Source: a virus
IMG/VR virus record: IMGVR_UViG_3300017742_000001
Span: 28,487 to 92,486 of that record
Strand: one strand, 5' to 3'
DNA length: 64,000 nt
Shown: one piece after another, positions 1-64,000 of the stretch
Numbering within the stretch: position 1 is the stretch's first letter
Layout of the letters: each line of letters opens with the position of its first letter
Made by a program: the position numbers and the translations under genes
Notes under the pieces: model-generated
Database searches by the model: none
Seen by the model: only the letters and a program-made list of their open reading frames with translations
What the model was told of the DNA's origin: nothing

Positions 1-1806
1 AAAATTGATGATGGATCATCAGTTGGTAAAGTTGCTAGAATAGTTGCAGTTGCGTCAGGAACATCAAATGCTGCTTACTCAGCAGACGGTAGTACTTGGA
101 CAGCAACTAGTTTGCCAGCAAGTGCAACTTGGATTGACGTAACATACGATAATTACAACCAAAGATTTGTAGCAATTGCAAGTGATAGTGTAACTGTAGC
201 GATATCATTAGACGGTGAAGTTTGGGATACTACAGGTACATTAAACAGCACAGGCTTTACTGCTATTACAGCAGGACAAAGTATATTAGTTGCTGTTAAA
301 TCAGGCACAACAACTGCTGCTTACAGTATAGACGGCGGAGTTAATTGGATTGATGTAACAACTTTACCAGCAGCAAGTGCTTGGTCAAGTGTAGCATTTG
401 GACAAAACCACTTTATTGCAACAGCAACTGACAGTAGTGCAATTGCATACAGTATTGATAAAGGTGCTACTTGGACTACAAAAGATATTAGTTCACCAGA
501 CTCAACAACACCAGCAGGATTGCAAAGAATTGCATACGGCCAAGGCCAGTTTATGATTACTGCATACAAAGCAGGTGAAGATGGCGAAGGTTATACTTAT
601 GTTGCAATGTCACAAGATGGTTATAACTTTACTTGGGAAGGTGTTGGATCTGGAGAGGTTACATCAAACGGATTTAACGCTGTAGCATTTGGTACATATC
701 AGCGTAACGGTTATTGGGTAGTTATTGATACAGACGCATCAGATAGCGTACAAAGAATTAGTGCAGGCGCAACAACAAAAGCAAGACCTGGAGTTGCACA
801 GAACAAAATCTTTGAAGTACGTATCACAGAACCAGGTTCAGGATATGAAACTGTACCTACAATGACTATTACTGATCCAAGTGAAATTTACCCAGTACCG
901 TTCGAAGTTAGAACAGGAAGCGGTGTACTTGCTACTCCATCATTTAGAAGTAGAGGTACAGGATACGTTTCAGCAAGTGCTGACTTAGTAGGTGGTAATG
1001 GTTATGCAGAGTTTAGTCAAAGCGGAAACTTTATTGCAATTAGACAATTAAGTGCTCGTCCGCCAACAGGATCAAACATTGTATTTGGACACTTACCAAA
1101 TGAAACATTCAAGTTGGTTAACATTGTTACACTACTTGGAGCAAATGATGGCGCATTAACTTGTTTCTTACAGATATCACCAGAAATGAAAGTTATTAAT
1201 GTTCCAGCAGACGGCGTAAGTGTTACAACAAGAATTAGATACTCACAGGTACGTTTAACAGGACACGATTTCTTAGATATTGGTACTGGATCGTTTACAG
1301 AAACAAACTATCCAAACAATCCTTTACAAGATCCTGTACAACTACAAGAAACTAGAGAACGTAATGGAGGTAGAGTGTTCTTCACTGCTACTGACCAAGA
1401 CGGTAACTTTAGAGTTGGTGACTTGTTTAGTATTGAACAATCAACTGGTGTTGCAACATTGAATGCAGATGCATTTAACATTGCAGGACTACAAGAACTA
1501 TCACTGGGTGAAGTTACACTAGGTGGCGGATCAGCAAGTATTGACGAATTTAGTACAGATCCGTTCTTTACAGCAGACAGTGACAATGTAGTACCAACGC
1601 AGAGAGCGATCAAAGCGTACATTAGTTCACAAATTGGTGGTGGTGGTGCATCACTTAACGTAAATAGTGTTACAGCAGGTTTTATATATATTGCTGCTGA
1701 TGCTATAACAACTACAACACAACAGGCTATTAATGTTGATGCAAATATGAACTTTAAAGGCGGTGTGCGTGGTTTACCAGTAGCGTGGAGTTACTTCTTA
1801 ACATAA
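1..1806 (+). CDS. Large virion structural / tail-fibre-type protein with BNR-like repeats (5'-partial)
   Basis: Frame is open from base 1, upstream of the ORF-track start at 112. Repeated W-x-x-VA-[YF]-G and S-x-D-G-x-x-W motifs. C-terminal 'RYSQVRLTGHDFLDIGTG...TDQDGNFRVG' segment typical of large myophage virion proteins. Confidence 0.65.
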   Translation, partial: KIDDGSSVGKVARIVAVASGTSNAAYSADGSTWTATSLPASATWIDVTYDNYNQRFVAIASDSVTVAISLDGEVWDTTGTLNSTGFTAITAGQSILVAVKSGTTTAAYSIDGGVNWIDVTTLPAASAWSSVAFGQNHFIATATDSSAIAYSIDKGATWTTKDISSPDSTTPAGLQRIAYGQGQFMITAYKAGEDGEGYTYVAMSQDGYNFTWEGVGSGEVTSNGFNAVAFGTYQRNGYWVVIDTDASDSVQRISAGATTKARPGVAQNKIFEVRITEPGSGYETVPTMTITDPSEIYPVPFEVRTGSGVLATPSFRSRGTGYVSASADLVGGNGYAEFSQSGNFIAIRQLSARPPTGSNIVFGHLPNETFKLVNIVTLLGANDGALTCFLQISPEMKVINVPADGVSVTTRIRYSQVRLTGHDFLDIGTGSFTETNYPNNPLQDPVQLQETRERNGGRVFFTATDQDGNFRVGDLFSIEQSTGVATLNADAFNIAGLQELSLGEVTLGGGSASIDEFSTDPFFTADSDNVVPTQRAIKAYISSQIGGGGASLNVNSVTAGFIYIAADAITTTTQQAINVDANMNFKGGVRGLPVAWSYFLT

Positions 1807-1827
1807 ACATAATGGAGAAAATGTAAA

Positions 1828-2148
1828 ATGGCAACAGGAAGATTAGGAACAGCAGATCTAGCAGCGGTTACAGATACTACTCTGTACACTGTTCCGGCAG
1901 ATACTTTTAGTGTATTAACGCTATCGGTATGTAATAGAAATGCTAGTTCAGCAAAGATTAGAGTGGCAGTGTCCGCAAGTGCAACACCGGCAAATGATGA
2001 ATTTATTGAATTTGATTCAGAATTAGTTGGTAATTCAGTTATTGAGCGTACAGGTATTGTAATGGACGCTACAAAAATTTTAGTTGTACGTTCTGACACA
2101 ATTAACGTCAGTGCAGTAGCATACGGCATTGAAACAGCAACGATATAA
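1828..2148 (+). CDS. Small beta-rich virion/tail-associated protein
   Basis: GGAG RBS upstream; lies within the tail-fibre operon. Confidence 0.5.
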   Translation: MATGRLGTADLAAVTDTTLYTVPADTFSVLTLSVCNRNASSAKIRVAVSASATPANDEFIEFDSELVGNSVIERTGIVMDATKILVVRSDTINVSAVAYGIETATI

Positions 2149-2163
2149 CGAGGAGAGATAAAG

Positions 2164-2505
2164 ATGGGAAGAGAAGTAAAAGCAAATCCAAGAGGAGTTG
2201 TGCCTCCCTCACTCTTCGCTCAGGAAGCGATTAATGCTAGTCGATCAATTGAATCAAACAAAATTTATTTTGTTGATACTTCAACAGGCGTAGCAACATT
2301 AGACTTACCAAATAACCCTTTTGTAGGGGACATCATTAAGATTTTTGATGTAAATGGATCGTTTCAAACAAACAACTTAACAGTTGATCCTGGGTCACAT
2401 AAGATTATGCGTAATGCAGATACTATGACAGTGAGTACAGAGGGTGCAGCGTTTACATTAGTTTATTCAGGTTCGGCCAGTGGCTGGCTTGTAGAGGCGA
2501 TTTAA
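2164..2505 (+). CDS. Tail-fibre-associated protein (T4 gp34-N-like repeat)
   Basis: 'VDTSTGVATLDLP..P.VGD.I.I.D..GSF.TNNLTV' motif typical of long-tail-fibre proximal repeats; AGGAG RBS. Confidence 0.55.
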   Translation: MGREVKANPRGVVPPSLFAQEAINASRSIESNKIYFVDTSTGVATLDLPNNPFVGDIIKIFDVNGSFQTNNLTVDPGSHKIMRNADTMTVSTEGAAFTLVYSGSASGWLVEAI

Positions 2506-2520
2506 TAGGAGAATTTGTAA

Positions 2521-3432
2521 ATGCCATTTAATTATAACAGTGTTAAGAAGATAACAAATGACGGTATTGTTGATGCATCATTAACAGGTGATGACTTTGC
2601 AAGTGGTGCTGTTAACGCAGCAGCAGTAGCAGCAGGTGACATCACAGGTGATAAAATCAATGCAGCAAACATTACTTCTGGTAAAATTAACGATGCAAGT
2701 ATAACCGAAACTGCTATTGCAGACGGTGCAGTTAGTTTATCAGGAAGCATACCGACCGGTACACTACCTGTTGCCAACGGTGGTACAGCATTAACTTCTA
2801 CTGCCGCTGATAGAACTTTGATGGTAAACAATTCAGGTAATGCACTTGAATGGGGCTTTAGTGGTCTTATTCAATGTAATGTGTACACAGGAAACAGTAC
2901 TTGGACAAAACCAGCAGGCTGTACTAGAGCTAGAGTACAAGTAGTTGGTGGCGGAGCAGGTGGGTCTGGACACGGAGAAGCAGGCGGAGCCGGCGGCTAT
3001 TCAGAAGAAATAGTTGATGTAACTGGCGTAAGTACAGTGAGTATAACAATTGGCGGCAACGGCGGCGGTGTAAACTATCACAACCAAGCAGGTAATGGAG
3101 GAACATCAAGTTTTGGTCCTTATCTATCAGCAAGTGGCGGTGAAGGAGCAAGGCGTGTTGGCGGACACACAGGTGGACGACCAGGTATTGGATCAAGTGG
3201 TAATATTAATATGTACGGAGGCGGTGGCGCAGGTCACACGCACCACGGCGGAGGCCACGGAGGTACAAGTTACTTCGGTGGAGGAAACATTGGGGTACAC
3301 GACAGTAGCCCACAACCATCACAGCGTGAAGGCCAAGCAGCACCCGGAAGTGGTGGTGTTGGTGCACCACAAGCACGTAGAAGAGGTGCAAGTGGTAAAT
3401 CCGGTATGGTAGTTGTTTGGAGTTTAAGATAA
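2521..3432 (+). CDS. Gly-rich tail fibre/adhesin paralog 1
   Basis: N-terminal D-x-x-IT-x-x-K-I repeats and 'LPVANGGT' fibre motif; C-terminal Gly-rich domain (TWTKP...VQVVGGG) with HTHHGGG. Confidence 0.7.
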   Translation: MPFNYNSVKKITNDGIVDASLTGDDFASGAVNAAAVAAGDITGDKINAANITSGKINDASITETAIADGAVSLSGSIPTGTLPVANGGTALTSTAADRTLMVNNSGNALEWGFSGLIQCNVYTGNSTWTKPAGCTRARVQVVGGGAGGSGHGEAGGAGGYSEEIVDVTGVSTVSITIGGNGGGVNYHNQAGNGGTSSFGPYLSASGGEGARRVGGHTGGRPGIGSSGNINMYGGGGAGHTHHGGGHGGTSYFGGGNIGVHDSSPQPSQREGQAAPGSGGVGAPQARRRGASGKSGMVVVWSLR

Positions 3433-4346
3433 TGGCATTTAATTACGAAGGATTACAAAAAATTACAGGCGAAGGCCTAGTTGATACAACTATTGTTTTA
3501 AATGATATTGTAAATACAACACTAGATACTCCAAAATTTGACACTGGAGCAATTACAAACGCTAAACTTGCTAATAGTAGTATTCCATCAGGCGATGTTG
3601 CAGATGGTGCAATTACATCAAGTAAGTTAGGTAGTAACAGTATTGACTTAGCAGGTGCTAAAGTAGGCGGAGCCCTTTCAGGAAGTAAAGGTGGTACTGG
3701 ATTAGCATATGCTGGCGGTGACGCTAGAAGAAATATTAGAACAGATGCTAGTGGTAACCCAACTACAGGTTTAACAGGATTAAATGCTTGTAGAGTTTAT
3801 ACAAGTAACACTACTTGGACAAAACCAACGAACGTAACAAGAATTAGAGTACAAGTAATCGGCGGCGGAGGTGGCGGAACAGGCCACGGAGAAGCAGGCG
3901 GATCAGGTGGATACTCAGAAGAATATTTAGATGTCACTGGTGTTAGTAGTGTAAGTATTTCCATTGGCGGTGGTGGAGGTGGTGTAAACTACCATAACAG
4001 TGCTGGTAATGGCGGAACAACATCATTTGGACCGTATTTAAGTGCGTCAGGCGGTGAAGGTGCTAGGCGAGTAGGTGGACACTCAGGTGGACGCCCAGGC
4101 ATTGGTTCAGGCGGTAACTTAAACATTTACGGCGGAGGTGGCGCAGGCCATACACACCACGGTGGTGGTGGTGGAGGCAACGGCTATTTTGGTGGCGGAA
4201 ATATTGGTGTTCACGATAGTGGCCCACAACCATCACAACGTGAAGGACAAGCAGCAAATGGATCAGGCGGCACAGGCGCTCCTAGAGGTAGAAGACGAGG
4301 CGGCTCAGGACGTACTGGAATGGTAGTGGTTTGGGAGTACAAATAA
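3432..4346 (+). CDS. Gly-rich tail fibre/adhesin paralog 2
   Basis: Paralog of the flanking genes; true start is the ATG at 3432, overlapping the TAA of paralog 1 (TAATG). Confidence 0.7.
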   Translation: MAFNYEGLQKITGEGLVDTTIVLNDIVNTTLDTPKFDTGAITNAKLANSSIPSGDVADGAITSSKLGSNSIDLAGAKVGGALSGSKGGTGLAYAGGDARRNIRTDASGNPTTGLTGLNACRVYTSNTTWTKPTNVTRIRVQVIGGGGGGTGHGEAGGSGGYSEEYLDVTGVSSVSISIGGGGGGVNYHNSAGNGGTTSFGPYLSASGGEGARRVGGHSGGRPGIGSGGNLNIYGGGGAGHTHHGGGGGGNGYFGGGNIGVHDSGPQPSQREGQAANGSGGTGAPRGRRRGGSGRTGMVVVWEYK

Positions 4347-4347
4347 T

Positions 4348-5265
4348 ATGGCAATAAGTTACGAAGGATTAAAGAAATTAACAGGTGCTGGTATTGTTGA
4401 CGGTACTATCGGTTCCGCTGACATTGGTTCAGGACAAGTTAACAGAGATAAAATTATTGATGGTTCAATTGATACAGATCAAATTGCAGACGGTGCAGTA
4501 ACAGGTGGTAAAATTGATCCAACAGCAGGATTAGTAGCAGCAAAATTTGCAGCAGGAGCAGTAGATTTAACAGGTGCAGCAGTAACAGGCTCACTAGCAC
4601 CATCAAAAGGTGGTACAGGTAAATCTAGTTTAGGTGCTGCAAACCAAGTTTTAAAAATTAATGATGCAGGTGATGGGTTTGATTACACTTATGGAGACTT
4701 AGTAAGTGTAAACTATTATACAAGTAACACTACTTGGAACAGACCAGCAGGCGTTCAAAAAATTAGAGTACAGATCTGCGGAGCAGGCGGTGGCGGAACA
4801 GGTCACGGCGAATCCGGAGGCGCTGGCGGTTATGCAGAAGAAGTTATTGATGTAACAGGCATTTCATCAGTTTCCGTTACACTTAACGGTGGAGGTGGTG
4901 GTGTAAACTATCACAACTCAGCGGGAAATGGAGGTTCAAGCAGTTTTGGTCCTTATCTATCAGCAAGTGGTGGAGAAGGTGCAAGACGTGTTGGTGGTCA
5001 CTCAGGTGGACGACCAGGCGTTGGATCAGGCGGAAATCTAAACCAGTATGGAGGCGGAGGACGCGGACATACACACCACGGTGGTGGTTTAGGAGGAAGT
5101 TCATATTTTGGTGGTTCTAGTATTGGTGTTCACGATAGTGGACCGCAACCATCACAACGTGAAGGACAAGCATCACCAGGTAGTGGTGGTGTTGGTGCAC
5201 CTCGTGGTAGAAGACGAGGCGGAACGGGCCGAACAGGCATCTGTATAGTATGGAACTACAAATAG
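4348..5265 (+). CDS. Gly-rich tail fibre/adhesin paralog 3
   Basis: Same architecture; shares VNYHN, HTHHGGG and GVHDSGPQPSQREGQA. Confidence 0.7.
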   Translation: MAISYEGLKKLTGAGIVDGTIGSADIGSGQVNRDKIIDGSIDTDQIADGAVTGGKIDPTAGLVAAKFAAGAVDLTGAAVTGSLAPSKGGTGKSSLGAANQVLKINDAGDGFDYTYGDLVSVNYYTSNTTWNRPAGVQKIRVQICGAGGGGTGHGESGGAGGYAEEVIDVTGISSVSVTLNGGGGGVNYHNSAGNGGSSSFGPYLSASGGEGARRVGGHSGGRPGVGSGGNLNQYGGGGRGHTHHGGGLGGSSYFGGSSIGVHDSGPQPSQREGQASPGSGGVGAPRGRRRGGTGRTGICIVWNYK

Positions 5266-5277
5266 GAGTAATAAATT

Positions 5278-5739
5278 ATGGCTAAAAGTGTATTAGTAGA
5301 TTTCCAAGGTGGTATTCAACATATCTGCGAGCCGGGCGACGAATTCGAAGTTTTCGAGGGCCCAGACGCAAAAGTTAGATGGACAACTTGTGCATCCGAT
5401 GATGTTAATGATTCTTGGGTTTTACATAACGGTGTATGGGAACAAAATGTCCAAGCACCACCATCGTATACTGTTTTAAGAAGAAACGCATACGGTGAAA
5501 TCGGTGAACAACTAGATATGTTGTTTAAAGATATGCAAAATGGAACAACAAATTGGCAAGATCATATTGCAGCAGTGAAAAACACTGTACCAGGACCAAG
5601 CAGTGACGAAGCAAGAGAAATGAGAGCTTCTCGTGTTGTTATTAATTGGGGTACAGAAGATTCACCTGCGTGGACAGATAATGTTAATAGAGAAGTACCA
5701 AATTTAGTTAAAAACGTAGGAAAACTTACGTCAGACTAA
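5278..5739 (+). CDS. Putative tail-fibre assembly/chaperone protein
   Basis: 'RRNAY..IGEQLDML..D...GT..W.DHI.AVK' motif common after phage fibre genes. Confidence 0.5.
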   Translation: MAKSVLVDFQGGIQHICEPGDEFEVFEGPDAKVRWTTCASDDVNDSWVLHNGVWEQNVQAPPSYTVLRRNAYGEIGEQLDMLFKDMQNGTTNWQDHIAAVKNTVPGPSSDEAREMRASRVVINWGTEDSPAWTDNVNREVPNLVKNVGKLTSD

Positions 5740-5768
5740 ATCACTAATAAAGTACAGGGAACTGTATC

Positions 5769-5774
5769 TAAATA
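5769..5774 (+). promoter_or_regulatory. T4-type late promoter core (TAAATA) heading the halogenase/oxygenase operon
   Basis: CTAAATAAG, 9 nt upstream of the ATG at 5784; same motif precedes structural genes throughout the window. Confidence 0.6.
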
Positions 5775-5783
5775 AGTAATAAT

Positions 5784-6383
5784 ATGCTATTAGATATGTT
5801 CCCTGTTCGTACCTATACAACAGAAATAAAATTAGAAGAAAGTGATAAGTCTAAAATTAATGACTTTTTGCTTACTTTATTTGATTCTGTAAATGATTCT
5901 AATCACGCATTAGAAGCCGGCGGCAAAAGTACACATAGTGTAAACAAAGAATTACACAATGAAGAATTATTTTTACCTCTAGTAACAAAAATATACCAGA
6001 ACCTTTTACATTACTGGAATGAAGCAGGGTTTAGTCCTGGATGCCGTCCTAAGATAGTATCTATGTGGGCAAACATACATAACAAAGATGATTATACAGT
6101 AGAACATTCTCATACCACACACGTACTAGCAGGATGTTACTATTTAAAATTTAATAGCGATGCAGGTAGTATTGTATTTGTTAATCCTAACGAATATGCT
6201 CAACATTATTATCCATACTCAGAAGCAGGAAAAGTTAACGATATGCATTACACAGTACACGGTGCTGAAGATAAATTAATACTCTTTCCTGCACACGTTA
6301 AACACTACACAGAAGTAAATAACTCAAATGATGTTAGAATTAGCATTAACTTTAATGTAGATCAAGAGGCAATTGATGATTAA
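5784..6383 (+). CDS. 2OG-Fe(II) oxygenase (TIGR02466-like, HxH type)
   Basis: W.N...HSH...GCYY...LILFP..VKH...RISINFN. Confidence 0.85.
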   Translation: MLLDMFPVRTYTTEIKLEESDKSKINDFLLTLFDSVNDSNHALEAGGKSTHSVNKELHNEELFLPLVTKIYQNLLHYWNEAGFSPGCRPKIVSMWANIHNKDDYTVEHSHTTHVLAGCYYLKFNSDAGSIVFVNPNEYAQHYYPYSEAGKVNDMHYTVHGAEDKLILFPAHVKHYTEVNNSNDVRISINFNVDQEAIDD

Positions 6384-7833
6384 TAATGTAACAATAGTAG
6401 GCGGCGGCACAGCAGGTTTAACTACTGCACTTATTCTACGTGCTGCATATCCTGATATGCAAATACAACTAATACGTTCCGATACTATCGATATTGTTGG
6501 AGTAGGAGAAGGCACTACTGAGCATTGGAGAGATTTTTTAGAATTTGTAAAAATTAATCCTGCAGATTTTTTTATACACTGCGGCAGTACATTCAAACAC
6601 GGAATTTATTTTAAGAATTGGAATGGTGACGGCAAAGATTATTTGCATAATGTTCCTTCATATCTTATTGAAGAAAGCAGAATAGGTCATCCTAATGTAC
6701 TACACAAACTGATTGTAGAAAACGAAAAACAAATAGATATGTTTGATGAATTTATTGTTAATTCGCAACACTATCAACCTGTATTAGAGAGTACAAATCA
6801 ATATCACTTTGACACATTTAAATTAAATGAATTTTTAAATGACTTGTGTAGCAAACGTAGAATCAACATTATTGTTGATACAATTAAATCTGTTGAAGCA
6901 CTTGGCACTATACAAAAACTACACGGCGAAAAAAACATTTACGAAAGTGACTTTTATATTGATGCAACAGGATTTGCTAAAGTAGTACACAGTAAAGTAG
7001 GTAGTGATTGGAAAGATTGTACAGAGTATTTGCCAATGAATAGTGCAATTACATTTCCTACTAAACTAGATGATAAGTTTCCTGCTTATACTGCTGCTAC
7101 AGCATTAAGTTCTGGGTGGGTGTGGCAAATACCTACACAAGAAAGATACGGCAACGGTTATGTATATTGCGATGATTTTATTACTGAAGATCAAGCAATA
7201 GAAGAAGTAACAAAATACTACGGACACGATCTAGATATACGTAAAAAGTTTAAATTTGGTGCAGGATATTTACGTAATGTGTGGAACAAAAACTGTCTAG
7301 CAGTTGGGCTTAGTGCAAGTTTTATTGAGCCTTTAGAAGCCACTAACATTGGAACAGCCATACAACAAGCATTAGCCTTTGTTAATCATCTAGGGCTTTA
7401 CGACCCAAATAGAGATGTTGTACAAGATAGTTATAACAAAAAATTTGAAAAAGTTTTTCAGAATACTGTAGACTTTGTACAGTTGCACTACTTTACTAAA
7501 AGAAAAGATTCTGAGTTTTGGAAAAACAGCCACAACATTAAGAAGACAGATTTTAATGAAGCAACATTAGAACTGTACAAAAAGCAAATACCGTTATGGA
7601 CTGACTTTGCACACCCATATGTATTGTTTAATAACTTTAATTGGATAATGGTATTAACAGGATTGGGTATAATTGATAGACAATCATATTTAGATCAATG
7701 GGAACAACTGCCATATGAAACAAAGACAGAAGCAGATATTAAACTAGATGTATATTATAGTAGAGAGGCTGCTGTATTAGGACATTGGGAAGCAATTAAC
7801 TACATTAAGGAGATACATAATGGCGCAAATTAA
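6376..7833 (+). CDS. Flavin-dependent (tryptophan) halogenase-family protein 1
   Basis: GGGTAG, GVGEGT, STFKHGI (catalytic Lys), WVWQIP, FIEPLEAT. Confidence 0.9.
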   Translation: MINNVTIVGGGTAGLTTALILRAAYPDMQIQLIRSDTIDIVGVGEGTTEHWRDFLEFVKINPADFFIHCGSTFKHGIYFKNWNGDGKDYLHNVPSYLIEESRIGHPNVLHKLIVENEKQIDMFDEFIVNSQHYQPVLESTNQYHFDTFKLNEFLNDLCSKRRINIIVDTIKSVEALGTIQKLHGEKNIYESDFYIDATGFAKVVHSKVGSDWKDCTEYLPMNSAITFPTKLDDKFPAYTAATALSSGWVWQIPTQERYGNGYVYCDDFITEDQAIEEVTKYYGHDLDIRKKFKFGAGYLRNVWNKNCLAVGLSASFIEPLEATNIGTAIQQALAFVNHLGLYDPNRDVVQDSYNKKFEKVFQNTVDFVQLHYFTKRKDSEFWKNSHNIKKTDFNEATLELYKKQIPLWTDFAHPYVLFNNFNWIMVLTGLGIIDRQSYLDQWEQLPYETKTEADIKLDVYYSREAAVLGHWEAINYIKEIHNGAN

Positions 7834-9409
7834 AAAGATTTGTATCGTTGGCGGAGGTAGTGCAGGCTGGATGACAGCAGCAATGCTTTCAAAAAAATTA
7901 AAAAATATAGAACTTAGTCTAGTTGAATCACCTAAAGTCTCAACTGTAGGTGTAGGAGAATCTACACTAGGGCATATTAATAGATATTTGGATATGCTTG
8001 AATTGAAAGATAGTGACTGGATGGCAGAGTGTAATGCAACTTACAAGACTAGTATTAGATTCACAGACTTTAAAGAAAAAGACGGAACTAGTTTTCAATA
8101 TCCTTTTGGAACAATGCCTTTTGATCACACATCAAACGGAATAATGGATTACTTTTGGCATCAAGCATATACTGAAAATGAATATGATCATAGTGAGTTT
8201 GCAAGTTGGGCGTTGAATCAAACTATTATGACTGATCAAAATAAGTTGTATGACAACGCAGATGAAAGACAACAAATTAGAGGATTTGATTTCCACCTTA
8301 ATACAGCATACCATATGGATGCAGAAAAATTTGGTCAATATTTAAAAAATAATATTGCTCTTCCTAATGGTACAAAACATTTCTGGGATACTGTTAAAGA
8401 TGTAAAACAAGATGAAAATGGAAATATTATTGAACTAATAGGAGAAGAACAATCTCACTTTGCAGATTTATATATTGACTGTACTGGATTTACAAAATTA
8501 TTAATTGAAAAAATAATGAAAACTAAATTTGTAAGTTTCGGTGATGTATTAATGAATGATCGTGCAATGGCAACTCGTATTCCTTACAACGATAAAGAAA
8601 ATGAAATGCACAGTTTTACAGATTGTACTGCTATTGAAAACGGTTGGGTATGGGATATTCCTTTATATCATAGACGTGGTACAGGATATGTACACAGTAG
8701 CAAATTTGTTGATTGGGATCAAGCAGAAGTAGAATTTAAAAACTATCTAAGCAAAAGATTAAAACCAGAACAAATAGAAAAATTAGAATTTAACAGAATT
8801 AATATCAGACACGGTGTACAAGACACTCCTTGGAAAGGAAACGTATGTGCTATAGGATTAGCATTAGGGTTTGTTGAGCCTTTAGAAAGCACAGGACTGC
8901 TTACAACGCACGAAAACATTATACGCTTAGTAGGAACACTCACACGTAGAAACGGACTTGTAAATAATATGGATGTTGAAGGATGGAATTCAGCAGCAAG
9001 GTTTGAACTTGATAACTTCAAACAATTTGTAAGTATGCACTATGGTTTAAGTGGCCGTAGAGATACTCCTTATTGGAAGCACGTAACTGATACTGTAAAT
9101 TACATTCCTAATCCTGACGAAGCGTGGGATAATTGTGTACAAGATTACAACTATAGAATGAACACACGTCTACATCTAGACGGAGATACTAATGACGGAA
9201 AATATTTTATCCTAGCAGGTATGGGATACAATCCTATTAGTAAAGCACACGCAGATATGGAAGCATTTAGATATCCAGGCTTGCCAAGTATTTGGAAAGC
9301 AGCAATGAATAAACACGAAAAACATAAACAAGACGTTTTAGAATTATGTAAAACATTACCAACGCATTATCAATATTTGAAAGGTAAGTTCTATGACGGA
9401 AAAGAATAG
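7820..9409 (+). CDS. Flavin-dependent (tryptophan) halogenase-family protein 2
   Basis: GGGSAGW, GVGEST, ATYKTSI, WVWDIP, FVEPLESTG. Confidence 0.92.
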   Translation: MAQIKKICIVGGGSAGWMTAAMLSKKLKNIELSLVESPKVSTVGVGESTLGHINRYLDMLELKDSDWMAECNATYKTSIRFTDFKEKDGTSFQYPFGTMPFDHTSNGIMDYFWHQAYTENEYDHSEFASWALNQTIMTDQNKLYDNADERQQIRGFDFHLNTAYHMDAEKFGQYLKNNIALPNGTKHFWDTVKDVKQDENGNIIELIGEEQSHFADLYIDCTGFTKLLIEKIMKTKFVSFGDVLMNDRAMATRIPYNDKENEMHSFTDCTAIENGWVWDIPLYHRRGTGYVHSSKFVDWDQAEVEFKNYLSKRLKPEQIEKLEFNRINIRHGVQDTPWKGNVCAIGLALGFVEPLESTGLLTTHENIIRLVGTLTRRNGLVNNMDVEGWNSAARFELDNFKQFVSMHYGLSGRRDTPYWKHVTDTVNYIPNPDEAWDNCVQDYNYRMNTRLHLDGDTNDGKYFILAGMGYNPISKAHADMEAFRYPGLPSIWKAAMNKHEKHKQDVLELCKTLPTHYQYLKGKFYDGKE

Positions 9410-10895
9410 TGTTAGTGCAGTAATACTAGGCGGCGGCACAGCAGGCTGGCTAGCAGCACTATTTGTAAAACACTATTGGCCTAGTATTGATTTGACTGTT
9501 GTTGAAGATCCAACTAAGCCACCTATCATTGCAGGAGAGTCAGGAGGATTTGCACTTTCTCAAATGTATGATACAATAGGTATTCCGTTTAATGATTGGG
9601 CAAAAGCAGTAGGTGCAACTCCGAAACTAGGCGGCAAGTTTGTTGGCTGGAATGGAAAAGACTCTGTATTTTGGCACAGTCTTATTACACATCATTACTA
9701 TGATGCGTGGGGCAAACGTTTTCCTAGTTTAGAAGAACGTTATTACTTTTTACGTATGCTTGTAGGTATGGATGTAGAAATTGCTGACGTTGTTCCTACA
9801 GGACATTTATTAAAAAATAATAAAGTACCATTCGATGACTACGGATCAATTGTAGAAAAAATATTTCCTATGTGGCACTTTGATAGTCGTGCTAATGCTG
9901 CATATCTAAAAGAGAAAGGATTGCAACGTGGTATAACTCTTGTTGAAGGAACTTACATTGCAAGTGAAAAAGATAATCTAGGTAAAATTAAAAGTATTAA
10001 ATTATCAAATGATATTACATTACCTGCAACTTGGTTTTTTGATTGCAGTGGATTTGCTAGATTACTTCTTGAAAAAGAAATGAACGCTACGTCAGTAGAT
10101 CAGTCTGCATATTTTCCTGCTTGTGCAGTATTGCCTTGGTGGGACAAACCTTGCTATAATACAGCAACACTTGCAACTACAATGGATGCAGGTTGGACTT
10201 GGAAAATAGGATTAAAAGAAAGAACTGGACAGGGTTATTTGTATGATCCTAATCATCTTACAAAAGATCAAGCACTAGACGAAATTAGAAACAAGTTTGG
10301 TAAGCATATAGAACCAGTAGCAAATTTACAGTTTACGCCAAGCATAATGAAACAGAGCCAATTAAAAAATGTAATTGGAGTAGGTTTAAGTACAGGTTTT
10401 ATGGAACCGCTTGAAGCAAACGGAACAGGAATTATTGTTGATCAATTATTAACTTTATTACAAACTTGGAATCCAACGCAGTATAACAAGTTAAATGAAG
10501 ATCAATTTAACAGTAGTGTATACCATCAATATTTAGGAATACGTGACTTTTTATCCTTACATTACAGAGGTAAAGGTAACGGTTCTCAATTTTGGAAAGA
10601 ACAATCTAATCCAAATAATGTACCAGATACACTACAAGAGAGACTTTTAGAATTTGAAAGGTTTTTTGCAACAGGACATATGGACTATACAAAATATCTT
10701 AATGGATTTAGTTTTGAAAGTTGGATAACAGTGATACAGGGAATGAGTCTTTGTAATAGTAAAGCCATATCTGTTGGTGATAAGCACCAACTGATCGATA
10801 ATTACTATAAAGAGACGGTAGAGCCCTTTGATCACATTTATAGAAGGTGTATAAAAATAGAAAAATGGATAGAAAAAACTTCGAATATAAAGTAA
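9393..10895 (+). CDS. Flavin-dependent halogenase-family protein 3
   Basis: GGGTAGW, ATPKLGG, WTWKIG (variant of WxWxIP), FMEPLEANG. Confidence 0.85.
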   Translation: MTEKNSVSAVILGGGTAGWLAALFVKHYWPSIDLTVVEDPTKPPIIAGESGGFALSQMYDTIGIPFNDWAKAVGATPKLGGKFVGWNGKDSVFWHSLITHHYYDAWGKRFPSLEERYYFLRMLVGMDVEIADVVPTGHLLKNNKVPFDDYGSIVEKIFPMWHFDSRANAAYLKEKGLQRGITLVEGTYIASEKDNLGKIKSIKLSNDITLPATWFFDCSGFARLLLEKEMNATSVDQSAYFPACAVLPWWDKPCYNTATLATTMDAGWTWKIGLKERTGQGYLYDPNHLTKDQALDEIRNKFGKHIEPVANLQFTPSIMKQSQLKNVIGVGLSTGFMEPLEANGTGIIVDQLLTLLQTWNPTQYNKLNEDQFNSSVYHQYLGIRDFLSLHYRGKGNGSQFWKEQSNPNNVPDTLQERLLEFERFFATGHMDYTKYLNGFSFESWITVIQGMSLCNSKAISVGDKHQLIDNYYKETVEPFDHIYRRCIKIEKWIEKTSNIK

Positions 10896-11518
10896 AAGAA
10901 TATTCTATGTCTAATTTTCCTGATAGGAAAATTTTTGTTTACGATGACGTTTTGCCGTATTCAGTAAGGACAGGTATTTACGAAATGTGCAGCAAGTCGT
11001 TGTACAAATTAAATGGTACAGATAACGGTGTTTTAGAAAACTCACAACATATTTCAGTTGTATCGACCTGGCAAGTAGATGATTTCAAGGCTACTCAGTT
11101 GCTAGAAAATTTACCCCAAGAAGTTATAGAACGACATAATATGTATTACAAGTTTCATCATAACACTATGATTAACTTATGTACTCCACACGATAGATTT
11201 CATACGCATATTGACAACGACTCCAATGGATGGACAATGGTTTATTATGCAAACTTGCAATGGAACATTGAATGGGGCGGAGATACTTGCTTCTTAAACG
11301 AAGAAGGTACTGAATTTGAACACGTATGTTCATATAGACCCGGTCGTTTAGTTCTATTCCATCCGCAGATTCCGCATATGATTCGACCTCCAACACAACT
11401 TGCTTCTGAACACGGCCAATTCTTTAGATTTTCATTAGCAACAAAATTTGTTCCTGCGTTAGGTGAAGCAAGAGTGTTAGCAGATGGAATGAAGGACGCT
11501 AGTCTAGGCGGAGGATAA
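10865..11518 (+). CDS. 2OG-Fe(II) oxygenase, prolyl-4-hydroxylase-like
   Basis: HID...YYAN..W..EWGGDT.F...PGRLVLF...IPH...R.SLA.K. Start uncertain (10847, 10865 or 10907). Confidence 0.85.
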   Translation: MDRKNFEYKVKEYSMSNFPDRKIFVYDDVLPYSVRTGIYEMCSKSLYKLNGTDNGVLENSQHISVVSTWQVDDFKATQLLENLPQEVIERHNMYYKFHHNTMINLCTPHDRFHTHIDNDSNGWTMVYYANLQWNIEWGGDTCFLNEEGTEFEHVCSYRPGRLVLFHPQIPHMIRPPTQLASEHGQFFRFSLATKFVPALGEARVLADGMKDASLGGG

Positions 11519-11519
11519 T

Positions 11520-12677
11520 ATGAAAGTTGCAGTTATAGGTATCGGCACTGCCGGACTTCAAACACTAGCATACTTTATGAACACACTAGATGATGACATT
11601 GAAGTATACAGCATACACGATCCTGAACAAAAAATTCTAGGTATTGGAGAAAGTACAACAACATTTCTACCTCACATATTAGCACAGGCTTGTGATTTTA
11701 GAATGTTAGATGACGGTCCTGCCTTAGACGCTACAACTAAACACGGTGTAAAATATAAAAACTGGAGAGACAACGATTTCCACAATCAGTTTATACCTCC
11801 TTATCACGCTATACACTTTAACAACTTTAAATTAAGCGAACTAGTATTAGGACGATTGAGAAACAAAAAAGGTTTCTTTGAAATACACGGTGCAATTGAA
11901 TCTATTAAACAAACAGATACACACGTAAATTTACTTATTGATGGTACTGAACATAAGTTTGATTATATTATTGACTGTATGGGATATCCAGATGATTATT
12001 CTGATTATGAATTAAAAGATGATCTTCCTGTTAACCACGCTATAGTAAATGCTATAGACAAACCAGGTGATTGGAATTATACATATCATCAGGCAACTAG
12101 AAACGGTTGGATGTTTGGTATACCTTTAGCAACAAGACAAGGTTGGGGATATCTATTTAATGATAAAATTACCAGCGTCGAAGAAGCAAAAGAAGATATG
12201 CAAACACTGTTTGATGATCCTATCCAAGTAAGAGATTTTAGTTGGAAAAACTACTATAAGAAAAATACTATAGATGGCAGAATTATTAGCAATGGTAATA
12301 GAGCATTATTTTTTGAACCATTAGAAGCATTAAGTGGTTCGTATTATGAAGCAGTAGCAATTGAGGCTGCAAATGTAATTATGGGCGATAGTACAGCAGA
12401 CGTAGCAAATGCTTCGTTGCGTCATACTGCTGAAGTATATTGTGCATTTATTTACTTTGTATATCACGGCGGAAGTACATTTGATAGCGAGTTCTGGAAA
12501 ATAACAGTTGACAAAACAACAAAAGCATTGCATAATAGTGATGTGTTTCAGAATGTAAAAAGTATGATGCAAGTATTAAAAACAAACGGTGTTGATGACC
12601 CAAGAATTATTTTTAAACCATTAAGTATAGAACTTTGGTCATTAGTTGATAAAAAGATGGGATATAATTACTTCTAA
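11520..12677 (+). CDS. Short flavin-dependent halogenase-family protein 4
   Basis: GIGTAG, GIGEST, ATTKHGV, WMFGIP, FFEPLEA; 385 aa, about 100-140 aa shorter than its paralogs. Confidence 0.8.
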   Translation: MKVAVIGIGTAGLQTLAYFMNTLDDDIEVYSIHDPEQKILGIGESTTTFLPHILAQACDFRMLDDGPALDATTKHGVKYKNWRDNDFHNQFIPPYHAIHFNNFKLSELVLGRLRNKKGFFEIHGAIESIKQTDTHVNLLIDGTEHKFDYIIDCMGYPDDYSDYELKDDLPVNHAIVNAIDKPGDWNYTYHQATRNGWMFGIPLATRQGWGYLFNDKITSVEEAKEDMQTLFDDPIQVRDFSWKNYYKKNTIDGRIISNGNRALFFEPLEALSGSYYEAVAIEAANVIMGDSTADVANASLRHTAEVYCAFIYFVYHGGSTFDSEFWKITVDKTTKALHNSDVFQNVKSMMQVLKTNGVDDPRIIFKPLSIELWSLVDKKMGYNYF

Positions 12678-13273
12678 TGGAATATCAAATTGTAGATAAT
12701 GTAATACCAAAAGTATATCAAGACGATATTGAAGATTTACTTTTAGGTAATAATAGTTTTCCTTGGTACTATGTTGCTGACGTAACACTTACTGCTGACA
12801 AAATTAAAAGATACAACACTAGAGCAATTTGTCCTGCATTTAATCACGTGTTTTATGAAGATGTAAATGACAATAACGATGCTTGGTGGCCTTTTATTAA
12901 GCCGTTAGTTTATATGGCGTGTGATAAAATTAATGTTGATGTGGAGCACGTTTATCAAGCACGTTCTTTTTTACAATTACCTATTAGTAAAAATGTGCCA
13001 AGTAATCATCCACATATCGACTTGCAGTTTGATCATTTAGTATGCTTGTATTATGTAGTTGATAATGAAGCACCAACTACATTATATAAACAAACACGGC
13101 ACGATACACAATCTGCAAATATGGAAGATGTAGAATGGGAACCATTAGTTACTTGTCAACCTAAAAAAGGAAGAGCATTATTCTTTAACGGCAAATACTA
13201 TCATTCAAGTTCTAGTCCAAATCAATCATCTAGAGCAATTATTAATTTTGATGTAATAGGAAATACACAATGA
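12677..13273 (+). CDS. 2OG-Fe(II) oxygenase (HxD type)
   Basis: PHID...LYYV...PKKGRALFFNG.YYHSS...R.IINFD. Confidence 0.85.
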   Translation: MEYQIVDNVIPKVYQDDIEDLLLGNNSFPWYYVADVTLTADKIKRYNTRAICPAFNHVFYEDVNDNNDAWWPFIKPLVYMACDKINVDVEHVYQARSFLQLPISKNVPSNHPHIDLQFDHLVCLYYVVDNEAPTTLYKQTRHDTQSANMEDVEWEPLVTCQPKKGRALFFNGKYYHSSSSPNQSSRAIINFDVIGNTQ

Positions 13274-13851
13274 TAGAAAATTATTTTGGTATTCCTGTTA
13301 AGTTAGTTGATACTGATAACCAAGATGTTATCAATGAGGCTGTACAAGTTGCAGAAACACAAAGAAGTAATACAACTAATCCTTGGTCAAGCGATATACA
13401 AAGCACATTTAAGTTTGATGAATATATAAATGTATTAAAAGATCAATGTCCGCTTTTAAGCAAACACATTTATAAACATATACATCAGTATCTAGCAGAA
13501 CTAGCAGTTGATCCTCCATACACACTTGTAAACTTAGACGAATCGTGGTATAATTATAGCCAGCCGGGTATGTGGCAAGAGTTTCATATGCATCCAGAAA
13601 GCGATATAAGTGGAATATTTTATGTAACTGCTCCTAAAGATAGTGGCAACATAATGTTTAATCCGCCAGCAAGTGCATACAACTTTCATAAACTAACACA
13701 CAGAGCAAAAAATATGCAGCCTAATATTTGGTTTGAACCTATTGTAGGACGATTGTTGTTATGGCCTTCATATTTAGAACATATGGTTGTAAAAAACAAA
13801 AGCAATGAAGAAAGAATTAGCATTGCATTTAATGTAAAGTTGATAAACTAA
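13270..13851 (+). CDS. 2OG-Fe(II) oxygenase (TIGR02466-like, HxH type)
   Basis: WYN...HMH...SGIFY...LLLWPSYLEH...RISIAFN. Confidence 0.85.
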   Translation: MIENYFGIPVKLVDTDNQDVINEAVQVAETQRSNTTNPWSSDIQSTFKFDEYINVLKDQCPLLSKHIYKHIHQYLAELAVDPPYTLVNLDESWYNYSQPGMWQEFHMHPESDISGIFYVTAPKDSGNIMFNPPASAYNFHKLTHRAKNMQPNIWFEPIVGRLLLWPSYLEHMVVKNKSNEERISIAFNVKLIN

Positions 13852-14492
13852 TGACAGATCATATTGAAGTAGTACCTATTTTTCCAACACCTGTATACTT
13901 TGCTATTTGCGAAGATGAAATACAGCAATGCATTAACTATATGGAAAACGCTCCAATTGATGTTGAAAAGGATCAACAAACAATTAAAGAGTATGGTACA
14001 ATAAGTCAAGACAATTATATTCTAAATCGTGAAGAAATGACTCCGTTAAGAAACTGGATTATGAAGCAGGTTAACAACTATGCTGAAAATGTACTTGCTT
14101 GGAACTTTAATAAAATTGACTTAACTATGAGTTGGGTATCGATAAAAGAAAAAGGTCAGCGACACAAGTATCATATTCATCCTAACAGTTTAATTTCCGG
14201 AGTGTTTTACTGGGAAGAAAGCGAGATAGAACCTATCAGTTTTTTACGTCCTAGAAAATTTAACAACTTTGAAATAGATCGTAATGAAGATATTGATGCA
14301 CCGTATGCATTTGATACGCATTCATTCACTCCAAGAAAACATACACTTGTACTATTTCCTAGTGAGCTTCAACATAGTGTGGGAAAAATAAAGCAAGACC
14401 TTCCGAGAAAGAGTCTTGCTTTTAATACTTTTATCTTTGAAAAGATTGGAAGACCTGACAGCCTTACTGAATTAGATCTTAGTAAAAACTAG
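13851..14492 (+). CDS. 2OG-Fe(II) oxygenase (TIGR02466-like, HxH type)
   Basis: HIHPNSLISGVFY...LVLFPSELQH...RKSLAFN. Confidence 0.85.
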   Translation: MTDHIEVVPIFPTPVYFAICEDEIQQCINYMENAPIDVEKDQQTIKEYGTISQDNYILNREEMTPLRNWIMKQVNNYAENVLAWNFNKIDLTMSWVSIKEKGQRHKYHIHPNSLISGVFYWEESEIEPISFLRPRKFNNFEIDRNEDIDAPYAFDTHSFTPRKHTLVLFPSELQHSVGKIKQDLPRKSLAFNTFIFEKIGRPDSLTELDLSKN

Positions 14493-14668
14493 TAGTTATT
14501 AGCACTATCTAATTCGTCTTCAGTAAGAATATCGCCGACCATTACTGGAGCGCCGCCATCCTTGACTAATGCTATCTGTCTATCTTCAGTGTTGTACAAA
14601 AACATTGCATAATCATATGCTTTATAATATTTGTCGAAAGTTTTTCCTTCAACTGTAAATGTTGCCAT
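14489..14668 (-). CDS. Small hypothetical protein (59 aa, not in ORF track)
   Basis: MATFTVEGKTFDKYY...DSANNY*; AGGAG RBS upstream; continues the minus-strand operon. Confidence 0.7.
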   Translation of the reverse strand: MATFTVEGKTFDKYYKAYDYAMFLYNTEDRQIALVKDGGAPVMVGDILTEDELDSANNY

Positions 14669-14702
14669 AGTAACAAGTCTCCTTAATACGTCTGTTATAT
14701 GT

Positions 14703-15317
14703 TTATTTATTCAATTTAGCCCAATTAAAGTGGTTTTCTTTTCCTAGCGTGTTGGGCATAATATTTACCGCTACTGTATAACGTTCAGAAACAGCGTTAA
14801 AATTAGCAGCACTACGGTGGTTTATGTAGGATGGAAATAGAACTACATTATCTTGCTCTGGTCTAATTGCTATTTCAGGGCAATTGTAGTTTGTAAACTT
14901 GTCTACTTCGGTTTGTAAACTAAGTTGCAGTGGATTCTTAGTAGTTTGGAATAGTGTAGGGCCTGTTCCTTCGTCTGCTTTAAGATAGTAGACTGCTGAA
15001 ATAAGTGAATTAGAATGCCAGTGCCAGTCAATACTTCCGCCATCGGGCATCTTGTTAAGCCACGCTTGTGTGATATACATACCGTCGTGCTTATATCCTA
15101 GTTCTGTCCAATAGTGTTCAGCCTTTCTTACAATCCAATTTAGTAGTGGTTGCCATTCGGCAACTTCTTGTAGATTAGTTTGACTTTGATCAAAATCGCC
15201 TAAGCCGTTGTTGTCAGTTTTCCACTCTATACTGTTCATTAAACTATCGATATCAAGTTTAATGTCAGTGTTAGTTGCTAAGCCAATGCCTTCTGGAAAT
15301 ATTGACCTAATTTTCAT
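14703..15317 (-). CDS. 2OG-Fe(II) oxygenase (TIGR02466-like, HxH type)
   Basis: WLN...HWHSNSLISAVYY...VLFPSYINH...R.T.A.N. Confidence 0.85.
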   Translation of the reverse strand: MKIRSIFPEGIGLATNTDIKLDIDSLMNSIEWKTDNNGLGDFDQSQTNLQEVAEWQPLLNWIVRKAEHYWTELGYKHDGMYITQAWLNKMPDGGSIDWHWHSNSLISAVYYLKADEGTGPTLFQTTKNPLQLSLQTEVDKFTNYNCPEIAIRPEQDNVVLFPSYINHRSAANFNAVSERYTVAVNIMPNTLGKENHFNWAKLNK

Positions 15318-15571
15318 TAGTCAGCAACGGCGATATCAGTAATTGCATCCCAACCAACAATATAACGTTGATGAGTTTCAAGATCAATAACTTCAGCAAG
15401 TCTCTTTTCTTTATCTCTCTGTAAGATCTGACCTTTACCTGAAATCAATGCTTTTGGAATCACTTCATCTGATTGTGATAACAATGGCATTGTATTAGGA
15501 TCAATCTCTGCTTCATACATACAGAAGTAATTTACTCCGGGTTCCAATGTTTCTACTGTAATAATACTCAT
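15317..15571 (-). CDS. Hypothetical protein
   Basis: Translationally coupled within the minus operon. Confidence 0.6.
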   Translation of the reverse strand: MSIITVETLEPGVNYFCMYEAEIDPNTMPLLSQSDEVIPKALISGKGQILQRDKEKRLAEVIDLETHQRYIVGWDAITDIAVAD

Positions 15572-16300
15572 TTACTTTTTCTCCTTTTTAACTATTCGTT
15601 GGTGCTCTTTGTAGCCATTTTTAAATTTGCCGGCCCACCACAAATAACTTTGGTTAGTTATATTATATAGCCGGTCTTTGTACTCAGACACTTTATGTTT
15701 GATTACATTTCTTTGCACAGGAATAAACATACAAAGAGGTGTTCCCCTTTCAATAATATATTCTCCATAGTCAAAGAATGCCATCTGCTGAGAACATTCG
15801 TGATGTATGTCAGACCAAAACGAGCCTGGTAATACTTCGAATCTTTTATCGTAATGAAACAACATTGGTAGTTGTAACACTGACCATCCTTTAGGAGTTT
15901 TTAGTCTCCACGGACTTATTGCTTTCAATACCATACTATACTTGTCAGGATCAGGCAAATGATTTGCAAATTGTAAATCGCCGTGATTAGTAAATTCAAA
16001 TCTTTCATCTGCTGATTCTACACTGTATGTTCTATCTTTATTAATAGTAATTTTAAAATCTGTCCACATTCTTAATACATATGCTTGCTTCCAAAATTCA
16101 GCATATGCAGGACATTGTTTTGCAGTTTCTACTCTACCATTTGCCCCAAAATTAGTATATACATCTCTTGCAGTCGTTGGCATTTCTTTAAACCAATCCG
16201 GTATACATTGTGTAGCAGGAACCGGCGGAGCAGTATGTTCTAGTCCTTTCTCTATAGACCAGAATTCAATAGTTGGTTGAGTTTTTTGAAACCACTTCAT
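15572..16300 (-). CDS. Hypothetical beta-rich protein with TAKxCPA motif (possibly dUTPase-like/DUF6065-like fold), paralog A
   Basis: IPDWFK...TAKQCPA...SPWRLKTPKGWS...I.RGTPL. Confidence 0.5.
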   Translation of the reverse strand: MKWFQKTQPTIEFWSIEKGLEHTAPPVPATQCIPDWFKEMPTTARDVYTNFGANGRVETAKQCPAYAEFWKQAYVLRMWTDFKITINKDRTYSVESADERFEFTNHGDLQFANHLPDPDKYSMVLKAISPWRLKTPKGWSVLQLPMLFHYDKRFEVLPGSFWSDIHHECSQQMAFFDYGEYIIERGTPLCMFIPVQRNVIKHKVSEYKDRLYNITNQSYLWWAGKFKNGYKEHQRIVKKEKK

Positions 16301-17025
16301 TTATTTTCTTGCTTTTTAATGATAGTTTGATGTTCTTTATATCCGCCTGCAAATTTACCAGAAAACCAATAATATTGTTTTTCTTCTAGACGTTTTAATT
16401 CATCGTCCATTTCTCTAACTTCAAGAGTTATTTTTTCTCTTTTTATTGGAACGTACATTGCTAAAGGCGTGCCTCGTGGAATCATATATTCACCATATTC
16501 CTTAAATGCCATTTGCGGGTTTACTTCGTAATGTATATCAGCACTCATTACACCAGGAAGTACTTCAAATCTTTTATCAAAATGATAGTGTAAAGGCAAT
16601 TGCATTAAATCATAACCTTTAGGTGTTACCATTCTCCAAGGACTGTTTGCTTTTAATACCATTGCATATTCACGAGTGTCTAAATGATCTAAAAACTGAT
16701 TATCTAAATGATTTGTAAAACTAAAAAGTTTTTCAGGAGTTTTAACTTCCCAAGTAGTATCTTCATTTATTTTAATCCACAGATCGCACCATAGATATAA
16801 AACAACGCCTGACTTATAATAATCTACAAACGCAGGACACTTTTTTGCTGTACCTGGGTGTCCGCTCCATTGTTCCATAATTTCTTTAGGCATTTTTTTA
16901 AACCAATCAGGTATTGCTGCTGTTGCAAGTTTTGGAGGGTAGATTGTTTCTAGCCCTCGTACAGTTGTATAGCAGGTTACTAATGGTTGTTTCTTTTTAA
17001 ATTTGTTTTTAAGCCAGTTAATCAT
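16297..17025 (-). CDS. Hypothetical beta-rich protein with TAKxCPA motif, paralog B
   Basis: IPDWFK...TAKKCPA...SPWRMVTPKGY...IPRGTPL; same length (242 aa) as paralog A. Confidence 0.5.
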   Translation of the reverse strand: MINWLKNKFKKKQPLVTCYTTVRGLETIYPPKLATAAIPDWFKKMPKEIMEQWSGHPGTAKKCPAFVDYYKSGVVLYLWCDLWIKINEDTTWEVKTPEKLFSFTNHLDNQFLDHLDTREYAMVLKANSPWRMVTPKGYDLMQLPLHYHFDKRFEVLPGVMSADIHYEVNPQMAFKEYGEYMIPRGTPLAMYVPIKREKITLEVREMDDELKRLEEKQYYWFSGKFAGGYKEHQTIIKKQENK

Positions 17026-17614
17026 ATTGTTCCGTTGTAAAATTAAAAGTTAGCACACATCTTGAATAACCACTAGTAGGCTTTTTACTTGAATGATAAT
17101 GTTTACCATTAAAAATAAACATCTTTCCTTTTTTAGGTGTTGATGTAGTTAAAACTGTATAGTTGTCACTTGGTTGTGTTTCGTTATAAACACTAGTGTC
17201 GCCATCGCTATCATTTACATAATACAATCCAGTCCAGTGAGGACAGAAAAAATCTAAATGAGGCTCATCGCCGCCATCTACAGGCTCAGCATTATCGACC
17301 ATACTATCACTAGCATTGCTTGGTACAAGCAAACCACAACGCAGTCTCAGCAACTTTCCTAAATCCTTGCCCAATACATCTCCCATCATATACCAAATAG
17401 GTAGTAACAACTGTAAATGATTACTTGCAGTTGATCCTTTTGGTAAATCAGGACCGTCATTTAGTGCAAGATGTGTGAATCCTAAACTGTATGTATTAGT
17501 ATTATTATAGTGTTCGTGATTAGCAAACCACGGAAACTCCGTACTATACATTAGGCTTTCTACTTCATCTTGATAGGCCTTAGGAAGTGCGTTTTCGACT
17601 GTAATATGTTCCAT
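17018..17614 (-). CDS. 2OG-Fe(II) oxygenase (HxD type)
   Basis: PHLD...LYYVNDSDGDT...PKKGK..IFNG.HYHSS...R.VL.FN. Start placed at MEHITV (17614), 5 nt after TAAATA. Confidence 0.85.
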   Translation of the reverse strand: MEHITVENALPKAYQDEVESLMYSTEFPWFANHEHYNNTNTYSLGFTHLALNDGPDLPKGSTASNHLQLLLPIWYMMGDVLGKDLGKLLRLRCGLLVPSNASDSMVDNAEPVDGGDEPHLDFFCPHWTGLYYVNDSDGDTSVYNETQPSDNYTVLTTSTPKKGKMFIFNGKHYHSSKKPTSGYSRCVLTFNFTTEQYD

Positions 17615-17619
17615 AAAAC

Positions 17620-17672
17620 TATTTATGGTGCTTTTTCGCATAGACACGTTATCTTGGCAGTCGGATAAATAC
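17620..17672. promoter_or_regulatory. Back-to-back late promoters (TAAATA on - at 17620-17625; on + at 17667-17672)
   Basis: Motif on both strands between divergent genes. Confidence 0.65.
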
Positions 17673-17700
17673 TATACAACAAGACGGATCAGAGAGAAAT

Positions 17701-18795
17701 ATGGCAAGATTACCAATTATTAATAACCTTAGAGTAGTGCCAAGAGATACCGATTTTCTTGATAGAAAGTTGGGTTTACGCGGTGAAATTTTCTATGATA
17801 ACGACAAAAAGACTTTACGCCTGTATGATGCACAAACAGTAGGCGGAATGGAACTTGTAAAAGAAGATTTATCAAACGTAACTAATGCTATATTTGCTGC
17901 AAAAGCATTAACAGCAGGTGTAGGTGGCGGCGGAAGCGGCAGTATCGAAGTAAGTGATAGTGCGCCCACTGAGCCAGAAGAAGGAACAATTTGGTTTGAT
18001 AGTTCAACAGCAAGATTATATGTATATGTTAATGACGGAAATAGCGCACAATGGATTCAACCAGCAGTACCAGCATCACAAAGTGGTGGCGGTGGCGTAT
18101 CTAGTTGGGGAGACTTACAAGATAAGCCTACAACATTAGGCGGGTATGGCATTACTGATGCTGTTCCTAAAACAGGTGCAACTATAACAGGTGCAATTGA
18201 TGCTCCTACAGTAGCCGCACACGGATTAAGATTTTTATATCCAACAATAAGCGACTTCCCAGATGCAACTACGTATCACGGAGCAGTTGCACACAGTCAC
18301 GCAGATGGCGCATTATATTTTGCACACGCTGGCGGATGGGTCGAACTTGCAAACAAAACAATATTAACAACATACGCAACTACTACAGCACTTAACACTG
18401 CTACATCAAACGCTTCCAATTGGGACTCGGCATTTGGTTGGGGTGATCATTCTGTTGCTGGATACTTAACAACAGAATCTGATACACTTGATACAATTAC
18501 TGGTAGAGGCGCAACGACAACAAACACAATTACCGTCGGCGGATTGAATACATCTACGTTTAGTGACACTGGTATTGGAGCAACTGCAATTAATAGTTCG
18601 TCAGCAGTAACAATTACTACTGTAGACGGCGCAAGATTTGCAGGTGGTCCTGTAAGACTGCCATCGATGGACGATACTGCACGTAATGCTTTAACTGCTG
18701 TGAACGGTGATATAATTTATAATACAACTTCCAATAAGATAGAGGGTTATCAAAATGGTGGTTGGATTGAATTAGACACTGGCGCGGCAGCATAA
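17701..18795 (+). CDS. Virion structural / tail-fibre-like protein
   Basis: 'GEIFYD....TLRLYD...GG' N-terminus; 'P..P.EGTIWFDS' and 'KPTTLGGYGITDA' fibre motifs; 'G.IIYNTT..KIEGY.NGGW' C-terminus. Confidence 0.65.
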   Translation: MARLPIINNLRVVPRDTDFLDRKLGLRGEIFYDNDKKTLRLYDAQTVGGMELVKEDLSNVTNAIFAAKALTAGVGGGGSGSIEVSDSAPTEPEEGTIWFDSSTARLYVYVNDGNSAQWIQPAVPASQSGGGGVSSWGDLQDKPTTLGGYGITDAVPKTGATITGAIDAPTVAAHGLRFLYPTISDFPDATTYHGAVAHSHADGALYFAHAGGWVELANKTILTTYATTTALNTATSNASNWDSAFGWGDHSVAGYLTTESDTLDTITGRGATTTNTITVGGLNTSTFSDTGIGATAINSSSAVTITTVDGARFAGGPVRLPSMDDTARNALTAVNGDIIYNTTSNKIEGYQNGGWIELDTGAAA

Positions 18796-21700
18796 TGAGT
18801 GAAAGAGAATACGTAGTAGTTGTTAACAAAGGTGTTAACTTAACAGAACTAGAAGCAGAACTAACAGCAAGTTCTGGATCAGGACCTATTCCAGATAGAT
18901 CAGTACCAGTTGCCGATGCAAGAATTGGGTCAACTAGAATGACTCACTTTATGCTTACTGCTGATGAAGCAACTGAATTAATGAAAGACGATAGAGTATT
19001 GTCTGTAGAAATTCCAGTTGGGGAAAGGACAGATATACAAATTGGTCATCACTTAACACAAGGCGGATCAAACTTTAGAAGATCTACTGTACATTCAAAT
19101 ACAGATATCAACTGGGGCCTAGTACGATGTGCCGGCACATCAAATGCAATGTATCAAAACAATGTTGCACCTTCCAACGATTATATAACTGGGCTTGGCG
19201 GCAACGGAGTTGATGTTGTAATACAAGATAGTGGTATTCAAGCAGACCATCCAGATTTCTTTGATAGAAATGGTACTACAAGAGTACAACAAATTAATTG
19301 GTATACTGCTAGTGGAATAGCAGGAACGCAGGATTCAAATTTTTACGAAGATTATGATGGACACGGTACGCACTGTGCAAGTATTGCAGCAGGTTTGAAA
19401 TACGGCTGGGCAAAAGCAGCAAACATTTATGCACAAAAATTAGCAGGACTAGAAGGAACAGGCGATCCTGGTAATGGTATTTCAATAGGTAATGCATTTG
19501 ATGCAATTAGATTATGGCACAATGCAAAAACAAATGGTCGTCCTACAGTAGTTAATATGAGTTGGGGATACAGCACAAACATAACTACAGATCCATCTAG
19601 CGGAAATTATCGAGGTTCTGCTTGGGTTTGGAATCCAGGTGAATTTGTAGAAGGGTATGATTCAAGAGATGGCTTGTTTAGTTCTACAGGTGTAGTTGAC
19701 AAACTATTTGGTGGCGGCGCATATACAATTATGCCTAATCGTGTTACATCTGTTGACGCTGAAATAGATGATATGATTGCAGCAGGAATACACGTAGTAA
19801 TTGCAGCAGGAAACAATATATTTAAACACGATGTTCCAGCCGGAGATGATTACAATAATACAGTAGTGTTTAGTGGCACAACTTATAACTATCATAGAGG
19901 TAGTTCACCTCATAGTGATGATGCAGGCTGCTTTGAAGTAGGTAATATAGACTACCATACTGAAGAATTGATTGGTGGTACAGGAACAGACATCATTACA
20001 GATTCTAGCACACGAGGACCTGCAATTAATATGTTAGCACCGGGTCAAGAAATTATGGCTGCAACAAGTACAACTAATAGATTTACAGATTTTAATTATC
20101 CAGAAAATACCAATTTTAAAATTACAGCGATTGGCGGAACAAGTATGGCGGCACCTCAAGTAGCAGGTGTTATTGCACAGCATTTAGAAGTATTTCCTGA
20201 AATAACTCCTGCACAAATGCAAACAAGAATTACAAATGATGCAGTATCAGATGTAATTTACACAACTAATAACGACACAGATTATAATGCTTACCCAAAT
20301 AGTTTAATGGGTACTCCTAACAAAATGTTATATAGCAGATATAATCAGCAACCTTTGTCATTTACAGGATTTGCGATGACAACAGGAGCATCAAGTGCTA
20401 CTTACGCATTGGCAGCGGATGTAACAAATGTAAATGAAGGTGGTACAGTTACATTTACTTTAACCACAACTGGTTTACCGGACGGCACAGCAGTTTCTTA
20501 TGCAATTAGTGGGATACAATCAGGTGATTTAAGTTCAGGATCAACATCGGGAGCATTCACTGTTACAAGTAATACTGCAACAGCAGCATTTACACTTGCA
20601 AACGATCTTACAACTGAAGGTGCAGAAACACTAACTTTATCATTGCTTAACGGTCAAGGCTCGCAAGCAGTTACAGTTAATGATACTAGTGTTACACCAC
20701 CAGCAGCAACTTATACACTAAGTTCAGATGTAACAAATGTAAATGAAGGTGGTACAGTTACATTTACATTAACAACTACACAAATTCCAGATGCAACAAA
20801 TATTCCTTATACAATTACAGGAGTAACTAGTGCTGACATAGGCGGTGAATCACTGACAGGAAACTTTACAATTACTTCTGGTACTGGAGATGTAGCAATT
20901 ACGTTTGCAGAAGACAGTACAACAGAAGGTGCTGAAACTATTAGATTGAGTTTGGATAACGGTGTAGACTTCCACGATGTTACAGTTAATGACACAAGTC
21001 AAGCACCAGTTACACCAGATCCAACATACACATTATCTGGTCCTTTAAGCGCAAACGAAGGCGATACATTTACAGTAACTTTAACTACAACTAACGTAGA
21101 AGACGCTACAGAGGTCGCATATAGCGTTACAGGCACCATTAATAGTGACTTTACAAGTGGAACTACACTAGGTAACTTTGTAGTAAACAACAATACTGCA
21201 CAAGTAAGTTGGACACTTGCAGCGGATCTAAGTACAGAAGGCACAGAGGCTATGCTTGTAAGTTTGGATAACGGCGAAGATACACACACTATTAGTATTC
21301 AAGATACAAGTAGAACTATAGTGTATACAAATCTAATTAATGATGCAACAGGCGGTACTATTCAGGAAGGGCAAAGTGTTACATTTACTCTAACAGGTAC
21401 TAATATTCCTGACGGTACAACAGTTCCGTATACAGTAACAGGTATTACAAATCCACAAGACACGGATGATGCCTTATCAGGAAACTTTACAATGGCCAGT
21501 GGCACAGATAGTGTTACTATTACTCTTAACGAAGATGTTACAACTGAAGGTGCAGAAACACTTACATTTACACTAGGTGCTACAGATAGTCTTGGAACTG
21601 CAACAGGTGCATTAAGTCAAAATATTACAATTCAAGATACTTCAGTTACATTTATTCCAGATTATACAATTACAGTAGAGCATAGCGGAAACAATTATTT

Positions 21701-21983
21701 GTTGAGCGGTACTGATAGAAGTGCGTCATTTGCAAGTGCATCACAGCCTGCATTAACATTTAATACAGGAGATAAAGTACAGTTTGTAGTCAATTCTGAT
21801 ACTGCAAGCGCACACCCATTCTACATAAAAACTTCACAAGGTAGTGGGCTAGGTAATCAAGTATCAGACGTTTCTGGGCAAGGAACAGGCCAACTAAATT
21901 GGACTATTGCTAGTACAGGAACTTACTATTATCAGTGTAGTATACACGGTGGTATGAATAATACAATTACTGTAAACACATAA
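18795..21983 (+). CDS. Subtilisin-like S8 serine protease fused to four Ig/Calx-like repeats and a C-terminal cupredoxin-like domain
   Basis: Triad motifs VVIQDSG / HGTHCA / GTSMAAP; ~103-aa repeats (NEG.TVTFTLTT...D.TTEG.E); HPF...YYYQCSIHGGM. Confidence 0.85.
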   Translation: MSEREYVVVVNKGVNLTELEAELTASSGSGPIPDRSVPVADARIGSTRMTHFMLTADEATELMKDDRVLSVEIPVGERTDIQIGHHLTQGGSNFRRSTVHSNTDINWGLVRCAGTSNAMYQNNVAPSNDYITGLGGNGVDVVIQDSGIQADHPDFFDRNGTTRVQQINWYTASGIAGTQDSNFYEDYDGHGTHCASIAAGLKYGWAKAANIYAQKLAGLEGTGDPGNGISIGNAFDAIRLWHNAKTNGRPTVVNMSWGYSTNITTDPSSGNYRGSAWVWNPGEFVEGYDSRDGLFSSTGVVDKLFGGGAYTIMPNRVTSVDAEIDDMIAAGIHVVIAAGNNIFKHDVPAGDDYNNTVVFSGTTYNYHRGSSPHSDDAGCFEVGNIDYHTEELIGGTGTDIITDSSTRGPAINMLAPGQEIMAATSTTNRFTDFNYPENTNFKITAIGGTSMAAPQVAGVIAQHLEVFPEITPAQMQTRITNDAVSDVIYTTNNDTDYNAYPNSLMGTPNKMLYSRYNQQPLSFTGFAMTTGASSATYALAADVTNVNEGGTVTFTLTTTGLPDGTAVSYAISGIQSGDLSSGSTSGAFTVTSNTATAAFTLANDLTTEGAETLTLSLLNGQGSQAVTVNDTSVTPPAATYTLSSDVTNVNEGGTVTFTLTTTQIPDATNIPYTITGVTSADIGGESLTGNFTITSGTGDVAITFAEDSTTEGAETIRLSLDNGVDFHDVTVNDTSQAPVTPDPTYTLSGPLSANEGDTFTVTLTTTNVEDATEVAYSVTGTINSDFTSGTTLGNFVVNNNTAQVSWTLAADLSTEGTEAMLVSLDNGEDTHTISIQDTSRTIVYTNLINDATGGTIQEGQSVTFTLTGTNIPDGTTVPYTVTGITNPQDTDDALSGNFTMASGTDSVTITLNEDVTTEGAETLTFTLGATDSLGTATGALSQNITIQDTSVTFIPDYTITVEHSGNNYLLSGTDRSASFASASQPALTFNTGDKVQFVVNSDTASAHPFYIKTSQGSGLGNQVSDVSGQGTGQLNWTIASTGTYYYQCSIHGGMNNTITVNT
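20418..20767 (+). repeat. Exact 41-bp direct repeat (20418-20458 and 20727-20767) at the start of Ig-like repeats 1 and 2
   Basis: GATGTAACAAATGTAAATGAAGGTGGTACAGTTACATTTAC occurs twice, 309 bp apart. Confidence 0.9.
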
Positions 21984-22004
21984 ATACATACGAGGTAACA
22001 ATAT

Positions 22005-22871
22005 ATGGCTATTAATTTTCCAAACACACCAACGCTAGATGACACATTCACTGACGGCGAAACATCGTGGCAATGGAACGGTACAACTTGGAACTTAGTG
22101 ACAAGCACAGCCAGTGTTACTCCTAATACGTTTCAAACTATTACTGTAGCAGGACAGGATAACGTTGTAGCAAGTTCTGGATCAGATACACTTACAATTG
22201 TGCAAGGATCTAATATAACACTAACTACTGATGCAACAGGCAAGTCTCTAACTATCGAAGGTCAAGCAGGTGGAGGCGGCGGAGATGTAAATCAAAACGC
22301 ATTCAGTAATATTGTAGTATCGGGCGCAACTACTGTAGCAGCAGACGCAGTTTCAGATTCATTAAATTTAGTTGCAGGTTCTGGTATTTCATTATCAACA
22401 AACGGTACCGACAGTGTTACAATTACATCAACTGCTGGTGCGCCAACCTTTGGTACACTTTCAGATGTACAAAATGCAAGTTTAAATTTAGGTTCAATAT
22501 ACTTACCTGCAATGACTAGACTTGTAGTAACCAATAACGGATTAAGTTCTTATAGATTTGATCAATATGGTACTGCTGATAATCCAACAGTTTATGCTAT
22601 TAATGGCACAACAATTGCATTTGATTTACAAGCAGGCGGTTCACATCCATTTGAAATACAAGATCCAATTGGTAATGCTTATACAGGTGCTGGCTTAGTA
22701 CACGTTGCAAGCGACGGAACAGTTACTACTGGCTCAGGTGCAAACAGTAAGGTAGGCGGTATTATGTATTGGAAGATTCCGCAAAGTATATCAGGCGGTT
22801 ATAGATATCAATGTACAAACCACTCTGCTATGGTCGGAAGTTTGTTTATTAAAGATATTGCTTCAATCTAA
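22005..22871 (+). CDS. Virion protein with C-terminal cupredoxin-like domain
   Basis: MAINFP.TP...WQWNGTTW N-terminus; two 'F.TI.V.G...VVA....DTL..V.G' repeats; HPF...YRYQCTNHSAM. Late promoter TAAATA at 21981. Confidence 0.7.
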   Translation: MAINFPNTPTLDDTFTDGETSWQWNGTTWNLVTSTASVTPNTFQTITVAGQDNVVASSGSDTLTIVQGSNITLTTDATGKSLTIEGQAGGGGGDVNQNAFSNIVVSGATTVAADAVSDSLNLVAGSGISLSTNGTDSVTITSTAGAPTFGTLSDVQNASLNLGSIYLPAMTRLVVTNNGLSSYRFDQYGTADNPTVYAINGTTIAFDLQAGGSHPFEIQDPIGNAYTGAGLVHVASDGTVTTGSGANSKVGGIMYWKIPQSISGGYRYQCTNHSAMVGSLFIKDIASI

Positions 22872-23128
22872 AAATTTTTAGTTAAATCTTCAATCTGTTT
22901 TCTAATACTAGAAATAATATCTCTAGTGTCATCTTGATTAAACTTTTTAGCAGTTTCAGAATTCATTAATAGTTGTTCGTGCCATCTATCTAGTTCCTGC
23001 ACTTCGCCCTCTAGTTGTCTAAGTAAATTTGTAGACTTTAATTTTGCGTCACCATCAGGCATTTTATTAATTCGCTCTTGAAACGTTTTCTTTTCTTGCA
23101 AATATCTTGGATTATCTTTAAGAAGCAT
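22868..23128 (-). CDS. Hypothetical helical protein
   Basis: Overlaps the upstream minus-strand gene; codon-like composition. Confidence 0.55.
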   Translation of the reverse strand: MLLKDNPRYLQEKKTFQERINKMPDGDAKLKSTNLLRQLEGEVQELDRWHEQLLMNSETAKKFNQDDTRDIISSIRKQIEDLTKNF

Positions 23129-23498
23129 TTTCTAACTCCAATACAGTTTCTATCTTGGTTCTTATTAAACTATTATTTAAAGTATTTCTCAAACCATTGT
23201 GTATATTCTTGGGTAATGTATCTAATGTTGCCCAGCAAAACGTATCAACTACTGTTGGCATAAATTCGTAATCTACTAAACAGATATAGGTACTATATTC
23301 AAATCCTTTATCTTTTGATAGATACAATTCAATAGGTAAAATTCTACCTTCTGAAAAGTCTGTCATTGCTTGTTTACTATCGTCGAAAAGTGTTTTGTTT
23401 CTAGCAAAGGTAGGAACAGTCCACTTTTCTTTTTCAAGAATAAGCAGTATTCGCTTCTCTATTTTAGATAAAAATAAAAGTCCGGCACGTTTTTGCAT
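23118..23498 (-). CDS. Nudix-fold-like protein lacking the Nudix box
   Basis: 'AGLLF.S...RILL...W..P' and '..W..LD.LP..IH' flanking motifs, but no GX5EX7REUXEE. Confidence 0.45.
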   Translation of the reverse strand: MQKRAGLLFLSKIEKRILLILEKEKWTVPTFARNKTLFDDSKQAMTDFSEGRILPIELYLSKDKGFEYSTYICLVDYEFMPTVVDTFCWATLDTLPKNIHNGLRNTLNNSLIRTKIETVLELENAS

Positions 23499-23506
23499 AC
23501 TATTAA

Positions 23507-24961
23507 TTATGCAGGATCAGGATCGAGTCTCCAATATCCTGGTGAGTATTCGCCTTCGAATGATTTTAACCATTGAATACCGTCCCACTTGTATTGGATT
23601 CCTGTTCTAATGTTTGTTACATATGTTGTATCGCTTGCCGTAGCAGTGTCAAACACATTTACCCAACTTGATCCGTCCCATTCTACAATATTGTTTTCTA
23701 ATAATTGATATGACGATTGACTAGAACCGTCAGTGCCTTTCCAAGCATCTGGACTTACACTGTCTGGATCGCCTACACTTTCTAATAAAAGATATCTAGT
23801 TCCAACAGGTATATTTGCTACTCCGTTCCATTTATCTATAGGATTAAATGTAGTTGGATTTACAATAGCATCTATAGATGTACGTTGAGCTGGTGCTCTA
23901 GAACCATCAATAATTGTGTTACCTGGAATAGTATCTTGGTCAAATGTAACTAATAGTATTTTAGGATCAGTTGGATGTATTGCAAAAGTTGCTGCCATTT
24001 CTGTGTTATTAGGCTGCTTGAAATAGATTACACTGTTTGCATTAAAGTTACCTAAACGTGTAAGTATTGCATTCCAATCATACTGTTTATTATTAGCAAC
24101 GCTTTCTTTTTCGCCAAGACCTACGCTTTCAATTGCTGCATATGGATCAATAATTGTTAGTTCGTAATCGTATGGTTGATTGTTATTAGCCTTAAACAGT
24201 AATACAGGAAATCTTGGATTTACATAAACTGTATTGCTACCGTTACCGTTATAAACAAGTGAACTAATGTTTTTAACGTCACCCTCTTCAGTAAATATGT
24301 TTGCAATAATACTTCTAATAACACCTAGTTTTTTAACTTTAACTGGTGGAGAAATCCAAATTGGAATTGTAAAATCTAAACTACAAATATCAATATCTGA
24401 ATCTGTACCTGCAGGAATTGATCTTGAACTAAAGTTTGTATTATCTAAATATACAACACTTAAACTTGTCCAATCAATATAATTATCTGTTGTTTGTATT
24501 TCTAGCGCAGGGTTAAACAGCACTAGTATCTGTTCTAGTAATTGTAATTTTTGATCAGTGTTACTAGTCCATATATCTGCTTTCATAGTTAGTGTATATG
24601 GAGTAGGCATCAATCTTTCTACAGTTACATTTTTACCTTGCTCGCCTGTATATTCTCTAGTACCATCATCTTGTTCAGAATATCTACGTTCTCTAATATT
24701 AACTTTACTTGTAAATGTAGGATCAGAAAGTCTACTCGGATCAGTTTGTAAATTTGTAACATAACAAGCCATACGTGGAACTGTAGGCATTTTGTTTTCA
24801 GAGTTTTCTCTAATAATATTTGATACTTGACGAGTTAGATCACCATACATCACTGGAACAGTTTGTTGCTTGCCGTCACCTGCTTCGTATTTGAAGCCGA
24901 TAAACACACGCATAAACTGTGTAATATATCTTCTAATTTGTCCGTCGTAGAAAAAATCCAT
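23507..24961 (-). CDS. Tail sheath stabilizer / tail terminator (T4 gp15-like) with C-terminal extension
   Basis: FFYD.QIRRY..QF, VPVMYG, PRM, PTPY.L...IW...DQKLQLLEQIL.LFNP. Confidence 0.75.
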   Translation of the reverse strand: MDFFYDGQIRRYITQFMRVFIGFKYEAGDGKQQTVPVMYGDLTRQVSNIIRENSENKMPTVPRMACYVTNLQTDPSRLSDPTFTSKVNIRERRYSEQDDGTREYTGEQGKNVTVERLMPTPYTLTMKADIWTSNTDQKLQLLEQILVLFNPALEIQTTDNYIDWTSLSVVYLDNTNFSSRSIPAGTDSDIDICSLDFTIPIWISPPVKVKKLGVIRSIIANIFTEEGDVKNISSLVYNGNGSNTVYVNPRFPVLLFKANNNQPYDYELTIIDPYAAIESVGLGEKESVANNKQYDWNAILTRLGNFNANSVIYFKQPNNTEMAATFAIHPTDPKILLVTFDQDTIPGNTIIDGSRAPAQRTSIDAIVNPTTFNPIDKWNGVANIPVGTRYLLLESVGDPDSVSPDAWKGTDGSSQSSYQLLENNIVEWDGSSWVNVFDTATASDTTYVTNIRTGIQYKWDGIQWLKSFEGEYSPGYWRLDPDPA

Positions 24962-25140
24962 TACTTGTTTGCCTTGTTAAATTTATTTGTGAATGCTGTG
25001 TCGTCACCTTTGGCTGCTGCTGCCCTACGCTTTTGAATTTTTAGTGAAATAGGTTCTTCTTCCTTTTCAGGAGGTCTTCTTTTTACAGTATGTTTCTTTG
25101 GTCTGCTAGTTGCAAATCCTAAAATTTCATCAATACGCAT
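24961..25140 (-). CDS. Small basic protein (59 aa, not in ORF track)
   Basis: MRIDEILGFATSRPKKH...NKANK*; couples exactly with both neighbours (TAATG overlaps). Confidence 0.7.
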   Translation of the reverse strand: MRIDEILGFATSRPKKHTVKRRPPEKEEEPISLKIQKRRAAAAKGDDTAFTNKFNKANK

Positions 25141-26513
25141 TATTCATCTGCCTTTGGTTTTAGTGCTTTAGAAAGACTTTGTTTTTCCTTAACAGTCTTG
25201 CCATCAATAACTTGTTGGTTTGTGTTATTAATAAATGTTGATTTAAGTCCTTTATTTTCTCTAGCATCGTGTCCAGCAAAGTCTTTACCTGCTGCTACAT
25301 CACTTGGTCCTAAGTTACTCATTGTCATTCTCACATCATCTTCAACTTTACCCCATCTTCCTTTCTTGAAGATGAAAAGCCTTGTTGGTTTGTAATCTGT
25401 TCGTAAGTGGAATTGTCCTTCTCCAGGATTCATAGGAAATGCAATGCCTTGTGTAAATGGAGCACCGTTAGGCGGTATTCCATCTCCTACTAAGTATCCT
25501 TTATATCCTGACATCTCAGCATTTGCATTAACCATATCAGCAGTGTAACTTGTGAATACTTCTTCACCATTGTCATCATATACAGGATTGCCGTTTGCAT
25601 CTGTTGACGGTATTAGTAGTTGTGTATCGTCTGCTGTTACTAGTTCTGCATTACCAACTTCATCACGCTGTAATGTATAAAATTTAGTTGTGTCATAACC
25701 ACTTTGTGGAGCATCTGCTTCTGCTTGATCAAGAACTGCACCTGTAATTTGCATTTCTTTTTCGTATGTAGACATAATATCTTTAAGTGTATCTGCAAGT
25801 TTCCAAGCGCCACCTGGAGGAGAATCAGTAGTTTCTGATAATGCTTCGTATTTCTCACCATTGTAAGAAACTATATCTCCAGGAAAGTAAGTTGAATTAG
25901 TATTGTATTCGCCTTTGTTATTTTCTTCACCTGCAACGGCATCTAAAATATCTTTAAATTCTTGTGAGTCTACTAGCGGTTTACATTTTGCTCTGTATAA
26001 ATGAGGATACCAAGTTACAGAAAATCCTTCTGCTGCTCTGTTAACATCTTCAATTACATAAAATCTTTTAAGTGCATAATTTAAATCATTTAATGCATAT
26101 TCGTCTTGTAAGTGAGGTAATTCAATAACATCACCTGCTATAATTTTTCTGCCTAGTTTTTCAACTGTGTCATTAATATGGAATGTAACAAATAATGTAT
26201 CATTTTGTAAAAACAAACCAAACTGACTAAGATTAAAATCTACATCATTTACATTGTATACTCCACGTAACTGATATACATCAGGATCATATTTACGATC
26301 TCTGTTTTCAAGAAACAACATATCTTGTATATTTGTAGGATCGTCTGTACTGTACTTAGGTGTAGTAGGAGTTTCTTCTCTACTGCTGCCTGGTCCCAGA
26401 TATCGGTGAACAAGCACATCGGTTCCGCCTACCTGAAACATTTCCCAGGCAGTTTTATCAATAAATCTGTAATCGTTTCCCTTCTCGGGACGGTATAAAC
26501 TCAGTCTTGGCAT
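25140..26513 (-). CDS. Neck/head-completion protein (T4 gp14-like)
   Basis: 'LSQFGLFL.ND', 'GDVIELPH'; sits next to gp13- and gp15-like genes. Confidence 0.55.
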   Translation of the reverse strand: MPRLSLYRPEKGNDYRFIDKTAWEMFQVGGTDVLVHRYLGPGSSREETPTTPKYSTDDPTNIQDMLFLENRDRKYDPDVYQLRGVYNVNDVDFNLSQFGLFLQNDTLFVTFHINDTVEKLGRKIIAGDVIELPHLQDEYALNDLNYALKRFYVIEDVNRAAEGFSVTWYPHLYRAKCKPLVDSQEFKDILDAVAGEENNKGEYNTNSTYFPGDIVSYNGEKYEALSETTDSPPGGAWKLADTLKDIMSTYEKEMQITGAVLDQAEADAPQSGYDTTKFYTLQRDEVGNAELVTADDTQLLIPSTDANGNPVYDDNGEEVFTSYTADMVNANAEMSGYKGYLVGDGIPPNGAPFTQGIAFPMNPGEGQFHLRTDYKPTRLFIFKKGRWGKVEDDVRMTMSNLGPSDVAAGKDFAGHDARENKGLKSTFINNTNQQVIDGKTVKEKQSLSKALKPKADE

Positions 26514-26521
26514 AGTATATG

Positions 26522-26552
26522 TATTTACCTAATCCGTCTCAAGGCATAAATA
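26522..26552. promoter_or_regulatory. Back-to-back late promoters between the neck genes
   Basis: TATTTA (minus-strand TAAATA) at 26522-26527 and TAAATA at 26547-26552. Confidence 0.65.
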
Positions 26553-26557
26553 CTTAT

Positions 26558-27316
26558 ATGAGCCAGATAGACAACGCAAAACAAGAAGTATTTGATTACG
26601 TAAAAGCAATGCTCGGCGACGGTATGATCGACGTCGAACTAGATCCCGTTCATTACGAAACAGGATTAAAACGTGCGCTGGGAGTTTTTAGACAGCGTTC
26701 TGATAACGCAGTTGAAGAAAGTTATATTACACTTACACTTGAAAGTGAAAAGAATGATTATATTTTACCTGATGAAATACAGCAAGTAAGACAAATTTTT
26801 AGACGTTCAGTTGGTTCACGTACAGGTAACGGAACAGGCGGTACAGTATTTGAACCGTTCAACTTAGCATACACTAATACATATTTGTTAAGTTCAACCA
26901 ATATGGGCGGACTTGCAACATACGAATTATTTGCAGGTTATCAAGAAATGGTAGGTAAAATGTTTGGTTCATTTATCAACTTTACTTGGAATCCGCAAAG
27001 TAAGAAACTAATTATTATGCAACGTCCTAGAGGAGAAGAACAAGTACTTCTTTGGTGTTACAATAATAAACCTGATTACACAATCATTAATGATCAATAT
27101 GCAGGACAGTGGGTTAAAGATTATACACTTGCTAATTGCAAAGTAATGCTAGGACAAGCAAGAGAAAAATTTGCTAGTATCGCAGGTCCACAAGGCGGAA
27201 CTGCACTTAACGGTGCTAGTATTAAACAAGAAGGCTTTCAGGATATTGAAAGGCTGACAGCAGAATTGGTAACACTAGTACCAGGTGGCCAAGGGTACTA
27301 TTGGATTAACGGATAA
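26558..27316 (+). CDS. Neck protein (T4 gp13-like)
   Basis: 'LGDGMIDVEL', 'WVKDYTLA.CK..LG.AR.KF..I.GPQGG..LNG'; start MSQID at 26558. Confidence 0.75.
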   Translation: MSQIDNAKQEVFDYVKAMLGDGMIDVELDPVHYETGLKRALGVFRQRSDNAVEESYITLTLESEKNDYILPDEIQQVRQIFRRSVGSRTGNGTGGTVFEPFNLAYTNTYLLSSTNMGGLATYELFAGYQEMVGKMFGSFINFTWNPQSKKLIIMQRPRGEEQVLLWCYNNKPDYTIINDQYAGQWVKDYTLANCKVMLGQAREKFASIAGPQGGTALNGASIKQEGFQDIERLTAELVTLVPGGQGYYWING

Positions 27317-27654
27317 TGAAAGCAACAGAATTTATATCAGAAGAGTACGAACAGTTTTATACAGAAACTGCAAAAATGGTTTGGGGACGAACTACAGGTA
27401 CTGCAAAAGGTGGAAAGACCAAACTGCGTTTCCGTTGTTCAAGTGGACCTAGAGCAGGTAGACAAGTTAGTCATCCATCCAAATGCCATCAGCAGTATAA
27501 TGTTGCCAAAGCACAAAAAATGAAGACGACCAGAGCAAGAACTGGTCCTACAGCAGTACGTAGACAGCAACGTACTAAGTCTATTAACACAGCAAGTGTG
27601 TTAGCACGTAAACTTAATACGGGCAAACCAGGCCAGCCAAGACCGTATATTTAG
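27316..27654 (+). CDS. Small basic protein with acidic N-terminal peptide (putative internal head protein)
   Basis: MKATEFISEE followed by a K/R-rich body. Confidence 0.55.
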   Translation: MKATEFISEEYEQFYTETAKMVWGRTTGTAKGGKTKLRFRCSSGPRAGRQVSHPSKCHQQYNVAKAQKMKTTRARTGPTAVRRQQRTKSINTASVLARKLNTGKPGQPRPYI

Positions 27655-27656
27655 AC

Positions 27657-27684
27657 TTGACAATCCTACAGATGATGCTATAAT
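27657..27684 (+). promoter_or_regulatory. Sigma70-type promoter for dNMP kinase
   Basis: TTGACA-N16-TATAAT with an extended TGn -10. Confidence 0.75.
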
Positions 27685-27712
27685 GTTTAGTATTACTTAG
27701 GAGATATCATTT

Positions 27713-28336
27713 ATGATTATAGGCATTTGCGGTTTTATTGGCTGCGGCAAAGACACAGTAGCAGATTATCTAACAAACGATCACGGCTTTCGTAGAGAAA
27801 GTTTTGCAGGAACACTGAAAGATGCAGTGGCTCATATTTTTGGGTGGAATAGAGAAATGCTAGAAGGTAGATCTAAAGAAGCTCGTGAATGGCGTGAGCA
27901 AATAGATCCGTGGTGGGCAGAACGGTTAGATATGCCAACACTAACTCCAAGATGGGTGTTACAATATTGGGGTACAGAAGTTGCTAGAAAAGCATTCCAC
28001 GATGATATTTGGGTAGCAAGTTTAGAAAATAAACTGCGTAACAGTACAGATGATGTTGTTATTAGCGACTGTAGATTTCCTAATGAAGTTGATGTGATCC
28101 ATAAAGCAGGCGGAAAAGTTGTTTGGGTAAAACGTGGAGATTTGCCTAGTTGGTATACAAATGCACAACAAGCAAATGAAGGATCAAACTATCATATCAA
28201 TGAGATGAAAGTGCAAAAAATACATCCTAGCGAATGGGCGTGGATTAATAGTAAGTTTGATGCTGTAGTTGAAAATAACGGATCTATTGATCAGTTGTAT
28301 GCGCAAGTAGAAAATCTACTAGTAGTCAGCCACTAA
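27713..28336 (+). CDS. Deoxynucleoside monophosphate kinase (T4 gp1-like)
   Basis: GFIGCGKDT P-loop, FA..LKD, TPR.VLQ.WGTE, DCRFPNE. Confidence 0.9.
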   Translation: MIIGICGFIGCGKDTVADYLTNDHGFRRESFAGTLKDAVAHIFGWNREMLEGRSKEAREWREQIDPWWAERLDMPTLTPRWVLQYWGTEVARKAFHDDIWVASLENKLRNSTDDVVISDCRFPNEVDVIHKAGGKVVWVKRGDLPSWYTNAQQANEGSNYHINEMKVQKIHPSEWAWINSKFDAVVENNGSIDQLYAQVENLLVVSH

Positions 28337-28654
28337 GTCACCCTGTTTCCAGCGTATATTCTCTTTAGATAATACGCTCCTACAATTAGCACATACAGTT
28401 TTAAGATTTTGCGGTCTACAATTGTCAAGGTTTTCATCTACGTGAAATACTCTGAATACTTCCTTGTGCTGTGATTTGAATCCGCATTTATCGCACTGTT
28501 TTTTAATTTTGTAACCTGCACGTTGCCATCTAGGCACACCGTGATACAGACCGTGTTTACTGCAACCTTCACACAAACTTCTGTAGTATGTCTTTCCTTG
28601 CTTCTTATAGTTTACTGCACGGGGTCTTAATCCGCACTTACATAGTGGTCTCAT
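28319..28654 (-). CDS. Zn-binding HNH-like protein
   Basis: CxC..CxxC..CxxC, 'VFHVDENLDN....NL.TVCANC'; start MRPLC at 28654, 5 nt after TAAATA. Confidence 0.7.
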   Translation of the reverse strand: MRPLCKCGLRPRAVNYKKQGKTYYRSLCEGCSKHGLYHGVPRWQRAGYKIKKQCDKCGFKSQHKEVFRVFHVDENLDNCRPQNLKTVCANCRSVLSKENIRWKQGDLVADY

Positions 28655-28785
28655 ACATATATTTACACCTTTTCGACCCCTTTTTATATAGGTATAAACA
28701 GCACTTTTTATCCGATCCAACTAAATACATTAGTAATACAGATTAGGTATAACAATATACTTTTACATTACCAGGAGAAACAGGA

Positions 28786-31700
28786 ATGGCACTACAATCA
28801 CCAGGCGTTGAAGTAACCGTAATAGATGAGAGTTTTTACACCCCCGCTGAACCGGGTACTACTCCTCTTATCGTGGTTGCAACAGCCCAAGATAAAATTA
28901 ACGCTGCTGGCACGGGAACTGCTTCAGCGACAACAGCCGCAAATGCTGGAAAAGCATTTAAGGTTACATCACAGAAAGAATTAGTAGATCTTTTTGGAGT
29001 TCCAAACTTTGAAAAGACAGCAAGTAATACACCAATTCACGGAAGCGAATTGAACGAATATGGTTTGTTAGCAGCATATTCATTGCTAGGCGTAAGTAAC
29101 GCAGCATTTATTACACGAGCTAACGTAGACTTAGGTCAACTTGAAGGATCAGCAGATGCGCCGGGAGCGAATCCAAATGATGGTACTTGGTGGGTTGATA
29201 CTAGGGGTACAACTTGGGGTATCCAGGAATGGAATGGCGCTGCAATAACAACAACAGGCGGCCAAAAGTTTACTAACAAAACTCCAATTGTATTAACTGA
29301 TACAGATACAACTAAAATTGATTCCGGTACAGGATTACCTAAAGGTTCAGTAGGTGCTATCGGAGATTATGCAATCGTTTTTGAAACAGTAGACGGTTCA
29401 GGATCATTTACTGCAAGCAAAGAAACAGCAAGAGTGTATTACAAATCCGCTGGTAATGGTGTTTCTCCAACAGCAGGTACTTGGGTACTTGTTGGTAGCA
29501 ATGATTGGACTGCAAGTCACCCAACAATTACAGGTGGCACATTTACTGCATCAAGTGGTAAGTTTAGCATCAACAGTACAGACTTTGAAGTAACTGGTAC
29601 ACTTGACGATTTGGTAACATCAATTAACAGTCAAATTAGCAGATCACAAGGTATCTATGCTAGAAACGTAAGCGGTAAACTTTACCTTTACGCACAAGGC
29701 AAAGAACAAGATGCTAACAACGCAGACAGTACTTTAACACAAGCAATTATTATTGATGATGCAAGTACAAGTCCAGCAGTTAACTTTAGCGACCTTGGTA
29801 TTGCAAAAAATACATACTATGCACCCGCAATTCGTCAAAGCGCACACACAAGTGTTCCACAATGGAAAACACTTGATAGTGCTCCAAGACCAACAGGCAG
29901 TGTATGGATTAAAACAACTGAGCCAAACAATGGTGCAAGATGGAGAGTTTATAACTGGTCATCTGCAACAACAACTTGGAATGCAGTTAACAGTCCAATT
30001 TATGACAACGGACACACTGCGTTATATTGGTTAGACAGAAGCGGCGGCGGTGCTAACATTGCTACTGACGCAATTTTTGTACAATCAAATGCTAACGAAC
30101 ATAGTGGATTTGATGCTACTCCTTCAACTGCAACATTTAGAATGTGGCGCAGAGCAGGAACAGGCAACACTACTATTAAGTCAGCAGCAGTAACAGCGTT
30201 AACATTTACAGCAGGTACAAACACATTTGAACTTGCAGAAAGTGTAAAAGGAAGTGCAAGTTTAGCAACAGCAGTAAGTGTATCATTTACAGCAACAGGT
30301 GCTACAACAGATGCAGATTTACTTGCAGATGCAGTTAACAGTGCAGGCTTTGTAAACATTGAAGCAGCAGTAACTACTGACAACGAAGTAGAAATTTTCC
30401 ATAAACTAGGCGGTGACTTTAGAATGACTGACGGTGCAAATACACCGGTAGCATTGGCTTACACAGCATACAACATTGATACTTTAGCAGGAACAGCAAA
30501 CTTATATGCTGCACCAGCAGGAAGCAGCGATGACTTTGTAGCAAGTAACTGGCAGCCATTAGCAGCAAGTAACTTTAAAGCAGGTGCTGATAATCCAGAA
30601 AATGAACCAGCAGACGGACAACTTTGGTACAACCCAGAGTTTAGTGAAGTTGATATTATGGTACACAATGGTACTACTTGGGTAGGATACCAAAGTGTAT
30701 ACAGTACAGCATCACCAGCAGGTCCAATTGTTTCAGCAACTGAGCCAAGTGCAACTACTGGACAAAGCGATGGTACTGCACTAGTAGACGGTGATCTTTG
30801 GATTAGCACAGCAGATTTAGAGAACTTCCCAACTATTTACAGATGGAACGGAACTACACTGGCTTGGACACAGATTGATAAAACTGACCAAACTTCAGAA
30901 GAAGGTGTACTGTTTGCAGATGCACGTTTTGGTTTAGCAGGTGCTACTGGTAATACAGCAGCCGATATCAAAGACTTACTAACAAGCAACTACTTAGATC
31001 CAGATGCTCCAGATCCTGCACTTTATCCGCAGGGAATGTTGTTATGGAACTTACGTAGAAGCGGTGGAAATGTTAAGAAGTACAACAACAACTACATTGA
31101 CACAACTGCTGATAATGAAAGATTTAACAACAGTGAATCAATGACAGGGTACGCAACAGACAGATGGACTACTGAATCAGGCAACCAAGAAGACGGTAGC
31201 GGATCATTTGGTAGAAAAGCACAGCGTATGGTTGTTACACAAGCATTGAAATCTGCAATTGACACAAGTGATGAGATTAGAGACGAAGAAAGACGTAACT
31301 TTAACTTAATTGCTTGTCCAGGTTACACAGAAACAATGAGCAATCTTGTTAACTTAAACATTGACAGAGGCTTAACAGCATTTGTAGTTGGTGACACACC
31401 ATTTAGATTACCAGCAGATGCTACATCACTTACAAACTATGGTTCTAATGCAGAACTAGTTGTAGATAACAACGATAACGGTATTGTTACATACGATGAG
31501 TATATGGCAGTATTTTATCCAAATGGATTTACAACAGACTTAGGTGGAGCAAACGCAGTTGTTCCTAGCTCACATATGATGCTAAGAACTATTGCACTAA
31601 GCGATCAAGTATCGTTTCCGTGGTTTGCACCAGCAGGTACAAGACGCGGTGGAATCAGCAACGCTACAGCAGTAGGATATATTGATGCAGCAACTGGTGA

Positions 31701-32145
31701 ATTCCAAACAGTTGCACTTAACGAAGGACAGCGTGATACGTTATATGATCAAAAGATTAACCCAATTACATTCTTTAATGGTGTTGGTTTAGTTAACTAC
31801 GGTCAGAAGACAAGAGGCAGAAATGCTTCTGCGCTAGACAGAATTAACGTTGCAAGATTGGTAGTATACTTACGTAGCCAACTTAATAAACTGGCCCGTC
31901 CGTATATATTTGAACCAAATGATAAAATCACTAGAGACGAAGTCAAACAAGCAGTAGAAAGTTTACTACTTGAGTTAGTTGGCTTAAGAGCTCTTTATGA
32001 TTTCGCTGTTGTTTGTGATGAGACTAACAATACGCCAAGCAGAATTGATAGAAATGAACTATATGTTGATATTGCTATTGAACCTGTTAAGGCAATTGAG
32101 TTTATTTACATTCCATTGCGTGTCAAGAACACAGGAGAAATATAA
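28786..32145 (+). CDS. Tail sheath protein (T4 gp18-like) with large internal insertion
   Basis: MAL.SPGVEV.VIDES N-terminus; PWFAPAG.RRG, RD.LY...INPI, GQKT, LDRINV.RL, FEPND, IAIEPVKAIEFIYI. Confidence 0.95.
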   Translation: MALQSPGVEVTVIDESFYTPAEPGTTPLIVVATAQDKINAAGTGTASATTAANAGKAFKVTSQKELVDLFGVPNFEKTASNTPIHGSELNEYGLLAAYSLLGVSNAAFITRANVDLGQLEGSADAPGANPNDGTWWVDTRGTTWGIQEWNGAAITTTGGQKFTNKTPIVLTDTDTTKIDSGTGLPKGSVGAIGDYAIVFETVDGSGSFTASKETARVYYKSAGNGVSPTAGTWVLVGSNDWTASHPTITGGTFTASSGKFSINSTDFEVTGTLDDLVTSINSQISRSQGIYARNVSGKLYLYAQGKEQDANNADSTLTQAIIIDDASTSPAVNFSDLGIAKNTYYAPAIRQSAHTSVPQWKTLDSAPRPTGSVWIKTTEPNNGARWRVYNWSSATTTWNAVNSPIYDNGHTALYWLDRSGGGANIATDAIFVQSNANEHSGFDATPSTATFRMWRRAGTGNTTIKSAAVTALTFTAGTNTFELAESVKGSASLATAVSVSFTATGATTDADLLADAVNSAGFVNIEAAVTTDNEVEIFHKLGGDFRMTDGANTPVALAYTAYNIDTLAGTANLYAAPAGSSDDFVASNWQPLAASNFKAGADNPENEPADGQLWYNPEFSEVDIMVHNGTTWVGYQSVYSTASPAGPIVSATEPSATTGQSDGTALVDGDLWISTADLENFPTIYRWNGTTLAWTQIDKTDQTSEEGVLFADARFGLAGATGNTAADIKDLLTSNYLDPDAPDPALYPQGMLLWNLRRSGGNVKKYNNNYIDTTADNERFNNSESMTGYATDRWTTESGNQEDGSGSFGRKAQRMVVTQALKSAIDTSDEIRDEERRNFNLIACPGYTETMSNLVNLNIDRGLTAFVVGDTPFRLPADATSLTNYGSNAELVVDNNDNGIVTYDEYMAVFYPNGFTTDLGGANAVVPSSHMMLRTIALSDQVSFPWFAPAGTRRGGISNATAVGYIDAATGEFQTVALNEGQRDTLYDQKINPITFFNGVGLVNYGQKTRGRNASALDRINVARLVVYLRSQLNKLARPYIFEPNDKITRDEVKQAVESLLLELVGLRALYDFAVVCDETNNTPSRIDRNELYVDIAIEPVKAIEFIYIPLRVKNTGEI

Positions 32146-32789
32146 TGCCTATTACATCACTTAATAACTTTGGGGTACCTACAGACGCAGGCAACCAAGT
32201 GCTCTTGATGCCAAAATTAAAGTATCGCTTCCGCGTTACTTTACTTGGATTCGGAGTAAATGCTGCCACTGAACTTACTAAGCAAGTAGTTGATGTTTCA
32301 AGACCAAAAGTTGGTTTTGAAGAAATGCCGTTAGACGTATACAACTCAAAAGTATACCTAGCAGGTAAGTATACATTTGAAACATTAGCACTTAACTTAC
32401 GTGACGATGCGACAGGTGAAGTACAAAAACTTGTCGGTCAACAGGTTCAGAAACAGTTCGACTTTGTTGAACAGGCTTCTGCAAGATCTGGTATTGATTA
32501 CAAATTTACAACAAAAATTGAAGTATTAGACGGTGGTAACGAAAATAACGCAGCAGGCGTTAACGTACTAGAAACACAAAATATGTACGGTTGTTTCCTA
32601 ACTAACGTTGATTACGGCGATGCAAACTATGCTACTAATGAAGCGATGCAAGTTGCACTAACTATACGCTTTGATAATATGGTACAATGGGGTGCAGGCG
32701 AACAAGGTGTTGGTGTTGGTATTGGTGCTACTGTCGAAAGAACACTCGGCAACACTACTACTGGTGCTACTACAGCCGCTGGCGCTTAA
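32145..32789 (+). CDS. Tail tube protein (T4 gp19-like)
   Basis: Directly after the sheath; PKLKYRFRV, 'YLAGK..FE', 'GCF...V.YGD..Y......V.LTIRFDN'. Confidence 0.85.
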   Translation: MPITSLNNFGVPTDAGNQVLLMPKLKYRFRVTLLGFGVNAATELTKQVVDVSRPKVGFEEMPLDVYNSKVYLAGKYTFETLALNLRDDATGEVQKLVGQQVQKQFDFVEQASARSGIDYKFTTKIEVLDGGNENNAAGVNVLETQNMYGCFLTNVDYGDANYATNEAMQVALTIRFDNMVQWGAGEQGVGVGIGATVERTLGNTTTGATTAAGA

Positions 32790-32811
32790 TACTAGTTTTA
32801 ATAAAACCATT

Positions 32812-32842
32812 AAAAGCCCGGATTTATTTCCGGGCTTTTTTT
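32812..32842 (+). terminator. Rho-independent terminator after sheath/tube
   Basis: AAAAGCCCGGA-TTTATT-TCCGGGCTTTTTTT. Confidence 0.9.
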
Positions 32843-32858
32843 ATGGCTAAATAATAGT

Positions 32859-33974
32859 ATGGCCAACAAATTTACTAGATTTCTTACAGACGTATTCACA
32901 GGATTATCAAATCCTAAAGGTAGAGTAGCGAACTATACACACGCTACTAGATTGTTTATTGATGACAATATGCGTCTGTCACCTAAACACAAATATAATT
33001 ATTATGTTAGAGTTGAGCTAGATTCATCTGCACACAAAGCACCTAACTTTACTGCTAAACACGCAGAAGAAGTTGGACTGCTTGTTAAGAATATTAACTT
33101 ACCAAGTTTTAAATTTGATACCGAAGTTCTTAATCAGTATAATAGAAAGAAAATTATCTATAAGATGATTAATTATGATCCTGTACAGTTTACATTTCAC
33201 GATGATAATCAAGGTGTAGTAAACGCACTTTGGGCATTGTACTATGGTTACTATGTTGCAGATAGAAACTTGCCAAATGCTGCATATGACTTTAACCATT
33301 ATCGTGTTACTGATACTAATATGGACCAATATAGATATGGTCTAGATAATAATATTACAACACCATTGTTTAAGAGTGTACAAATTTACACAATGGGACG
33401 CAGAAGATTTATCGGTTACGAATTAATTAATCCAAGGATTACTTCTTGGCAACACGGTGATTACGATTATATGGCAGGCAGTGAACCTGCAGAAAGTACA
33501 ATGCAATTACAGTACGAAGGTGTACGTTATTCAGCAGGAACTGTAAGTGAAGGTTCACCGAAAGGCTTTGCTACATTACATTATGATACTACACCTGGTC
33601 CTTTACAAATGGGCGGTGGCGGAGTAAGTAACTTACTCGGCGGCGGCGGAGTACTAGACGGACTAGAATCAGTCTTTGGTGCAGTTGGTGACGGTAGTGC
33701 ATTTAGTTCACCACAAGGTTTCTTAAGTACAGCAGTAAGTGCAATTAACACTTACAAGAATGCAAAAGGATTAAGCAAAGATAGTATTCTACAAGAAGGT
33801 ATTAATATTTTAACTAGTCCAGCAGGACAACAAACTGTTGCTAACACTATTAACGGAGTTGTTGGTGCAGTGTTTCCTAAAAATAGAAACACAACCGGTG
33901 AAACTAAAGCAACACCTAAAAAGGTTATTGGTAATACCGGAGAAGGAAGACAAGATAGGTTTGATAGGGCATAG
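32859..33974 (+). CDS. Tail-tube-like baseplate/tube initiator protein (gp48/gp54-like)
   Basis: 'LLVK.INLPSF.F.TEVLNQYNRK.......Y.PV..TFHDD' tube-fold pattern. Confidence 0.55.
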   Translation: MANKFTRFLTDVFTGLSNPKGRVANYTHATRLFIDDNMRLSPKHKYNYYVRVELDSSAHKAPNFTAKHAEEVGLLVKNINLPSFKFDTEVLNQYNRKKIIYKMINYDPVQFTFHDDNQGVVNALWALYYGYYVADRNLPNAAYDFNHYRVTDTNMDQYRYGLDNNITTPLFKSVQIYTMGRRRFIGYELINPRITSWQHGDYDYMAGSEPAESTMQLQYEGVRYSAGTVSEGSPKGFATLHYDTTPGPLQMGGGGVSNLLGGGGVLDGLESVFGAVGDGSAFSSPQGFLSTAVSAINTYKNAKGLSKDSILQEGINILTSPAGQQTVANTINGVVGAVFPKNRNTTGETKATPKKVIGNTGEGRQDRFDRA

Positions 33975-33976
33975 AT

Positions 33977-34354
33977 ATGGCAGGCGAAGTACAAACAAAT
34001 TTACCAGCAAAAGTAATACAAGATAGTGGTGCAAGAACTAAACTATTTTTTGACACATATGGAAAAGAACCTTTATCGTATAAAGTTCCAGACATTGATG
34101 CTGCAATAAACTTTTTTAGAAAAAAAGGTTTCAGCGATCCTGCTGCAAACTTATCAGCAGCCGTGTTACTTAAACAGGCAAAACTTGAAAACATTTCAAT
34201 TAATGAAATCTTAGATACAGTAAATGCATTAAATGAATTACAAGTATCAGCATTAGTAGGCGAGATTATGAATAATCATAGACCGTCAACATCGACACTA
34301 GGATACAAACAACCTGCACCTGATGTAAGTAAAGAACGTAATGTGGTTGTGTAA
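33977..34354 (+). CDS. Hypothetical virion morphogenesis protein
   Basis: Coupled within the late operon. Confidence 0.5.
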   Translation: MAGEVQTNLPAKVIQDSGARTKLFFDTYGKEPLSYKVPDIDAAINFFRKKGFSDPAANLSAAVLLKQAKLENISINEILDTVNALNELQVSALVGEIMNNHRPSTSTLGYKQPAPDVSKERNVVV

Positions 34355-34795
34355 ATGGCAAAGTTTGCACAGGGTCGTTACACTGTAAAAAATCCAGAGA
34401 AGTACGTAGGTACAAAAAGTCCATTAGCACGAAGTAGTTGGGAAACTGTCTTTATGCGTATGTTAGATGAACATCCAAGTGTAGCAAAATGGGCAAGTGA
34501 AAGTATTAAGATACCGTATCAAGATCCACTTACAGGAAAGTATTCCGTTTATGTTCCTGATTTTTTTATTGTTTATAACGATAAGAATGGTAAGCAACAC
34601 GCAGAGGTAATAGAAGTAAAACCTCAGAATCAAACGTTACGTGAGAAGGTAGGCAAAAGTAGATTCAATCAAGAGCAATATATTAAAAATATGGCTAAAT
34701 GGGAGGCTGCTGCTGCTTGGTGTAAACAAAAACGTGTTAGATTCCGCATCGTTAGTGAAGAAGAAATATTTCACCAAGGTGGCAAGCGTAAATAA
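34355..34795 (+). CDS. Head completion nuclease (T4 gp4 / TnsA-like)
   Basis: RSSWE..FM, WASE...IPY, Y.PDF, IEVKP..QT, N.AKW.AA. Confidence 0.85.
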   Translation: MAKFAQGRYTVKNPEKYVGTKSPLARSSWETVFMRMLDEHPSVAKWASESIKIPYQDPLTGKYSVYVPDFFIVYNDKNGKQHAEVIEVKPQNQTLREKVGKSRFNQEQYIKNMAKWEAAAAWCKQKRVRFRIVSEEEIFHQGGKRK

Positions 34796-34821
34796 ATACT
34801 ATTATAAAATGGTAGAATAAA

Positions 34822-35334
34822 ATGACCAAGAAGTTAGAAGAATTATTTAATATGGAAGATCAAAAAGTTGCAGAAGAACAAATTGCAACTGAAGAACCAC
34901 TTGTGGAAAGCAAAGCAATTGATCCAGAAGTAGCACAAGAAGAAATTAAAAGTGTGGATGCTTCTTATAAAGCAATATCACAAGTAACACAAGATTTACC
35001 ACAGATGCGTGAACTAGACTCAATGGGTGAAGGTGAGTTAGATCATTTAGCAACTAAAGCAGAACAAGCATATGACGATCTAATGGATTTGGGTATGAAT
35101 GTAGAAGTACGTTACAGCGGACGTATATTTGAAGTAGCAGGTAGTATGTTAAAGAATGCTATTGATGCAAAAACCGCTAAAGTAGATAAAAAACTTAAAG
35201 CAGTTGATTTACAACTGAAAAAACTTAAAATTGATCGCGATTCACCGGAAGATCCTAATGAATTAGTGGATGGAACCGGATATGTTATGCTAGATCGCAA
35301 TGAATTAATTAGGAAATTAGGCGGAAAGGAATAA
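34822..35334 (+). CDS. Probable terminase small subunit
   Basis: Helical protein with 'L.DLGMNVE.R..GRIFEVA..ML..AI.AK' in the packaging region. Confidence 0.5.
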   Translation: MTKKLEELFNMEDQKVAEEQIATEEPLVESKAIDPEVAQEEIKSVDASYKAISQVTQDLPQMRELDSMGEGELDHLATKAEQAYDDLMDLGMNVEVRYSGRIFEVAGSMLKNAIDAKTAKVDKKLKAVDLQLKKLKIDRDSPEDPNELVDGTGYVMLDRNELIRKLGGKE

Positions 35335-35342
35335 ATAGTAAT

Positions 35343-35924
35343 ATGAAGACGTTTAAAGAATATCTCACAGAGAGCAAAAAAGTATACAGTATTAAGGTAA
35401 AGGTTGCTGGAGAGCTACCTGAAGGCTTTGCTGATGAATTAAAGTCGAGACTTGACAACAGAAGTGTTGTTGAATTTACGCAGTTGAAAACTACACCAGT
35501 TACTGAAACACCGCTAGACTTTCCAGAGTTAGCGAACTGTGAAGTACATACGTTTTCACTAGTTACAGAATATCCGGTTACACCAACTGATGTTGAAAAA
35601 GAAATTTTTGAAATGCAGTGTTGTGAGCCAGGTCATTATGTGGCACGTAATGCACTAAGTCCGTCAGAAGAATATCAAGCAACTGATGGAAAACGTGAAG
35701 GTGCATTATTACACGATAATGAATATAAAGAGGCTGTTGCTGTAGCACATAAAGATTATTTTGGTGATGATTTTAATAAGTCGTTTTTACAAGACTTATC
35801 AAAAGTAGCAGCCGATCGTGCTAAAGAATTAGGACACGACAAATTAAAGGCGGACGTTTACACAGACGTACCGGAACTAAAACAAGATGACGCAGGTTTA
35901 AAAAGTCCTGTAGGGAGTAACTAA
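35343..35924 (+). CDS. Putative prohead/internal head protein with capsid-targeting-like N-terminus
   Basis: MKTFKEYLTE resembles the T4 internal-protein CTS (MKTYQEFIAE). Confidence 0.55.
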   Translation: MKTFKEYLTESKKVYSIKVKVAGELPEGFADELKSRLDNRSVVEFTQLKTTPVTETPLDFPELANCEVHTFSLVTEYPVTPTDVEKEIFEMQCCEPGHYVARNALSPSEEYQATDGKREGALLHDNEYKEAVAVAHKDYFGDDFNKSFLQDLSKVAADRAKELGHDKLKADVYTDVPELKQDDAGLKSPVGSN

Positions 35925-35925
35925 A

Positions 35926-36675
35926 ATGGATTTCCAAGATCTAGTCAGAAAGATGACTGCTATTGACACAGCGCAAAACGCACCTATAGAAACAAAGACA
36001 GATGAATGTGGTATGAACGAGATGCCACCTATGATGGCACCAAACGCACCAGATATGCCGCAAAAAGAAGAAGCAACAATGAACGTTAACATTACTGCTA
36101 AAGGCGATGCTATTCAAGATGTGTTAAAGTTAATGACAAAAGTTAATCCAGATATGATTAATCAACCAGCAAAACCTGAAATGCCTACGTTGTCAATTAT
36201 GTCACCAGGAATGGACGGACCAATGGACGGACCAGAAGGTCCAGAGATGCCGCCAATGCCAAAACCAATTAATAAAATTATTCCAGACTTCGATGGCGAC
36301 AATGACGATATGCCAGGCGGAGAAAAGGATCTTCCAAAAGACCACGATAAAGATCACGTTATGATTAAGTCACTTGATAAAGATGGCGATGATGATCACG
36401 ATATGGACGATCACGATATGGAAAAAGACGATAAAGACGATAAAGATGATGACAAGGAAAAAGAAGAGGCTTGGGCAAATGAGCCTGACGAAGATCAAAG
36501 ATCCGTTCATTATCAAATGAATAAACTGCAAGGTGGAATGAACCGCAGAAAAGGAACACATCCTAAAGTTGCAGGCGCAGATAATCCAATGCAAAAAGTA
36601 AAAGAAGGCGAAGACTTACGTGCTTCTATTAAAGCAGAATTGCAAAAAGCATTAGCAGAAACTAAAGGAGCATAG
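35926..36675 (+). CDS. Acidic, Pro/Met-rich low-complexity protein (putative scaffold/core)
   Basis: D/K/H-rich tract (DDHDMDDHDM) and Pro-Met runs. Confidence 0.5.
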   Translation: MDFQDLVRKMTAIDTAQNAPIETKTDECGMNEMPPMMAPNAPDMPQKEEATMNVNITAKGDAIQDVLKLMTKVNPDMINQPAKPEMPTLSIMSPGMDGPMDGPEGPEMPPMPKPINKIIPDFDGDNDDMPGGEKDLPKDHDKDHVMIKSLDKDGDDDHDMDDHDMEKDDKDDKDDDKEKEEAWANEPDEDQRSVHYQMNKLQGGMNRRKGTHPKVAGADNPMQKVKEGEDLRASIKAELQKALAETKGA

Positions 36676-36677
36676 AG

Positions 36678-37112
36678 ATGGCAGATTTAACACAAGCAAC
36701 AATCGGTGGCGGCAGTGCAGTACTAGTGGCTGCAAACAGAAAACCATACGCTGATATGACAGCAATTCATTATAACGGTAACAAGCCACTTACATTTTTT
36801 GAAGTCGCTTGTGGTGCAGCAGTAAACGCTCAAACAGGAAGCGGACTAGCAATTGAAAGCATTATGCGTATTATTGAAAAATATGCAACAGTTGTTATTC
36901 GTGGCGCACTATATGGTACAAACCAAAAGTTTACAGTTGCAATTGAACAGCCAAATGATTCATTAGACTACGATGGTGCAGGCGCAGAAACAATTGTAGA
37001 ACAAATTGAAGATGAAATTATTGCACTAACTGATTTATCAGCAGCAAGTCCAGCACAAATTGACTTTACTGGTGTTACTTGCACAGTAAAAACTACACTA
37101 GAATTAGCATAA
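36678..37112 (+). CDS. Small putative virion protein
   Basis: AAGGAG RBS; followed by a strong terminator. Confidence 0.5.
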   Translation: MADLTQATIGGGSAVLVAANRKPYADMTAIHYNGNKPLTFFEVACGAAVNAQTGSGLAIESIMRIIEKYATVVIRGALYGTNQKFTVAIEQPNDSLDYDGAGAETIVEQIEDEIIALTDLSAASPAQIDFTGVTCTVKTTLELA

Positions 37113-37135
37113 GTTAGTACGTTTCATACTAATCC

Positions 37136-37159
37136 AAATAGGCTCTTCGGAGCCTATTT
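37136..37159 (+). terminator. Hairpin terminator with C(UUCG)G loop
   Basis: AAATAGGCTC-TTCG-GAGCCTATTT. Confidence 0.85.
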
Positions 37160-37164
37160 CCTTC

Positions 37165-37172
37165 TATAAATA
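37165..37172 (+). promoter_or_regulatory. Perfect T4 late promoter TATAAATA, 5 nt before the terminase ATG
   Basis: TATAAATA-CTAGT-ATG. Confidence 0.8.
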
Positions 37173-37177
37173 CTAGT

Positions 37178-38767
37178 ATGGCAAAGAGTTTAGATGGCGT
37201 TCAGATTAAGAAGGCCCATAAAAAAGAAAAATATACACTTGAAGAAATCAAGCACTTAGAAAAGTGTATGGATCCTATTAACGGACCATTATATTTCTGT
37301 GAAAACTTTTTAACAATTCAACACCCTACCAAAGGTTCAATGAAATTTGTTCCTTACGGATTTCAACGAGAACTTATACAAGCATACGCAGAAAATAGAT
37401 ACTGTGTTGCTATGTTACCAAGACAGATGGGCAAAACAACTTGTGCTGCTGGTTATTTGTTATGGTATACAATGTTTACTCCTGAAGCACAGGTATTAAT
37501 TGCTGCACACAAATATACAGGTGCACAAGATATTATGAATAGATATAGATTTGGGTATGAAACTTTGCCAGACTTTATTCGTGCAGGAATCTATACATAC
37601 AACAGAAACACAATTGAATTTGATAACGGTAGTAGAATACAAGCAACTACTACAACAGAAGATACTGGACGTGGTAAATCACTTTCATTAATATACTGTG
37701 ATGAGTTTGCATTTGTGCAACCACCAGAAAAAGCCAAAGAGTTTTGGACTGCACTATCTCCTACACTGTCAACAGGTGGTAAAGCAATTGTTACAAGTAC
37801 ACCAAACTCAGATGAAGATCAGTTTGCTATGATTTGGGCAGAAGCAAATAAAAAGTTTGATGAACACGGCAATGATAAAAAAGTAGGAACAAACGGATTT
37901 TTTCCTTACTTTGCTCCTTGGGTGGAACATCCAGATAGAGACGAAGACTGGGCAAACCAGGAACGTGCAAAGATCGGCGAAGAAAGATTCCGTCGTGAGT
38001 TTGATTGCGAATTCCTAATCTTTGATGAAACATTAATTAACAGTGTTAAACTAGCAACACTTGAAGGCAAAGAACCAATTGCTAATACAGGTCAAACACG
38101 TTGGTACAGTAAAATTAATCCTAAGGCTACACATTTAATTGCACTTGATCCTAGTTTAGGTACAGGTGGCGATTATGCTGCTATCCAGATATTTGAAATG
38201 CCTGCAATGAAGCAAGTTGGAGAATGGCGACACAACCTAACACCAGTACAGCAACAAATACGTGTATTACAAGATATTCTAAAATATATTGCTAACGAGC
38301 AAACAGCAGCAGGCAATAATAACCCTAATATCTACTATAGTGTAGAAAACAATACTATTGGTGAAGCAGCACTAGTTGTTATACAAGATATTGGTGAAGA
38401 GAACTTTAACGGATTATTTTTAAGCGAACCTATTAGAAAAGGACACGTAAGACGTTATAGAAAAGGGTTTAATACTACACACAAAACTAAAATTACAGCG
38501 TGTAGTTTGTTTAAAAATGCACTAGAAAAAGATAAGATGCAAATATCAAGTAAACCATTGATATCTGAACTTAAGACATTTGTAGCAACAGGCGTAAGTT
38601 ACAATGCTAAAACAGGTGAACACGATGATCTAGTATCAGGAGTACTATTGATTTTGCGTATGGCAGATCAACTAGCAAACTGGGATCCTAAAATATATGA
38701 AAAAATGACGGAGAGAATGACCGACGACGAGTATCCATTGCCGATATTCGTATCCGGCGGCTTTTGA
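37178..38767 (+). CDS. Terminase large subunit (T4 gp17-like)
   Basis: PRQMGKTT Walker A, YCDEFAF Walker B, TSTPN, DPSLGTGGDY, HDDLV nuclease motifs. Confidence 0.95.
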   Translation: MAKSLDGVQIKKAHKKEKYTLEEIKHLEKCMDPINGPLYFCENFLTIQHPTKGSMKFVPYGFQRELIQAYAENRYCVAMLPRQMGKTTCAAGYLLWYTMFTPEAQVLIAAHKYTGAQDIMNRYRFGYETLPDFIRAGIYTYNRNTIEFDNGSRIQATTTTEDTGRGKSLSLIYCDEFAFVQPPEKAKEFWTALSPTLSTGGKAIVTSTPNSDEDQFAMIWAEANKKFDEHGNDKKVGTNGFFPYFAPWVEHPDRDEDWANQERAKIGEERFRREFDCEFLIFDETLINSVKLATLEGKEPIANTGQTRWYSKINPKATHLIALDPSLGTGGDYAAIQIFEMPAMKQVGEWRHNLTPVQQQIRVLQDILKYIANEQTAAGNNNPNIYYSVENNTIGEAALVVIQDIGEENFNGLFLSEPIRKGHVRRYRKGFNTTHKTKITACSLFKNALEKDKMQISSKPLISELKTFVATGVSYNAKTGEHDDLVSGVLLILRMADQLANWDPKIYEKMTERMTDDEYPLPIFVSGGF

Positions 38768-38778
38768 TAAATACTTAT

Positions 38779-41691
38779 ATGGACGCAACAAACAATATAG
38801 CAACAGACTTATTTTTTAAGGTTAGAAGCAGATTTTCTAATCTAAAACTTGGTGACGATTCAGGGCAAATTACAATTAATCCTGAAATGGCACGTTTTTT
38901 CGACTTTGATTATGTCGAGGAAGACAAAAAAATTGGACACGTAAGCATCAGTCTTGCTGAGCCTAACTCAATGAAAGTATACTTTTCAAATGGTATTACT
39001 GAGGGTATGGACAGGGATCAAAAAGATGGTTGGTATGGGTTTTTAAGAGAATTAAGAAAATTCTCAAAACGTAGACTATTAGCATTTGATACAAGAGACA
39101 TTGCAAAAGATAATTTAGATAAACGAGATTATGCTTTTCTAAGTCAATATGCAAACCCAGCGTCGGACAATGATACAATTACAAAACCTGTCGGAGAGAG
39201 TGTAATGAATGAAAGTAATTTATATGGAACTAAAACACAAAGTTTCCAAAAACTAGAAAATACAAAACTTATTATTAAGCATAGTAAAAAACTTGCTGAT
39301 GATATGGAACTAAAGCCAGGTGCTAGATCAAGAAATATATCTGCACTATTTGTACAAAATGAATCAGGGGAAAGATTTAAATATCCTTTCGTTCATTTAG
39401 CAGGCGCAAGAGCAATGCAGCGACACGTAGCAAACGGTGGCGCACCATATGATTCAATAGGTGAATCATTAATTAAAATGAGTGAAGAAATTGCTCAACT
39501 AAAAACATTTACAGGCTATGTTGTACGTAACGATTTGATGAACTCCGACACTAATCGAATTGTTGAACGTAGTAAAGTACAACTTGACACTCTTAGAGAA
39601 AGAATTGCAAAATTATCCAAACAGTCATACTACGAGGCTTTTAAAGAATCATTTGAGGCAAGAGCAGACGTTGAAGTAGACGATACGCAGATGGAACAAT
39701 ACAAAGATATGTTTACTGTTAAGAACTTTAAAGAAGACTTAACAGATGTATTTCCAGTGATTCATAGATTAATGAAAGAAGAAGAAACAGTAGGCTATGA
39801 CGACATAGTCGGTATGACAGCAGAGGCTGATGATAACGTAGAAGTTTCAGATGAAATGAATGGAATGATTTCCGATTTGGTTGAAAAATTCTCTAAGTTC
39901 AGAGGCGGCAACGGAGACAGATTACCAGACGGTTATATACAGTGGGCATTGAACTCAGGCATTACTACAGACTTTGTTGAAGAAAATGAGGCTGAAGCAA
40001 TGAAGGAAAAATACGGCGAAGAAGAATTTGAAAATGATCCGCTGGGACACGTTGACGAAATGCCAATTACAAAAGCATTTATGGATGAAATTGAAAAAAT
40101 TACAGGCAATGATGACATTGATACGAATGCAAGAATTATTGATAAAGTTCAGTCAGGTGACGCTGACGAATCTGCATCAACAGACGAGATGGCAAAATTT
40201 GAGGCTTGGGTAGATGCACTGGGCGAAGAAAGTCCAATTCAAATTGCAGACCAAGAAGAAAAGGCAGATATGATTAGAAGTTTAAGTGAACTTACTAGTC
40301 AAGAATTTACTGCCGGTGTTGATGGTACTAATGCTATTACAAGTTTAGAAGGTATCATTGACGATCCTAAATTAGAGCAAGATATCAAAGCAAAAGCAAC
40401 TGAAGATACAACAGCAGATGTAAGGCCTTTAGTTAAAGCGTGGATTGAAGAAAATGCACCAGACTTATTAGGCGAATTAGATTTTGGCGATATGGCAGAA
40501 GAACCTGCTGCTGAAGAACCTGCTGCTGAAGGGATCACAGATAAATTTATGAAAGATCCATCAATGGGTATGAACAAGTATGGACTTGCTGCTATTCAAA
40601 AGGACGGTATGTTCTTTAGTATTAAAGATAAGAAAATTACAGGCGGACCATTTGACAGTATTGATGAACTTAAAAAGCATCAAGAAGAATTAATGAACAA
40701 AGACTCCGATGATGACTACAAAGATACGCAACCAGAGTTAAAAGGTGGCGGTAGTGCATTCAAAGGTTTCAAAGGCAAAGATCCTGAAGCAGATGAACTA
40801 AATGATATTATGAAACTGTCAGGCGAATCATATAGCAAAACACAAGAAGCCGGCGATCCATACAGACAATCCAGTCTGCATATTGGACAAACGAATGATC
40901 CGATAATGTTTAAAGGCAAAGAAATTGATCTTGACAAACTAGACTATGATATGCAAGATATTAGTGACGGCATATATGAATTAAATGCTCCTGTGTATTA
41001 CACAGACGGTACAGAAGTTGACGATTCAGATATGGCAGAGTTAGAAGAACTTCCAGAACTAAACGATTATATCTACCAAGATTATATGGACAGACAAGCA
41101 CCACAAGAAGGAGCAGTTTCAGAAGGTGGCAATGCTTGGGATATGGCACTTACAGGCGGAATGGAAATTATTTCAAACTGTGATGACCAAGAAGAATGCA
41201 TTAAGCAACTAGAAGCAGAAATAACAGGCGGCAAAGATGCTGATGATGCATATGCTGATATGATTACCAAAGACTTCATCGAAAAAATTAAAAAGCACGG
41301 ACTTGAAAAAGTAAAACGTGATGTAGACGCTGAAGATATAATGGGTGAGCCTGTTGATTTAGAAGGACAAGAAACTGAAGGCAACGAATACGGCGATAAA
41401 GTTTCAACTCTTAAAGCACAAGGTGCTAAGAAAGGCACTAAGTTTAAAACATCAGATGGTGAAGAGCATACACTAGAAGGTTTAGCAGAATTTATTAAAT
41501 CTTTTTATGATGAATCTACAAATACTTTTCCAAAAGGCCCAGAAGGTGTAGCAACAATGGTAGGCAAGAAGTTCGGTGAACAGGCTGAGCAGGTTGCACG
41601 TAAGATGGTAGAAAGAATGGCTCCTGCACAAGAACAAGGCGCAGAAGAACTAGAAGAACTAGGTAGAATTAAAGATCTTATTAAATTTTAA
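38779..41691 (+). CDS. Large acidic hypothetical protein (~970 aa), probably virion/internal
   Basis: Long ORF; start MDATNN at 38779, 5 nt after TAAATA; very acidic C-terminal two-thirds; EEPAA tandem repeat at 40498-40527. Confidence 0.6.
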   Translation: MDATNNIATDLFFKVRSRFSNLKLGDDSGQITINPEMARFFDFDYVEEDKKIGHVSISLAEPNSMKVYFSNGITEGMDRDQKDGWYGFLRELRKFSKRRLLAFDTRDIAKDNLDKRDYAFLSQYANPASDNDTITKPVGESVMNESNLYGTKTQSFQKLENTKLIIKHSKKLADDMELKPGARSRNISALFVQNESGERFKYPFVHLAGARAMQRHVANGGAPYDSIGESLIKMSEEIAQLKTFTGYVVRNDLMNSDTNRIVERSKVQLDTLRERIAKLSKQSYYEAFKESFEARADVEVDDTQMEQYKDMFTVKNFKEDLTDVFPVIHRLMKEEETVGYDDIVGMTAEADDNVEVSDEMNGMISDLVEKFSKFRGGNGDRLPDGYIQWALNSGITTDFVEENEAEAMKEKYGEEEFENDPLGHVDEMPITKAFMDEIEKITGNDDIDTNARIIDKVQSGDADESASTDEMAKFEAWVDALGEESPIQIADQEEKADMIRSLSELTSQEFTAGVDGTNAITSLEGIIDDPKLEQDIKAKATEDTTADVRPLVKAWIEENAPDLLGELDFGDMAEEPAAEEPAAEGITDKFMKDPSMGMNKYGLAAIQKDGMFFSIKDKKITGGPFDSIDELKKHQEELMNKDSDDDYKDTQPELKGGGSAFKGFKGKDPEADELNDIMKLSGESYSKTQEAGDPYRQSSLHIGQTNDPIMFKGKEIDLDKLDYDMQDISDGIYELNAPVYYTDGTEVDDSDMAELEELPELNDYIYQDYMDRQAPQEGAVSEGGNAWDMALTGGMEIISNCDDQEECIKQLEAEITGGKDADDAYADMITKDFIEKIKKHGLEKVKRDVDAEDIMGEPVDLEGQETEGNEYGDKVSTLKAQGAKKGTKFKTSDGEEHTLEGLAEFIKSFYDESTNTFPKGPEGVATMVGKKFGEQAEQVARKMVERMAPAQEQGAEELEELGRIKDLIKF

Positions 41692-41731
41692 TGATTTTAC
41701 GTATTGATTTTTTACGTAAAGATGTTTAAAT

Positions 41732-41766
41732 AATAGTGTAGTAGGAAACTGCTACACTATTTTTTT
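41732..41766 (+). terminator. Rho-independent terminator-like hairpin (GAAA loop) upstream of pqqA
   Basis: AATAGTGTAGTAG-GAAA-CTGCTACACTATT followed by a T run. Confidence 0.8.
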
Positions 41767-41786
41767 CACTTTATAAAGGAAACATT

Positions 41787-41858
41787 ATGTGGACAAAGCC
41801 TCAAGCAATAGAAATGAGATTCGGCTTCGAAGTAACGATGTACATAGCCAACCGATAG
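41787..41858 (+). CDS. pqqA: Pyrroloquinoline quinone precursor peptide PqqA (23 aa)
   Basis: MWTKPQAIEMRFGFEVTMYIANR*, with W-x-x-P and R-x-G-F-E-x-T-x-Y (E-x3-Y); AAGGA RBS upstream; absent from the ORF track. Confidence 0.93.
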   Translation: MWTKPQAIEMRFGFEVTMYIANR

Positions 41859-41930
41859 ACAAAGAAGTAGAAGAACACAAAGAAGTAAAGGTAGACATAC
41901 GCAAACTAATTGAAACATTAGATTGCGAAT

Positions 41931-41960
41931 AAAGAAAGGATCTTCGGATCCTTTTCTTTT
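41931..41960 (+). terminator. Terminator with C(UUCG)G loop after pqqA
   Basis: AAAGAAAGGATC-TTCG-GATCCTTTTCTTTT. Confidence 0.9.
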
Positions 41961-41994
41961 GGCTAAACAAATCTATTTTAAATTAAAAATAGAC

Positions 41995-42023
41995 TTGACG
42001 GGCTAAATAAAAGAGCATATAAT
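41995..42023 (+). promoter_or_regulatory. Sigma70-type promoter with an embedded late motif, upstream of gp32
   Basis: TTGACG-N17-TATAAT; TAAATA at 42004-42009 inside the spacer. Confidence 0.75.
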
Positions 42024-42084
42024 ACATAGTATGCATTAGGCATAAAATGACATTTTTTATTAGGCAAACAAAGGAGGCTAACAA

Positions 42085-43092
42085 ATGGCATCATTAGCAG
42101 AAATTCGTGCAAAACTGCAGGAAGCAAACAATCGCTCAACTGGTAATTCTACTGGAGGCGGTGACAACGCAATTTACCCACATTGGAATATGCAAGAAGG
42201 CAGAGAAGCCGTGGTAAGATTCTTACCCGACGGTAACACTGACAACACATTCTTTTGGGTAGAACGTGCGATGATTAAATTACCATTCGCAGGTATTAAA
42301 GGTGAAACGGATAGTCGTAATACTATTGTGCAAGTTCCGTGTGTGGAAATGTACAATGACGGTACTACTTGTCCAATTCTATCTGAAGTACGTGGTTGGT
42401 TTAAAGACAAATCACTAGAAGATATGGGTCGTAAGTATTGGAAAAAACGTTCATATATCTTCCAAGGGTTTGTAAACGACGATCCTCTTAACGAAGAGAG
42501 AACACCAGAAAATCCTATTCGTAGGTTTATTATTGGTCCACAGATTTATCAGATCATTAAAGGTGCTTTGATGGATCCGGAGTTGGAAGAGTTACCAACT
42601 GATTTCCTTCGTGGTGTTGACTTTAGAATCAAGAAAACATCAAAAGGTGGTTATGCTGACTACTCAACATCACAATGGTCACGTAAAGAGCGTGCATTGG
42701 CTGAGAATGAGAACGCAGCAGTTGAACAACACGGTTTGTTTAACTTATCAGACTTCCTTCCTAAGAAGCCAGGCGAAGTTGAGCTTAAGGTTATGAAGGA
42801 AATGTTTGAAGCATCTGTAGATGGTGAAGCATATGATGCAGATCGTTGGGGACAATATTTCCGTCCAGCGGGTATGCAACAGCGTACAGGAGATCCGAAT
42901 AAGGCACCACAAACGCCAGCGGCATCAGCACCTGTAACTGCTCCGACTGCTCCGGCAGCACCAGTAGCAACTGCTCCAGTAGTAGAAGCAACTGCGGCTC
43001 CAGCGGCAGCACCAGAAACAGTAACTACTGAAGACAATGGATCGGGTCGTGCGCAAGACATCCTTGCAATGATTCGCAACCGTCAGCAATAA
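42085..43092 (+). CDS. Single-stranded DNA-binding protein (T4 gp32-like)
   Basis: VRFLPD, C..Y....CPI, YWKKRSY, G.DF.IKKT.KGGYADYS.S.W; AAGGAGG RBS. Confidence 0.85.
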   Translation: MASLAEIRAKLQEANNRSTGNSTGGGDNAIYPHWNMQEGREAVVRFLPDGNTDNTFFWVERAMIKLPFAGIKGETDSRNTIVQVPCVEMYNDGTTCPILSEVRGWFKDKSLEDMGRKYWKKRSYIFQGFVNDDPLNEERTPENPIRRFIIGPQIYQIIKGALMDPELEELPTDFLRGVDFRIKKTSKGGYADYSTSQWSRKERALAENENAAVEQHGLFNLSDFLPKKPGEVELKVMKEMFEASVDGEAYDADRWGQYFRPAGMQQRTGDPNKAPQTPAASAPVTAPTAPAAPVATAPVVEATAAPAAAPETVTTEDNGSGRAQDILAMIRNRQQ

Positions 43093-43175
43093 AAAAGAGT
43101 TTATGAGAGTTCCGGCAAAAACCTCCGTACGGTAACCAGCGAGGTCTCTCATACTTTAACAAAGGAAAGGTAATT

Positions 43176-44255
43176 ATGGCAAAAGCGTTTGACGTAACTA
43201 AATTTAGAAAGAGTCTTACAAAGTCTATTGACGGACTTGGTATTGGCTTTAATGATCCTACAGATTGGATCAGCACAGGCAACTATGCACTTAACTATCT
43301 TGTAAGTGGCGACTTCCACAAAGGTGTTCCACTAGGCAAGGTAACTGTATTAGCAGGAGAATCGGGTGCAGGTAAATCATATATTGCTGCCGGTAATATT
43401 GTAAAATCGGCACAACAACAAGGTATCTTTGTAGTACTAATTGACACAGAGAATGCCTTAGATGAGAAATGGCTACACGCATTAGATGTAGACACATCTC
43501 CAGAAAAGATTCTTAAACTTAATATGTCAATGATTGATGATGTTGCTAAAACAATATCAGAGTTTATGAAAGAATACAGAGACATGGCAGAAGAAGAACG
43601 CCCTAAAGTATTGTTTGTAATTGACTCACTTGGTATGTTACTAACACCTACAGATGTTGATCAGTTTAATAAAGGTGATATGAAAGGTGATATGGGTCGT
43701 AAGCCTAAAGCACTAACATCACTTGTACGTAATACTGTTAATATGATTGGTAGTTATAACGTAGGTATGGTATGTACTAACCACACATATGCATCACAAG
43801 ATATGTTTGATCCAGATGACAAGATTAGTGGTGGACAAGGCTTTATCTATGCATCAAGTATTGTTGTTGCTATGCGTAAACTTAAACTAAAAGTAGACGC
43901 AGATGGTAATAAGACTACTACAGTACAAGGTATTCGTGCTGCGTGTAAAGTTATGAAAACACGTTATGCAAAGCCGTTTGAAGCAGTACAAGTACAGATT
44001 CCATATGAAACAGGAATGGATCCATACAGTGGCTGTGTTGACTTGTTTGAAGCAAAAGGTTTGCTGAAGAAAGATGGTAATCGACTTAAATATACAGACT
44101 TAAATGGGGAGGTCCATTTAGAGTATCGTAAAAACTGGACTGGCGATAAACTAAACTTAATTATGGAAGAGCTTGGTAAAGAGCCAGAGACTGTAGAAGT
44201 AGAGGAACCAGTCGAAGTCGAGTTAGAGGAACCAGTAACAAGCAACGGAGAATAA
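43176..44255 (+). CDS. uvsX: RecA-like recombinase UvsX
   Basis: STGNYALN, GESGAGKS, IDTENALD, VIDSLG, SGGQGF.Y.SS. Confidence 0.9.
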   Translation: MAKAFDVTKFRKSLTKSIDGLGIGFNDPTDWISTGNYALNYLVSGDFHKGVPLGKVTVLAGESGAGKSYIAAGNIVKSAQQQGIFVVLIDTENALDEKWLHALDVDTSPEKILKLNMSMIDDVAKTISEFMKEYRDMAEEERPKVLFVIDSLGMLLTPTDVDQFNKGDMKGDMGRKPKALTSLVRNTVNMIGSYNVGMVCTNHTYASQDMFDPDDKISGGQGFIYASSIVVAMRKLKLKVDADGNKTTTVQGIRAACKVMKTRYAKPFEAVQVQIPYETGMDPYSGCVDLFEAKGLLKKDGNRLKYTDLNGEVHLEYRKNWTGDKLNLIMEELGKEPETVEVEEPVEVELEEPVTSNGE

Positions 44256-44260
44256 AAAGT

Positions 44261-44497
44261 ATGAATAGTGATCTAATAGCAGATATATGGACTATAATGG
44301 TTGAACACATCGAAGAGAAGAAAAAGAAAGATGTGGCAGCAAGTTATATAAATGCGCTACTAGATTATGGTGTGAGCGAATCAGTTATTCAAGGACTGTT
44401 TGGCATTGACACTTATCTAGATGAAGCAGTCGAATACGTCTTGGATGATGAAGAAGTCGAAGACTATGATGAAGATGAAGATGATCGTTGGGATTAA
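44261..44497 (+). CDS. Small acidic hypothetical protein
   Basis: GGAG RBS; lies between uvsX and uvsY. Confidence 0.6.
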   Translation: MNSDLIADIWTIMVEHIEEKKKKDVAASYINALLDYGVSESVIQGLFGIDTYLDEAVEYVLDDEEVEDYDEDEDDRWD

Positions 44498-44500
44498 AGT

Positions 44501-44959
44501 ATGACAAATTGGTATGATCTAGTTTCGAAAGACATCAGCAAGATACCAGACGCTGTTGATTATTTCAATACGGAACTAATATCTGCAAAAGCAGAAATTA
44601 AAATTACTGGACGGATCGAGAAAGCATCAGCACACTTGCCTGCTTCCGTAGAAACTAGATTCAGCCAACTTCAAGAAATTGAAGCGATACTTGAATATCT
44701 TAATATTGAACTTCGTAGATTACGATCTTCACACTTTAGAAAATACGTTGAAAACTATCAAAGACAATTAAGTTCACGTGATGCAGAGAAATTTGTAGAC
44801 GGTGAAGCAGACGTAGTTGACTTTGAAAAAATTATTAACGAATTTGCTCTTATACGAAATAAGTGGTTAGGGATTATTAAAGGACTTGATCAGAAACAGT
44901 GGCAATTGACTAACATTGTTAAGTTAAGAACTGCTGGACTTGATGATGCTACTTTGTAA
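44501..44959 (+). CDS. uvsY: Recombination mediator UvsY-like
   Basis: Helical; 'Y.E.Y.R.LSSRDAEK.VDGE.DV'; 'KGLD.KQWQL.NIVKLR'; located after uvsX. Confidence 0.7.
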   Translation: MTNWYDLVSKDISKIPDAVDYFNTELISAKAEIKITGRIEKASAHLPASVETRFSQLQEIEAILEYLNIELRRLRSSHFRKYVENYQRQLSSRDAEKFVDGEADVVDFEKIINEFALIRNKWLGIIKGLDQKQWQLTNIVKLRTAGLDDATL

Positions 44960-45323
44960 TTTCTAACGCTTTTTTCTTTTTCTCAAGATAATTTTTTACT
45001 ACATCCGCAAGTTGTGCGTGTGTATCATTAAACCACGTGGCTACGTGATAATTAAATTTTTTAGGTTTTTGAAAATCTGAATTGCTAGTTACTGTATCCA
45101 TCCAAACAATATAGTCTGGTTCTAAGTAATCTTTAGCATCATTTGAGTTACAGCGTTTGTCGATTATTACAATCTTGCCTGCTGCAACTATACCATCTAC
45201 GTATCCACGTAGTTCATTTTGGTAACTATCTTTGTTAATATAAACTCCACCAACCAGCTCTGCGAATGGTTTTGCTAGTGTTGTTTTACCTGACCCTTCT
45301 GGTCCACAAATTAGTATTTTCAA
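44949..45323 (-). CDS. Small P-loop kinase (adenylylsulfate-kinase-like, shortened)
   Basis: KILICGPEGSGKTTLA; 'DYIVWMDT'; TTG start with AAGGAGG RBS. Confidence 0.6.
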   Translation of the reverse strand: MKILICGPEGSGKTTLAKPFAELVGGVYINKDSYQNELRGYVDGIVAAGKIVIIDKRCNSNDAKDYLEPDYIVWMDTVTSNSDFQKPKKFNYHVATWFNDTHAQLADVVKNYLEKKKKALEITK

Positions 45324-45381
45324 TATGTCCTCCTTGTTTCACTTCTATATTTACACATAAACTGAGCATATAAATAGAAGT

Positions 45382-46152
45382 ATGAAAACAATTGTATTAG
45401 TAACCGGTGGCTTTGACCCACTACACAGTGGACACATTGCCTATTTCAAAGAAGCAAAGAAGCTCGGCGACAAACTTATTGTTGGCGTGAATAGTGACGA
45501 TTGGCTTACACGTAAAAAAGGCAGACCATTTATGCCTTTTGATGAACGTCTTGCAATCATTAGAGAACTAGCAGTCGTAGATGATGTACTTTCGTTTGAT
45601 GATAGTGACGATAGTGCGTGTGGTGCAATTTTTAAAGCAATGGCCACAAACGGCGCAGTTAAAATTCTATTTGCAAATGGTGGCGATAGAGAACAAACTA
45701 ATATTCCTGAATACGAAACATACGGTGATCATCCTAATGTAGAATTTGCATTTGGTGTAGGTGGCCAAGATAAAAAGAATTCAAGTAGTTGGATACTTCA
45801 AGAATGGAAAAATCCTAAGACAGAACGTGCTTGGGGCTATTATAGAGTACTTCACGAATACGGTAAAAAAGTTAAAGTAAAAGAACTTACTGTAGAGCCA
45901 GGTAAAAAACTTAGTATGCAACGTCATCAAGATAGAGCAGAACATTGGTTTGTAGCAAAGGGCGAAGCAAGTGTATATACTATTAACAACGCAACAGACT
46001 ACGAACTTCGTGGCACATTCAAAGAACACAAGTCACTGCACATAGGTAATAAGGAGTGGCATATGTTAGCAAATGAAACAGATAAACCGCTTCAAATAGT
46101 AGAAATTCAATACGGACGTAATTGTGTTGAAGAGGATATCGAACGCAAATGA
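45382..46152 (+). CDS. Nucleotidyltransferase (HldE/TagD-like) fused to a mannose-6-P-isomerase-type cupin
   Basis: TGGFDPLHSGH (HxGH), GVNSD.WL.RKKG; C-terminal R.WG.Y, LSMQRH..RAEHW, EIQYG..C.EEDIER; preceded by TATAAATA-N5. Confidence 0.85.
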   Translation: MKTIVLVTGGFDPLHSGHIAYFKEAKKLGDKLIVGVNSDDWLTRKKGRPFMPFDERLAIIRELAVVDDVLSFDDSDDSACGAIFKAMATNGAVKILFANGGDREQTNIPEYETYGDHPNVEFAFGVGGQDKKNSSSWILQEWKNPKTERAWGYYRVLHEYGKKVKVKELTVEPGKKLSMQRHQDRAEHWFVAKGEASVYTINNATDYELRGTFKEHKSLHIGNKEWHMLANETDKPLQIVEIQYGRNCVEEDIERK

Positions 46153-46961
46153 ACGATTGGATATTCTTAAGTAAGGATAATAAAGATCCGTATATTAATG
46201 AATTTGCAGCAGGTTGTAAATCTAGTACAACCGATGCCAACGACTTTAAGTATGACAGTGAAGATGAACGTCCAATCGTGCTCAGAGGAATACTTAAAAA
46301 GAAAATTATGCACAAGTGTTTTGAAGATAATAGAGATTTCTATTATATGGATACAGGATACTTTGGCAATGAAGTTACAAAAAGCAATCCTAACGGTTGG
46401 AAGTATTGGCACAGAATTGTTAAAAACGATTTACAACACGGCAATATTATTGAACGACCAGATGACAGATTTAAACAGTTTAAGAAAGAGTTTGCGCCTT
46501 GGAAGAAAAGCGGACGTAAAATTTTAATTGCTGCTCCTGATGAAAAGCCTTGTAAATTCTACGGTATTAATTTGGAAGAGTGGTTGCACACAACTGTTGC
46601 TCAATTAAAAAAATACACTGATCGTCCTATCGAAGTAAGACGCCGAGATAAACAAAGAAGCACACGTTTAACAGATACATTAGAACAAGCATTAAACAAA
46701 GATGTATTTGCACTAGTTACATTCAACAGCAATGCAGCAACAGAGTCAGTATTTCACGGTATACCTGTGTTTCCACTAGCACCTGCAAACTCTGCAATAG
46801 CAGTTGGGAGTAAAGATTTAAGTCTAATAGAAACACCTTACTATCCATCAGAAGATAAAAGATATGCTTGGGGTTGTCATTTAGCATACGGCCAATATCA
46901 CGTAAGTGAATTAAGAACAGGCAAGGCCAAAAAACTTTTGGAGGAACAATGGAAAAACTAA
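46149..46961 (+). CDS. GT-B glycosyltransferase-like (capsule biosynthesis KpsS/KpsC-like) paralog 1
   Basis: YYMDTGYFG, ILI..P, TDRPI.VR, VTFNSNAA.E...GIPV. Confidence 0.55.
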   Translation: MNDWIFLSKDNKDPYINEFAAGCKSSTTDANDFKYDSEDERPIVLRGILKKKIMHKCFEDNRDFYYMDTGYFGNEVTKSNPNGWKYWHRIVKNDLQHGNIIERPDDRFKQFKKEFAPWKKSGRKILIAAPDEKPCKFYGINLEEWLHTTVAQLKKYTDRPIEVRRRDKQRSTRLTDTLEQALNKDVFALVTFNSNAATESVFHGIPVFPLAPANSAIAVGSKDLSLIETPYYPSEDKRYAWGCHLAYGQYHVSELRTGKAKKLLEEQWKN

Positions 46962-47638
46962 AAGTATTTGTAGGATATGATCCTAGAGAAGACATTGCAT
47001 ATCAAGTATGCAAACACAGCATTGAGTCGAGAAGTCCTAATGCAGAAGTAATACCTTTAATACAAAAAGATTTAAGAGAGCAAGGGTATTATGACAGACC
47101 AATTGACAAACTAGCAAGTACAGAATTTACATTTACAAGATTCTTAGTACCTGAACTAAGCAACTTTAATGGCTGGGCAATGTTTATGGATTGTGATATG
47201 ATCCTTACAACAGACATTGCAGAACTATTTGCACAAGCAAATGACGACTATGCTTTAATGTGTGTAAAGCACGACTATACACCTAAAGCAGGTATTAAAA
47301 TGGACGGACAAGCACAAACTGTGTATCCACGTAAAAATTGGTCAAGTGTAATGCTTTTTAATTGTAGTCATCCAAGCAATCAAGATATTAACGTACAACT
47401 TGTTAATGATCCAACAGTTACAGGAAAATATTTACATAGATTTAGTTGGCTTGACGATAAAGAAATTGGAGAACTAAGTCCGGAGTGGAATTGGTTAGTA
47501 GGTTGGTATAAAGAACCACAAGACGGAACTCCAAAACTGTTACACTATACAGAAGGCGGTCCTTGGTTTGAAAACTACAGACACTGTCAATATAATCAAC
47601 TATGGAAAAAAGAACTAAGTGAGATGATGAATGGATGA
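46949..47638 (+). CDS. GT-A glycosyltransferase (GT8-like)
   Basis: VFVGYD.RE, STEFTFTRFLVP, FMDCDM (DxD), YPRKNWSS, WNWL, HYTEGGPWF. Confidence 0.8.
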   Translation: MEKLKVFVGYDPREDIAYQVCKHSIESRSPNAEVIPLIQKDLREQGYYDRPIDKLASTEFTFTRFLVPELSNFNGWAMFMDCDMILTTDIAELFAQANDDYALMCVKHDYTPKAGIKMDGQAQTVYPRKNWSSVMLFNCSHPSNQDINVQLVNDPTVTGKYLHRFSWLDDKEIGELSPEWNWLVGWYKEPQDGTPKLLHYTEGGPWFENYRHCQYNQLWKKELSEMMNG

Positions 47639-48410
47639 AACACTAGGACTTGAAGAATCATTAGTAAAAGGTAGCAACAACCGTCTTACGTTAGATGCTA
47701 ACGATACTACTAAGCCGCAAGTTATACGTGGTGTAATCAAAGACCATCATCGAAATAATGCACAAGCGATTGGAAGAGATTATTGGTATATTGATACAGG
47801 TTACTTTGGAAACTTTCCTAGTGCTGGTAACAAGAAAGGCCAAAAGAAGTGGCACCGTGTTGTTAAAAATGAAAATCAACAAGTTGACATTGTAGATGTT
47901 CCATCAGACCGTTGGGAAAGATTAGTTAATGACGATCCAAGACTAGTTTGGAAAGGATGGAAAGATTACGATAAAAAAATACTGTTAGTAATGCCTAATC
48001 CAAAAGCCTGTAAATGGTATAACATCAATTACGATAAATGGGTTACTGATACACAAGAACAAATTGCCAAATACAGCGACTTGCCAGTTGAAGTACGTAT
48101 AAAAGGATCACGCAGAGAACGTAATGCAGGCTATACAATATATGATGCATTTGATAGTGGTGTTTATGCTACTGTTGCAATGAATAGTATGGCTGCACTA
48201 GAATCAGTTCTATACGGTATTCCTGCTTTTGTAAGTGTTCCGTGTGCTGCTAGTCCTTTAGCATCAATGGACTTATCACAACTAGCAAATCCAGTTAAAC
48301 CTAAATTTAAACACATAGAAAGGCATTGTAAGAATCTTGCATACACACAATTTACTATTGAAGAAATACAAAGTGGTATTGCATATAAACTTACTGAACA
48401 ATATCGATGA
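47631..48410 (+). CDS. GT-B glycosyltransferase-like paralog 2
   Basis: YIDTGYFG, WHRVVKN, NSMAALES..YGIP. Confidence 0.55.
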   Translation: MDETLGLEESLVKGSNNRLTLDANDTTKPQVIRGVIKDHHRNNAQAIGRDYWYIDTGYFGNFPSAGNKKGQKKWHRVVKNENQQVDIVDVPSDRWERLVNDDPRLVWKGWKDYDKKILLVMPNPKACKWYNINYDKWVTDTQEQIAKYSDLPVEVRIKGSRRERNAGYTIYDAFDSGVYATVAMNSMAALESVLYGIPAFVSVPCAASPLASMDLSQLANPVKPKFKHIERHCKNLAYTQFTIEEIQSGIAYKLTEQYR

Positions 48411-49522
48411 AACTACTTTTAAATGACAAAGAAATAGCAAACTACTTACTGCACACTATCGGTGTGCCAGCAGGACTGTATAAATTAAGACCAACTGACA
48501 GAAATGCTGCCGAATGTGTACAGGCTTTCCTAAAGCGCAAAAACAAAGTCCGTGAATGGAATATGAATCCAGAAGTTGCAAGAGCAGAGAAGAAAAAGTT
48601 TGCAAATAAACTAAAAAAAGCAGTTGCTAACGATTTAACTGATTATCGTAATGCTGTGAAGCAAGAAAAATTTAATTTACGTAATGCATACTTTAATACT
48701 ATTCATAAAGAGATAGAAACACTAATAGAGCATTTCGGCGAAGACAATATTCTTAAAAAATATAAAAAAAGCGATGTTACAGAGTTTGTAAAAGGCTGCG
48801 GACTTAACTTAGACCCTAAAGGGCAGTTAATGCGTAGACATAAGTTCACTAGTTACACAGAAGATTGTGTAATTAGAAATACTGTTGGTAATGAAGAATT
48901 ATTAGTTAATAAAATAGACAATAATCACCCTATGTGGTTTATTGACAGCGGATATACAAACTTTTTAGAACAAAATAAGAAATGGCATAGACTAGTACGC
49001 AACCATTTACATTACGGAGAGTTTTTTCAAGCACCTGCAGATAGATTAGGCAACTTTAAAACGTTTCCTAAGCCTTGGAGAGAAGACGGCGAGATAATCT
49101 ACGTAATTGAGCCAGGACCATTTGCTGCAAGTGTATTTCATTGCGATTTAAAGACTTGGAAATATGATGTAGCAAGAGAGTTACGTCAGTATACTGACAA
49201 GCGCATTAAATTTAGATCCAAAGCACCTAAAAGACAACGCACAAACTTATATAAAGAACTAGCAGACGATGATTATTGCTGTGTTGTCAGTATTAATAGT
49301 AATGCTGCTACAGAAGCAATTTGGCAAGGTGTACCAGCCATTACATTAGGCGCACACGTAACTAATCCAGTAACTGTAGACAAACTAAGTGACATAAACA
49401 ACCTATATAGGGGTCCATTAGGCGAATGGTTATGTATGTTAAGTTACCAACAGTTTACTAAGGAAGAAATTGTAACAGGAACAGCAGGGAACTTGGTTAA
49501 AAAGTATACGGTCAATGAGTAA
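48407..49522 (+). CDS. GT-B glycosyltransferase-like paralog 3
   Basis: FIDSGY, WHRLVRN, NSNAATEA.WQGVP, L.YQQFT.EE. Confidence 0.55.
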   Translation: MKLLLNDKEIANYLLHTIGVPAGLYKLRPTDRNAAECVQAFLKRKNKVREWNMNPEVARAEKKKFANKLKKAVANDLTDYRNAVKQEKFNLRNAYFNTIHKEIETLIEHFGEDNILKKYKKSDVTEFVKGCGLNLDPKGQLMRRHKFTSYTEDCVIRNTVGNEELLVNKIDNNHPMWFIDSGYTNFLEQNKKWHRLVRNHLHYGEFFQAPADRLGNFKTFPKPWREDGEIIYVIEPGPFAASVFHCDLKTWKYDVARELRQYTDKRIKFRSKAPKRQRTNLYKELADDDYCCVVSINSNAATEAIWQGVPAITLGAHVTNPVTVDKLSDINNLYRGPLGEWLCMLSYQQFTKEEIVTGTAGNLVKKYTVNE

Positions 49523-50438
49523 GAGAACAGCAGTAGCATATTTTGCTGGCATTCCGCCACAAAATAACAATCCAGAGAAACCATTAATACTAAAAAACTT
49601 TATCGAAGGTGTAAATGCCGCTGGAGACACTGGTATTTCACATCAAGGCTTTAATGTTCTTGAGTGTGACGTTGCATTTATACAAGGTTTTGTACACGAA
49701 CACGGAAAAACATCGCCGCATTTACTATTACGCAGAAACGCAGTAGAAAAACAAAAACAAGTGGGCAAACGGTCACTAATTGTTGATAGTAACTTGTTTT
49801 TATATGCAGATCAAGGTAATACAAAAACATATCTGCGTTACAGTTTCGATGGAGTCTTTCCTACTACAGGATTTTACTTTGATAAGGATATTGATCCTGC
49901 AAGATGGAAAAAAATTAGTGCAGAACTTAATTTACCACTTAAAAATTACAGAAAAGATGGCAAACATATCTTAGTTTGCTTACAACGTAACGGTGGATGG
50001 TCAATGAAAGGCATTCCTGTAATGCAATGGCTAACTGATACTATTAGAGAAATTAAAAAACACACTGACAGACCAATTGTAGTAAGAGCGCACCCAGGTG
50101 ATAAAAAAGCAAGAAGATATTTGCATATTAATGAGCCAAATGTGTTTGTATCCTGGGCACCAAACATACGAAATGACTTACTTAATGCTTGGGCAACTGT
50201 AGTTTACAATAGTTCCCCTAGTGTAGCAAGTTTAATTGAAGGAGTACCTGTATTTGTTACAGATACTGACCCAAGTGTAAGCCAAGTTAATGGAGTTTGC
50301 AATACAAACTTAAAAAGACTAGAAGATCCAAAAATGTATGACAGACAAGAGTGGATAGAAAGACTATCAATGTGTCATTGGAACTTTAACGAACTAAAAA
50401 GTGGTGAAGCCTGGTCTTTTTTTAGGAGATACATATGA
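49515..50438 (+). CDS. GT-B glycosyltransferase-like paralog 4 (retains HP motif)
   Basis: LVCLQ, TDRPIVVRAHPG, VYNSSP.V..LIEGVPV. Confidence 0.6.
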   Translation: MSKRTAVAYFAGIPPQNNNPEKPLILKNFIEGVNAAGDTGISHQGFNVLECDVAFIQGFVHEHGKTSPHLLLRRNAVEKQKQVGKRSLIVDSNLFLYADQGNTKTYLRYSFDGVFPTTGFYFDKDIDPARWKKISAELNLPLKNYRKDGKHILVCLQRNGGWSMKGIPVMQWLTDTIREIKKHTDRPIVVRAHPGDKKARRYLHINEPNVFVSWAPNIRNDLLNAWATVVYNSSPSVASLIEGVPVFVTDTDPSVSQVNGVCNTNLKRLEDPKMYDRQEWIERLSMCHWNFNELKSGEAWSFFRRYI

Positions 50439-51187
50439 GAAAACTAGCCAATGGATGGCACGTACCTGAAGGTGATACAAAAATGACAAGACATATCGAA
50501 ACAGATAAGTCACCGTCACTTGCAGAGTATGAGCAAAAGCAAAGAAAAACAATTTTAGAACATATTCCGCAAAAAAATACTTTTGTTGACGTAGGTGCTA
50601 ACGTTGGTGTATGGAGTATGACACTACAACAACATTTTAAGCACGTTGTAAGTTATGAGCCAAGCAAACGTAATGTAGAATGCCTCGAGAATAATGTTCA
50701 AGGCAAGACAGAAATTAGAAATACTGCACTTTCCGACTTCAATGGCGAATCACAGTTTCACGATGAAATTAAAAATTGCGGAAACAGTAAATTATGGGCA
50801 GAATCATCACAGACCGGGTTATACAAAGTACCCGTAAGAAAATTAGACGATGAAAATATTGAAAATATTTCACTAATTAAAATGGATGTTCAAGGATATG
50901 AATGGCAAGTTATACAAGGCGCACAAAATGTTATAGAGACACAACAACCTTGGATAGCATTTGAAGTAAGTGCTGATGTAGACGTAATTTGCAAGTTTTT
51001 AGAAGATAGAAATTACGATATGATTGATAATAAGAGTAAACGTATTCTTATCTATGCACCGAAATCAGGAATCAATGCACCTACACAAAATGCATTTGGT
51101 AGACGTATGGGTCCTGGACCTTATGTGTTACTATTACCTGAAGATAAACAACAAATTGCAGCAGCACGCCACGGAAATTTATCGTAA
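50435..51187 (+). CDS. FkbM-family methyltransferase
   Basis: VDVGANVG, YEP...N.ECL, IKMDVQGYE..V..GA. Confidence 0.85.
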   Translation: MRKLANGWHVPEGDTKMTRHIETDKSPSLAEYEQKQRKTILEHIPQKNTFVDVGANVGVWSMTLQQHFKHVVSYEPSKRNVECLENNVQGKTEIRNTALSDFNGESQFHDEIKNCGNSKLWAESSQTGLYKVPVRKLDDENIENISLIKMDVQGYEWQVIQGAQNVIETQQPWIAFEVSADVDVICKFLEDRNYDMIDNKSKRILIYAPKSGINAPTQNAFGRRMGPGPYVLLLPEDKQQIAAARHGNLS

Positions 51188-52024
51188 TTGATTTTGCCAG
51201 TAAGGCTCAGTACGCATAATTTTTAAATCATCACGCTTACTATGTCCTAATTTTTTTCTACCACCTTTAAGATGATCTAAGTATGCACCCCATTCACAAT
51301 TAATTAATGGATGCCCTTCCCCTGTACTCATTCCAGGTCTTGGCCTAAGATCTCCAAGGTTAGATGACCAACTGTGTGACGGCATTTTTGGAAACTTCCT
51401 TCTAACTTCATCAAATACAAAACTATCGTGCCATTCTGCCATTGTAAAGATTCCGTTTTCTGCTTCATCGTATACACGCTGGAATTCACCAAGGAATCTT
51501 TTAATACTTTTTGTACCTAACTTCATTGCATACAGTCCACATTCACTATATTTGCCTCTACGCCCTAAGTAAAACAATTCAGACGGTGCCGGAAGCAATC
51601 GTTGTATATCAGCGTGAGTAATTTTTGAGTGACAAATTGTATCAGCATCCATCCACATCAAATATTCTGTATTGCATTCTTTAGCACAAGCAAAGATACT
51701 ATAAACTTTGTGTGCAAAGCGAACAGCGTGCCATTTAAAACCTTTGCCACTGTCTCTTCTTCTAGATCTAATTGGATCAGCAGATACATCGCCATTTGCT
51801 TTGGGTACATTTTTCCATTTATCTTTAAATGCAACAAGTTCAGGACTTGCTTGATGTAAATCTTTAACAATTAAATTATCTGCTGTTTCTTCTACTATGC
51901 AATCTTCAGCATATACATATAAATTAATATCTGCAGGCCAGTTTTCTAAGAAAGTCTTAATCATTCTTTTGCCGTATGTATCGTAACCTGCTTTGTGAAA
52001 TGTTGTAACTATACTGATATTCAT
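51179..52024 (-). CDS. GT-A nucleotide-diphospho-sugar transferase-like
   Basis: VTTF, RFAHK, WMDAD (DxD), E.G, WHDS.VFD, DHLKG; paralog of 57577..58278. Confidence 0.65.
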   Translation of the reverse strand: MNISIVTTFHKAGYDTYGKRMIKTFLENWPADINLYVYAEDCIVEETADNLIVKDLHQASPELVAFKDKWKNVPKANGDVSADPIRSRRRDSGKGFKWHAVRFAHKVYSIFACAKECNTEYLMWMDADTICHSKITHADIQRLLPAPSELFYLGRRGKYSECGLYAMKLGTKSIKRFLGEFQRVYDEAENGIFTMAEWHDSFVFDEVRRKFPKMPSHSWSSNLGDLRPRPGMSTGEGHPLINCEWGAYLDHLKGGRKKLGHSKRDDLKIMRTEPYWQNQLR

Positions 52025-52422
52025 TTAATTTTGTCCCATATATGATATTTGTCGCCTTGTACTAAACAATTATAATTAGCCGCATAAAGTGCAACACTTC
52101 TGTCTCTTCCAATAACTTCTTTACCTTCGACTATAACTTCAGGACCTGGATTATGGTATAACGGTGATATTAAATCCAACGCCTTAATGTGTTCAAGGTC
52201 AACAAATACTGCCGACACTGATGACAACGCATACAAAGTTTTCATTTCTCTTCTATATACTACTTTTTTGTCTTTAACATACATTCCTGTTCTACTGTGT
52301 ATAAAAACAGTATCAAACATTTCGATAATAGAAGGTAATAAGTTCATTCCTGAGCCTATTACAATTGCATCTTTAGGAGTATGCAGTAAAGTTTTTTGTA
52401 ATCTTTTGGTATGTTTTTTCAT
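52021..52422 (-). CDS. Hypothetical protein
   Basis: Coupled to the downstream GT; minus-strand TAAATA at 52442-52447. Confidence 0.5.
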   Translation of the reverse strand: MKKHTKRLQKTLLHTPKDAIVIGSGMNLLPSIIEMFDTVFIHSRTGMYVKDKKVVYRREMKTLYALSSVSAVFVDLEHIKALDLISPLYHNPGPEVIVEGKEVIGRDRSVALYAANYNCLVQGDKYHIWDKIK

Positions 52423-52501
52423 TGGCTAATTTACTTTAATATATTTAAGTAATTTGTCCATTCTGCACAAAATTATTGGCTACTGTACTTAAATACTACT
52501 G

Positions 52502-53362
52502 ATGCGTTTTAAGTTATATAGACAACACGGTGCGTTAAACAGTCCTAGTATTTTTGATGCATTTCAGACAGGACTAATAGCACAAGGACACAAAGTCGTA
52601 AATGACAACGAAGATGTTGCTGTCATTTGGTCAGTATTGTGGAACGGCCGTATGTCTGCTAACCAACAAATTTATGAAAAATGTCGGAAAGATAACAAGC
52701 CTATAATTATTATTGAAGTAGGCAACTTAAAAAGAAATACAACTTGGCGCATATGTCTTAATCATATTAATGGATTAGGAGAGTTTGGTAGTGACGCCGA
52801 CTTAGATGTAAACAGACCTAAAAAATTAGGTTTACAAATGTCGCCACCTAATACAAATAGACGTAACGAAATCCTTATTGCAACACAACATCATAAAAGT
52901 TTGCAATGGCAAGGAATGCCGTCAATGGCTGAATGGACATTACAAACTATAGAAAAAATTAAAAAATATACAGATCGTCCTATTGTTATTAGGCCGCATC
53001 CAAGGTCACCTATGTCTGGCATCGAACACGAATTTACAAATGTAAAAAGACAACAACCTGTAAAATTATCTGGAACATACGACAACTTTGATATCGATTA
53101 TAACTATCACGCTGTTGTTAATCATAATAGTGGACCTCCTATACTTGCTGCTATTGCAGGCACTCCAGTAATTACAGGCGACAGCAGTCTTGCATATCCT
53201 GTTAGTGATACTATAGAAAACATTGACAATCCTAAACTTCCTGATGATAGACTTTTATGGTTTACAAAACTTACGCATTGTGAATGGACTGTTGACGAAA
53301 TAAAACAAGGCACTCCGATAAAAAGATTAGAAAAGTTTATAAAAATGCAAGTAAGTTATTGA
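52502..53362 (+). CDS. GT-B glycosyltransferase-like paralog 5 (retains HP motif)
   Basis: ILIATQ, TDRPIVIRPHP, VNHNSGP...A.I.G.PV, EWT.DEI..G; TAAATA at 52490-52495. Confidence 0.6.
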   Translation: MRFKLYRQHGALNSPSIFDAFQTGLIAQGHKVVNDNEDVAVIWSVLWNGRMSANQQIYEKCRKDNKPIIIIEVGNLKRNTTWRICLNHINGLGEFGSDADLDVNRPKKLGLQMSPPNTNRRNEILIATQHHKSLQWQGMPSMAEWTLQTIEKIKKYTDRPIVIRPHPRSPMSGIEHEFTNVKRQQPVKLSGTYDNFDIDYNYHAVVNHNSGPPILAAIAGTPVITGDSSLAYPVSDTIENIDNPKLPDDRLLWFTKLTHCEWTVDEIKQGTPIKRLEKFIKMQVSY

Positions 53363-53387
53363 CTTCTTAAGTTATAGACTTTATAAT
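53359..53387 (+). promoter_or_regulatory. Sigma70-type promoter; ATG only 6 nt downstream
   Basis: TTGACT-N17-TATAAT-AAACTT-ATG. Confidence 0.7.
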
Positions 53388-53393
53388 AAACTT

Positions 53394-54569
53394 ATGACAC
53401 ATTTAACTTACATAGAAGATCTATTCCTCAAGGTTATGGACATTATGGACCAGAACCTATTAGGTATGCAACATCACGATCAGTCTGCTGCTAGAAGTTT
53501 TTATAACAGTATTAGTGCAGGAAAAGATTTAACTGAAAAACAAGGTGCATATATTTTAAAGATTATTTACAAATATAGAAATAGTGTAAGGCCGTTTATC
53601 GAGGTTGAACCTTATCTAGATCATCCTCTGTGGAGTAAACCCTTTAGAGTTGTTGACCTAGCAAAAGAAGTGTGGGTAGAACAAGATACTATCAAGACAC
53701 CATTGATATGTCTTAAATTTCCATACAGTCTAAAAGATGACTTTGAAAATGTGTTCAGACCAAAGATTGAAAAAGGTCATTACTGGAACGCTGATAGACG
53801 TATTAGACAAATTAATCTTTACAAAGCAAATGTTGTAGAGATAGAAGAATGGTGTGTGAATAACGAATTTACTATTGACGATACATTTACAAGTTGCGTT
53901 GACCAAATAGAAGAAATATGGCAAGAGCGTTCTACATACGAACCACATAGTATTGTAGACGAAGGCGAAGTACAACTTGTAAATTGTAGCGAAGATACAG
54001 AAACATACTTTCTTAAAAAGTCAAATGGTAATATTGTTAATGATATGTTCCTTGCAAAAAGTATGGGATATCCGCTTCTTAATCCTGATAGATCTCTTGC
54101 ACAACAAATAAGCAGTAACCGAGATAACACGTTTTGGATAAAAAATGTAGATGAGTTTTTAGAGTTAGGATATCAAGTAAACGGTCAAATTGTTATACTA
54201 TTAGATAGAGCAGCAGATGCATTAGACTATATGAAAGAGTTAAAAAACACAATAGATTACTACAAATATAACACAAATGACTTTAGAGTTTGCTTTAGAA
54301 CCAATAACAAAGACAATCCAGAATTTAATGTTTGGGTACGTGATAACAAGTTTGGAGGAAAAATAGATGGTGCAAAGTTTCTAATCTTCCAACATAAGCC
54401 ACCTAAGTGGTTGTTCAAACAGAAGAATGATGTTATAATAGTGGCTACTAATAACTTAATGCCTTCTACGTATGGCTTGACTAGAGATATGTTAGAGTCA
54501 AGTCCTATTGTATTTTACGTAGGAGAAATTGAACCAAGTAAAGGACGAAAGAAGATTGTCGAACTGTAA
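53394..54569 (+). CDS. Hypothetical protein
   Basis: 391-aa ORF upstream of the helicase. Confidence 0.6.
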   Translation: MTHLTYIEDLFLKVMDIMDQNLLGMQHHDQSAARSFYNSISAGKDLTEKQGAYILKIIYKYRNSVRPFIEVEPYLDHPLWSKPFRVVDLAKEVWVEQDTIKTPLICLKFPYSLKDDFENVFRPKIEKGHYWNADRRIRQINLYKANVVEIEEWCVNNEFTIDDTFTSCVDQIEEIWQERSTYEPHSIVDEGEVQLVNCSEDTETYFLKKSNGNIVNDMFLAKSMGYPLLNPDRSLAQQISSNRDNTFWIKNVDEFLELGYQVNGQIVILLDRAADALDYMKELKNTIDYYKYNTNDFRVCFRTNNKDNPEFNVWVRDNKFGGKIDGAKFLIFQHKPPKWLFKQKNDVIIVATNNLMPSTYGLTRDMLESSPIVFYVGEIEPSKGRKKIVEL

Positions 54570-56013
54570 GTTAATTATTAAAGATGAAGTAAACGTAAAG
54601 TTTGAAGGACTTGCCGTTGAAACACGAAGAAAAATTGTAAACAAACTAAAGTTTGATTTGCCGTATGCTCGTCATATGCCTGCATTTAAACTAGGTAGAT
54701 GGGACGGCACTGTAAGTTTCTTTGGTATTGGCGGTAACGGATATCTTGCACACTTAGACGTTGCACTGCCAATTGTTGAGAATGACGGATATGATATTGA
54801 AGTAGTTGATCAACGTGTTGCACCTAATCTTGAGTTTGATAAAATTACAGAAAACTACTGGGCTGATCAAGGAAAGACTTGGCCTAAAGGACATCCTGAA
54901 GAAGGCACGCCTATTGTGCTACGTGACTATCAGTATGATGTAGTAAACAAGTTTTTAGAAAATCCACAGGCACTACAAGAAGTTGCAACAGGCGCAGGTA
55001 AAACAATCACCACAGCAACACTAAGTCATTTATGTGAACCATACGGTCGTACAATGATTATTGTTCCTAACAAAAGTCTTGTTGTACAAACTGAAGAAGA
55101 CTATGTTAACTTAGGTTTAGATGTTGGTGTATACTTTGGTGATAGAAAAGAATTAAACAGAACACACACTATTTGTACGTGGCAAAGTTTAAACGTACTA
55201 GATAAGAAAAGTAAAGACTACGAAGCAGTACTAACACTTGCAGAATTTATTGAAGGTGTAAGTGCAATTATAATTGACGAAGTGCATCAAGCAAAAGCAG
55301 ATGTACTTAAAAAATTACTTACAGTAAACTTCCGTAATGCTCCTATACGTTGGGGACTTACAGGCACAGTGCCTAAAGAAAAGTGGGAGTTTCAAGGCAT
55401 ACTTGCAGGTATTGGTCCTGTAATTAATAACGTATCAGCGCACGACTTGCAAGAAAGAGGCGTGTTAGCAAACCTCGATATACAAATTTTACAAAGTAAA
55501 GATATCGAAACCTTTAGAAACTATGCCGAAGAATATACTTGGCTAGTAACTGATAACAACCGTTTAGATTGGATTAGTGATCATATCAATAAGATTATCA
55601 AAGACGGAAATACACTTATACTTGTTAATAGAATTGACACTGGTAAAAAACTACTAGAGAGATTACCTGATGCTACATTTATCAGAGGAGATGTAAAACT
55701 TGATGATAGAAAAGAGCAATATGATGAAATTAAAACAAGCGATGGTAAAATTATTATCGCTACTTACGGCGTTGCCGCAGTGGGTATTAATATTCCTCGT
55801 ATTTTTAACCTTGTTCTTATTGAGCCTGGTAAGTCTTTCATACGTGTTATTCAGTCAATTGGCAGAGGCATACGAAAAGCAGAGGACAAGGATTTTGTCC
55901 AGATTTGGGATATGACTTCAAGTTGTAAGTACGCAAAGAGACACCTAACAGAAAGAAAAAGATTCTACCGTGAAGCAAAGTATCCTCACAGCGTCACGAA
56001 AGTAGATATTTAA
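54556..56013 (+). CDS. uvsW: SF2 DNA helicase (UvsW-like)
   Basis: LRDYQ, ATGAGKT, IIDEVH, GLTGT, QSIGRGIR; probable TTG start at 54556. Confidence 0.85.
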   Translation: MSNCKLIIKDEVNVKFEGLAVETRRKIVNKLKFDLPYARHMPAFKLGRWDGTVSFFGIGGNGYLAHLDVALPIVENDGYDIEVVDQRVAPNLEFDKITENYWADQGKTWPKGHPEEGTPIVLRDYQYDVVNKFLENPQALQEVATGAGKTITTATLSHLCEPYGRTMIIVPNKSLVVQTEEDYVNLGLDVGVYFGDRKELNRTHTICTWQSLNVLDKKSKDYEAVLTLAEFIEGVSAIIIDEVHQAKADVLKKLLTVNFRNAPIRWGLTGTVPKEKWEFQGILAGIGPVINNVSAHDLQERGVLANLDIQILQSKDIETFRNYAEEYTWLVTDNNRLDWISDHINKIIKDGNTLILVNRIDTGKKLLERLPDATFIRGDVKLDDRKEQYDEIKTSDGKIIIATYGVAAVGINIPRIFNLVLIEPGKSFIRVIQSIGRGIRKAEDKDFVQIWDMTSSCKYAKRHLTERKRFYREAKYPHSVTKVDI

Positions 56014-56022
56014 GGAGAATAA

Positions 56023-56529
56023 ATGAGAATATTAACACTCGAGAATAAGGCGTTTGATCTAAACGAACTGCCTGAAGAAGTAGAAGAAGATGCTAGATTC
56101 AGTGTGCTAGATAATAGTACACCTGCTGAGCCCGACTTTTTCTTTATGCCTCTTATATTTTTAGAAAGTTTTAACAGTCCTGCTATATGTTTAAACATTG
56201 GCGGATATGATATACAGATGCCGTTAGACTGGTGTATGCTTGTAGGAGATAGCGAATGTGGTGCTGATCCTGAAGTTATGCCATTAACAAGCATCAATGA
56301 AAGAGGGTTTGAAGCAATGGTTTACAACCCAATTAAAGGATATAGAATAGACTTCCAACCAGTAGAAATTACTAACATATACCAAGATGTACGCTGGTTC
56401 TTCCCCAAAATGAAAAACGGACAATTACTTACAGTGCCGTTACACAATGGCCATAATCCTCCGTGTGCATATTTTGTAAAAGAAATTAGTCGTCAATCAG
56501 AAATGGTTGATATAATGCAACTTTTATAA
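56023..56529 (+). CDS. Hypothetical protein
   Basis: AAGGAG RBS; 168-aa ORF. Confidence 0.6.
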   Translation: MRILTLENKAFDLNELPEEVEEDARFSVLDNSTPAEPDFFFMPLIFLESFNSPAICLNIGGYDIQMPLDWCMLVGDSECGADPEVMPLTSINERGFEAMVYNPIKGYRIDFQPVEITNIYQDVRWFFPKMKNGQLLTVPLHNGHNPPCAYFVKEISRQSEMVDIMQLL

Positions 56530-56567
56530 TAATTACTAATAATAGAACAACAGGTAAGGAAGGACTA

Positions 56568-56927
56568 ATGACTATGAAAGCAGGAAAGATTTGGGGTCAG
56601 ACAGAATTGATCCACGCAAACGGTGTGCTAGAATTTCATCGTATCGAATACAAAAAAGGTTTCAAATGTTCGGAACACGAACATCAATATAAGTGGAATG
56701 GCTTTTTTGTAGAGTCGGGTAAGATGATTGTCCGTGTGTGGCAAGACGCTGATCAAGCAGGTCTTGTTGATGAAACTATCTTAGGGCCAGGCGAGTTTAC
56801 ACAAGTTAAGCCAGGCAAGATACATCAATTTGAAGGTGTTGAAGATGGTGTTGCATTTGAATTGTATTGGGCAGAGTTCAATCACGATGATATTGTAAGA
56901 CGTACAGTTGGCACAAAAATCAAATGA
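56568..56927 (+). CDS. Cupin (sugar isomerase/epimerase-like)
   Basis: K.WG.E, CS.H.H..K.N.F.V.SG, PG.IHQF, E.Y. Confidence 0.75.
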   Translation: MTMKAGKIWGQTELIHANGVLEFHRIEYKKGFKCSEHEHQYKWNGFFVESGKMIVRVWQDADQAGLVDETILGPGEFTQVKPGKIHQFEGVEDGVAFELYWAEFNHDDIVRRTVGTKIK

Positions 56928-57580
56928 CCAATCCGACCATTGAAGGATTACAGAAGTTAAAACAGTACATTCCGCAAGATAATATTAAGTGTCTTGACGT
57001 TGGTGCTAATATCGGACAATGGGTCAATGCAATTAGAGAAGTATATTCCGCACCTGATATTTTTAGTATCGAAGTAAATCCTCACTGCGAAGGTCGCCTT
57101 GCTAGTAAGCAAGTAAAATATAAAATTATAGGACTATCTGATAAAGTTGGGCAGATGGAACTAAAAACATTTGCAACGAAACCTAGATCGAAAGGTGCAA
57201 GTTTTTATACACAATCTGATTGGCGTGACAAGGAAATTATGAAATTTGAAGTTCCAGTGTCAACACTAGATGTATTGTTTCCAGAACAAACATTTGATAT
57301 ACTTAAGATTGATGTACAAGGTGCAGAGCTAGATGTTATTAATGGCGGCATTGAATTCTTAAAAAGACATCAGTATGTCCTTGCTGAAGTTGCTCTAACA
57401 GATTATAATAGCGGTGCACCGCAAGCAAGTGTTGTAGTTGCTAGACTTCAAGAACTTGGTTTCTACGTTGTAGATTGTTTAGAAGAACATTTGTACGGCG
57501 ATAAAATTATACAGATTGATTTGCTTTTTAGTTCTAAAGAAACAAAACACAATAAGAAAGTTTTAGGAAAATATGTATGA
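56924..57580 (+). CDS. FkbM-family methyltransferase
   Basis: LDVGANIGQW, LKIDVQGAEL.V..GG, QIDLLF. Confidence 0.85.
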   Translation: MTNPTIEGLQKLKQYIPQDNIKCLDVGANIGQWVNAIREVYSAPDIFSIEVNPHCEGRLASKQVKYKIIGLSDKVGQMELKTFATKPRSKGASFYTQSDWRDKEIMKFEVPVSTLDVLFPEQTFDILKIDVQGAELDVINGGIEFLKRHQYVLAEVALTDYNSGAPQASVVVARLQELGFYVVDCLEEHLYGDKIIQIDLLFSSKETKHNKKVLGKYV

Positions 57581-58278
57581 TAGGAATTGTAACTACATTT
57601 AGTGATGCAAACTTTAGTGAGTATGCACATCAATTTATTAATAGTGCAAGGCAATATGTACATCACGACATTAAAATGTATCTATATGTTGATAATGCAA
57701 GACCAGAACTTGCAAAGAATATGCAAACACTAGGACTAGAAGAATCTAATCCGCAACTAACACAGTTTAAACAAAGACACAAAGATAAAGACGAATCAAA
57801 TTTTATGTACGGAGGCAAACGCTTTGCACATAAAAGTTATGCAATCTGTCACGCAGCATTAAATAGTGATGTAGAAAAACTGTTTTGGTTTGATGCAGAT
57901 ACTGTATTTCAACAAGCAATTACACCTGAATATCTTAACAAGTTTTTACCTAATGGCACATTCACTTGCTATTTAGGCAGACCTGGTAGATATACTGAAA
58001 CAGGATTTATCGGATATAACTTAAAAGATCCTGCCTGTGTAGAGTTTATGGAAACGTATATTAGTTACTACAACGAAGATAAAATTTATGATTTACCGTT
58101 TCAAACTGATTGCCACGTATACGATGCAACCAGAGAACAAATGGTAGCACAAAATAAAATTAAAGCAACTGACCTTACACCAGGGATGGGTAAAAGTAAT
58201 TTTAACTTTATTCATAAAGGCTTTGCAGTACATAACAAAGGTGAACATAAACTTGGTAAAACCAAGAGGAAAAAATGA
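57577..58278 (+). CDS. GT-A nucleotide-diphospho-sugar transferase-like
   Basis: VTTFS, RFAHK, WFDAD, TETGF, DCHVYD, H.KG. Confidence 0.65.
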   Translation: MIGIVTTFSDANFSEYAHQFINSARQYVHHDIKMYLYVDNARPELAKNMQTLGLEESNPQLTQFKQRHKDKDESNFMYGGKRFAHKSYAICHAALNSDVEKLFWFDADTVFQQAITPEYLNKFLPNGTFTCYLGRPGRYTETGFIGYNLKDPACVEFMETYISYYNEDKIYDLPFQTDCHVYDATREQMVAQNKIKATDLTPGMGKSNFNFIHKGFAVHNKGEHKLGKTKRKK

Positions 58279-59252
58279 TGAGTAAAACAGCGTTTATTAC
58301 AGGAATGACAGGACAAGATGGTCCTTATCTTGCTAAATTTTTATTAGAAAAAGATTACAAAGTCTATGGACTTGTAAAAAGATATAGCAATCCTAATTTT
58401 GATAATATGGATTTTTTAGGTGTAACTGATAAAATTGAATTAATTACAGGTGATATTACAGACGAAAACTGTATGAATCATCTTATGAAATCACTAAAAC
58501 CAAATGAAGTTTATAACCTTGCAGCACAAAGTTTTGTTGGTGCAAGTTGGGATCTTAATAAACTAACTACTGAAGTTAATTCAATAGGTCCATTAAATAT
58601 TTTAAACGCTATTAAGAACAACACGCCCGATACACGTTATTACCAAGCAAGTACAAGTGAACTATACGGCAATGCTAATACAGAAGGTTTACAAGACGAA
58701 GACACACCATTCAAACCTAGATCACCTTATGGTGTAAGCAAACTATATGCATACTGGATGACTGTTAATTTTAGAGAAAGTTATAGTTTACACGCATCTA
58801 ACGGTATCCTGTTTAATCACGAATCACCTATTAGAGGTATTGAATTTGTAACACGCAAGATTACTGACGGTGTTGCTAAAATTAAACTAGGGCTTGCTAA
58901 AGATATTACACTAGGTAATTTGAAAGCAAAACGTGATTGGGGATTTGCTGGAGACTACGTTGAAGCAATGTGGGCAATGGTACAAAAAGATGAACCAGGC
59001 GACTATGTTATTGCAACTGGTAAAGAATACAGTATCGGTGATGTATTAGATATTGCTTTTCAACACGTAGGTATTAATGACTATCTAAGTTTAGTTAAAA
59101 GCGATCCTAGATTCAAACGTCCAGCAGAGTTACACGCATTACGTGGTAATCCGCAAAAAGCAATAGATGAACTAGATTGGAATCCACAAAAAACTACATT
59201 CGAACAAATGATTAAAGATATGGTAGATGCCGATTTAGAAAGGTTATCGTAA
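58275..59252 (+). CDS. gmd: GDP-mannose 4,6-dehydratase
   Basis: ITGMTGQDG.YLA, YNLAAQS.V, YQASTSELYG, PRSPYGVSK, LFNHESP.RG.EFVTRKI, RDWG.A.DYV. Confidence 0.95.
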   Translation: MMSKTAFITGMTGQDGPYLAKFLLEKDYKVYGLVKRYSNPNFDNMDFLGVTDKIELITGDITDENCMNHLMKSLKPNEVYNLAAQSFVGASWDLNKLTTEVNSIGPLNILNAIKNNTPDTRYYQASTSELYGNANTEGLQDEDTPFKPRSPYGVSKLYAYWMTVNFRESYSLHASNGILFNHESPIRGIEFVTRKITDGVAKIKLGLAKDITLGNLKAKRDWGFAGDYVEAMWAMVQKDEPGDYVIATGKEYSIGDVLDIAFQHVGINDYLSLVKSDPRFKRPAELHALRGNPQKAIDELDWNPQKTTFEQMIKDMVDADLERLS

Positions 59253-59986
59253 TGCAATTTCCATATCACTACGGTGTAAAAAATCTTGAACCATTACCTT
59301 ACGAACGCTTAGGATTTGCACAGCACGGCGAAACAGGCATTATCGAAACAATGACTGATGCTATTAAAAACAAAACTAAAACTTTTTTTGAAATTGGTTT
59401 TAGTAGCGGTGCAATGAATATGACTAGAGATTTGTTTACTAAAGACTGGAGTGGTGTTGGAGTTGATATGTTTGACAAGCCGTCAGATAAACTAGGCCCG
59501 TTACCACAAGTTAAGTATATCAAATGTAAAGCAGAACCAGATAACTTAATAGACATACTACAAGAAGTTGACATACAAGTTGACTTTTTTAGTTTAGACA
59601 TTGACAGTTACGATTACGATATAGCCAACAAACTATTATCGTTAGGCTGGCAACCAAAGACAGTTTGTTTAGAGTTCAATCCTAAGTTTGGTCCAACTGC
59701 TCACGCAAGTTTTCCTTTTGCTGTTGGAAAGAAACTGTTTAACAAAAAAGGTTTATATGGTTCTAGTTTAGCAAAGTATATTGATTTGTGGACATCACAC
59801 GGATACAAGTACTTCGGATTTGACAGCACACTTACTAACGTATTCTTTTATCATCCAGACACTGTAAATGATCTGAGTAGTTTAAAAATATATCAACCTC
59901 AAGATCTTCCGTTTGCAAACGATGAAATTATGCGTACTATGATCAAGATGCATTCTGTTTGGGAAATTGGAGATATTTGGAAGTAA
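59252..59986 (+). CDS. FkbM-like methyltransferase-related protein
   Basis: Q.GE.GII, FFEIG, FSLDIDSYDY, EFNP, N.FF. Confidence 0.6.
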   Translation: MQFPYHYGVKNLEPLPYERLGFAQHGETGIIETMTDAIKNKTKTFFEIGFSSGAMNMTRDLFTKDWSGVGVDMFDKPSDKLGPLPQVKYIKCKAEPDNLIDILQEVDIQVDFFSLDIDSYDYDIANKLLSLGWQPKTVCLEFNPKFGPTAHASFPFAVGKKLFNKKGLYGSSLAKYIDLWTSHGYKYFGFDSTLTNVFFYHPDTVNDLSSLKIYQPQDLPFANDEIMRTMIKMHSVWEIGDIWK

Positions 59987-59994
59987 ATTAAAGA

Positions 59995-60023
59995 TTGACA
60001 TACAGTCAATTCTTTAGTATAAT
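59995..60023 (+). promoter_or_regulatory. Consensus sigma70 promoter with an inverted repeat over the -35
   Basis: TTGACA-N17-TATAAT; ATTGAC-N5-GTCAAT at 59994-60010. Confidence 0.85.
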
Positions 60024-60055
60024 GTATATACTACAAACAAACAGGAGTAGAACGT

Positions 60056-60253
60056 ATGCTTCATAAGATAAGCCAATTTTGCGATAAAATAGACGGAATC
60101 AAAAAAGATGCTGATAGACTCCGTGAAATCAAATACAATAATCCAAAGACAAATCATCGTGATCATATGATCCAAGGACTAATCGAACAGATACAATCCG
60201 ATTGTTACATAGTTAGTCAAGACAAGCAGGACTATAATAAAACGGAGGACTAG
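60056..60253 (+). CDS. Small hypothetical early protein
   Basis: AGGAG RBS directly after the promoter. Confidence 0.65.
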   Translation: MLHKISQFCDKIDGIKKDADRLREIKYNNPKTNHRDHMIQGLIEQIQSDCYIVSQDKQDYNKTED

Positions 60254-60254
60254 A

Positions 60255-60803
60255 TTGATAAGTCAAGACTATAAGAAAGTTCTAACAGACATTCACGCAA
60301 AAACCAAGTTTGGTAAAAGACGTAAACTGCCTTCGATGTTAGAAGATTACATTACAGAAAAGAATCCTAAAAGTATTTTGGATTTTGGATGTGGTAAAGG
60401 CAATCTGGTAGAAACTCTTAAAGAAAAATATCCACACAGAGAAATACTTGGATTTGATCCTGCTAATCCTAAATATGATATGTCGTTATGTAAAGTTGAT
60501 ATGATTATATCAACAGACGTACTAGAACACATTGAACCAAACTTACTTGCTGATACACTGCTTGAAATAAAAGCACATAGCAAATACATATTCCATCTTA
60601 TTAGTTGTGCGCCTGCAAAACTTATTTTGCCTGATGGACGTAATGCACACTTAATACAAGAAACACCGGAATGGTGGAAACAACAGTTTGCTAATCTTGG
60701 ATATACTGTAACAAAAGAACATTACACTGAATTATCTAAATATTCAAAACAACTCAAAAGAAAACTTCCTGTAAAAAATTATTACATAATGGCACAACAA
60801 TAA
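60255..60803 (+). CDS. Class I SAM-dependent methyltransferase
   Basis: ILDFGCGKG, G.DP, STDVLEHIEP, NAHL.Q..P.WW. Confidence 0.85.
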   Translation: MISQDYKKVLTDIHAKTKFGKRRKLPSMLEDYITEKNPKSILDFGCGKGNLVETLKEKYPHREILGFDPANPKYDMSLCKVDMIISTDVLEHIEPNLLADTLLEIKAHSKYIFHLISCAPAKLILPDGRNAHLIQETPEWWKQQFANLGYTVTKEHYTELSKYSKQLKRKLPVKNYYIMAQQ

Positions 60804-60804
60804 T

Positions 60805-61035
60805 ATGACTAAGATATACGAATCGCCAGACGGAGGAGAAACTGTATTCGAACGTGACACTGATACTAACGAACGAATAATAGTTGAAAAGAAGATGTAC
60901 CCAGATTGGTATCTTGATGATCATCAATTTAGTGAAATACAACATAAAGCAGTTAGGGGAAATAAGGTCTTGCAAAAAACACTAAAAGAGCTTAAACTGT
61001 TATATATGTTAACTAAGGATCCTACTAATGAGTAA
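60805..61035 (+). CDS. Small hypothetical protein (IYESPDGG.TV family)
   Basis: Coupled ORF. Confidence 0.6.
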   Translation: MTKIYESPDGGETVFERDTDTNERIIVEKKMYPDWYLDDHQFSEIQHKAVRGNKVLQKTLKELKLLYMLTKDPTNE

Positions 61036-61498
61036 ACAGCCTGGACTAAAACTAAATGAGATTTTAGGAGCCGTTGATTTGAACGGTAAAGAAGTATGGG
61101 ATGATCTTACAGAAGAGCAACGTAAGAGTGTCGTATTCTTCACGCTTAACCGCTATATAAGCAGCGTACAAGGGTCTCGAGAAGATATGGAGCACTTTGT
61201 ACTACTAGGAAATGAACGCTTTAATAAGCACCTTTTCCTGCTGTTAAACAAGCATAACAAACTGCTTTGGCAACTTGCTTGTAGTTGCGGACACGAATCC
61301 AAAAAAGTATTTTTCCATAAATGGTTGAAACTTACAAAAACTAAAAACAAGAAAGAAGAGTTTTTAGGTACACTATTTCCGAATATGAAAACAGCAGACA
61401 TACGTACAATGGCAGCAATTACTAGTGATAAAGAAGTTAAAGAATACTGTAAAGAACTAGGTTGGGATAAGAAACAGATCAATGCAATTAAGTTATAA
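61028..61498 (+). CDS. Possible clamp-loader small subunit (gp62-like)
   Basis: 'F.LNRY.S', 'H.KL.WQL', 'FHKW.K'; tentative resemblance only. Confidence 0.4.
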   Translation: MSKQPGLKLNEILGAVDLNGKEVWDDLTEEQRKSVVFFTLNRYISSVQGSREDMEHFVLLGNERFNKHLFLLLNKHNKLLWQLACSCGHESKKVFFHKWLKLTKTKNKKEEFLGTLFPNMKTADIRTMAAITSDKEVKEYCKELGWDKKQINAIKL

Positions 61499-62165
61499 GT
61501 GCGAGTATTGTGGTAAATCATTTGCTAAAGAAAAAACTTTGGCAGTGCATATCTGCGAGCAAAAGCGTAGACATCTAAGTAAGAATGAAAAGCACGTACA
61601 ACTTGCATTGCTAACGTATCAGCGTTTTTATGAAATAGCACAAGGCGGAAAAAAGAAAAGAGAATTTGAAGACTTTGCAAAAAGTCCTTACTATAATGCG
61701 TTTGTAAAATTTGGTAGTTTCGTATCAAATGTAAATCCGTTGATGCCTGATAGGTTTGTTGAGTATGTTGTACGCAGTGGTGTAAAACTTGACCATTGGT
61801 GTAGAGATGAATTATATGACAAGTATCTAGCAGAACTTGTTAGAATTGAGCCAGCCGAAAGTGCAATCACACGTAGTTGTAGTACAATGGTAGAATGGGC
61901 TAATGAAAATGATGCAGACTGGAATCATTATTTTAGTTATGTAAATTTGAACAGAGCAACACACGATATTAAAGAAGGAAGAATTAGTCCTTGGATATTG
62001 TTAAACTGCAAAGCAGGTAAAGATATGTTGCAGAATATGAATGACGAACAGTTAGCAATTGTATCACCGATAATTGATCCTAAGTTTTGGATGAAGAAAT
62101 TTAAGACATTACCAGCAGACGTAGAACTAGTTAGAGAAGTAGTACGAGAAGGCAAAGTAACGTGA
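61482..62165 (+). CDS. Zn-finger-containing hypothetical protein
   Basis: N-terminal CxxC-x12-HxC. Confidence 0.6.
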   Translation: MQLSYKCEYCGKSFAKEKTLAVHICEQKRRHLSKNEKHVQLALLTYQRFYEIAQGGKKKREFEDFAKSPYYNAFVKFGSFVSNVNPLMPDRFVEYVVRSGVKLDHWCRDELYDKYLAELVRIEPAESAITRSCSTMVEWANENDADWNHYFSYVNLNRATHDIKEGRISPWILLNCKAGKDMLQNMNDEQLAIVSPIIDPKFWMKKFKTLPADVELVREVVREGKVT

Positions 62166-62341
62166 ACACAAGAAAACTTAAAGACGGAACGGAAGTACAA
62201 GAACTTGACAAAAGTATACAATTAAGTATACTAACTAAGTGTCCTGGTAAATGGAAAATAGTTGATATGGAAACAGGACAAGAGTATGTTGCTAGTGGCG
62301 ACTATGAAATGTACAAACAATGGAAAGAAATTAAAAACTAA
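62162..62341 (+). CDS. Small hypothetical protein (59 aa, GTG start; not in ORF track)
   Basis: MNTRKLKDGTEVQEL...TKCPGKWKIVDMETGQEY...; overlaps both neighbours. Confidence 0.6.
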   Translation: MNTRKLKDGTEVQELDKSIQLSILTKCPGKWKIVDMETGQEYVASGDYEMYKQWKEIKN

Positions 62342-62919
62342 TGCCAGATATTGATATAGACTTTAAGGATCGAGAGAAAGCACTTGCGTTATTCAAGCAC
62401 GTAAGAGCAAGTCGTATTGATGATGGCGAACTAACAAAGCATAACACTGGCGTATATATGCACGAGGTTCCGACAGATCCAAGTAAATACATATGTTCAA
62501 TAGAACACAAAGAAGCAGAAGAACAAGGTCTATTCAAGATAGATTTTTTAAATGTTTCCTTGTATAATGATATTAAAAACGAAGAACATCTAGTCAAACT
62601 TACAGAAAAGGAACCGTTATGGGAATTACTCACCGAGCCAGACTTCAGCAACAAATTATTTCACGTAGGAGAACACAGTGGAGTTCTCAAAACAATGAAA
62701 CCACAAACAGTGGAACAGTTAGCAGCAGTACTAGCAATGATACGCCCAGCGAAGAGACATCTGATTGGACAGCCGTGGGATACGGTGATGAGTCAAGTGT
62801 GGACGAAGCCAACTAACGGTGAATACTACTTTAAAAAATCACACGCAACAGCATATGCAGTTGCAGTTGTTGTTAATATGAATTTAATATGTGAGCAATA
62901 TAATGAATTGGGAAGTTGA
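62341..62919 (+). CDS. Miniature DNA polymerase III alpha (DnaE)-like catalytic core
   Basis: MPDIDIDF, KHNTGVY, GLFKIDFL, LAMIRPA and YFKKSHATAYA mirror DnaE motifs in order. Confidence 0.8.
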   Translation: MPDIDIDFKDREKALALFKHVRASRIDDGELTKHNTGVYMHEVPTDPSKYICSIEHKEAEEQGLFKIDFLNVSLYNDIKNEEHLVKLTEKEPLWELLTEPDFSNKLFHVGEHSGVLKTMKPQTVEQLAAVLAMIRPAKRHLIGQPWDTVMSQVWTKPTNGEYYFKKSHATAYAVAVVVNMNLICEQYNELGS

Positions 62920-63142
62920 AGACTACAGAAAAAAAGAGCCCAAGCCTGACTTAGGTAGTTGGCCTTTTTGGACAGTGCCTGCTTGGTACGTGCCGTTATA
63001 CTTGTTGCGAGTGATATTCTGGGTATTTGTGTTGCCTTGGGCATTCGGACAAACACTTACAGCTCTTGGAACACTAGTAACTTTTTGTTTAATTGATTAT
63101 TGGATTTACTGGTCTATGAAGAAGGCTTACGGACAAGAGTAA
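62903..63142 (+). CDS. Small membrane protein
   Basis: Two hydrophobic Trp-rich segments; ATG at 62903. Confidence 0.5.
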   Translation: MNWEVEDYRKKEPKPDLGSWPFWTVPAWYVPLYLLRVIFWVFVLPWAFGQTLTALGTLVTFCLIDYWIYWSMKKAYGQE

Positions 63143-63488
63143 TTGATCTACGCTTGATACGTTTTATAATAATATTATTTAAACTTGTAACAGGACCAAA
63201 TTGAATCGTAACATCTTTTGTAGTATAGTTCCGTATAGCATACCTGTATTGTGCAATTTCACTCTTAAGAAATATGTTAATAGGAATTTGTCTGTTTGAT
63301 TCCCACCACCAAGCATCACCAAGCTCTAAGAAGTGTTTCTTTGCTTCATCACCCTCGATTAACTCGTAGTCATAGAAGCTCGTGACACTATTGTCTTGGT
63401 TTATAATGATGCCTACATATTCTTTGTCTGCGTGTGTTAAAACGCTGATAAATGGCATATTTTCTTTTAAGTTTTCTGTTATTCTCAT
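63114..63488 (-). CDS. Hypothetical protein
   Basis: PF.S...Y.GII.N.D...SFYD...FL.LG..WWWESNR.IPINIFL; likely start MRITE at 63488. Confidence 0.6.
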   Translation of the reverse strand: MRITENLKENMPFISVLTHADKEYVGIIINQDNSVTSFYDYELIEGDEAKKHFLELGDAWWWESNRQIPINIFLKSEIAQYRYAIRNYTTKDVTIQFGPVTSLNNIIIKRIKRRSITLVRKPSS

Positions 63489-63521
63489 CGATAAATATAG
63501 TAAAGGTTTAGTAATCACATT

Positions 63522-64000
63522 ATGCAATTAACTACAATATATTTATACCCAAACGTAGTCCAGGCCTATACAGAAATGGCTAGTGCTTACACACAGGAGA
63601 GATTTAGTATGGTCTATAGCCGCGCAATAAAAATTTATCGAGCAACCGATAATAGAATAGATCTTCAAGTTAAAAAAGGAGATCAAAAGAAAATTAATTT
63701 AACAGGATCCACAGTAGTGTTTTCGTTAGTGAGCAGAGAGGACAGCGAACTTGTTCTTAAGAAAGATGCAACTGCTGACGATGCTGCACTAGGAAGATTT
63801 TATGTCATTCTTACTGAAGAAGAAATGCGTGATATAGAACCCGGACAGTATTCATACAGTTTTATCAAAGAAACTAGAGAAGAAGTTACGACAGGACAAC
63901 ATAAAGTTACTTCTTCATATCCGTTGTACTTAGATAGTCAGTACGGTGCTGAAGGAACAATAGAAGTAAATGGCGATGTATACGGAGAACCATACGACAC
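63522..64000 (+). CDS. Putative virion protein (BppU-N-like), 3'-partial
   Basis: MQLTTIYLYPN...IKIYRATDNRIDLQVK..DQK.INL; open to the window end; TAAATA at 63492. Confidence 0.55.
   Translation, partial: MQLTTIYLYPNVVQAYTEMASAYTQERFSMVYSRAIKIYRATDNRIDLQVKKGDQKKINLTGSTVVFSLVSREDSELVLKKDATADDAALGRFYVILTEEEMRDIEPGQYSYSFIKETREEVTTGQHKVTSSYPLYLDSQYGAEGTIEVNGDVYGEPYD

Follow-up and report, generated by a model that had tools for sequence, protein, structure and literature searches.

An island of 15 genes in an uncultured jumbo phage, comprising four halogenase genes, seven oxygenase-family genes, two genes for dUTPase-fold proteins and two small ORFs, behaves like the enzyme-coding rear part of one particular tail-fibre module. 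It is interpreted here, with a probability of roughly 0.4, as an enlarged form of the cyanomyovirus 'fibre-to-neck' dioxygenase/halogenase cassette that modifies the phage's own fibre-tip proteins or the Trp-rich protein p153. The gene families, the intact motifs, the promoter signature and the strict synteny on which this interpretation draws are established by observation. The island lies at positions 5784-17614 of the window, i.e. the whole stretch of 64,000 nt of the record IMGVR_UViG_3300017742_000001 that was analysed, and all coordinates given below are positions in this window.

Organisation of the island

The gene content agrees with an earlier sequence-only reading of this DNA, whose inventory of four halogenases, seven oxygenases, two CP-motif paralogs and two small ORFs was found to be correct by Pfam scans and inspection of the translations. 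Four halogenase genes lie within 12 kb together with the seven oxygenase-family genes, the latter being of at least three types. The genes form two convergent, tightly packed strings, in which neighbours overlap by 1-17 nt or are separated by gaps of 0-11 nt, the exception being a 59-aa ORF (s59) placed 34 nt after the neighbouring gene; this arrangement bears out the tight coupling and convergence that had been claimed. Fibre-type genes flank the island on the left and the right, as had also been stated and as Pfam and PHROG matches confirm. The order in the module is shaft proteins, two to four Gly/His/Tyr-rich tip-type proteins, p153, flavin halogenases, a dUTPase-fold Cys protein and oxygenases.

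The carrier phage belongs to a clade of ~360-kb jumbo phages outside the Kyanoviridae, and the TerL of the window shares 55% identity with that of PA5oct and 60-75% with those of module-bearing contigs of 130-278 kb. The entire 15-gene island is intact in relatives down to ~50% identity, which speaks for a role at the fibre tip.

Fibre-type genes and p153

To the left of the island, all genes are on the plus strand. The first gene, fibA (1-1806), runs off the window start, so that the C-terminal portion of its large fibre/structural protein is present; it carries weak BNR/Sortilin-type repeats and is kept upstream of the module in ~45 related loci. Two small fibre-type proteins follow, fibB (1828-2148; phrog_11338, 'tail fiber protein') and fibC (2164-2505; many tail-protein PHROGs and, weakly, T4_gp9_10_N), and then three tandem Gly/His/Tyr-rich paralogues of ~305 aa each (2521-3432, 3432-4346 and 4348-5265), which match PF21722 (Gly_rich_2) above the cut-off. 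Each paralogue consists of an N-terminal fibre repeat and a Gly/His/Tyr-rich C-terminal domain, and matches phrog_863 and phrog_21412, whose long tail-fibre proteins end in the same domain. The family alignment contains invariant Tyr, His (three) and Glu residues and a near-invariant Trp. These paralogues are candidate substrates of the island enzymes.

The 153-aa protein p153 (5278-5739; phrog_1787), the counterpart of Syn9 gp40, is an alternative candidate substrate. Its family contains 3-5% Trp throughout; W35 and W132 are invariant, the latter within a low-confidence, otherwise variable C-terminal tail. The protein, which shows weak likeness to tail-fibre assembly proteins, is possibly a tail-fibre assembly chaperone. 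It directly precedes a halogenase in 11 cultured cyanophage species, and shorter relatives exist in phages without halogenases.

The right flank, also on the plus strand, encodes a fibre-type protein (17701-18795; phrog_9729), an S8 subtilase (18795-21983; PF00082) and a protein resembling baseplate-wedge/tail-fibre-connector proteins (22005-22871; phrog_677).

Halogenases

Marine phages carry flavin halogenases in abundance, and VirX1 is in use as a biocatalyst. Four genes of the plus string are predicted to encode flavin-dependent halogenases with intact FAD and catalytic motifs, and all four match PF04820 with 91-355 bits against a cut-off of 21 (E 7e-26 to 7e-106). Hal1 (6376-7833; PF04820 E 4.7e-93) carries GxGxxG, the catalytic Lys, WxWxIP and FxEPLE. 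Hal2 (7820-9409), a VirX1 orthologue, is matched over its full length by PDB 6qgm (VirX1; E 2.3e-137) and is 43% identical to its Syn9 and Syn10 homologues. Hal3 (9393-10895; PF04820 E 1.3e-77) has the variant WxWxIG. Hal4 (11520-12677), a compact form of 385 aa with WxFxIP, matches PF04820 in two stretches and is aligned without a ~65-aa internal segment and most of the C-terminal domain. The GxGxxG FAD motif, the catalytic Lys (K79 of PrnA/VirX1) and the Glu of FxEPLE are invariant in an alignment of the four proteins with Syn9 gp41 and gp42, and Hal1 and Hal2 have an intact WxWxIP.

VirX1, the flavin-dependent iodinase/brominase of Syn10 (PDB 6QGM; Gkotsi et al. 2019, reviewed in PMC8407142), is thus resembled by Hal2 along its whole length, with GxGxxG, the catalytic Lys, WxWxIP and the Glu kept at an identity of ~43%. 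VirX1 itself is trimeric, its active site is unusually open, and a natural substrate is not known (PMC8407142).

Oxygenase-family proteins

Four of the seven oxygenase-family proteins match PF13759, namely Oxy5a (5784-6383, plus strand; E 1.1e-16, 61.5 bits against a cut-off of 27), Oxy5b (13270-13851, plus; E 2e-25), Oxy5c (13851-14492, plus; E 1.7e-18) and Oxy5d (14703-15317, minus; E 1.8e-17). All four score above the cut-off, but the pattern conserved among them, H-x-H...H, includes no conserved acidic residue, and the sole relatives in the PDB are the uncharacterised proteins 3bvc and 2rg4. Oxy3 (10907-11518, plus; alternative starts at 10865 and 10847) is of the prolyl-4-hydroxylase type (PF13640 E 7.6e-07, 30.4 bits against a cut-off of 27). 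The oxygenase-like OxyP1 (12677-13273, plus; a sub-threshold PhyH match) and OxyP2 (17018-17614, which opens the minus string; a PF13640 match of 25.8 bits, just under the cut-off) are paralogues with a common N-terminus. An H-x-D...H arrangement, with H-x-D and a distal His-then-Arg pattern, is legible in the translations of Oxy3, OxyP1 and OxyP2, only Oxy3 being above a Pfam cut-off.

The features of the enzymes suit a large substrate, since the catalytic motifs are kept in the four halogenases and Hal4 is without most of the C-terminal part that encloses the substrate, and since the active site of VirX1 is open and Oxy3 falls into the prolyl-hydroxylase-type family PF13640.

dUTPase-fold proteins and small ORFs

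Two minus-strand paralogues of 242 aa (15572-16300 and 16297-17025; phrog_7084) share 48% mutual identity and an invariant Cys-Pro, and are homologous to Syn9 gp43 by tblastn. Structure prediction indicates that they have a dUTPase fold, an AF2 model (pLDDT 81) being matched to dUTPases by Foldseek (E 1e-4) and VIA (Z 11.2). A homologue adjoins a halogenase in 14 cyanophage records. In IMG/VR the family occurs mostly without a halogenase, which argues against a link to the fibre tip.

The small Tyr-rich protein s59 (14489-14668, minus; 59 aa) comes with an ATAAATA motif of its own and the ribosome-binding site AAGGAG, and its relatives are 42-76% identical with an invariant core FD.YYKA..YA. 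The conserved s84 (15317-15571, minus), 43-86% identical in relatives, gave no family match in Pfam and PHROG scans. Both are restricted to this phage sub-clade.

Promoter signature

The plus string is preceded by a CTAAATA late-type motif (5768-5774; TAAATA 5769-5774) that lies 9 nt before the ATG at 5784, the canonical spacing being 5 nt. A canonical TAAATA-N5-ATG signature of the late, leaderless type (17612-17625, minus; TAAATA 17625-17620) precedes the minus string, and because its TAAATA sits 5 nt upstream of 17614, the start of OxyP2 is assigned to this ATG and not to the GTG at 17647. The sequence-only reading was right in placing a late-type TAAATA motif before both strings (5769 and 17625), and the type is one shared with structural genes: TAAATA-N5-ATG as at 17614 is common to the adaptor, tail tube, virion-protein and terminase genes, in favour of a function at the fibre tip. 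The signature occurs eight times in the window against 2.3 expected, a number reached in none of 100 shuffles, and all eight sites are ORF starts. TAAATA was also observed upstream of the p153 homologue in four of the five cyanophages examined.

Synteny in other phages

Loci in IMG/VR were chosen solely by similarity to the Gly/His/Tyr-rich proteins (2521-5265), and those with at least 2.5 kb downstream were taken as informative. A halogenase was found within 2.2 kb in all 68 informative loci (median gap 614 bp) and p153 in 67 of them, while oxygenases were present in 56 of 59 loci selected by the Gly-rich protein. Among cultured phages, the Gly-rich family occurs in 19 of 50,697 records, with a halogenase adjacent in every one of the 19. 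The module is carried by Kyanoviridae and by a separate jumbo clade. The co-occurrence of such enzymes with Gly/His-rich fibres, which had been suggested as a check, is thus positive, a halogenase lying downstream in both sets, and the synteny of halogenase and p153 lends new support to the idea of virion modification.

Some observations speak against the fibre tip as the site of action. Phage halogenases also occur away from fibres, beside recombination genes in S-B64 and beside psbA/hli in S-MbCM6. No fusion of a Gly-rich domain to a halogenase or an oxygenase was found, and the halogenase count does not rise or fall with the share of aromatic residues in the Gly-rich proteins. Inheritance of the cassette as a block can be another source of the strict synteny. 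In the published virion proteome of S-SZBM1, the upstream fibre proteins _51 to _54 were detected; island-type enzymes were not, and neither were the Gly-rich proteins _48 and _49 or the p153 homologue _47, each of which offers 8-9 usable tryptic peptides.

Relation to known systems

The island type is not new, being an expanded version of the Syn9 gp40-gp60 dioxygenase/halogenase cluster, for which secondary-metabolite synthesis has been proposed (Iyer, Abhiman, de Souza and Aravind 2010, PMC2938197) and to which the sequence-only reading makes no reference. Clusters of this type are also present in S-RIM44, P-TIM40, S-CREM1, S-WAM1 and S-SZBM1. The Syn9 cluster is likewise located after fibre genes, contains tandem unrelated dioxygenases, Trp-halogenase-type genes and a dUTPase-fold protein with a conserved Cys (gp43), and shows the same order of Gly-rich proteins, p153 (gp40), VirX1-type halogenase, gp43-like dUTPase-fold protein and PF13759/PF13640 oxygenases. 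Whereas Syn9-type clusters have one or two halogenases, the island has four, including the compact 385-aa form; its dUTPase-fold gene is duplicated, part of it is inverted into a convergent string, it contains two clade-specific small ORFs, and it resides in a ~360-kb jumbo phage rather than in the Kyanoviridae. A JmjC/MINA-type member (Syn9 gp49) was not detected, the Pfam scan giving no JmjC/Cupin_4 match among the island proteins; membership of the Syn9 type is not excluded by this, because the member is missing from some of the described versions too.

Bacterial operons have been described in which 2OG dioxygenases and sulfotransferases are paired with tail-collar or collagen-like glycine-rich proteins as the predicted substrates (Iyer et al. 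2010, PMC2938197). The reasoning parallels that for the island, in that tailoring oxygenases lie beside a glycine-rich or fibre-type protein proposed as their substrate; these operons differ, however, in being bacterial, in having other oxygenase families and no halogenases, and the substrate role there is itself a prediction. Functional precedents, likened here at the superfamily level, are provided by MibH and SrpI, flavin halogenases that act on peptides or proteins and exemplify Trp halogenation in a ribosomal peptide, and by the collagen-type hydroxylases chlorovirus prolyl-4-hydroxylase and mimivirus L230, through which a virus hydroxylates its own Gly-rich structural proteins. We are aware of no halogenated phage virion protein, and no description of such virion halogenation or hydroxylation chemistry was found in the searchable literature.

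Proposed role and alternative explanations

As to the timing of expression, the substrate, the chemistry and the effect on the virion, we infer the following scheme. The island genes would be expressed late, alongside the structural genes. Using host-reduced flavin, O2 and halide, the halogenases would halogenate aromatic side chains (Trp, Tyr and perhaps His), and the oxygenases would hydroxylate side chains of the phage's fibre-tip proteins or p153 before or during fibre assembly, which may alter the stability of the tip or its receptor binding. The earlier interpretation is thus partly supported: the proposal of virion-protein substrates is favoured by the inventory, the promoter type, the lack of a scaffold and the synteny, and weakened by halogenases that lie in replication or metabolic modules and by the absence of the Gly-rich proteins from the S-SZBM1 virion proteome.

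According to the published reading, the enzymes instead act stepwise on a free amino acid or host metabolite, halogenating and hydroxylating it to an antibiotic, toxin or signal, an explanation that we consider rather unlikely. Iyer et al. (2010, PMC2938197) made this case for the Syn9 cluster from a comparison with multi-dioxygenase antibiotic pathways, small molecules are halogenated by VirX1 in vitro, with many small aromatic compounds among the accepted substrates (PMC8407142), a mix of unrelated oxygenase families is typical of biosynthetic clusters, and the enzymes were undetected in the S-SZBM1 virion. However, no NRPS condensation domain (PF00668), carrier protein (PF00550) or flavin reductase was found on the 92-kb contig, which is an incomplete record, and neither PF00668 nor a flavin reductase turned up in five relatives with a completeness of up to 75%; a transporter or resistance family is likewise missing among the island genes scanned with Pfam. 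The lack of scaffold, reductase and transporter reported from the sequence agrees with these results. Small-molecule synthesis is further opposed by the late-type leaderless signature common to structural genes, and it leaves the linkage to one fibre-type family in 68 of 68 loci unexplained.

A dedicated small-protein substrate in a strictly RiPP-like manner, where p153, s59 or s84 would give a non-virion product, a modified chaperone or a released peptide, is improbable. The presence of p153 next to a halogenase in 67 of the 68 loci, its Trp content and the invariance of W132 within a variable tail point in this direction, as do the promoter-like motif, the strong ribosome-binding site and the invariant tyrosines of s59. 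The likeness of the p153 core to tail-fibre assembly proteins, its shorter relatives in halogenase-free phages and the confinement of s59 and s84 to one sub-clade argue against it. Moreover, Pfam and PHROG scans revealed no leader-recognition domain, protease or exporter, and the candidate substrates are 153-305 aa long; the label 'RiPP-like' used by the sequence-only reading is thus an analogy, the likeness to RiPP systems being functional only.

A host-directed metabolic role is very improbable. Modulation of 2OG has been proposed for many cyanophage 2OG oxygenases (Sullivan et al. 2010), whose consumption of 2-oxoglutarate could steer host nitrogen signalling (NtcA), and decoration of the capsule, a form of host envelope modification, has been considered for another cyanophage cluster (Iyer et al. 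2021). Such a role, however, leaves the four halogenases and the dUTPase-fold proteins unaccounted for, the burning of 2OG alone would not require seven divergent oxygenases, and the island has the position and the promoter signature of late structural genes. Modification of nucleotides or DNA, with nucleotides bound by the dUTPase-fold proteins and bases altered by the oxygenases or halogenases, deserves very little credence, for although 2OG oxygenases include the base modifiers AlkB and TET/JBP, none of the island oxygenases matched these families in the Pfam scan, a weak dUTPase Pfam match was obtained for only two of 27 members of the dUTPase-fold family, and the cassette forms part of a fibre module and not of the replication genes.

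Significance

Large oxygenase arrays of cyanophages have been given only speculative roles since 2007-2010. The strict synteny allows the Gly/His/Tyr-rich fibre-type proteins and p153 to be named as concrete candidate substrates and, since both are also encoded by the cultured phages Syn9, Syn10 and S-RIM44, the question of the substrate is directly testable. It may be, at odds somewhat below even, that phages halogenate and hydroxylate their own tail-fibre tips and that the natural substrates of VirX1-type enzymes are the Gly/His/Tyr-rich tip proteins and/or p153. If so, enzymatic halogenation and hydroxylation would join the ways in which phages tune their host-binding organelles, and genes now listed as auxiliary metabolic genes would be re-labelled.

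Gene content and organisation of the island

The ORF listing and the Pfam scans agree with the inventory of the sequence-only reading, namely four halogenases, seven oxygenase-family genes, two paralogues of a further kind and two small ORFs. The plus string consists of Oxy5a (PF13759; 5784-6383), the halogenases Hal1 (6376-7833), Hal2 (7820-9409) and Hal3 (9393-10895), Oxy3 (PF13640; 10907-11518), the halogenase Hal4 (11520-12677), the oxygenase-like OxyP1 (12677-13273) and two more PF13759 genes, Oxy5b (13270-13851) and Oxy5c (13851-14492). The minus string begins with OxyP2 (17614-17018) and continues through the two 242-aa dUTPase-fold paralogues (17025-16297 and 16300-15572), the small ORF s84 (15571-15317), Oxy5d (PF13759; 15317-14703) and the 59-aa ORF s59 (14668-14489). 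Adjacent genes overlap or are separated by at most 11 nt, with s59 as the exception, and the strings converge stop-to-stop at 14489-14492, as expected of the two tightly coupled, convergent operons that had been proposed. A megablast search of the island against cultured phages gave zero matches, its relatives being visible at the protein level only. To the right, an S8 subtilase of 1062 aa (18795-21983), whose C-terminus gives a weak cupredoxin-like match, is encoded between a fibre-type gene (17701-18795) and the baseplate connector gene; both the subtilase and the fibre-type gene are missing at this position in three related loci (L018-L020), in which the island abuts the connector gene.

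The GxGxxG motif, the catalytic Lys and the Glu of FxEPLE are retained in all four halogenases. Hal2 is an orthologue of VirX1 of cyanophage Syn10 (PDB 6qgm, E 2.3e-137), Hal3 carries the motif WxWxIG, and Hal4, with WxFxIP, is devoid of an internal segment of ~65 residues and of most of the C-terminal domain. H-x-D...H is present in three of the seven oxygenases; the common pattern of the four PF13759 proteins is H-x-H...H rather than H-x-D...H, and their sole relatives with a solved structure are uncharacterised. Identification of the oxygenases as 2OG-dependent halogenases was rejected, the H-x-A/G variant of that class occurring in none of the seven.

Both Foldseek and VIA (Z 11.2) match the structure model of the 242-aa paralogue (pLDDT 81) to the dUTPase fold, which confirms this as the predicted fold. 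The corresponding family with an invariant Cys (Syn9 gp43, phrog_7084) comprises 3380 representatives/clusters at E <= 1e-3, with a weak contact to DUF6065; on most of the viral contigs carrying it (loci L021-L092), a halogenase is not found nearby and oxygenases are often alongside. The small ORF s59 is equipped with an ATAAATA motif of its own and with AAGGAG as a strong ribosome-binding site, and its Tyr-rich core FD.YYKA..YA is invariant among relatives while the remainder diverges fast. Neither s59 nor s84 has a detectable relationship to the cyanomyovirus small ORFs at the same position.

Late-type promoter signature

The signature TAAATA-N5-ATG is found at eight sites in the window, where 2.3 would be expected; 0 of 100 shuffles attain eight, and all eight occurrences are located at ORF starts. 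On the plus strand these belong to the head-tail adaptor (26547-26560; ORF at 26558), the tail tube (32848-32861; 32859), two virion structural proteins (35332-35345 and 38768-38781; 35343 and 38779), the large terminase (37167-37180; 37178) and a nucleotidyltransferase-like gene (45371-45384; 45382), and on the minus strand to OxyP2 at the head of the minus string (17612-17625) and a gene without annotation (28652-28665; 28654). The late signature of the structural genes is also found at the nucleotidyltransferase-like gene (45382-46152; phrog_7878, heptose-phosphate adenylyltransferase type). A late TAAATA had been claimed at the start of each string; this is correct in its canonical form for the minus string, whereas the plus string offers a looser fit, with CTAAATA 9 nt ahead of the ATG. 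In Syn9, S-RIM44, P-TIM40 and S-CREM1, TAAATA lies ~25-30 nt before the homologue of p153 (a Trp-rich 153-aa protein, 5278-5739 in the window) that heads the halogenase operon.

The eight sites suggest leaderless or near-leaderless late mRNAs transcribed from T4-type late promoters, and the island is probably expressed late, because its motif is shared with the structural genes. No enrichment of sigma-70-like promoters or terminators was observed within the island, and a full-text literature search combining halogenase, late genes and transcriptome returned no match.

Association with a fibre-type protein family

The three tandem Gly/His/Tyr-rich paralogues upstream of the island (2521-5265; hereafter Gly-rich proteins) begin with a fibre-repeat region and end in a PF21722 domain, which forms the terminus of long tail-fibre proteins in PHROG families. 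An alignment of these three with their cyanophage homologues served as the sole query for IMG/VR loci, and in 68 of the best 80 loci taken the sequence continues downstream for 2.5 kb or more after the last Gly-rich gene. A halogenase is present within 2.2 kb downstream in all 68 (median gap 614 bp; 36-98% identity to those of the window) and p153 in 67; 59 of the loci extend downstream for 6 kb or more, and of these 44 carry the dUTPase-fold gene and 56 carry oxygenases. The family is present in 19 of 50,697 cultured-phage records, each with an adjacent halogenase, and the proposed test of synteny between His/Gly-rich fibres and the enzymes is positive in both collections.

The converse, however, fails, as phage halogenases also occur without the Gly-rich family. 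The halogenase of S-B64 is flanked by recombination genes and a peptidase and that of S-MbCM6 lies among hli and psbA genes, while Sf-CH11 has a fibre-adjacent halogenase and prolyl-hydroxylase-type oxygenases without a Gly-rich protein or p153. Most loci chosen via the dUTPase-fold protein have no halogenase.

Candidate substrates and alternative readings

The enzymes are predicted to act on the fibre-type proteins encoded next to them or on p153, a tentative reading to which we assign a probability of roughly 0.4. The invariant residues of the Gly-rich family comprise one Tyr, three His and one Glu; one Trp is almost invariant, and a His/Tyr-rich segment is variable. His makes up as much as 5-6% of these proteins and Tyr 6%. 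The family profile gave nothing significant against PDB sequences. The p153 family contains 3-5% Trp throughout, with W35 and W132 invariant, the latter within a variable tail that is modelled with low confidence. The structure model of p153 is poor (pLDDT 63.5), matching its own family and, weakly, tail-fibre assembly proteins; the core scores 0.84 to Caudo_TAP_N and XkdW clusters in the ESM Atlas, with weak Foldseek matches, and the possible resemblance to tail-fibre assembly proteins is only a lead. Two results speak against the substrate reading: the number of halogenases does not follow how much Trp, Tyr or His the Gly-rich proteins contain, and a search for longer proteins fusing the Gly-rich domain with a halogenase or oxygenase gave eight matches, none of them such a fusion.

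For the S-SZBM1 virion, published proteomics (PMC9146016, Table 1) identified the upstream proteins _51 to _54 but neither the Gly-rich _48 and _49 nor p153 _47 nor the enzymes, even though each Gly-rich protein yields 8-9 tryptic peptides in the usable size range. This also speaks against the reading, yet a low copy number, modifications outside the search or a role away from the virion would explain it equally well.

The main rival is the synthesis of a halogenated, hydroxylated secondary metabolite, proposed by Iyer et al. (PMC2938197), which we consider unlikely. Flavin_Reduct, NRPS condensation and PP-binding domains were not found on the incomplete 92.5-kb contig, nor were the first two in five relatives that are at most 75% complete, in keeping with the earlier remark that an NRPS and a flavin reductase are missing. 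Further suggestions in the literature are antibiotic protection of the host, a modulating effect on 2-oxoglutarate and NtcA (Sullivan et al. 2010) and a transient gene without function (Sullivan et al. 2005). Our literature search found no paper tying halogenases to tail-fibre modification.

Relation to known clusters and phage lineage

Protein-level searches revealed the same gene order in Syn9, Syn10, S-RIM44, P-TIM40, S-CREM1, S-WAM1, S-SZBM1, P-RSM6 and Sf-FP1. In these cultured cyanomyoviruses, a large fibre protein is followed by 2-4 Gly-rich proteins (~270-310 aa), the p153 homologue (Syn9 gp40), 1-2 halogenases, a gp43-like protein and an oxygenase string. Islands with four halogenases and the inverted sub-string occur only in close relatives of the window (L016-L020, L096-L100), in which the entire island, including s59 and s84, is retained down to ~50% identity. 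Syn9 gp51 and gp53 (L011 15424-17131) and an S-RIM44 gene (L012 13306-15203), homologues of the H-x-D...H oxygenase-like paralogues of the window, are labelled 'DNA endonuclease V' in RefSeq, and neighbours inside the same strings 'minor coat protein' and 'ferrochelatase'; these labels look wrong.

The source contig is 26% complete (CheckV). Its large terminase (37178-38767) has its closest match in PA5oct, a jumbo phage of Pseudomonas (55% identity), and is 60-75% identical to the terminases on contigs 130-278 kb long (36-75% complete) that carry the same module, which points to an uncultured jumbo-phage clade with genomes of ~360 kb, rather than Kyanoviridae, as the source. This clade has the fibre module in common with the cyanomyoviruses. 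The cluster is of a kind already known; the window holds an enlarged version of it, in another phage lineage. Our preferred reading of the cassette is as the enzymatic component of one specific fibre-tip module.

What the first reader, a model, noticed from the sequence alone, without database searches (positions are those of the whole stretch)
41787..41858. Phage-encoded PqqA, a stand-alone PQQ cofactor precursor peptide
Seen: a 23-codon ORF (MWTKPQAIEMRFGFEVTMYIANR) below the ORF-track cutoff, with an RBS, between the virion module and gp32. Known: PqqA is the ribosomal precursor whose Glu and Tyr (E-x3-Y) are crosslinked by PqqE/PqqD to make PQQ. One peptide is consumed per PQQ, so it is a substrate rather than an enzyme. 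No pqqB-E genes occur in this window. Inference: the phage feeds substrate into the host PQQ pathway to sustain PQQ-dependent dehydrogenases (methanol, alcohol or glucose) during infection. The MWTKP..EMRFGFEVTMY form recalls beta/gammaproteobacterial, e.g. methylotroph, PqqA and may point to the host. It would be a 72-bp auxiliary metabolic gene that standard gene callers miss.
Basis: partly seen in the sequence, partly recalled or inferred. Interest (0 to 1): 0.9.

Follow-up and report, generated by a model that had tools for sequence, protein, structure and literature searches.

The report
Phage-borne PQQ precursor gene pqqA
A large uncultured marine phage carries an intact 23-codon copy of pqqA, the small peptide that bacteria use up to make the cofactor PQQ; the gene is real and under selection, but phage pqqA has been published and this scan has met it many times.

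Summary
Window 41787-41858 (+) encodes MWTKPQAIEMRFGFEVTMYIANR behind an AAGGA ribosome-binding site. It scores 43 bits on Pfam PqqA (cut-off 21.1) and 41.4 bits on TIGR02107 (cut-off 20), and keeps the Glu-x3-Tyr pair.

It lies between a 975-aa virion protein and a gp32-like protein in a fragment of a jumbo myophage. The fragment is 92.5 kb, estimated 26% complete; the nearest cultured relatives are PA5oct, Phosso and Atu_ph07.

No pqqB, C, D or E and no PQQ-dependent dehydrogenase occurs in the 92.5 kb.

The core EMRFGFEVTMY is a Methylophilaceae signature. It also occurs, always as an intact stand-alone ORF among phage genes, in at least 120 IMG/VR contigs of several unrelated phage lineages. 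Nine cultured Methylophilales or Methylophilaceae phage records carry it unannotated.

Against syntenic relatives, synonymous sites are saturated (pS 0.77-0.88) while pN is 0.10-0.19.

The cassette carries an upstream element shared with host pqqA copies.

The most likely role is to supply the consumable substrate to the host PqqB-E enzymes. That step is inferred, not shown.

It is not new: Coutinho et al. 2020 reported viral PqqA, and this scan holds 169 notes on it from other DNA. I rate it a new member of a known kind, of moderate interest.

The parts
38764..41691 (+). Upstream neighbour: 975-aa virion structural protein, last gene of the terminase/virion block
   Evidence: PHROG 13484 virion structural protein, E 4.4e-10; homologues lie upstream of gp32 in about 65 related loci
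41689..41705 (+). Host-type pqqA upstream element TAATGATTTTACGTATT (core ATGATTTT at 41691-41698, 96 nt before the ATG)
   Evidence: The core ATG[AG]TTTT lies at -130..-50 in 45 of 110 distinct viral pqqA copies, against about 1% of background windows. It corresponds to the near-palindrome CT[CA]ATGAAAATCAT[GT]AG and its ..ATGATTTTACGTAG variants upstream of Methylophilaceae pqqA. Among gp32-slot relatives it is present only in the pqqA-carrying L003 and L078
41727..41732 (+). TAAATA, candidate phage late promoter / -10-like box for pqqA (inferred)
   Evidence: TAAATA-N5-ATG heads 8 gene starts in the window against 2.3 expected, with 0 of 100 shuffles reaching 8. The same TAAATAATAGT string occurs at 32848. 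L003 keeps TAAATA at the matching place. No transcript start was measured
41732..41766 (+). 13-bp hairpin plus T7 run: intrinsic terminator of the virion operon, overlapping the candidate pqqA promoter
   Evidence: Terminator scan; fold -19.3 kcal/mol, z -5.3; the same hairpin occurs in L078
41776..41780 (+). Shine-Dalgarno AAGGA, six bases before the ATG
   Evidence: Sequence; AAGGAG-type words are the commonest 8-mers upstream of the viral copies
41787..41858 (+). pqqA, 23 codons, MWTKPQAIEMRFGFEVTMYIANR; crosslink residues E15 and Y19
   Evidence: PF08042 43 bits (cut-off 21.1), TIGR02107 41.4 bits (cut-off 20); pS 0.77-0.88 against pN 0.10-0.19 versus syntenic copies
41934..41955 (+). Terminator hairpin GAAAGGATCTTCGGATCCTTT plus T-run that closes the pqqA cassette
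   Evidence: Terminator scan; fold; homologous hairpin in L003 and, at the same place ahead of the gp32 promoter, in the relatives without pqqA that were read
41995..42023 (+). Sigma-70-type promoter of the gp32-like gene (context, not part of the cassette)
   Evidence: TTGACG-17-TATAAT, 11 of 12; conserved across the relatives read
42085..43092 (+). Downstream neighbour: gp32-like ssDNA-binding protein
   Evidence: PHROG 1192, E 1.5e-65

Best explanation
This is a functional phage copy of pqqA. It was acquired from a Methylophilaceae-type methylotroph as a small cassette (upstream element, leader, Shine-Dalgarno, 23 codons, terminator). It sits in a variable cargo slot between the virion genes and gp32 of a marine jumbo myophage. 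PqqA is consumed one molecule per PQQ, and Methylophilaceae themselves keep 3-12 pqqA copies for a single pqqB-G set. The phage copy therefore most likely keeps precursor peptide flowing to the host's existing PqqD/PqqE/PqqB/PqqC enzymes once host transcription falters. That would sustain PQQ-dependent methanol oxidation, and so energy supply, during infection. Shown here: gene identity, phage context, absence of the other pqq genes in the DNA available, purifying selection, host-family signature, and recurrence in many phages. Inferred: transcription from its own promoter, processing by host enzymes, and a benefit to the phage.
For: Identity. Phage context. Alone: no PqqB/C/D/E or PQQ-dependent dehydrogenase in the 92.5 kb record. 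There was also no PqqB/C/E in the 200 viral loci fetched, none in the complete genomes of Melnitz (141.5 kb) and Venkman (38.6 kb), and no PqqE in five further pqqA-bearing viral records, one 100% and one 84% complete. Selection: against gp32-selected syntenic copies pS is 0.77-0.88 and pN 0.10-0.19. All 118 viral 23-codon copies have an intact ATG and stop, with 104 distinct DNA sequences but 38 peptides, and 62 DNA versions of the 33-nt core. Host link: 120 of 120 genome hits to the EMRFGFEVTMY pattern are Methylophilaceae or unclassified beta/proteobacterial MAGs apart from one Acidovorax MAG. The two commonest viral peptides are identical to the two commonest bacterial ones. Nine phage records isolated on Methylophilales or Methylophilaceae hosts carry it. 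Host precedent: most bacterial copies are themselves orphans, and 3-12 pqqA per genome against one pqqB-G is reported (PMC4109929). Cassette: the shared upstream element and flanking terminators. Published precedent: viral PqqA as an auxiliary gene in Lake Baikal methylotroph phages (PMC7678222).
Against: There is no direct evidence of translation, of processing by PqqD/PqqE, or of any effect on PQQ. The record is about a quarter of the genome, so pqqB-E or a PQQ-dependent enzyme could lie in the unseen part. PQQ is a stable cofactor, so a need for new synthesis in one infection cycle is not obvious. This allele (QAI...IANR) is identical to no sampled host copy (at most 81% DNA identity), so the exact host is unknown. 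A genome of roughly 350 kb would be large for tiny OM43 cells. A good terminator sits directly upstream and the candidate promoter is weak by sigma-70 rules.
Confidence: 0.7

Rival explanations
1. The phage has a fuller PQQ programme. pqqB-E, or a phage PQQ-dependent dehydrogenase such as the viral methanol dehydrogenase of Lake Baikal phages, lies in the unseen three quarters of the genome, and pqqA serves that phage-encoded machinery.
For: The record is estimated 26% complete. Coutinho et al. found PqqA together with a viral methanol dehydrogenase in one population. A 2026 survey lists viral pqqD and pqqE.
Against: None of these genes occurs in 92.5 kb here, in 200 related or pqqA-bearing viral loci, or in the complete Melnitz and Venkman genomes.
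Confidence: 0.1
2. The gene is a neutral passenger: a recently captured scrap of host DNA with no role for the phage.
For: It sits in a slot that holds different cargo in different relatives, and only 3 of about 65 assessable gp32-slot relatives have it.
Against: Synonymous sites are saturated against the syntenic copies while the peptide is kept. The gene shares at most 81% DNA identity with any sampled host copy, so it is not recent. The ORF is intact in all 118 viral copies across several unrelated phage lineages.
Confidence: 0.07
3. The peptide is a decoy. It titrates PqqD/PqqE or otherwise blocks host PQQ synthesis as part of host takeover.
For: No direct evidence; a leader-bearing peptide could in principle compete for PqqD.
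Against: Both crosslink residues and the whole core are kept. In other phages the peptide is identical to the host's own, which would make it a substrate rather than an inhibitor. Cutting the energy supply of a methylotroph host would hurt phage yield.
Confidence: 0.04
4. The selected unit is not a peptide gene but DNA or RNA: a recombination or attachment site matching host pqqA, or a structured RNA.
For: The cassette has hairpins on both sides. There is a weak Rfam IMES-4 match over the leader (25.3 bits, E 0.12).
Against: The substitution pattern is codon-wise, with third positions free and amino acids kept. No integrase lies next to it in any context. The coding stretch folds no better than shuffles (z +0.79). 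The IMES-4 match is below threshold and absent in relatives.
Confidence: 0.03

Closest known systems
Virus-encoded PqqA of Lake Baikal methylotroph phages (population VP_266; Coutinho et al. 2020, Microbiome 8:163, PMC7678222)
   Same: Both are PqqA precursor peptide genes on uncultured phage genomes predicted to infect Methylophilaceae, and both are read as auxiliary metabolic genes that support methanol oxidation.
   Different: The published case is from fresh water and sits in a genome that also encodes a methanol dehydrogenase. This one is marine. It lies in a jumbo PA5oct/Phosso-like myophage fragment with no dehydrogenase in 92.5 kb.
Orphan (non-operon) pqqA copies of Methylophilaceae chromosomes (3-12 per genome; Beck et al. 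2014, PMC4109929)
   Same: They share the 23-codon length and the EMRFGFEVTMY core. They stand alone without pqqB, carry the same upstream near-palindromic element and end with a terminator.
   Different: This copy is on a phage, between virion and replication genes. Its allele (QAI...IANR) matches no sampled bacterial copy. Its upstream element lies at -96, within the usual phage spacing of about -100 to -70, rather than the bacterial -104 to -141 seen in complete genomes.
Unannotated pqqA in cultured Methylophilales/Methylophilaceae phages (Venkman, Melnitz, MEP301/401/402, P19250A)
   Same: These are stand-alone 23-codon pqqA genes, 74-82% identical at the peptide level, missed by annotation. 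The complete Melnitz and Venkman genomes have no pqqB/C/E.
   Different: They are different phage families (Kyanoviridae myophage, small sipho- and podo-like phages) with different genomic positions. In Venkman-type genomes the gene is antisense to all its neighbours.
Classical phage auxiliary metabolic genes such as cyanophage psbA
   Same: In both cases a host-derived gene for a rapidly turned-over or consumed component of the host's energy metabolism is carried alone by phages of several lineages.
   Different: psbA encodes a protein that works as such. PqqA is a substrate that is destroyed to make a small-molecule cofactor. Expression and benefit are shown experimentally for psbA (my own knowledge) and not for pqqA.

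Membership tests
PqqA (Pfam PF08042 / NCBIfam TIGR02107) | Score above the curated HMM cut-offs over the full model | tested here: met
   PF08042 43 bits against 21.1, model positions 1-19 of 19; TIGR02107 41.4 bits against 20, positions 1-21 of 21
PqqA (Pfam PF08042 / NCBIfam TIGR02107) | Conserved Glu and Tyr in E-x3-Y, the residues crosslinked by PqqE | tested here: met
   E15-V-T-M-Y19 in the translation; kept in the three syntenic copies found through gp32 alone
PqqA (Pfam PF08042 / NCBIfam TIGR02107) | Short peptide (about 20-40 aa) with an N-terminal leader of the W-x-K-P type ahead of the core | tested here: met
   23 aa, MWTKP...; same length in 118 of 124 viral copies and nearly all bacterial copies
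PqqA (Pfam PF08042 / NCBIfam TIGR02107) | Placement at the head of a pqqBCDE operon | tested here: not met
   No pqqB-E in the record. This is not disqualifying: most Methylophilaceae pqqA copies are orphans too (PMC4109929)
PqqA (Pfam PF08042 / NCBIfam TIGR02107) | Binding by PqqD, crosslinking by PqqE and conversion to PQQ | not testable with these tools
   This needs biochemistry or complementation; the peptide is below the 30-residue limit of the complex predictor
Phage auxiliary metabolic gene | Lies within a bona fide phage genome with phage genes on both sides | tested here: met
   Terminase and virion protein upstream; gp32, UvsX and UvsY downstream; nearest relatives are jumbo myophages
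Phage auxiliary metabolic gene | Host-derived metabolic gene kept under purifying selection in phages | tested here: met
   Host-family signature; pN/pS about 0.11-0.25 against syntenic copies and 0.27 outside the ascertained core across the viral set
Phage auxiliary metabolic gene | Expressed during infection | tested here: inconclusive
   Contigs of one metatranscriptome library (X18), from a relative about 93-95% alike, cover 41790-41971. The exact-match RNA libraries X15 and X16 cover the neighbours but not pqqA. Contigs cannot show transcripts, and DNA carry-over is possible

The most novel reading that the evidence does not exclude
Phage pqqA is not just a captured ORF but a captured regulated cassette. 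Phages of unrelated lineages keep the host's pqqA-specific near-palindromic operator at a fixed distance from their promoter. The viral copy would then be switched by the same host factor that governs the host's many pqqA copies. Precursor-peptide supply would be the limiting, phage-targeted step of methylotroph energy metabolism, and pqqA would be a practical host-range marker for methylotroph phages.
Probability: 0.35. Interest if true: 0.55.

Novelty: new member of a known kind. Interest (0 to 1): 0.35.

Why it matters
PQQ is the cofactor of methanol dehydrogenase, the entry enzyme of carbon and energy metabolism in Methylophilaceae such as the marine OM43 clade. A phage gene that is a consumable substrate rather than an enzyme is an unusual kind of auxiliary gene. 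Its recurrence in many phage lineages suggests that precursor supply limits PQQ synthesis in infected cells. In practice, the 72-base gene is missed by gene callers and by the annotation of the cultured phage genomes I checked. Searching for it gives a cheap host predictor for uncultured methylotroph phages. This particular instance adds a jumbo-phage lineage and a marine setting, but it does not change the picture published in 2020.

Tried and rejected
1. Megablast of the region against GenBank phages found no match.
3. I asked whether the stretch 41859-41932 after the stop is the remnant of a displaced gene. Only L003 shares it, over 11 residues at E 1.6, so I dropped the idea.
4. No separate N- or C-terminal halves occur in the 2.5 kb upstream of gp32 in 80 related loci. 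It is not seen in this lineage.
5. Rfam: IMES-4 scored 25.3 bits (gathering 48, E 0.12) over the leader. There was no such match in 18 other pqqA loci at gathering threshold or in five loci at E up to 5. I treat it as chance.
6. I asked whether the 11-mer core of the upstream element marks a wider regulon. The 20 occurrences away from pqqA in five genomes are mostly inside ORFs and lack the full palindrome, so there is no sign of a wider regulon.
7. Metatranscriptome contigs: the exact-match libraries X15 and X16 have no contig over 41718-41978. This is no evidence against expression.
8. The sigma-70 scan called no promoter ahead of pqqA.
9. The whole window has no tRNAs.
10. Structure and complex prediction were not used: the peptide is under the 30-residue limit and a fold of a 23-mer would say nothing.
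11. The statement 'every cultured Methylophilales phage has it' could not be verified. NCBI taxonomy lists further named phages (HIM624-A, MEP431-434, MG-MTP1, RSA-MFP1) that did not appear. I could not tell whether they are in the collection.

Full report
**Observation.**
- The ORF is exactly as described. ATG at 41787 and TAG ending at 41858 give 23 codons, MWTKPQAIEMRFGFEVTMYIANR, with AAGGA six bases upstream.
- It matches Pfam PqqA at 43 bits (cut-off 21.1) over the whole model, and NCBIfam TIGR02107 at 41.4 bits (cut-off 20).
- A six-frame HMM search of the whole 92,486-base record returns this single place at E 3.7e-11. Chance is excluded.
- The crosslink pair is present as E15-x3-Y19.

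**What the DNA is.**
- The window is the right-hand 64 kb of a linear IMG/VR virus record that CheckV rates 26% complete.
- The neighbours are a terminase large subunit, a 975-aa virion protein, then (after pqqA) a gp32-like ssDNA-binding protein, UvsX and UvsY.
- The nearest cultured phages are jumbo myophages: Pseudomonas PA5oct (287 kb), Sinorhizobium Phosso (469 kb), Agrobacterium Atu_ph07 (490 kb) and Cronobacter GAP32. Terminase identity reaches 55% and gp32 identity 54-57%. An expected genome of roughly 350 kb is therefore plausible.
- Fourteen DNA runs labelled marine, seawater or viral metagenome, from about nine studies, hold at least 92% of the sampled words of this stretch. This is a recurrent marine phage.

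**Is pqqA alone?**
- HMM searches of the whole record find no PqqB, PqqC, PqqD or PqqE and no PQQ-dependent dehydrogenase.
- I took PqqB, C and E from two Methylophilaceae operons and confirmed them by NCBIfam. A tblastn of these against the record and 200 viral loci gave no hit, while the same queries hit 17-27 of the 120 bacterial loci.
- The complete genomes of the cultured carriers Melnitz (141.5 kb) and Venkman (38.6 kb) have no PqqB, C or E.
- Five further pqqA-bearing viral records, one rated 100% and one 84% complete, have no PqqE.
- 'Stand-alone' is thus shown for the DNA in hand and for complete genomes of other carriers. It is not shown for the unseen three quarters of this phage.

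**Relatives and selection.**
- Eighty viral loci were fetched through gp32 alone. The space between the virion gene and gp32 ranges from 170 to about 2,500 bases and holds different small cargo genes or none.
- pqqA fills that slot only here and in three other contigs: L002 (also fetched as L180), L003 (as L106) and L078 (as L200).
- Against those three copies, which were not selected for pqqA, synonymous sites are close to saturation (pS 0.77-0.88). Non-synonymous change is low (pN 0.10-0.19), and E and Y are kept.
- Every hit is an intact ORF of 23-25 codons. Among the 118 copies of 23 codons there are 104 distinct DNA sequences but only 38 peptides. Outside the ascertained core, pN/pS is 0.27.
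- Only 24 of these loci share any protein with this record.
- The others fall into several unrelated phage backgrounds. These include exonuclease/Sak/Erf/endolysin/DNA polymerase genomes in which pqqA is antisense to all neighbours, a major-head-protein context, and RegA/Hsp20 T4-like genomes.

**Host.**
Nearly all hits are Methylotenera, Methylophilus, Methylobacillus, Methylovorus, Ca. Methylopumilus, other Methylophilaceae, or unclassified beta/proteobacterial MAGs.
- The two commonest viral peptides are identical to the two commonest bacterial ones.
- A tblastn of the window's peptide against GenBank phages found 12 records. Nine were isolated on Methylophilales or Methylophilaceae hosts: MEP301, MEP401, MEP402, Venkman, four Melnitz records and P19250A.
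- In six of the twelve records nothing is annotated at the match. In Melnitz the only annotated feature there is an antisense 'hypothetical protein'. The Melnitz paper never mentions pqqA.
- The host of this phage is therefore most likely a marine Methylophilaceae.
- The allele here (QAI...IANR) equals no sampled host copy, with at most 81% DNA identity. A genome of roughly 350 kb would also be large for tiny OM43 cells (my own knowledge of OM43). The exact host stays open.

**Why a lone pqqA makes sense.**
- In the bacterial loci most copies are orphans. Of 129 copies, 26 are followed by pqqB, 19 sit too close to a locus end to judge, and 84 stand alone.
- Beck et al. 2014 report 3-12 pqqA copies against one pqqB-G set per Methylophilaceae genome (PMC4109929).
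- The host family itself therefore treats precursor supply as the thing to multiply.
- It is established biochemistry (cited in PMC7678222, refs 50-51) that PqqA is consumed stoichiometrically.
- The step from there to 'the phage tops up substrate for host enzymes' is inference.

**Cassette anatomy.**
- *Terminators.* A 13-bp hairpin with a T7 run (41732-41766; -19.3 kcal/mol, z -5.3) ends the virion operon. A second terminator (41934-41955) precedes the strong gp32 promoter at 41995-42023.
- *Upstream element in phages.* Directly after the virion gene's stop lies TAATGATTTTACGTATT (41689-41705). Its core ATG[AG]TTTT is found at -130 to -50, mostly -100 to -70, in 45 of 110 distinct viral copies, against about 1% of background windows.
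- *Upstream element in hosts.* In Methylophilaceae the matching element is the near-palindrome CT[CA]ATGAAAATCAT[GT]AG, with natural ..ATGATTTTACGTAG variants.
- *Specificity.* In five complete or near-complete genomes, 10 of 30 occurrences of the 11-mer core lie 104-141 nt before a pqqA. Only those ten, plus one intergenic site without pqqA, carry the full palindrome.
- *Link to the cassette.* Among the gp32-slot relatives, only the pqqA carriers L003 and L078 have this post-stop sequence. It therefore travels with the cassette.
- *Candidate promoter.* About 36 bases downstream of the core start is TAAATA (41727-41732). TAAATA-N5-ATG heads eight gene starts in this window against 2.3 expected, which supports an earlier first-reader note that TAAATA is this phage's late promoter.
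- *Predicted transcript (unproven).* A start about six bases after that box (near 41738) would fall inside the 5' arm of the hairpin. Such transcripts would lack the full terminator stem and run into pqqA.

**Expression.**
- Contigs of one metatranscriptome library (X18), from a relative about 93-95% alike, cover 41790-41971.
- The two libraries with exact matches cover the neighbours only.
- Contigs cannot show transcripts, so expression remains open.

**Known or new.**
- Coutinho et al. 2020 reported a viral PqqA next to a viral methanol dehydrogenase in Lake Baikal phages predicted to infect Methylophilaceae, and read it as an auxiliary metabolic gene.
- A 2026 survey lists viral pqqA, pqqD and pqqE among phosphorus-cycling genes.
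- This scan already holds 169 notes on phage pqqA from at least 113 other genomes. I re-derived their main points independently here.
- One claim in those notes, that every cultured phage of this host group has the gene, I could not verify. Taxonomy lists further named phages that did not appear in my search.
- Another claim, an intron-split copy in relatives, is not seen in this lineage.

**Verdict.**
- This is a genuine, selected, stand-alone phage pqqA in a new (jumbo, marine) phage background: a new member of a known kind.
- The most novel reading left open is that the phage cassette keeps the host's pqqA-specific operator and is therefore under host control.

Noticed in passing
window 41689-41705; loci L202-L353: A pqqA-specific near-palindrome lies upstream of pqqA in Methylophilaceae. 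Its form is CT[CA]ATGAAAATCAT[GT]AG, with ..ATGATTTTACGTAG variants, and it sits 104-141 nt before pqqA in five complete or near-complete genomes. Its core lies about 70-100 nt upstream in phage copies of unrelated lineages. It looks like a binding site for an unknown host factor.
   Followed up: partly
L346:1486-1520: A perfect CTCATGATTTTCATGAG palindrome lies in an intergenic region of a Methylophilus genome, followed by a terminator-like hairpin but with no pqqA ORF. It may be the remnant of a lost pqqA copy.
   Followed up: partly
window 17612, 26547, 28652, 32848, 35332, 37167, 38768, 45371: TAAATA-N5-ATG occurs at eight gene starts with no Shine-Dalgarno between (8 observed, 2.3 expected, 0 of 100 shuffles reach 8). 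This fits a late promoter that gives leaderless mRNAs, as another first-reader note on this genome proposed.
   Followed up: partly
L006, L016, L039, L080 (between the virion gene and gp32): In relatives the same slot holds a small ORF with a signal-peptide-like N-terminus and a Lys/Ala/Pro-rich tail, with its own promoter-like TATATA box and hairpins. The slot is a hotspot for self-contained cargo cassettes.
   Followed up: no
window 41711-41784: There is a sub-threshold Rfam match to the orphan marine RNA motif IMES-4 (25.3 bits, gathering 48, E 0.12) over the pqqA leader. It was not reproduced in relatives or in other pqqA loci.
   Followed up: yes
L322:3961-4066 (Melnitz MZ577097.1 76100-76205): In the Melnitz record the pqqA place is annotated only as an antisense 'hypothetical protein' (MelnitzEXVC044M_152). 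The sense pqqA sits just before tRNA-Leu and is unannotated.
   Followed up: partly
L304: One contig from the bacterial genome collection carries pqqA in the phage 'major head protein' context, sharing 15 phage protein clusters. It is probably a phage contig binned into a MAG, or a prophage.
   Followed up: no
window 42024-42084 and relatives: The gp32 promoter and a leader with GCATTAGGCATA-like repeats are conserved across many relatives that otherwise differ in the slot. This may be a gp32 autoregulatory operator.
   Followed up: no
GenBank CAKLQF020000010.1 108210-108275: Two 'Acinetobacter phage MD-2021a' records give a weak PqqA-like match (59% identity, E 0.1). If real, phage pqqA would extend beyond methylotroph hosts.
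   Followed up: no
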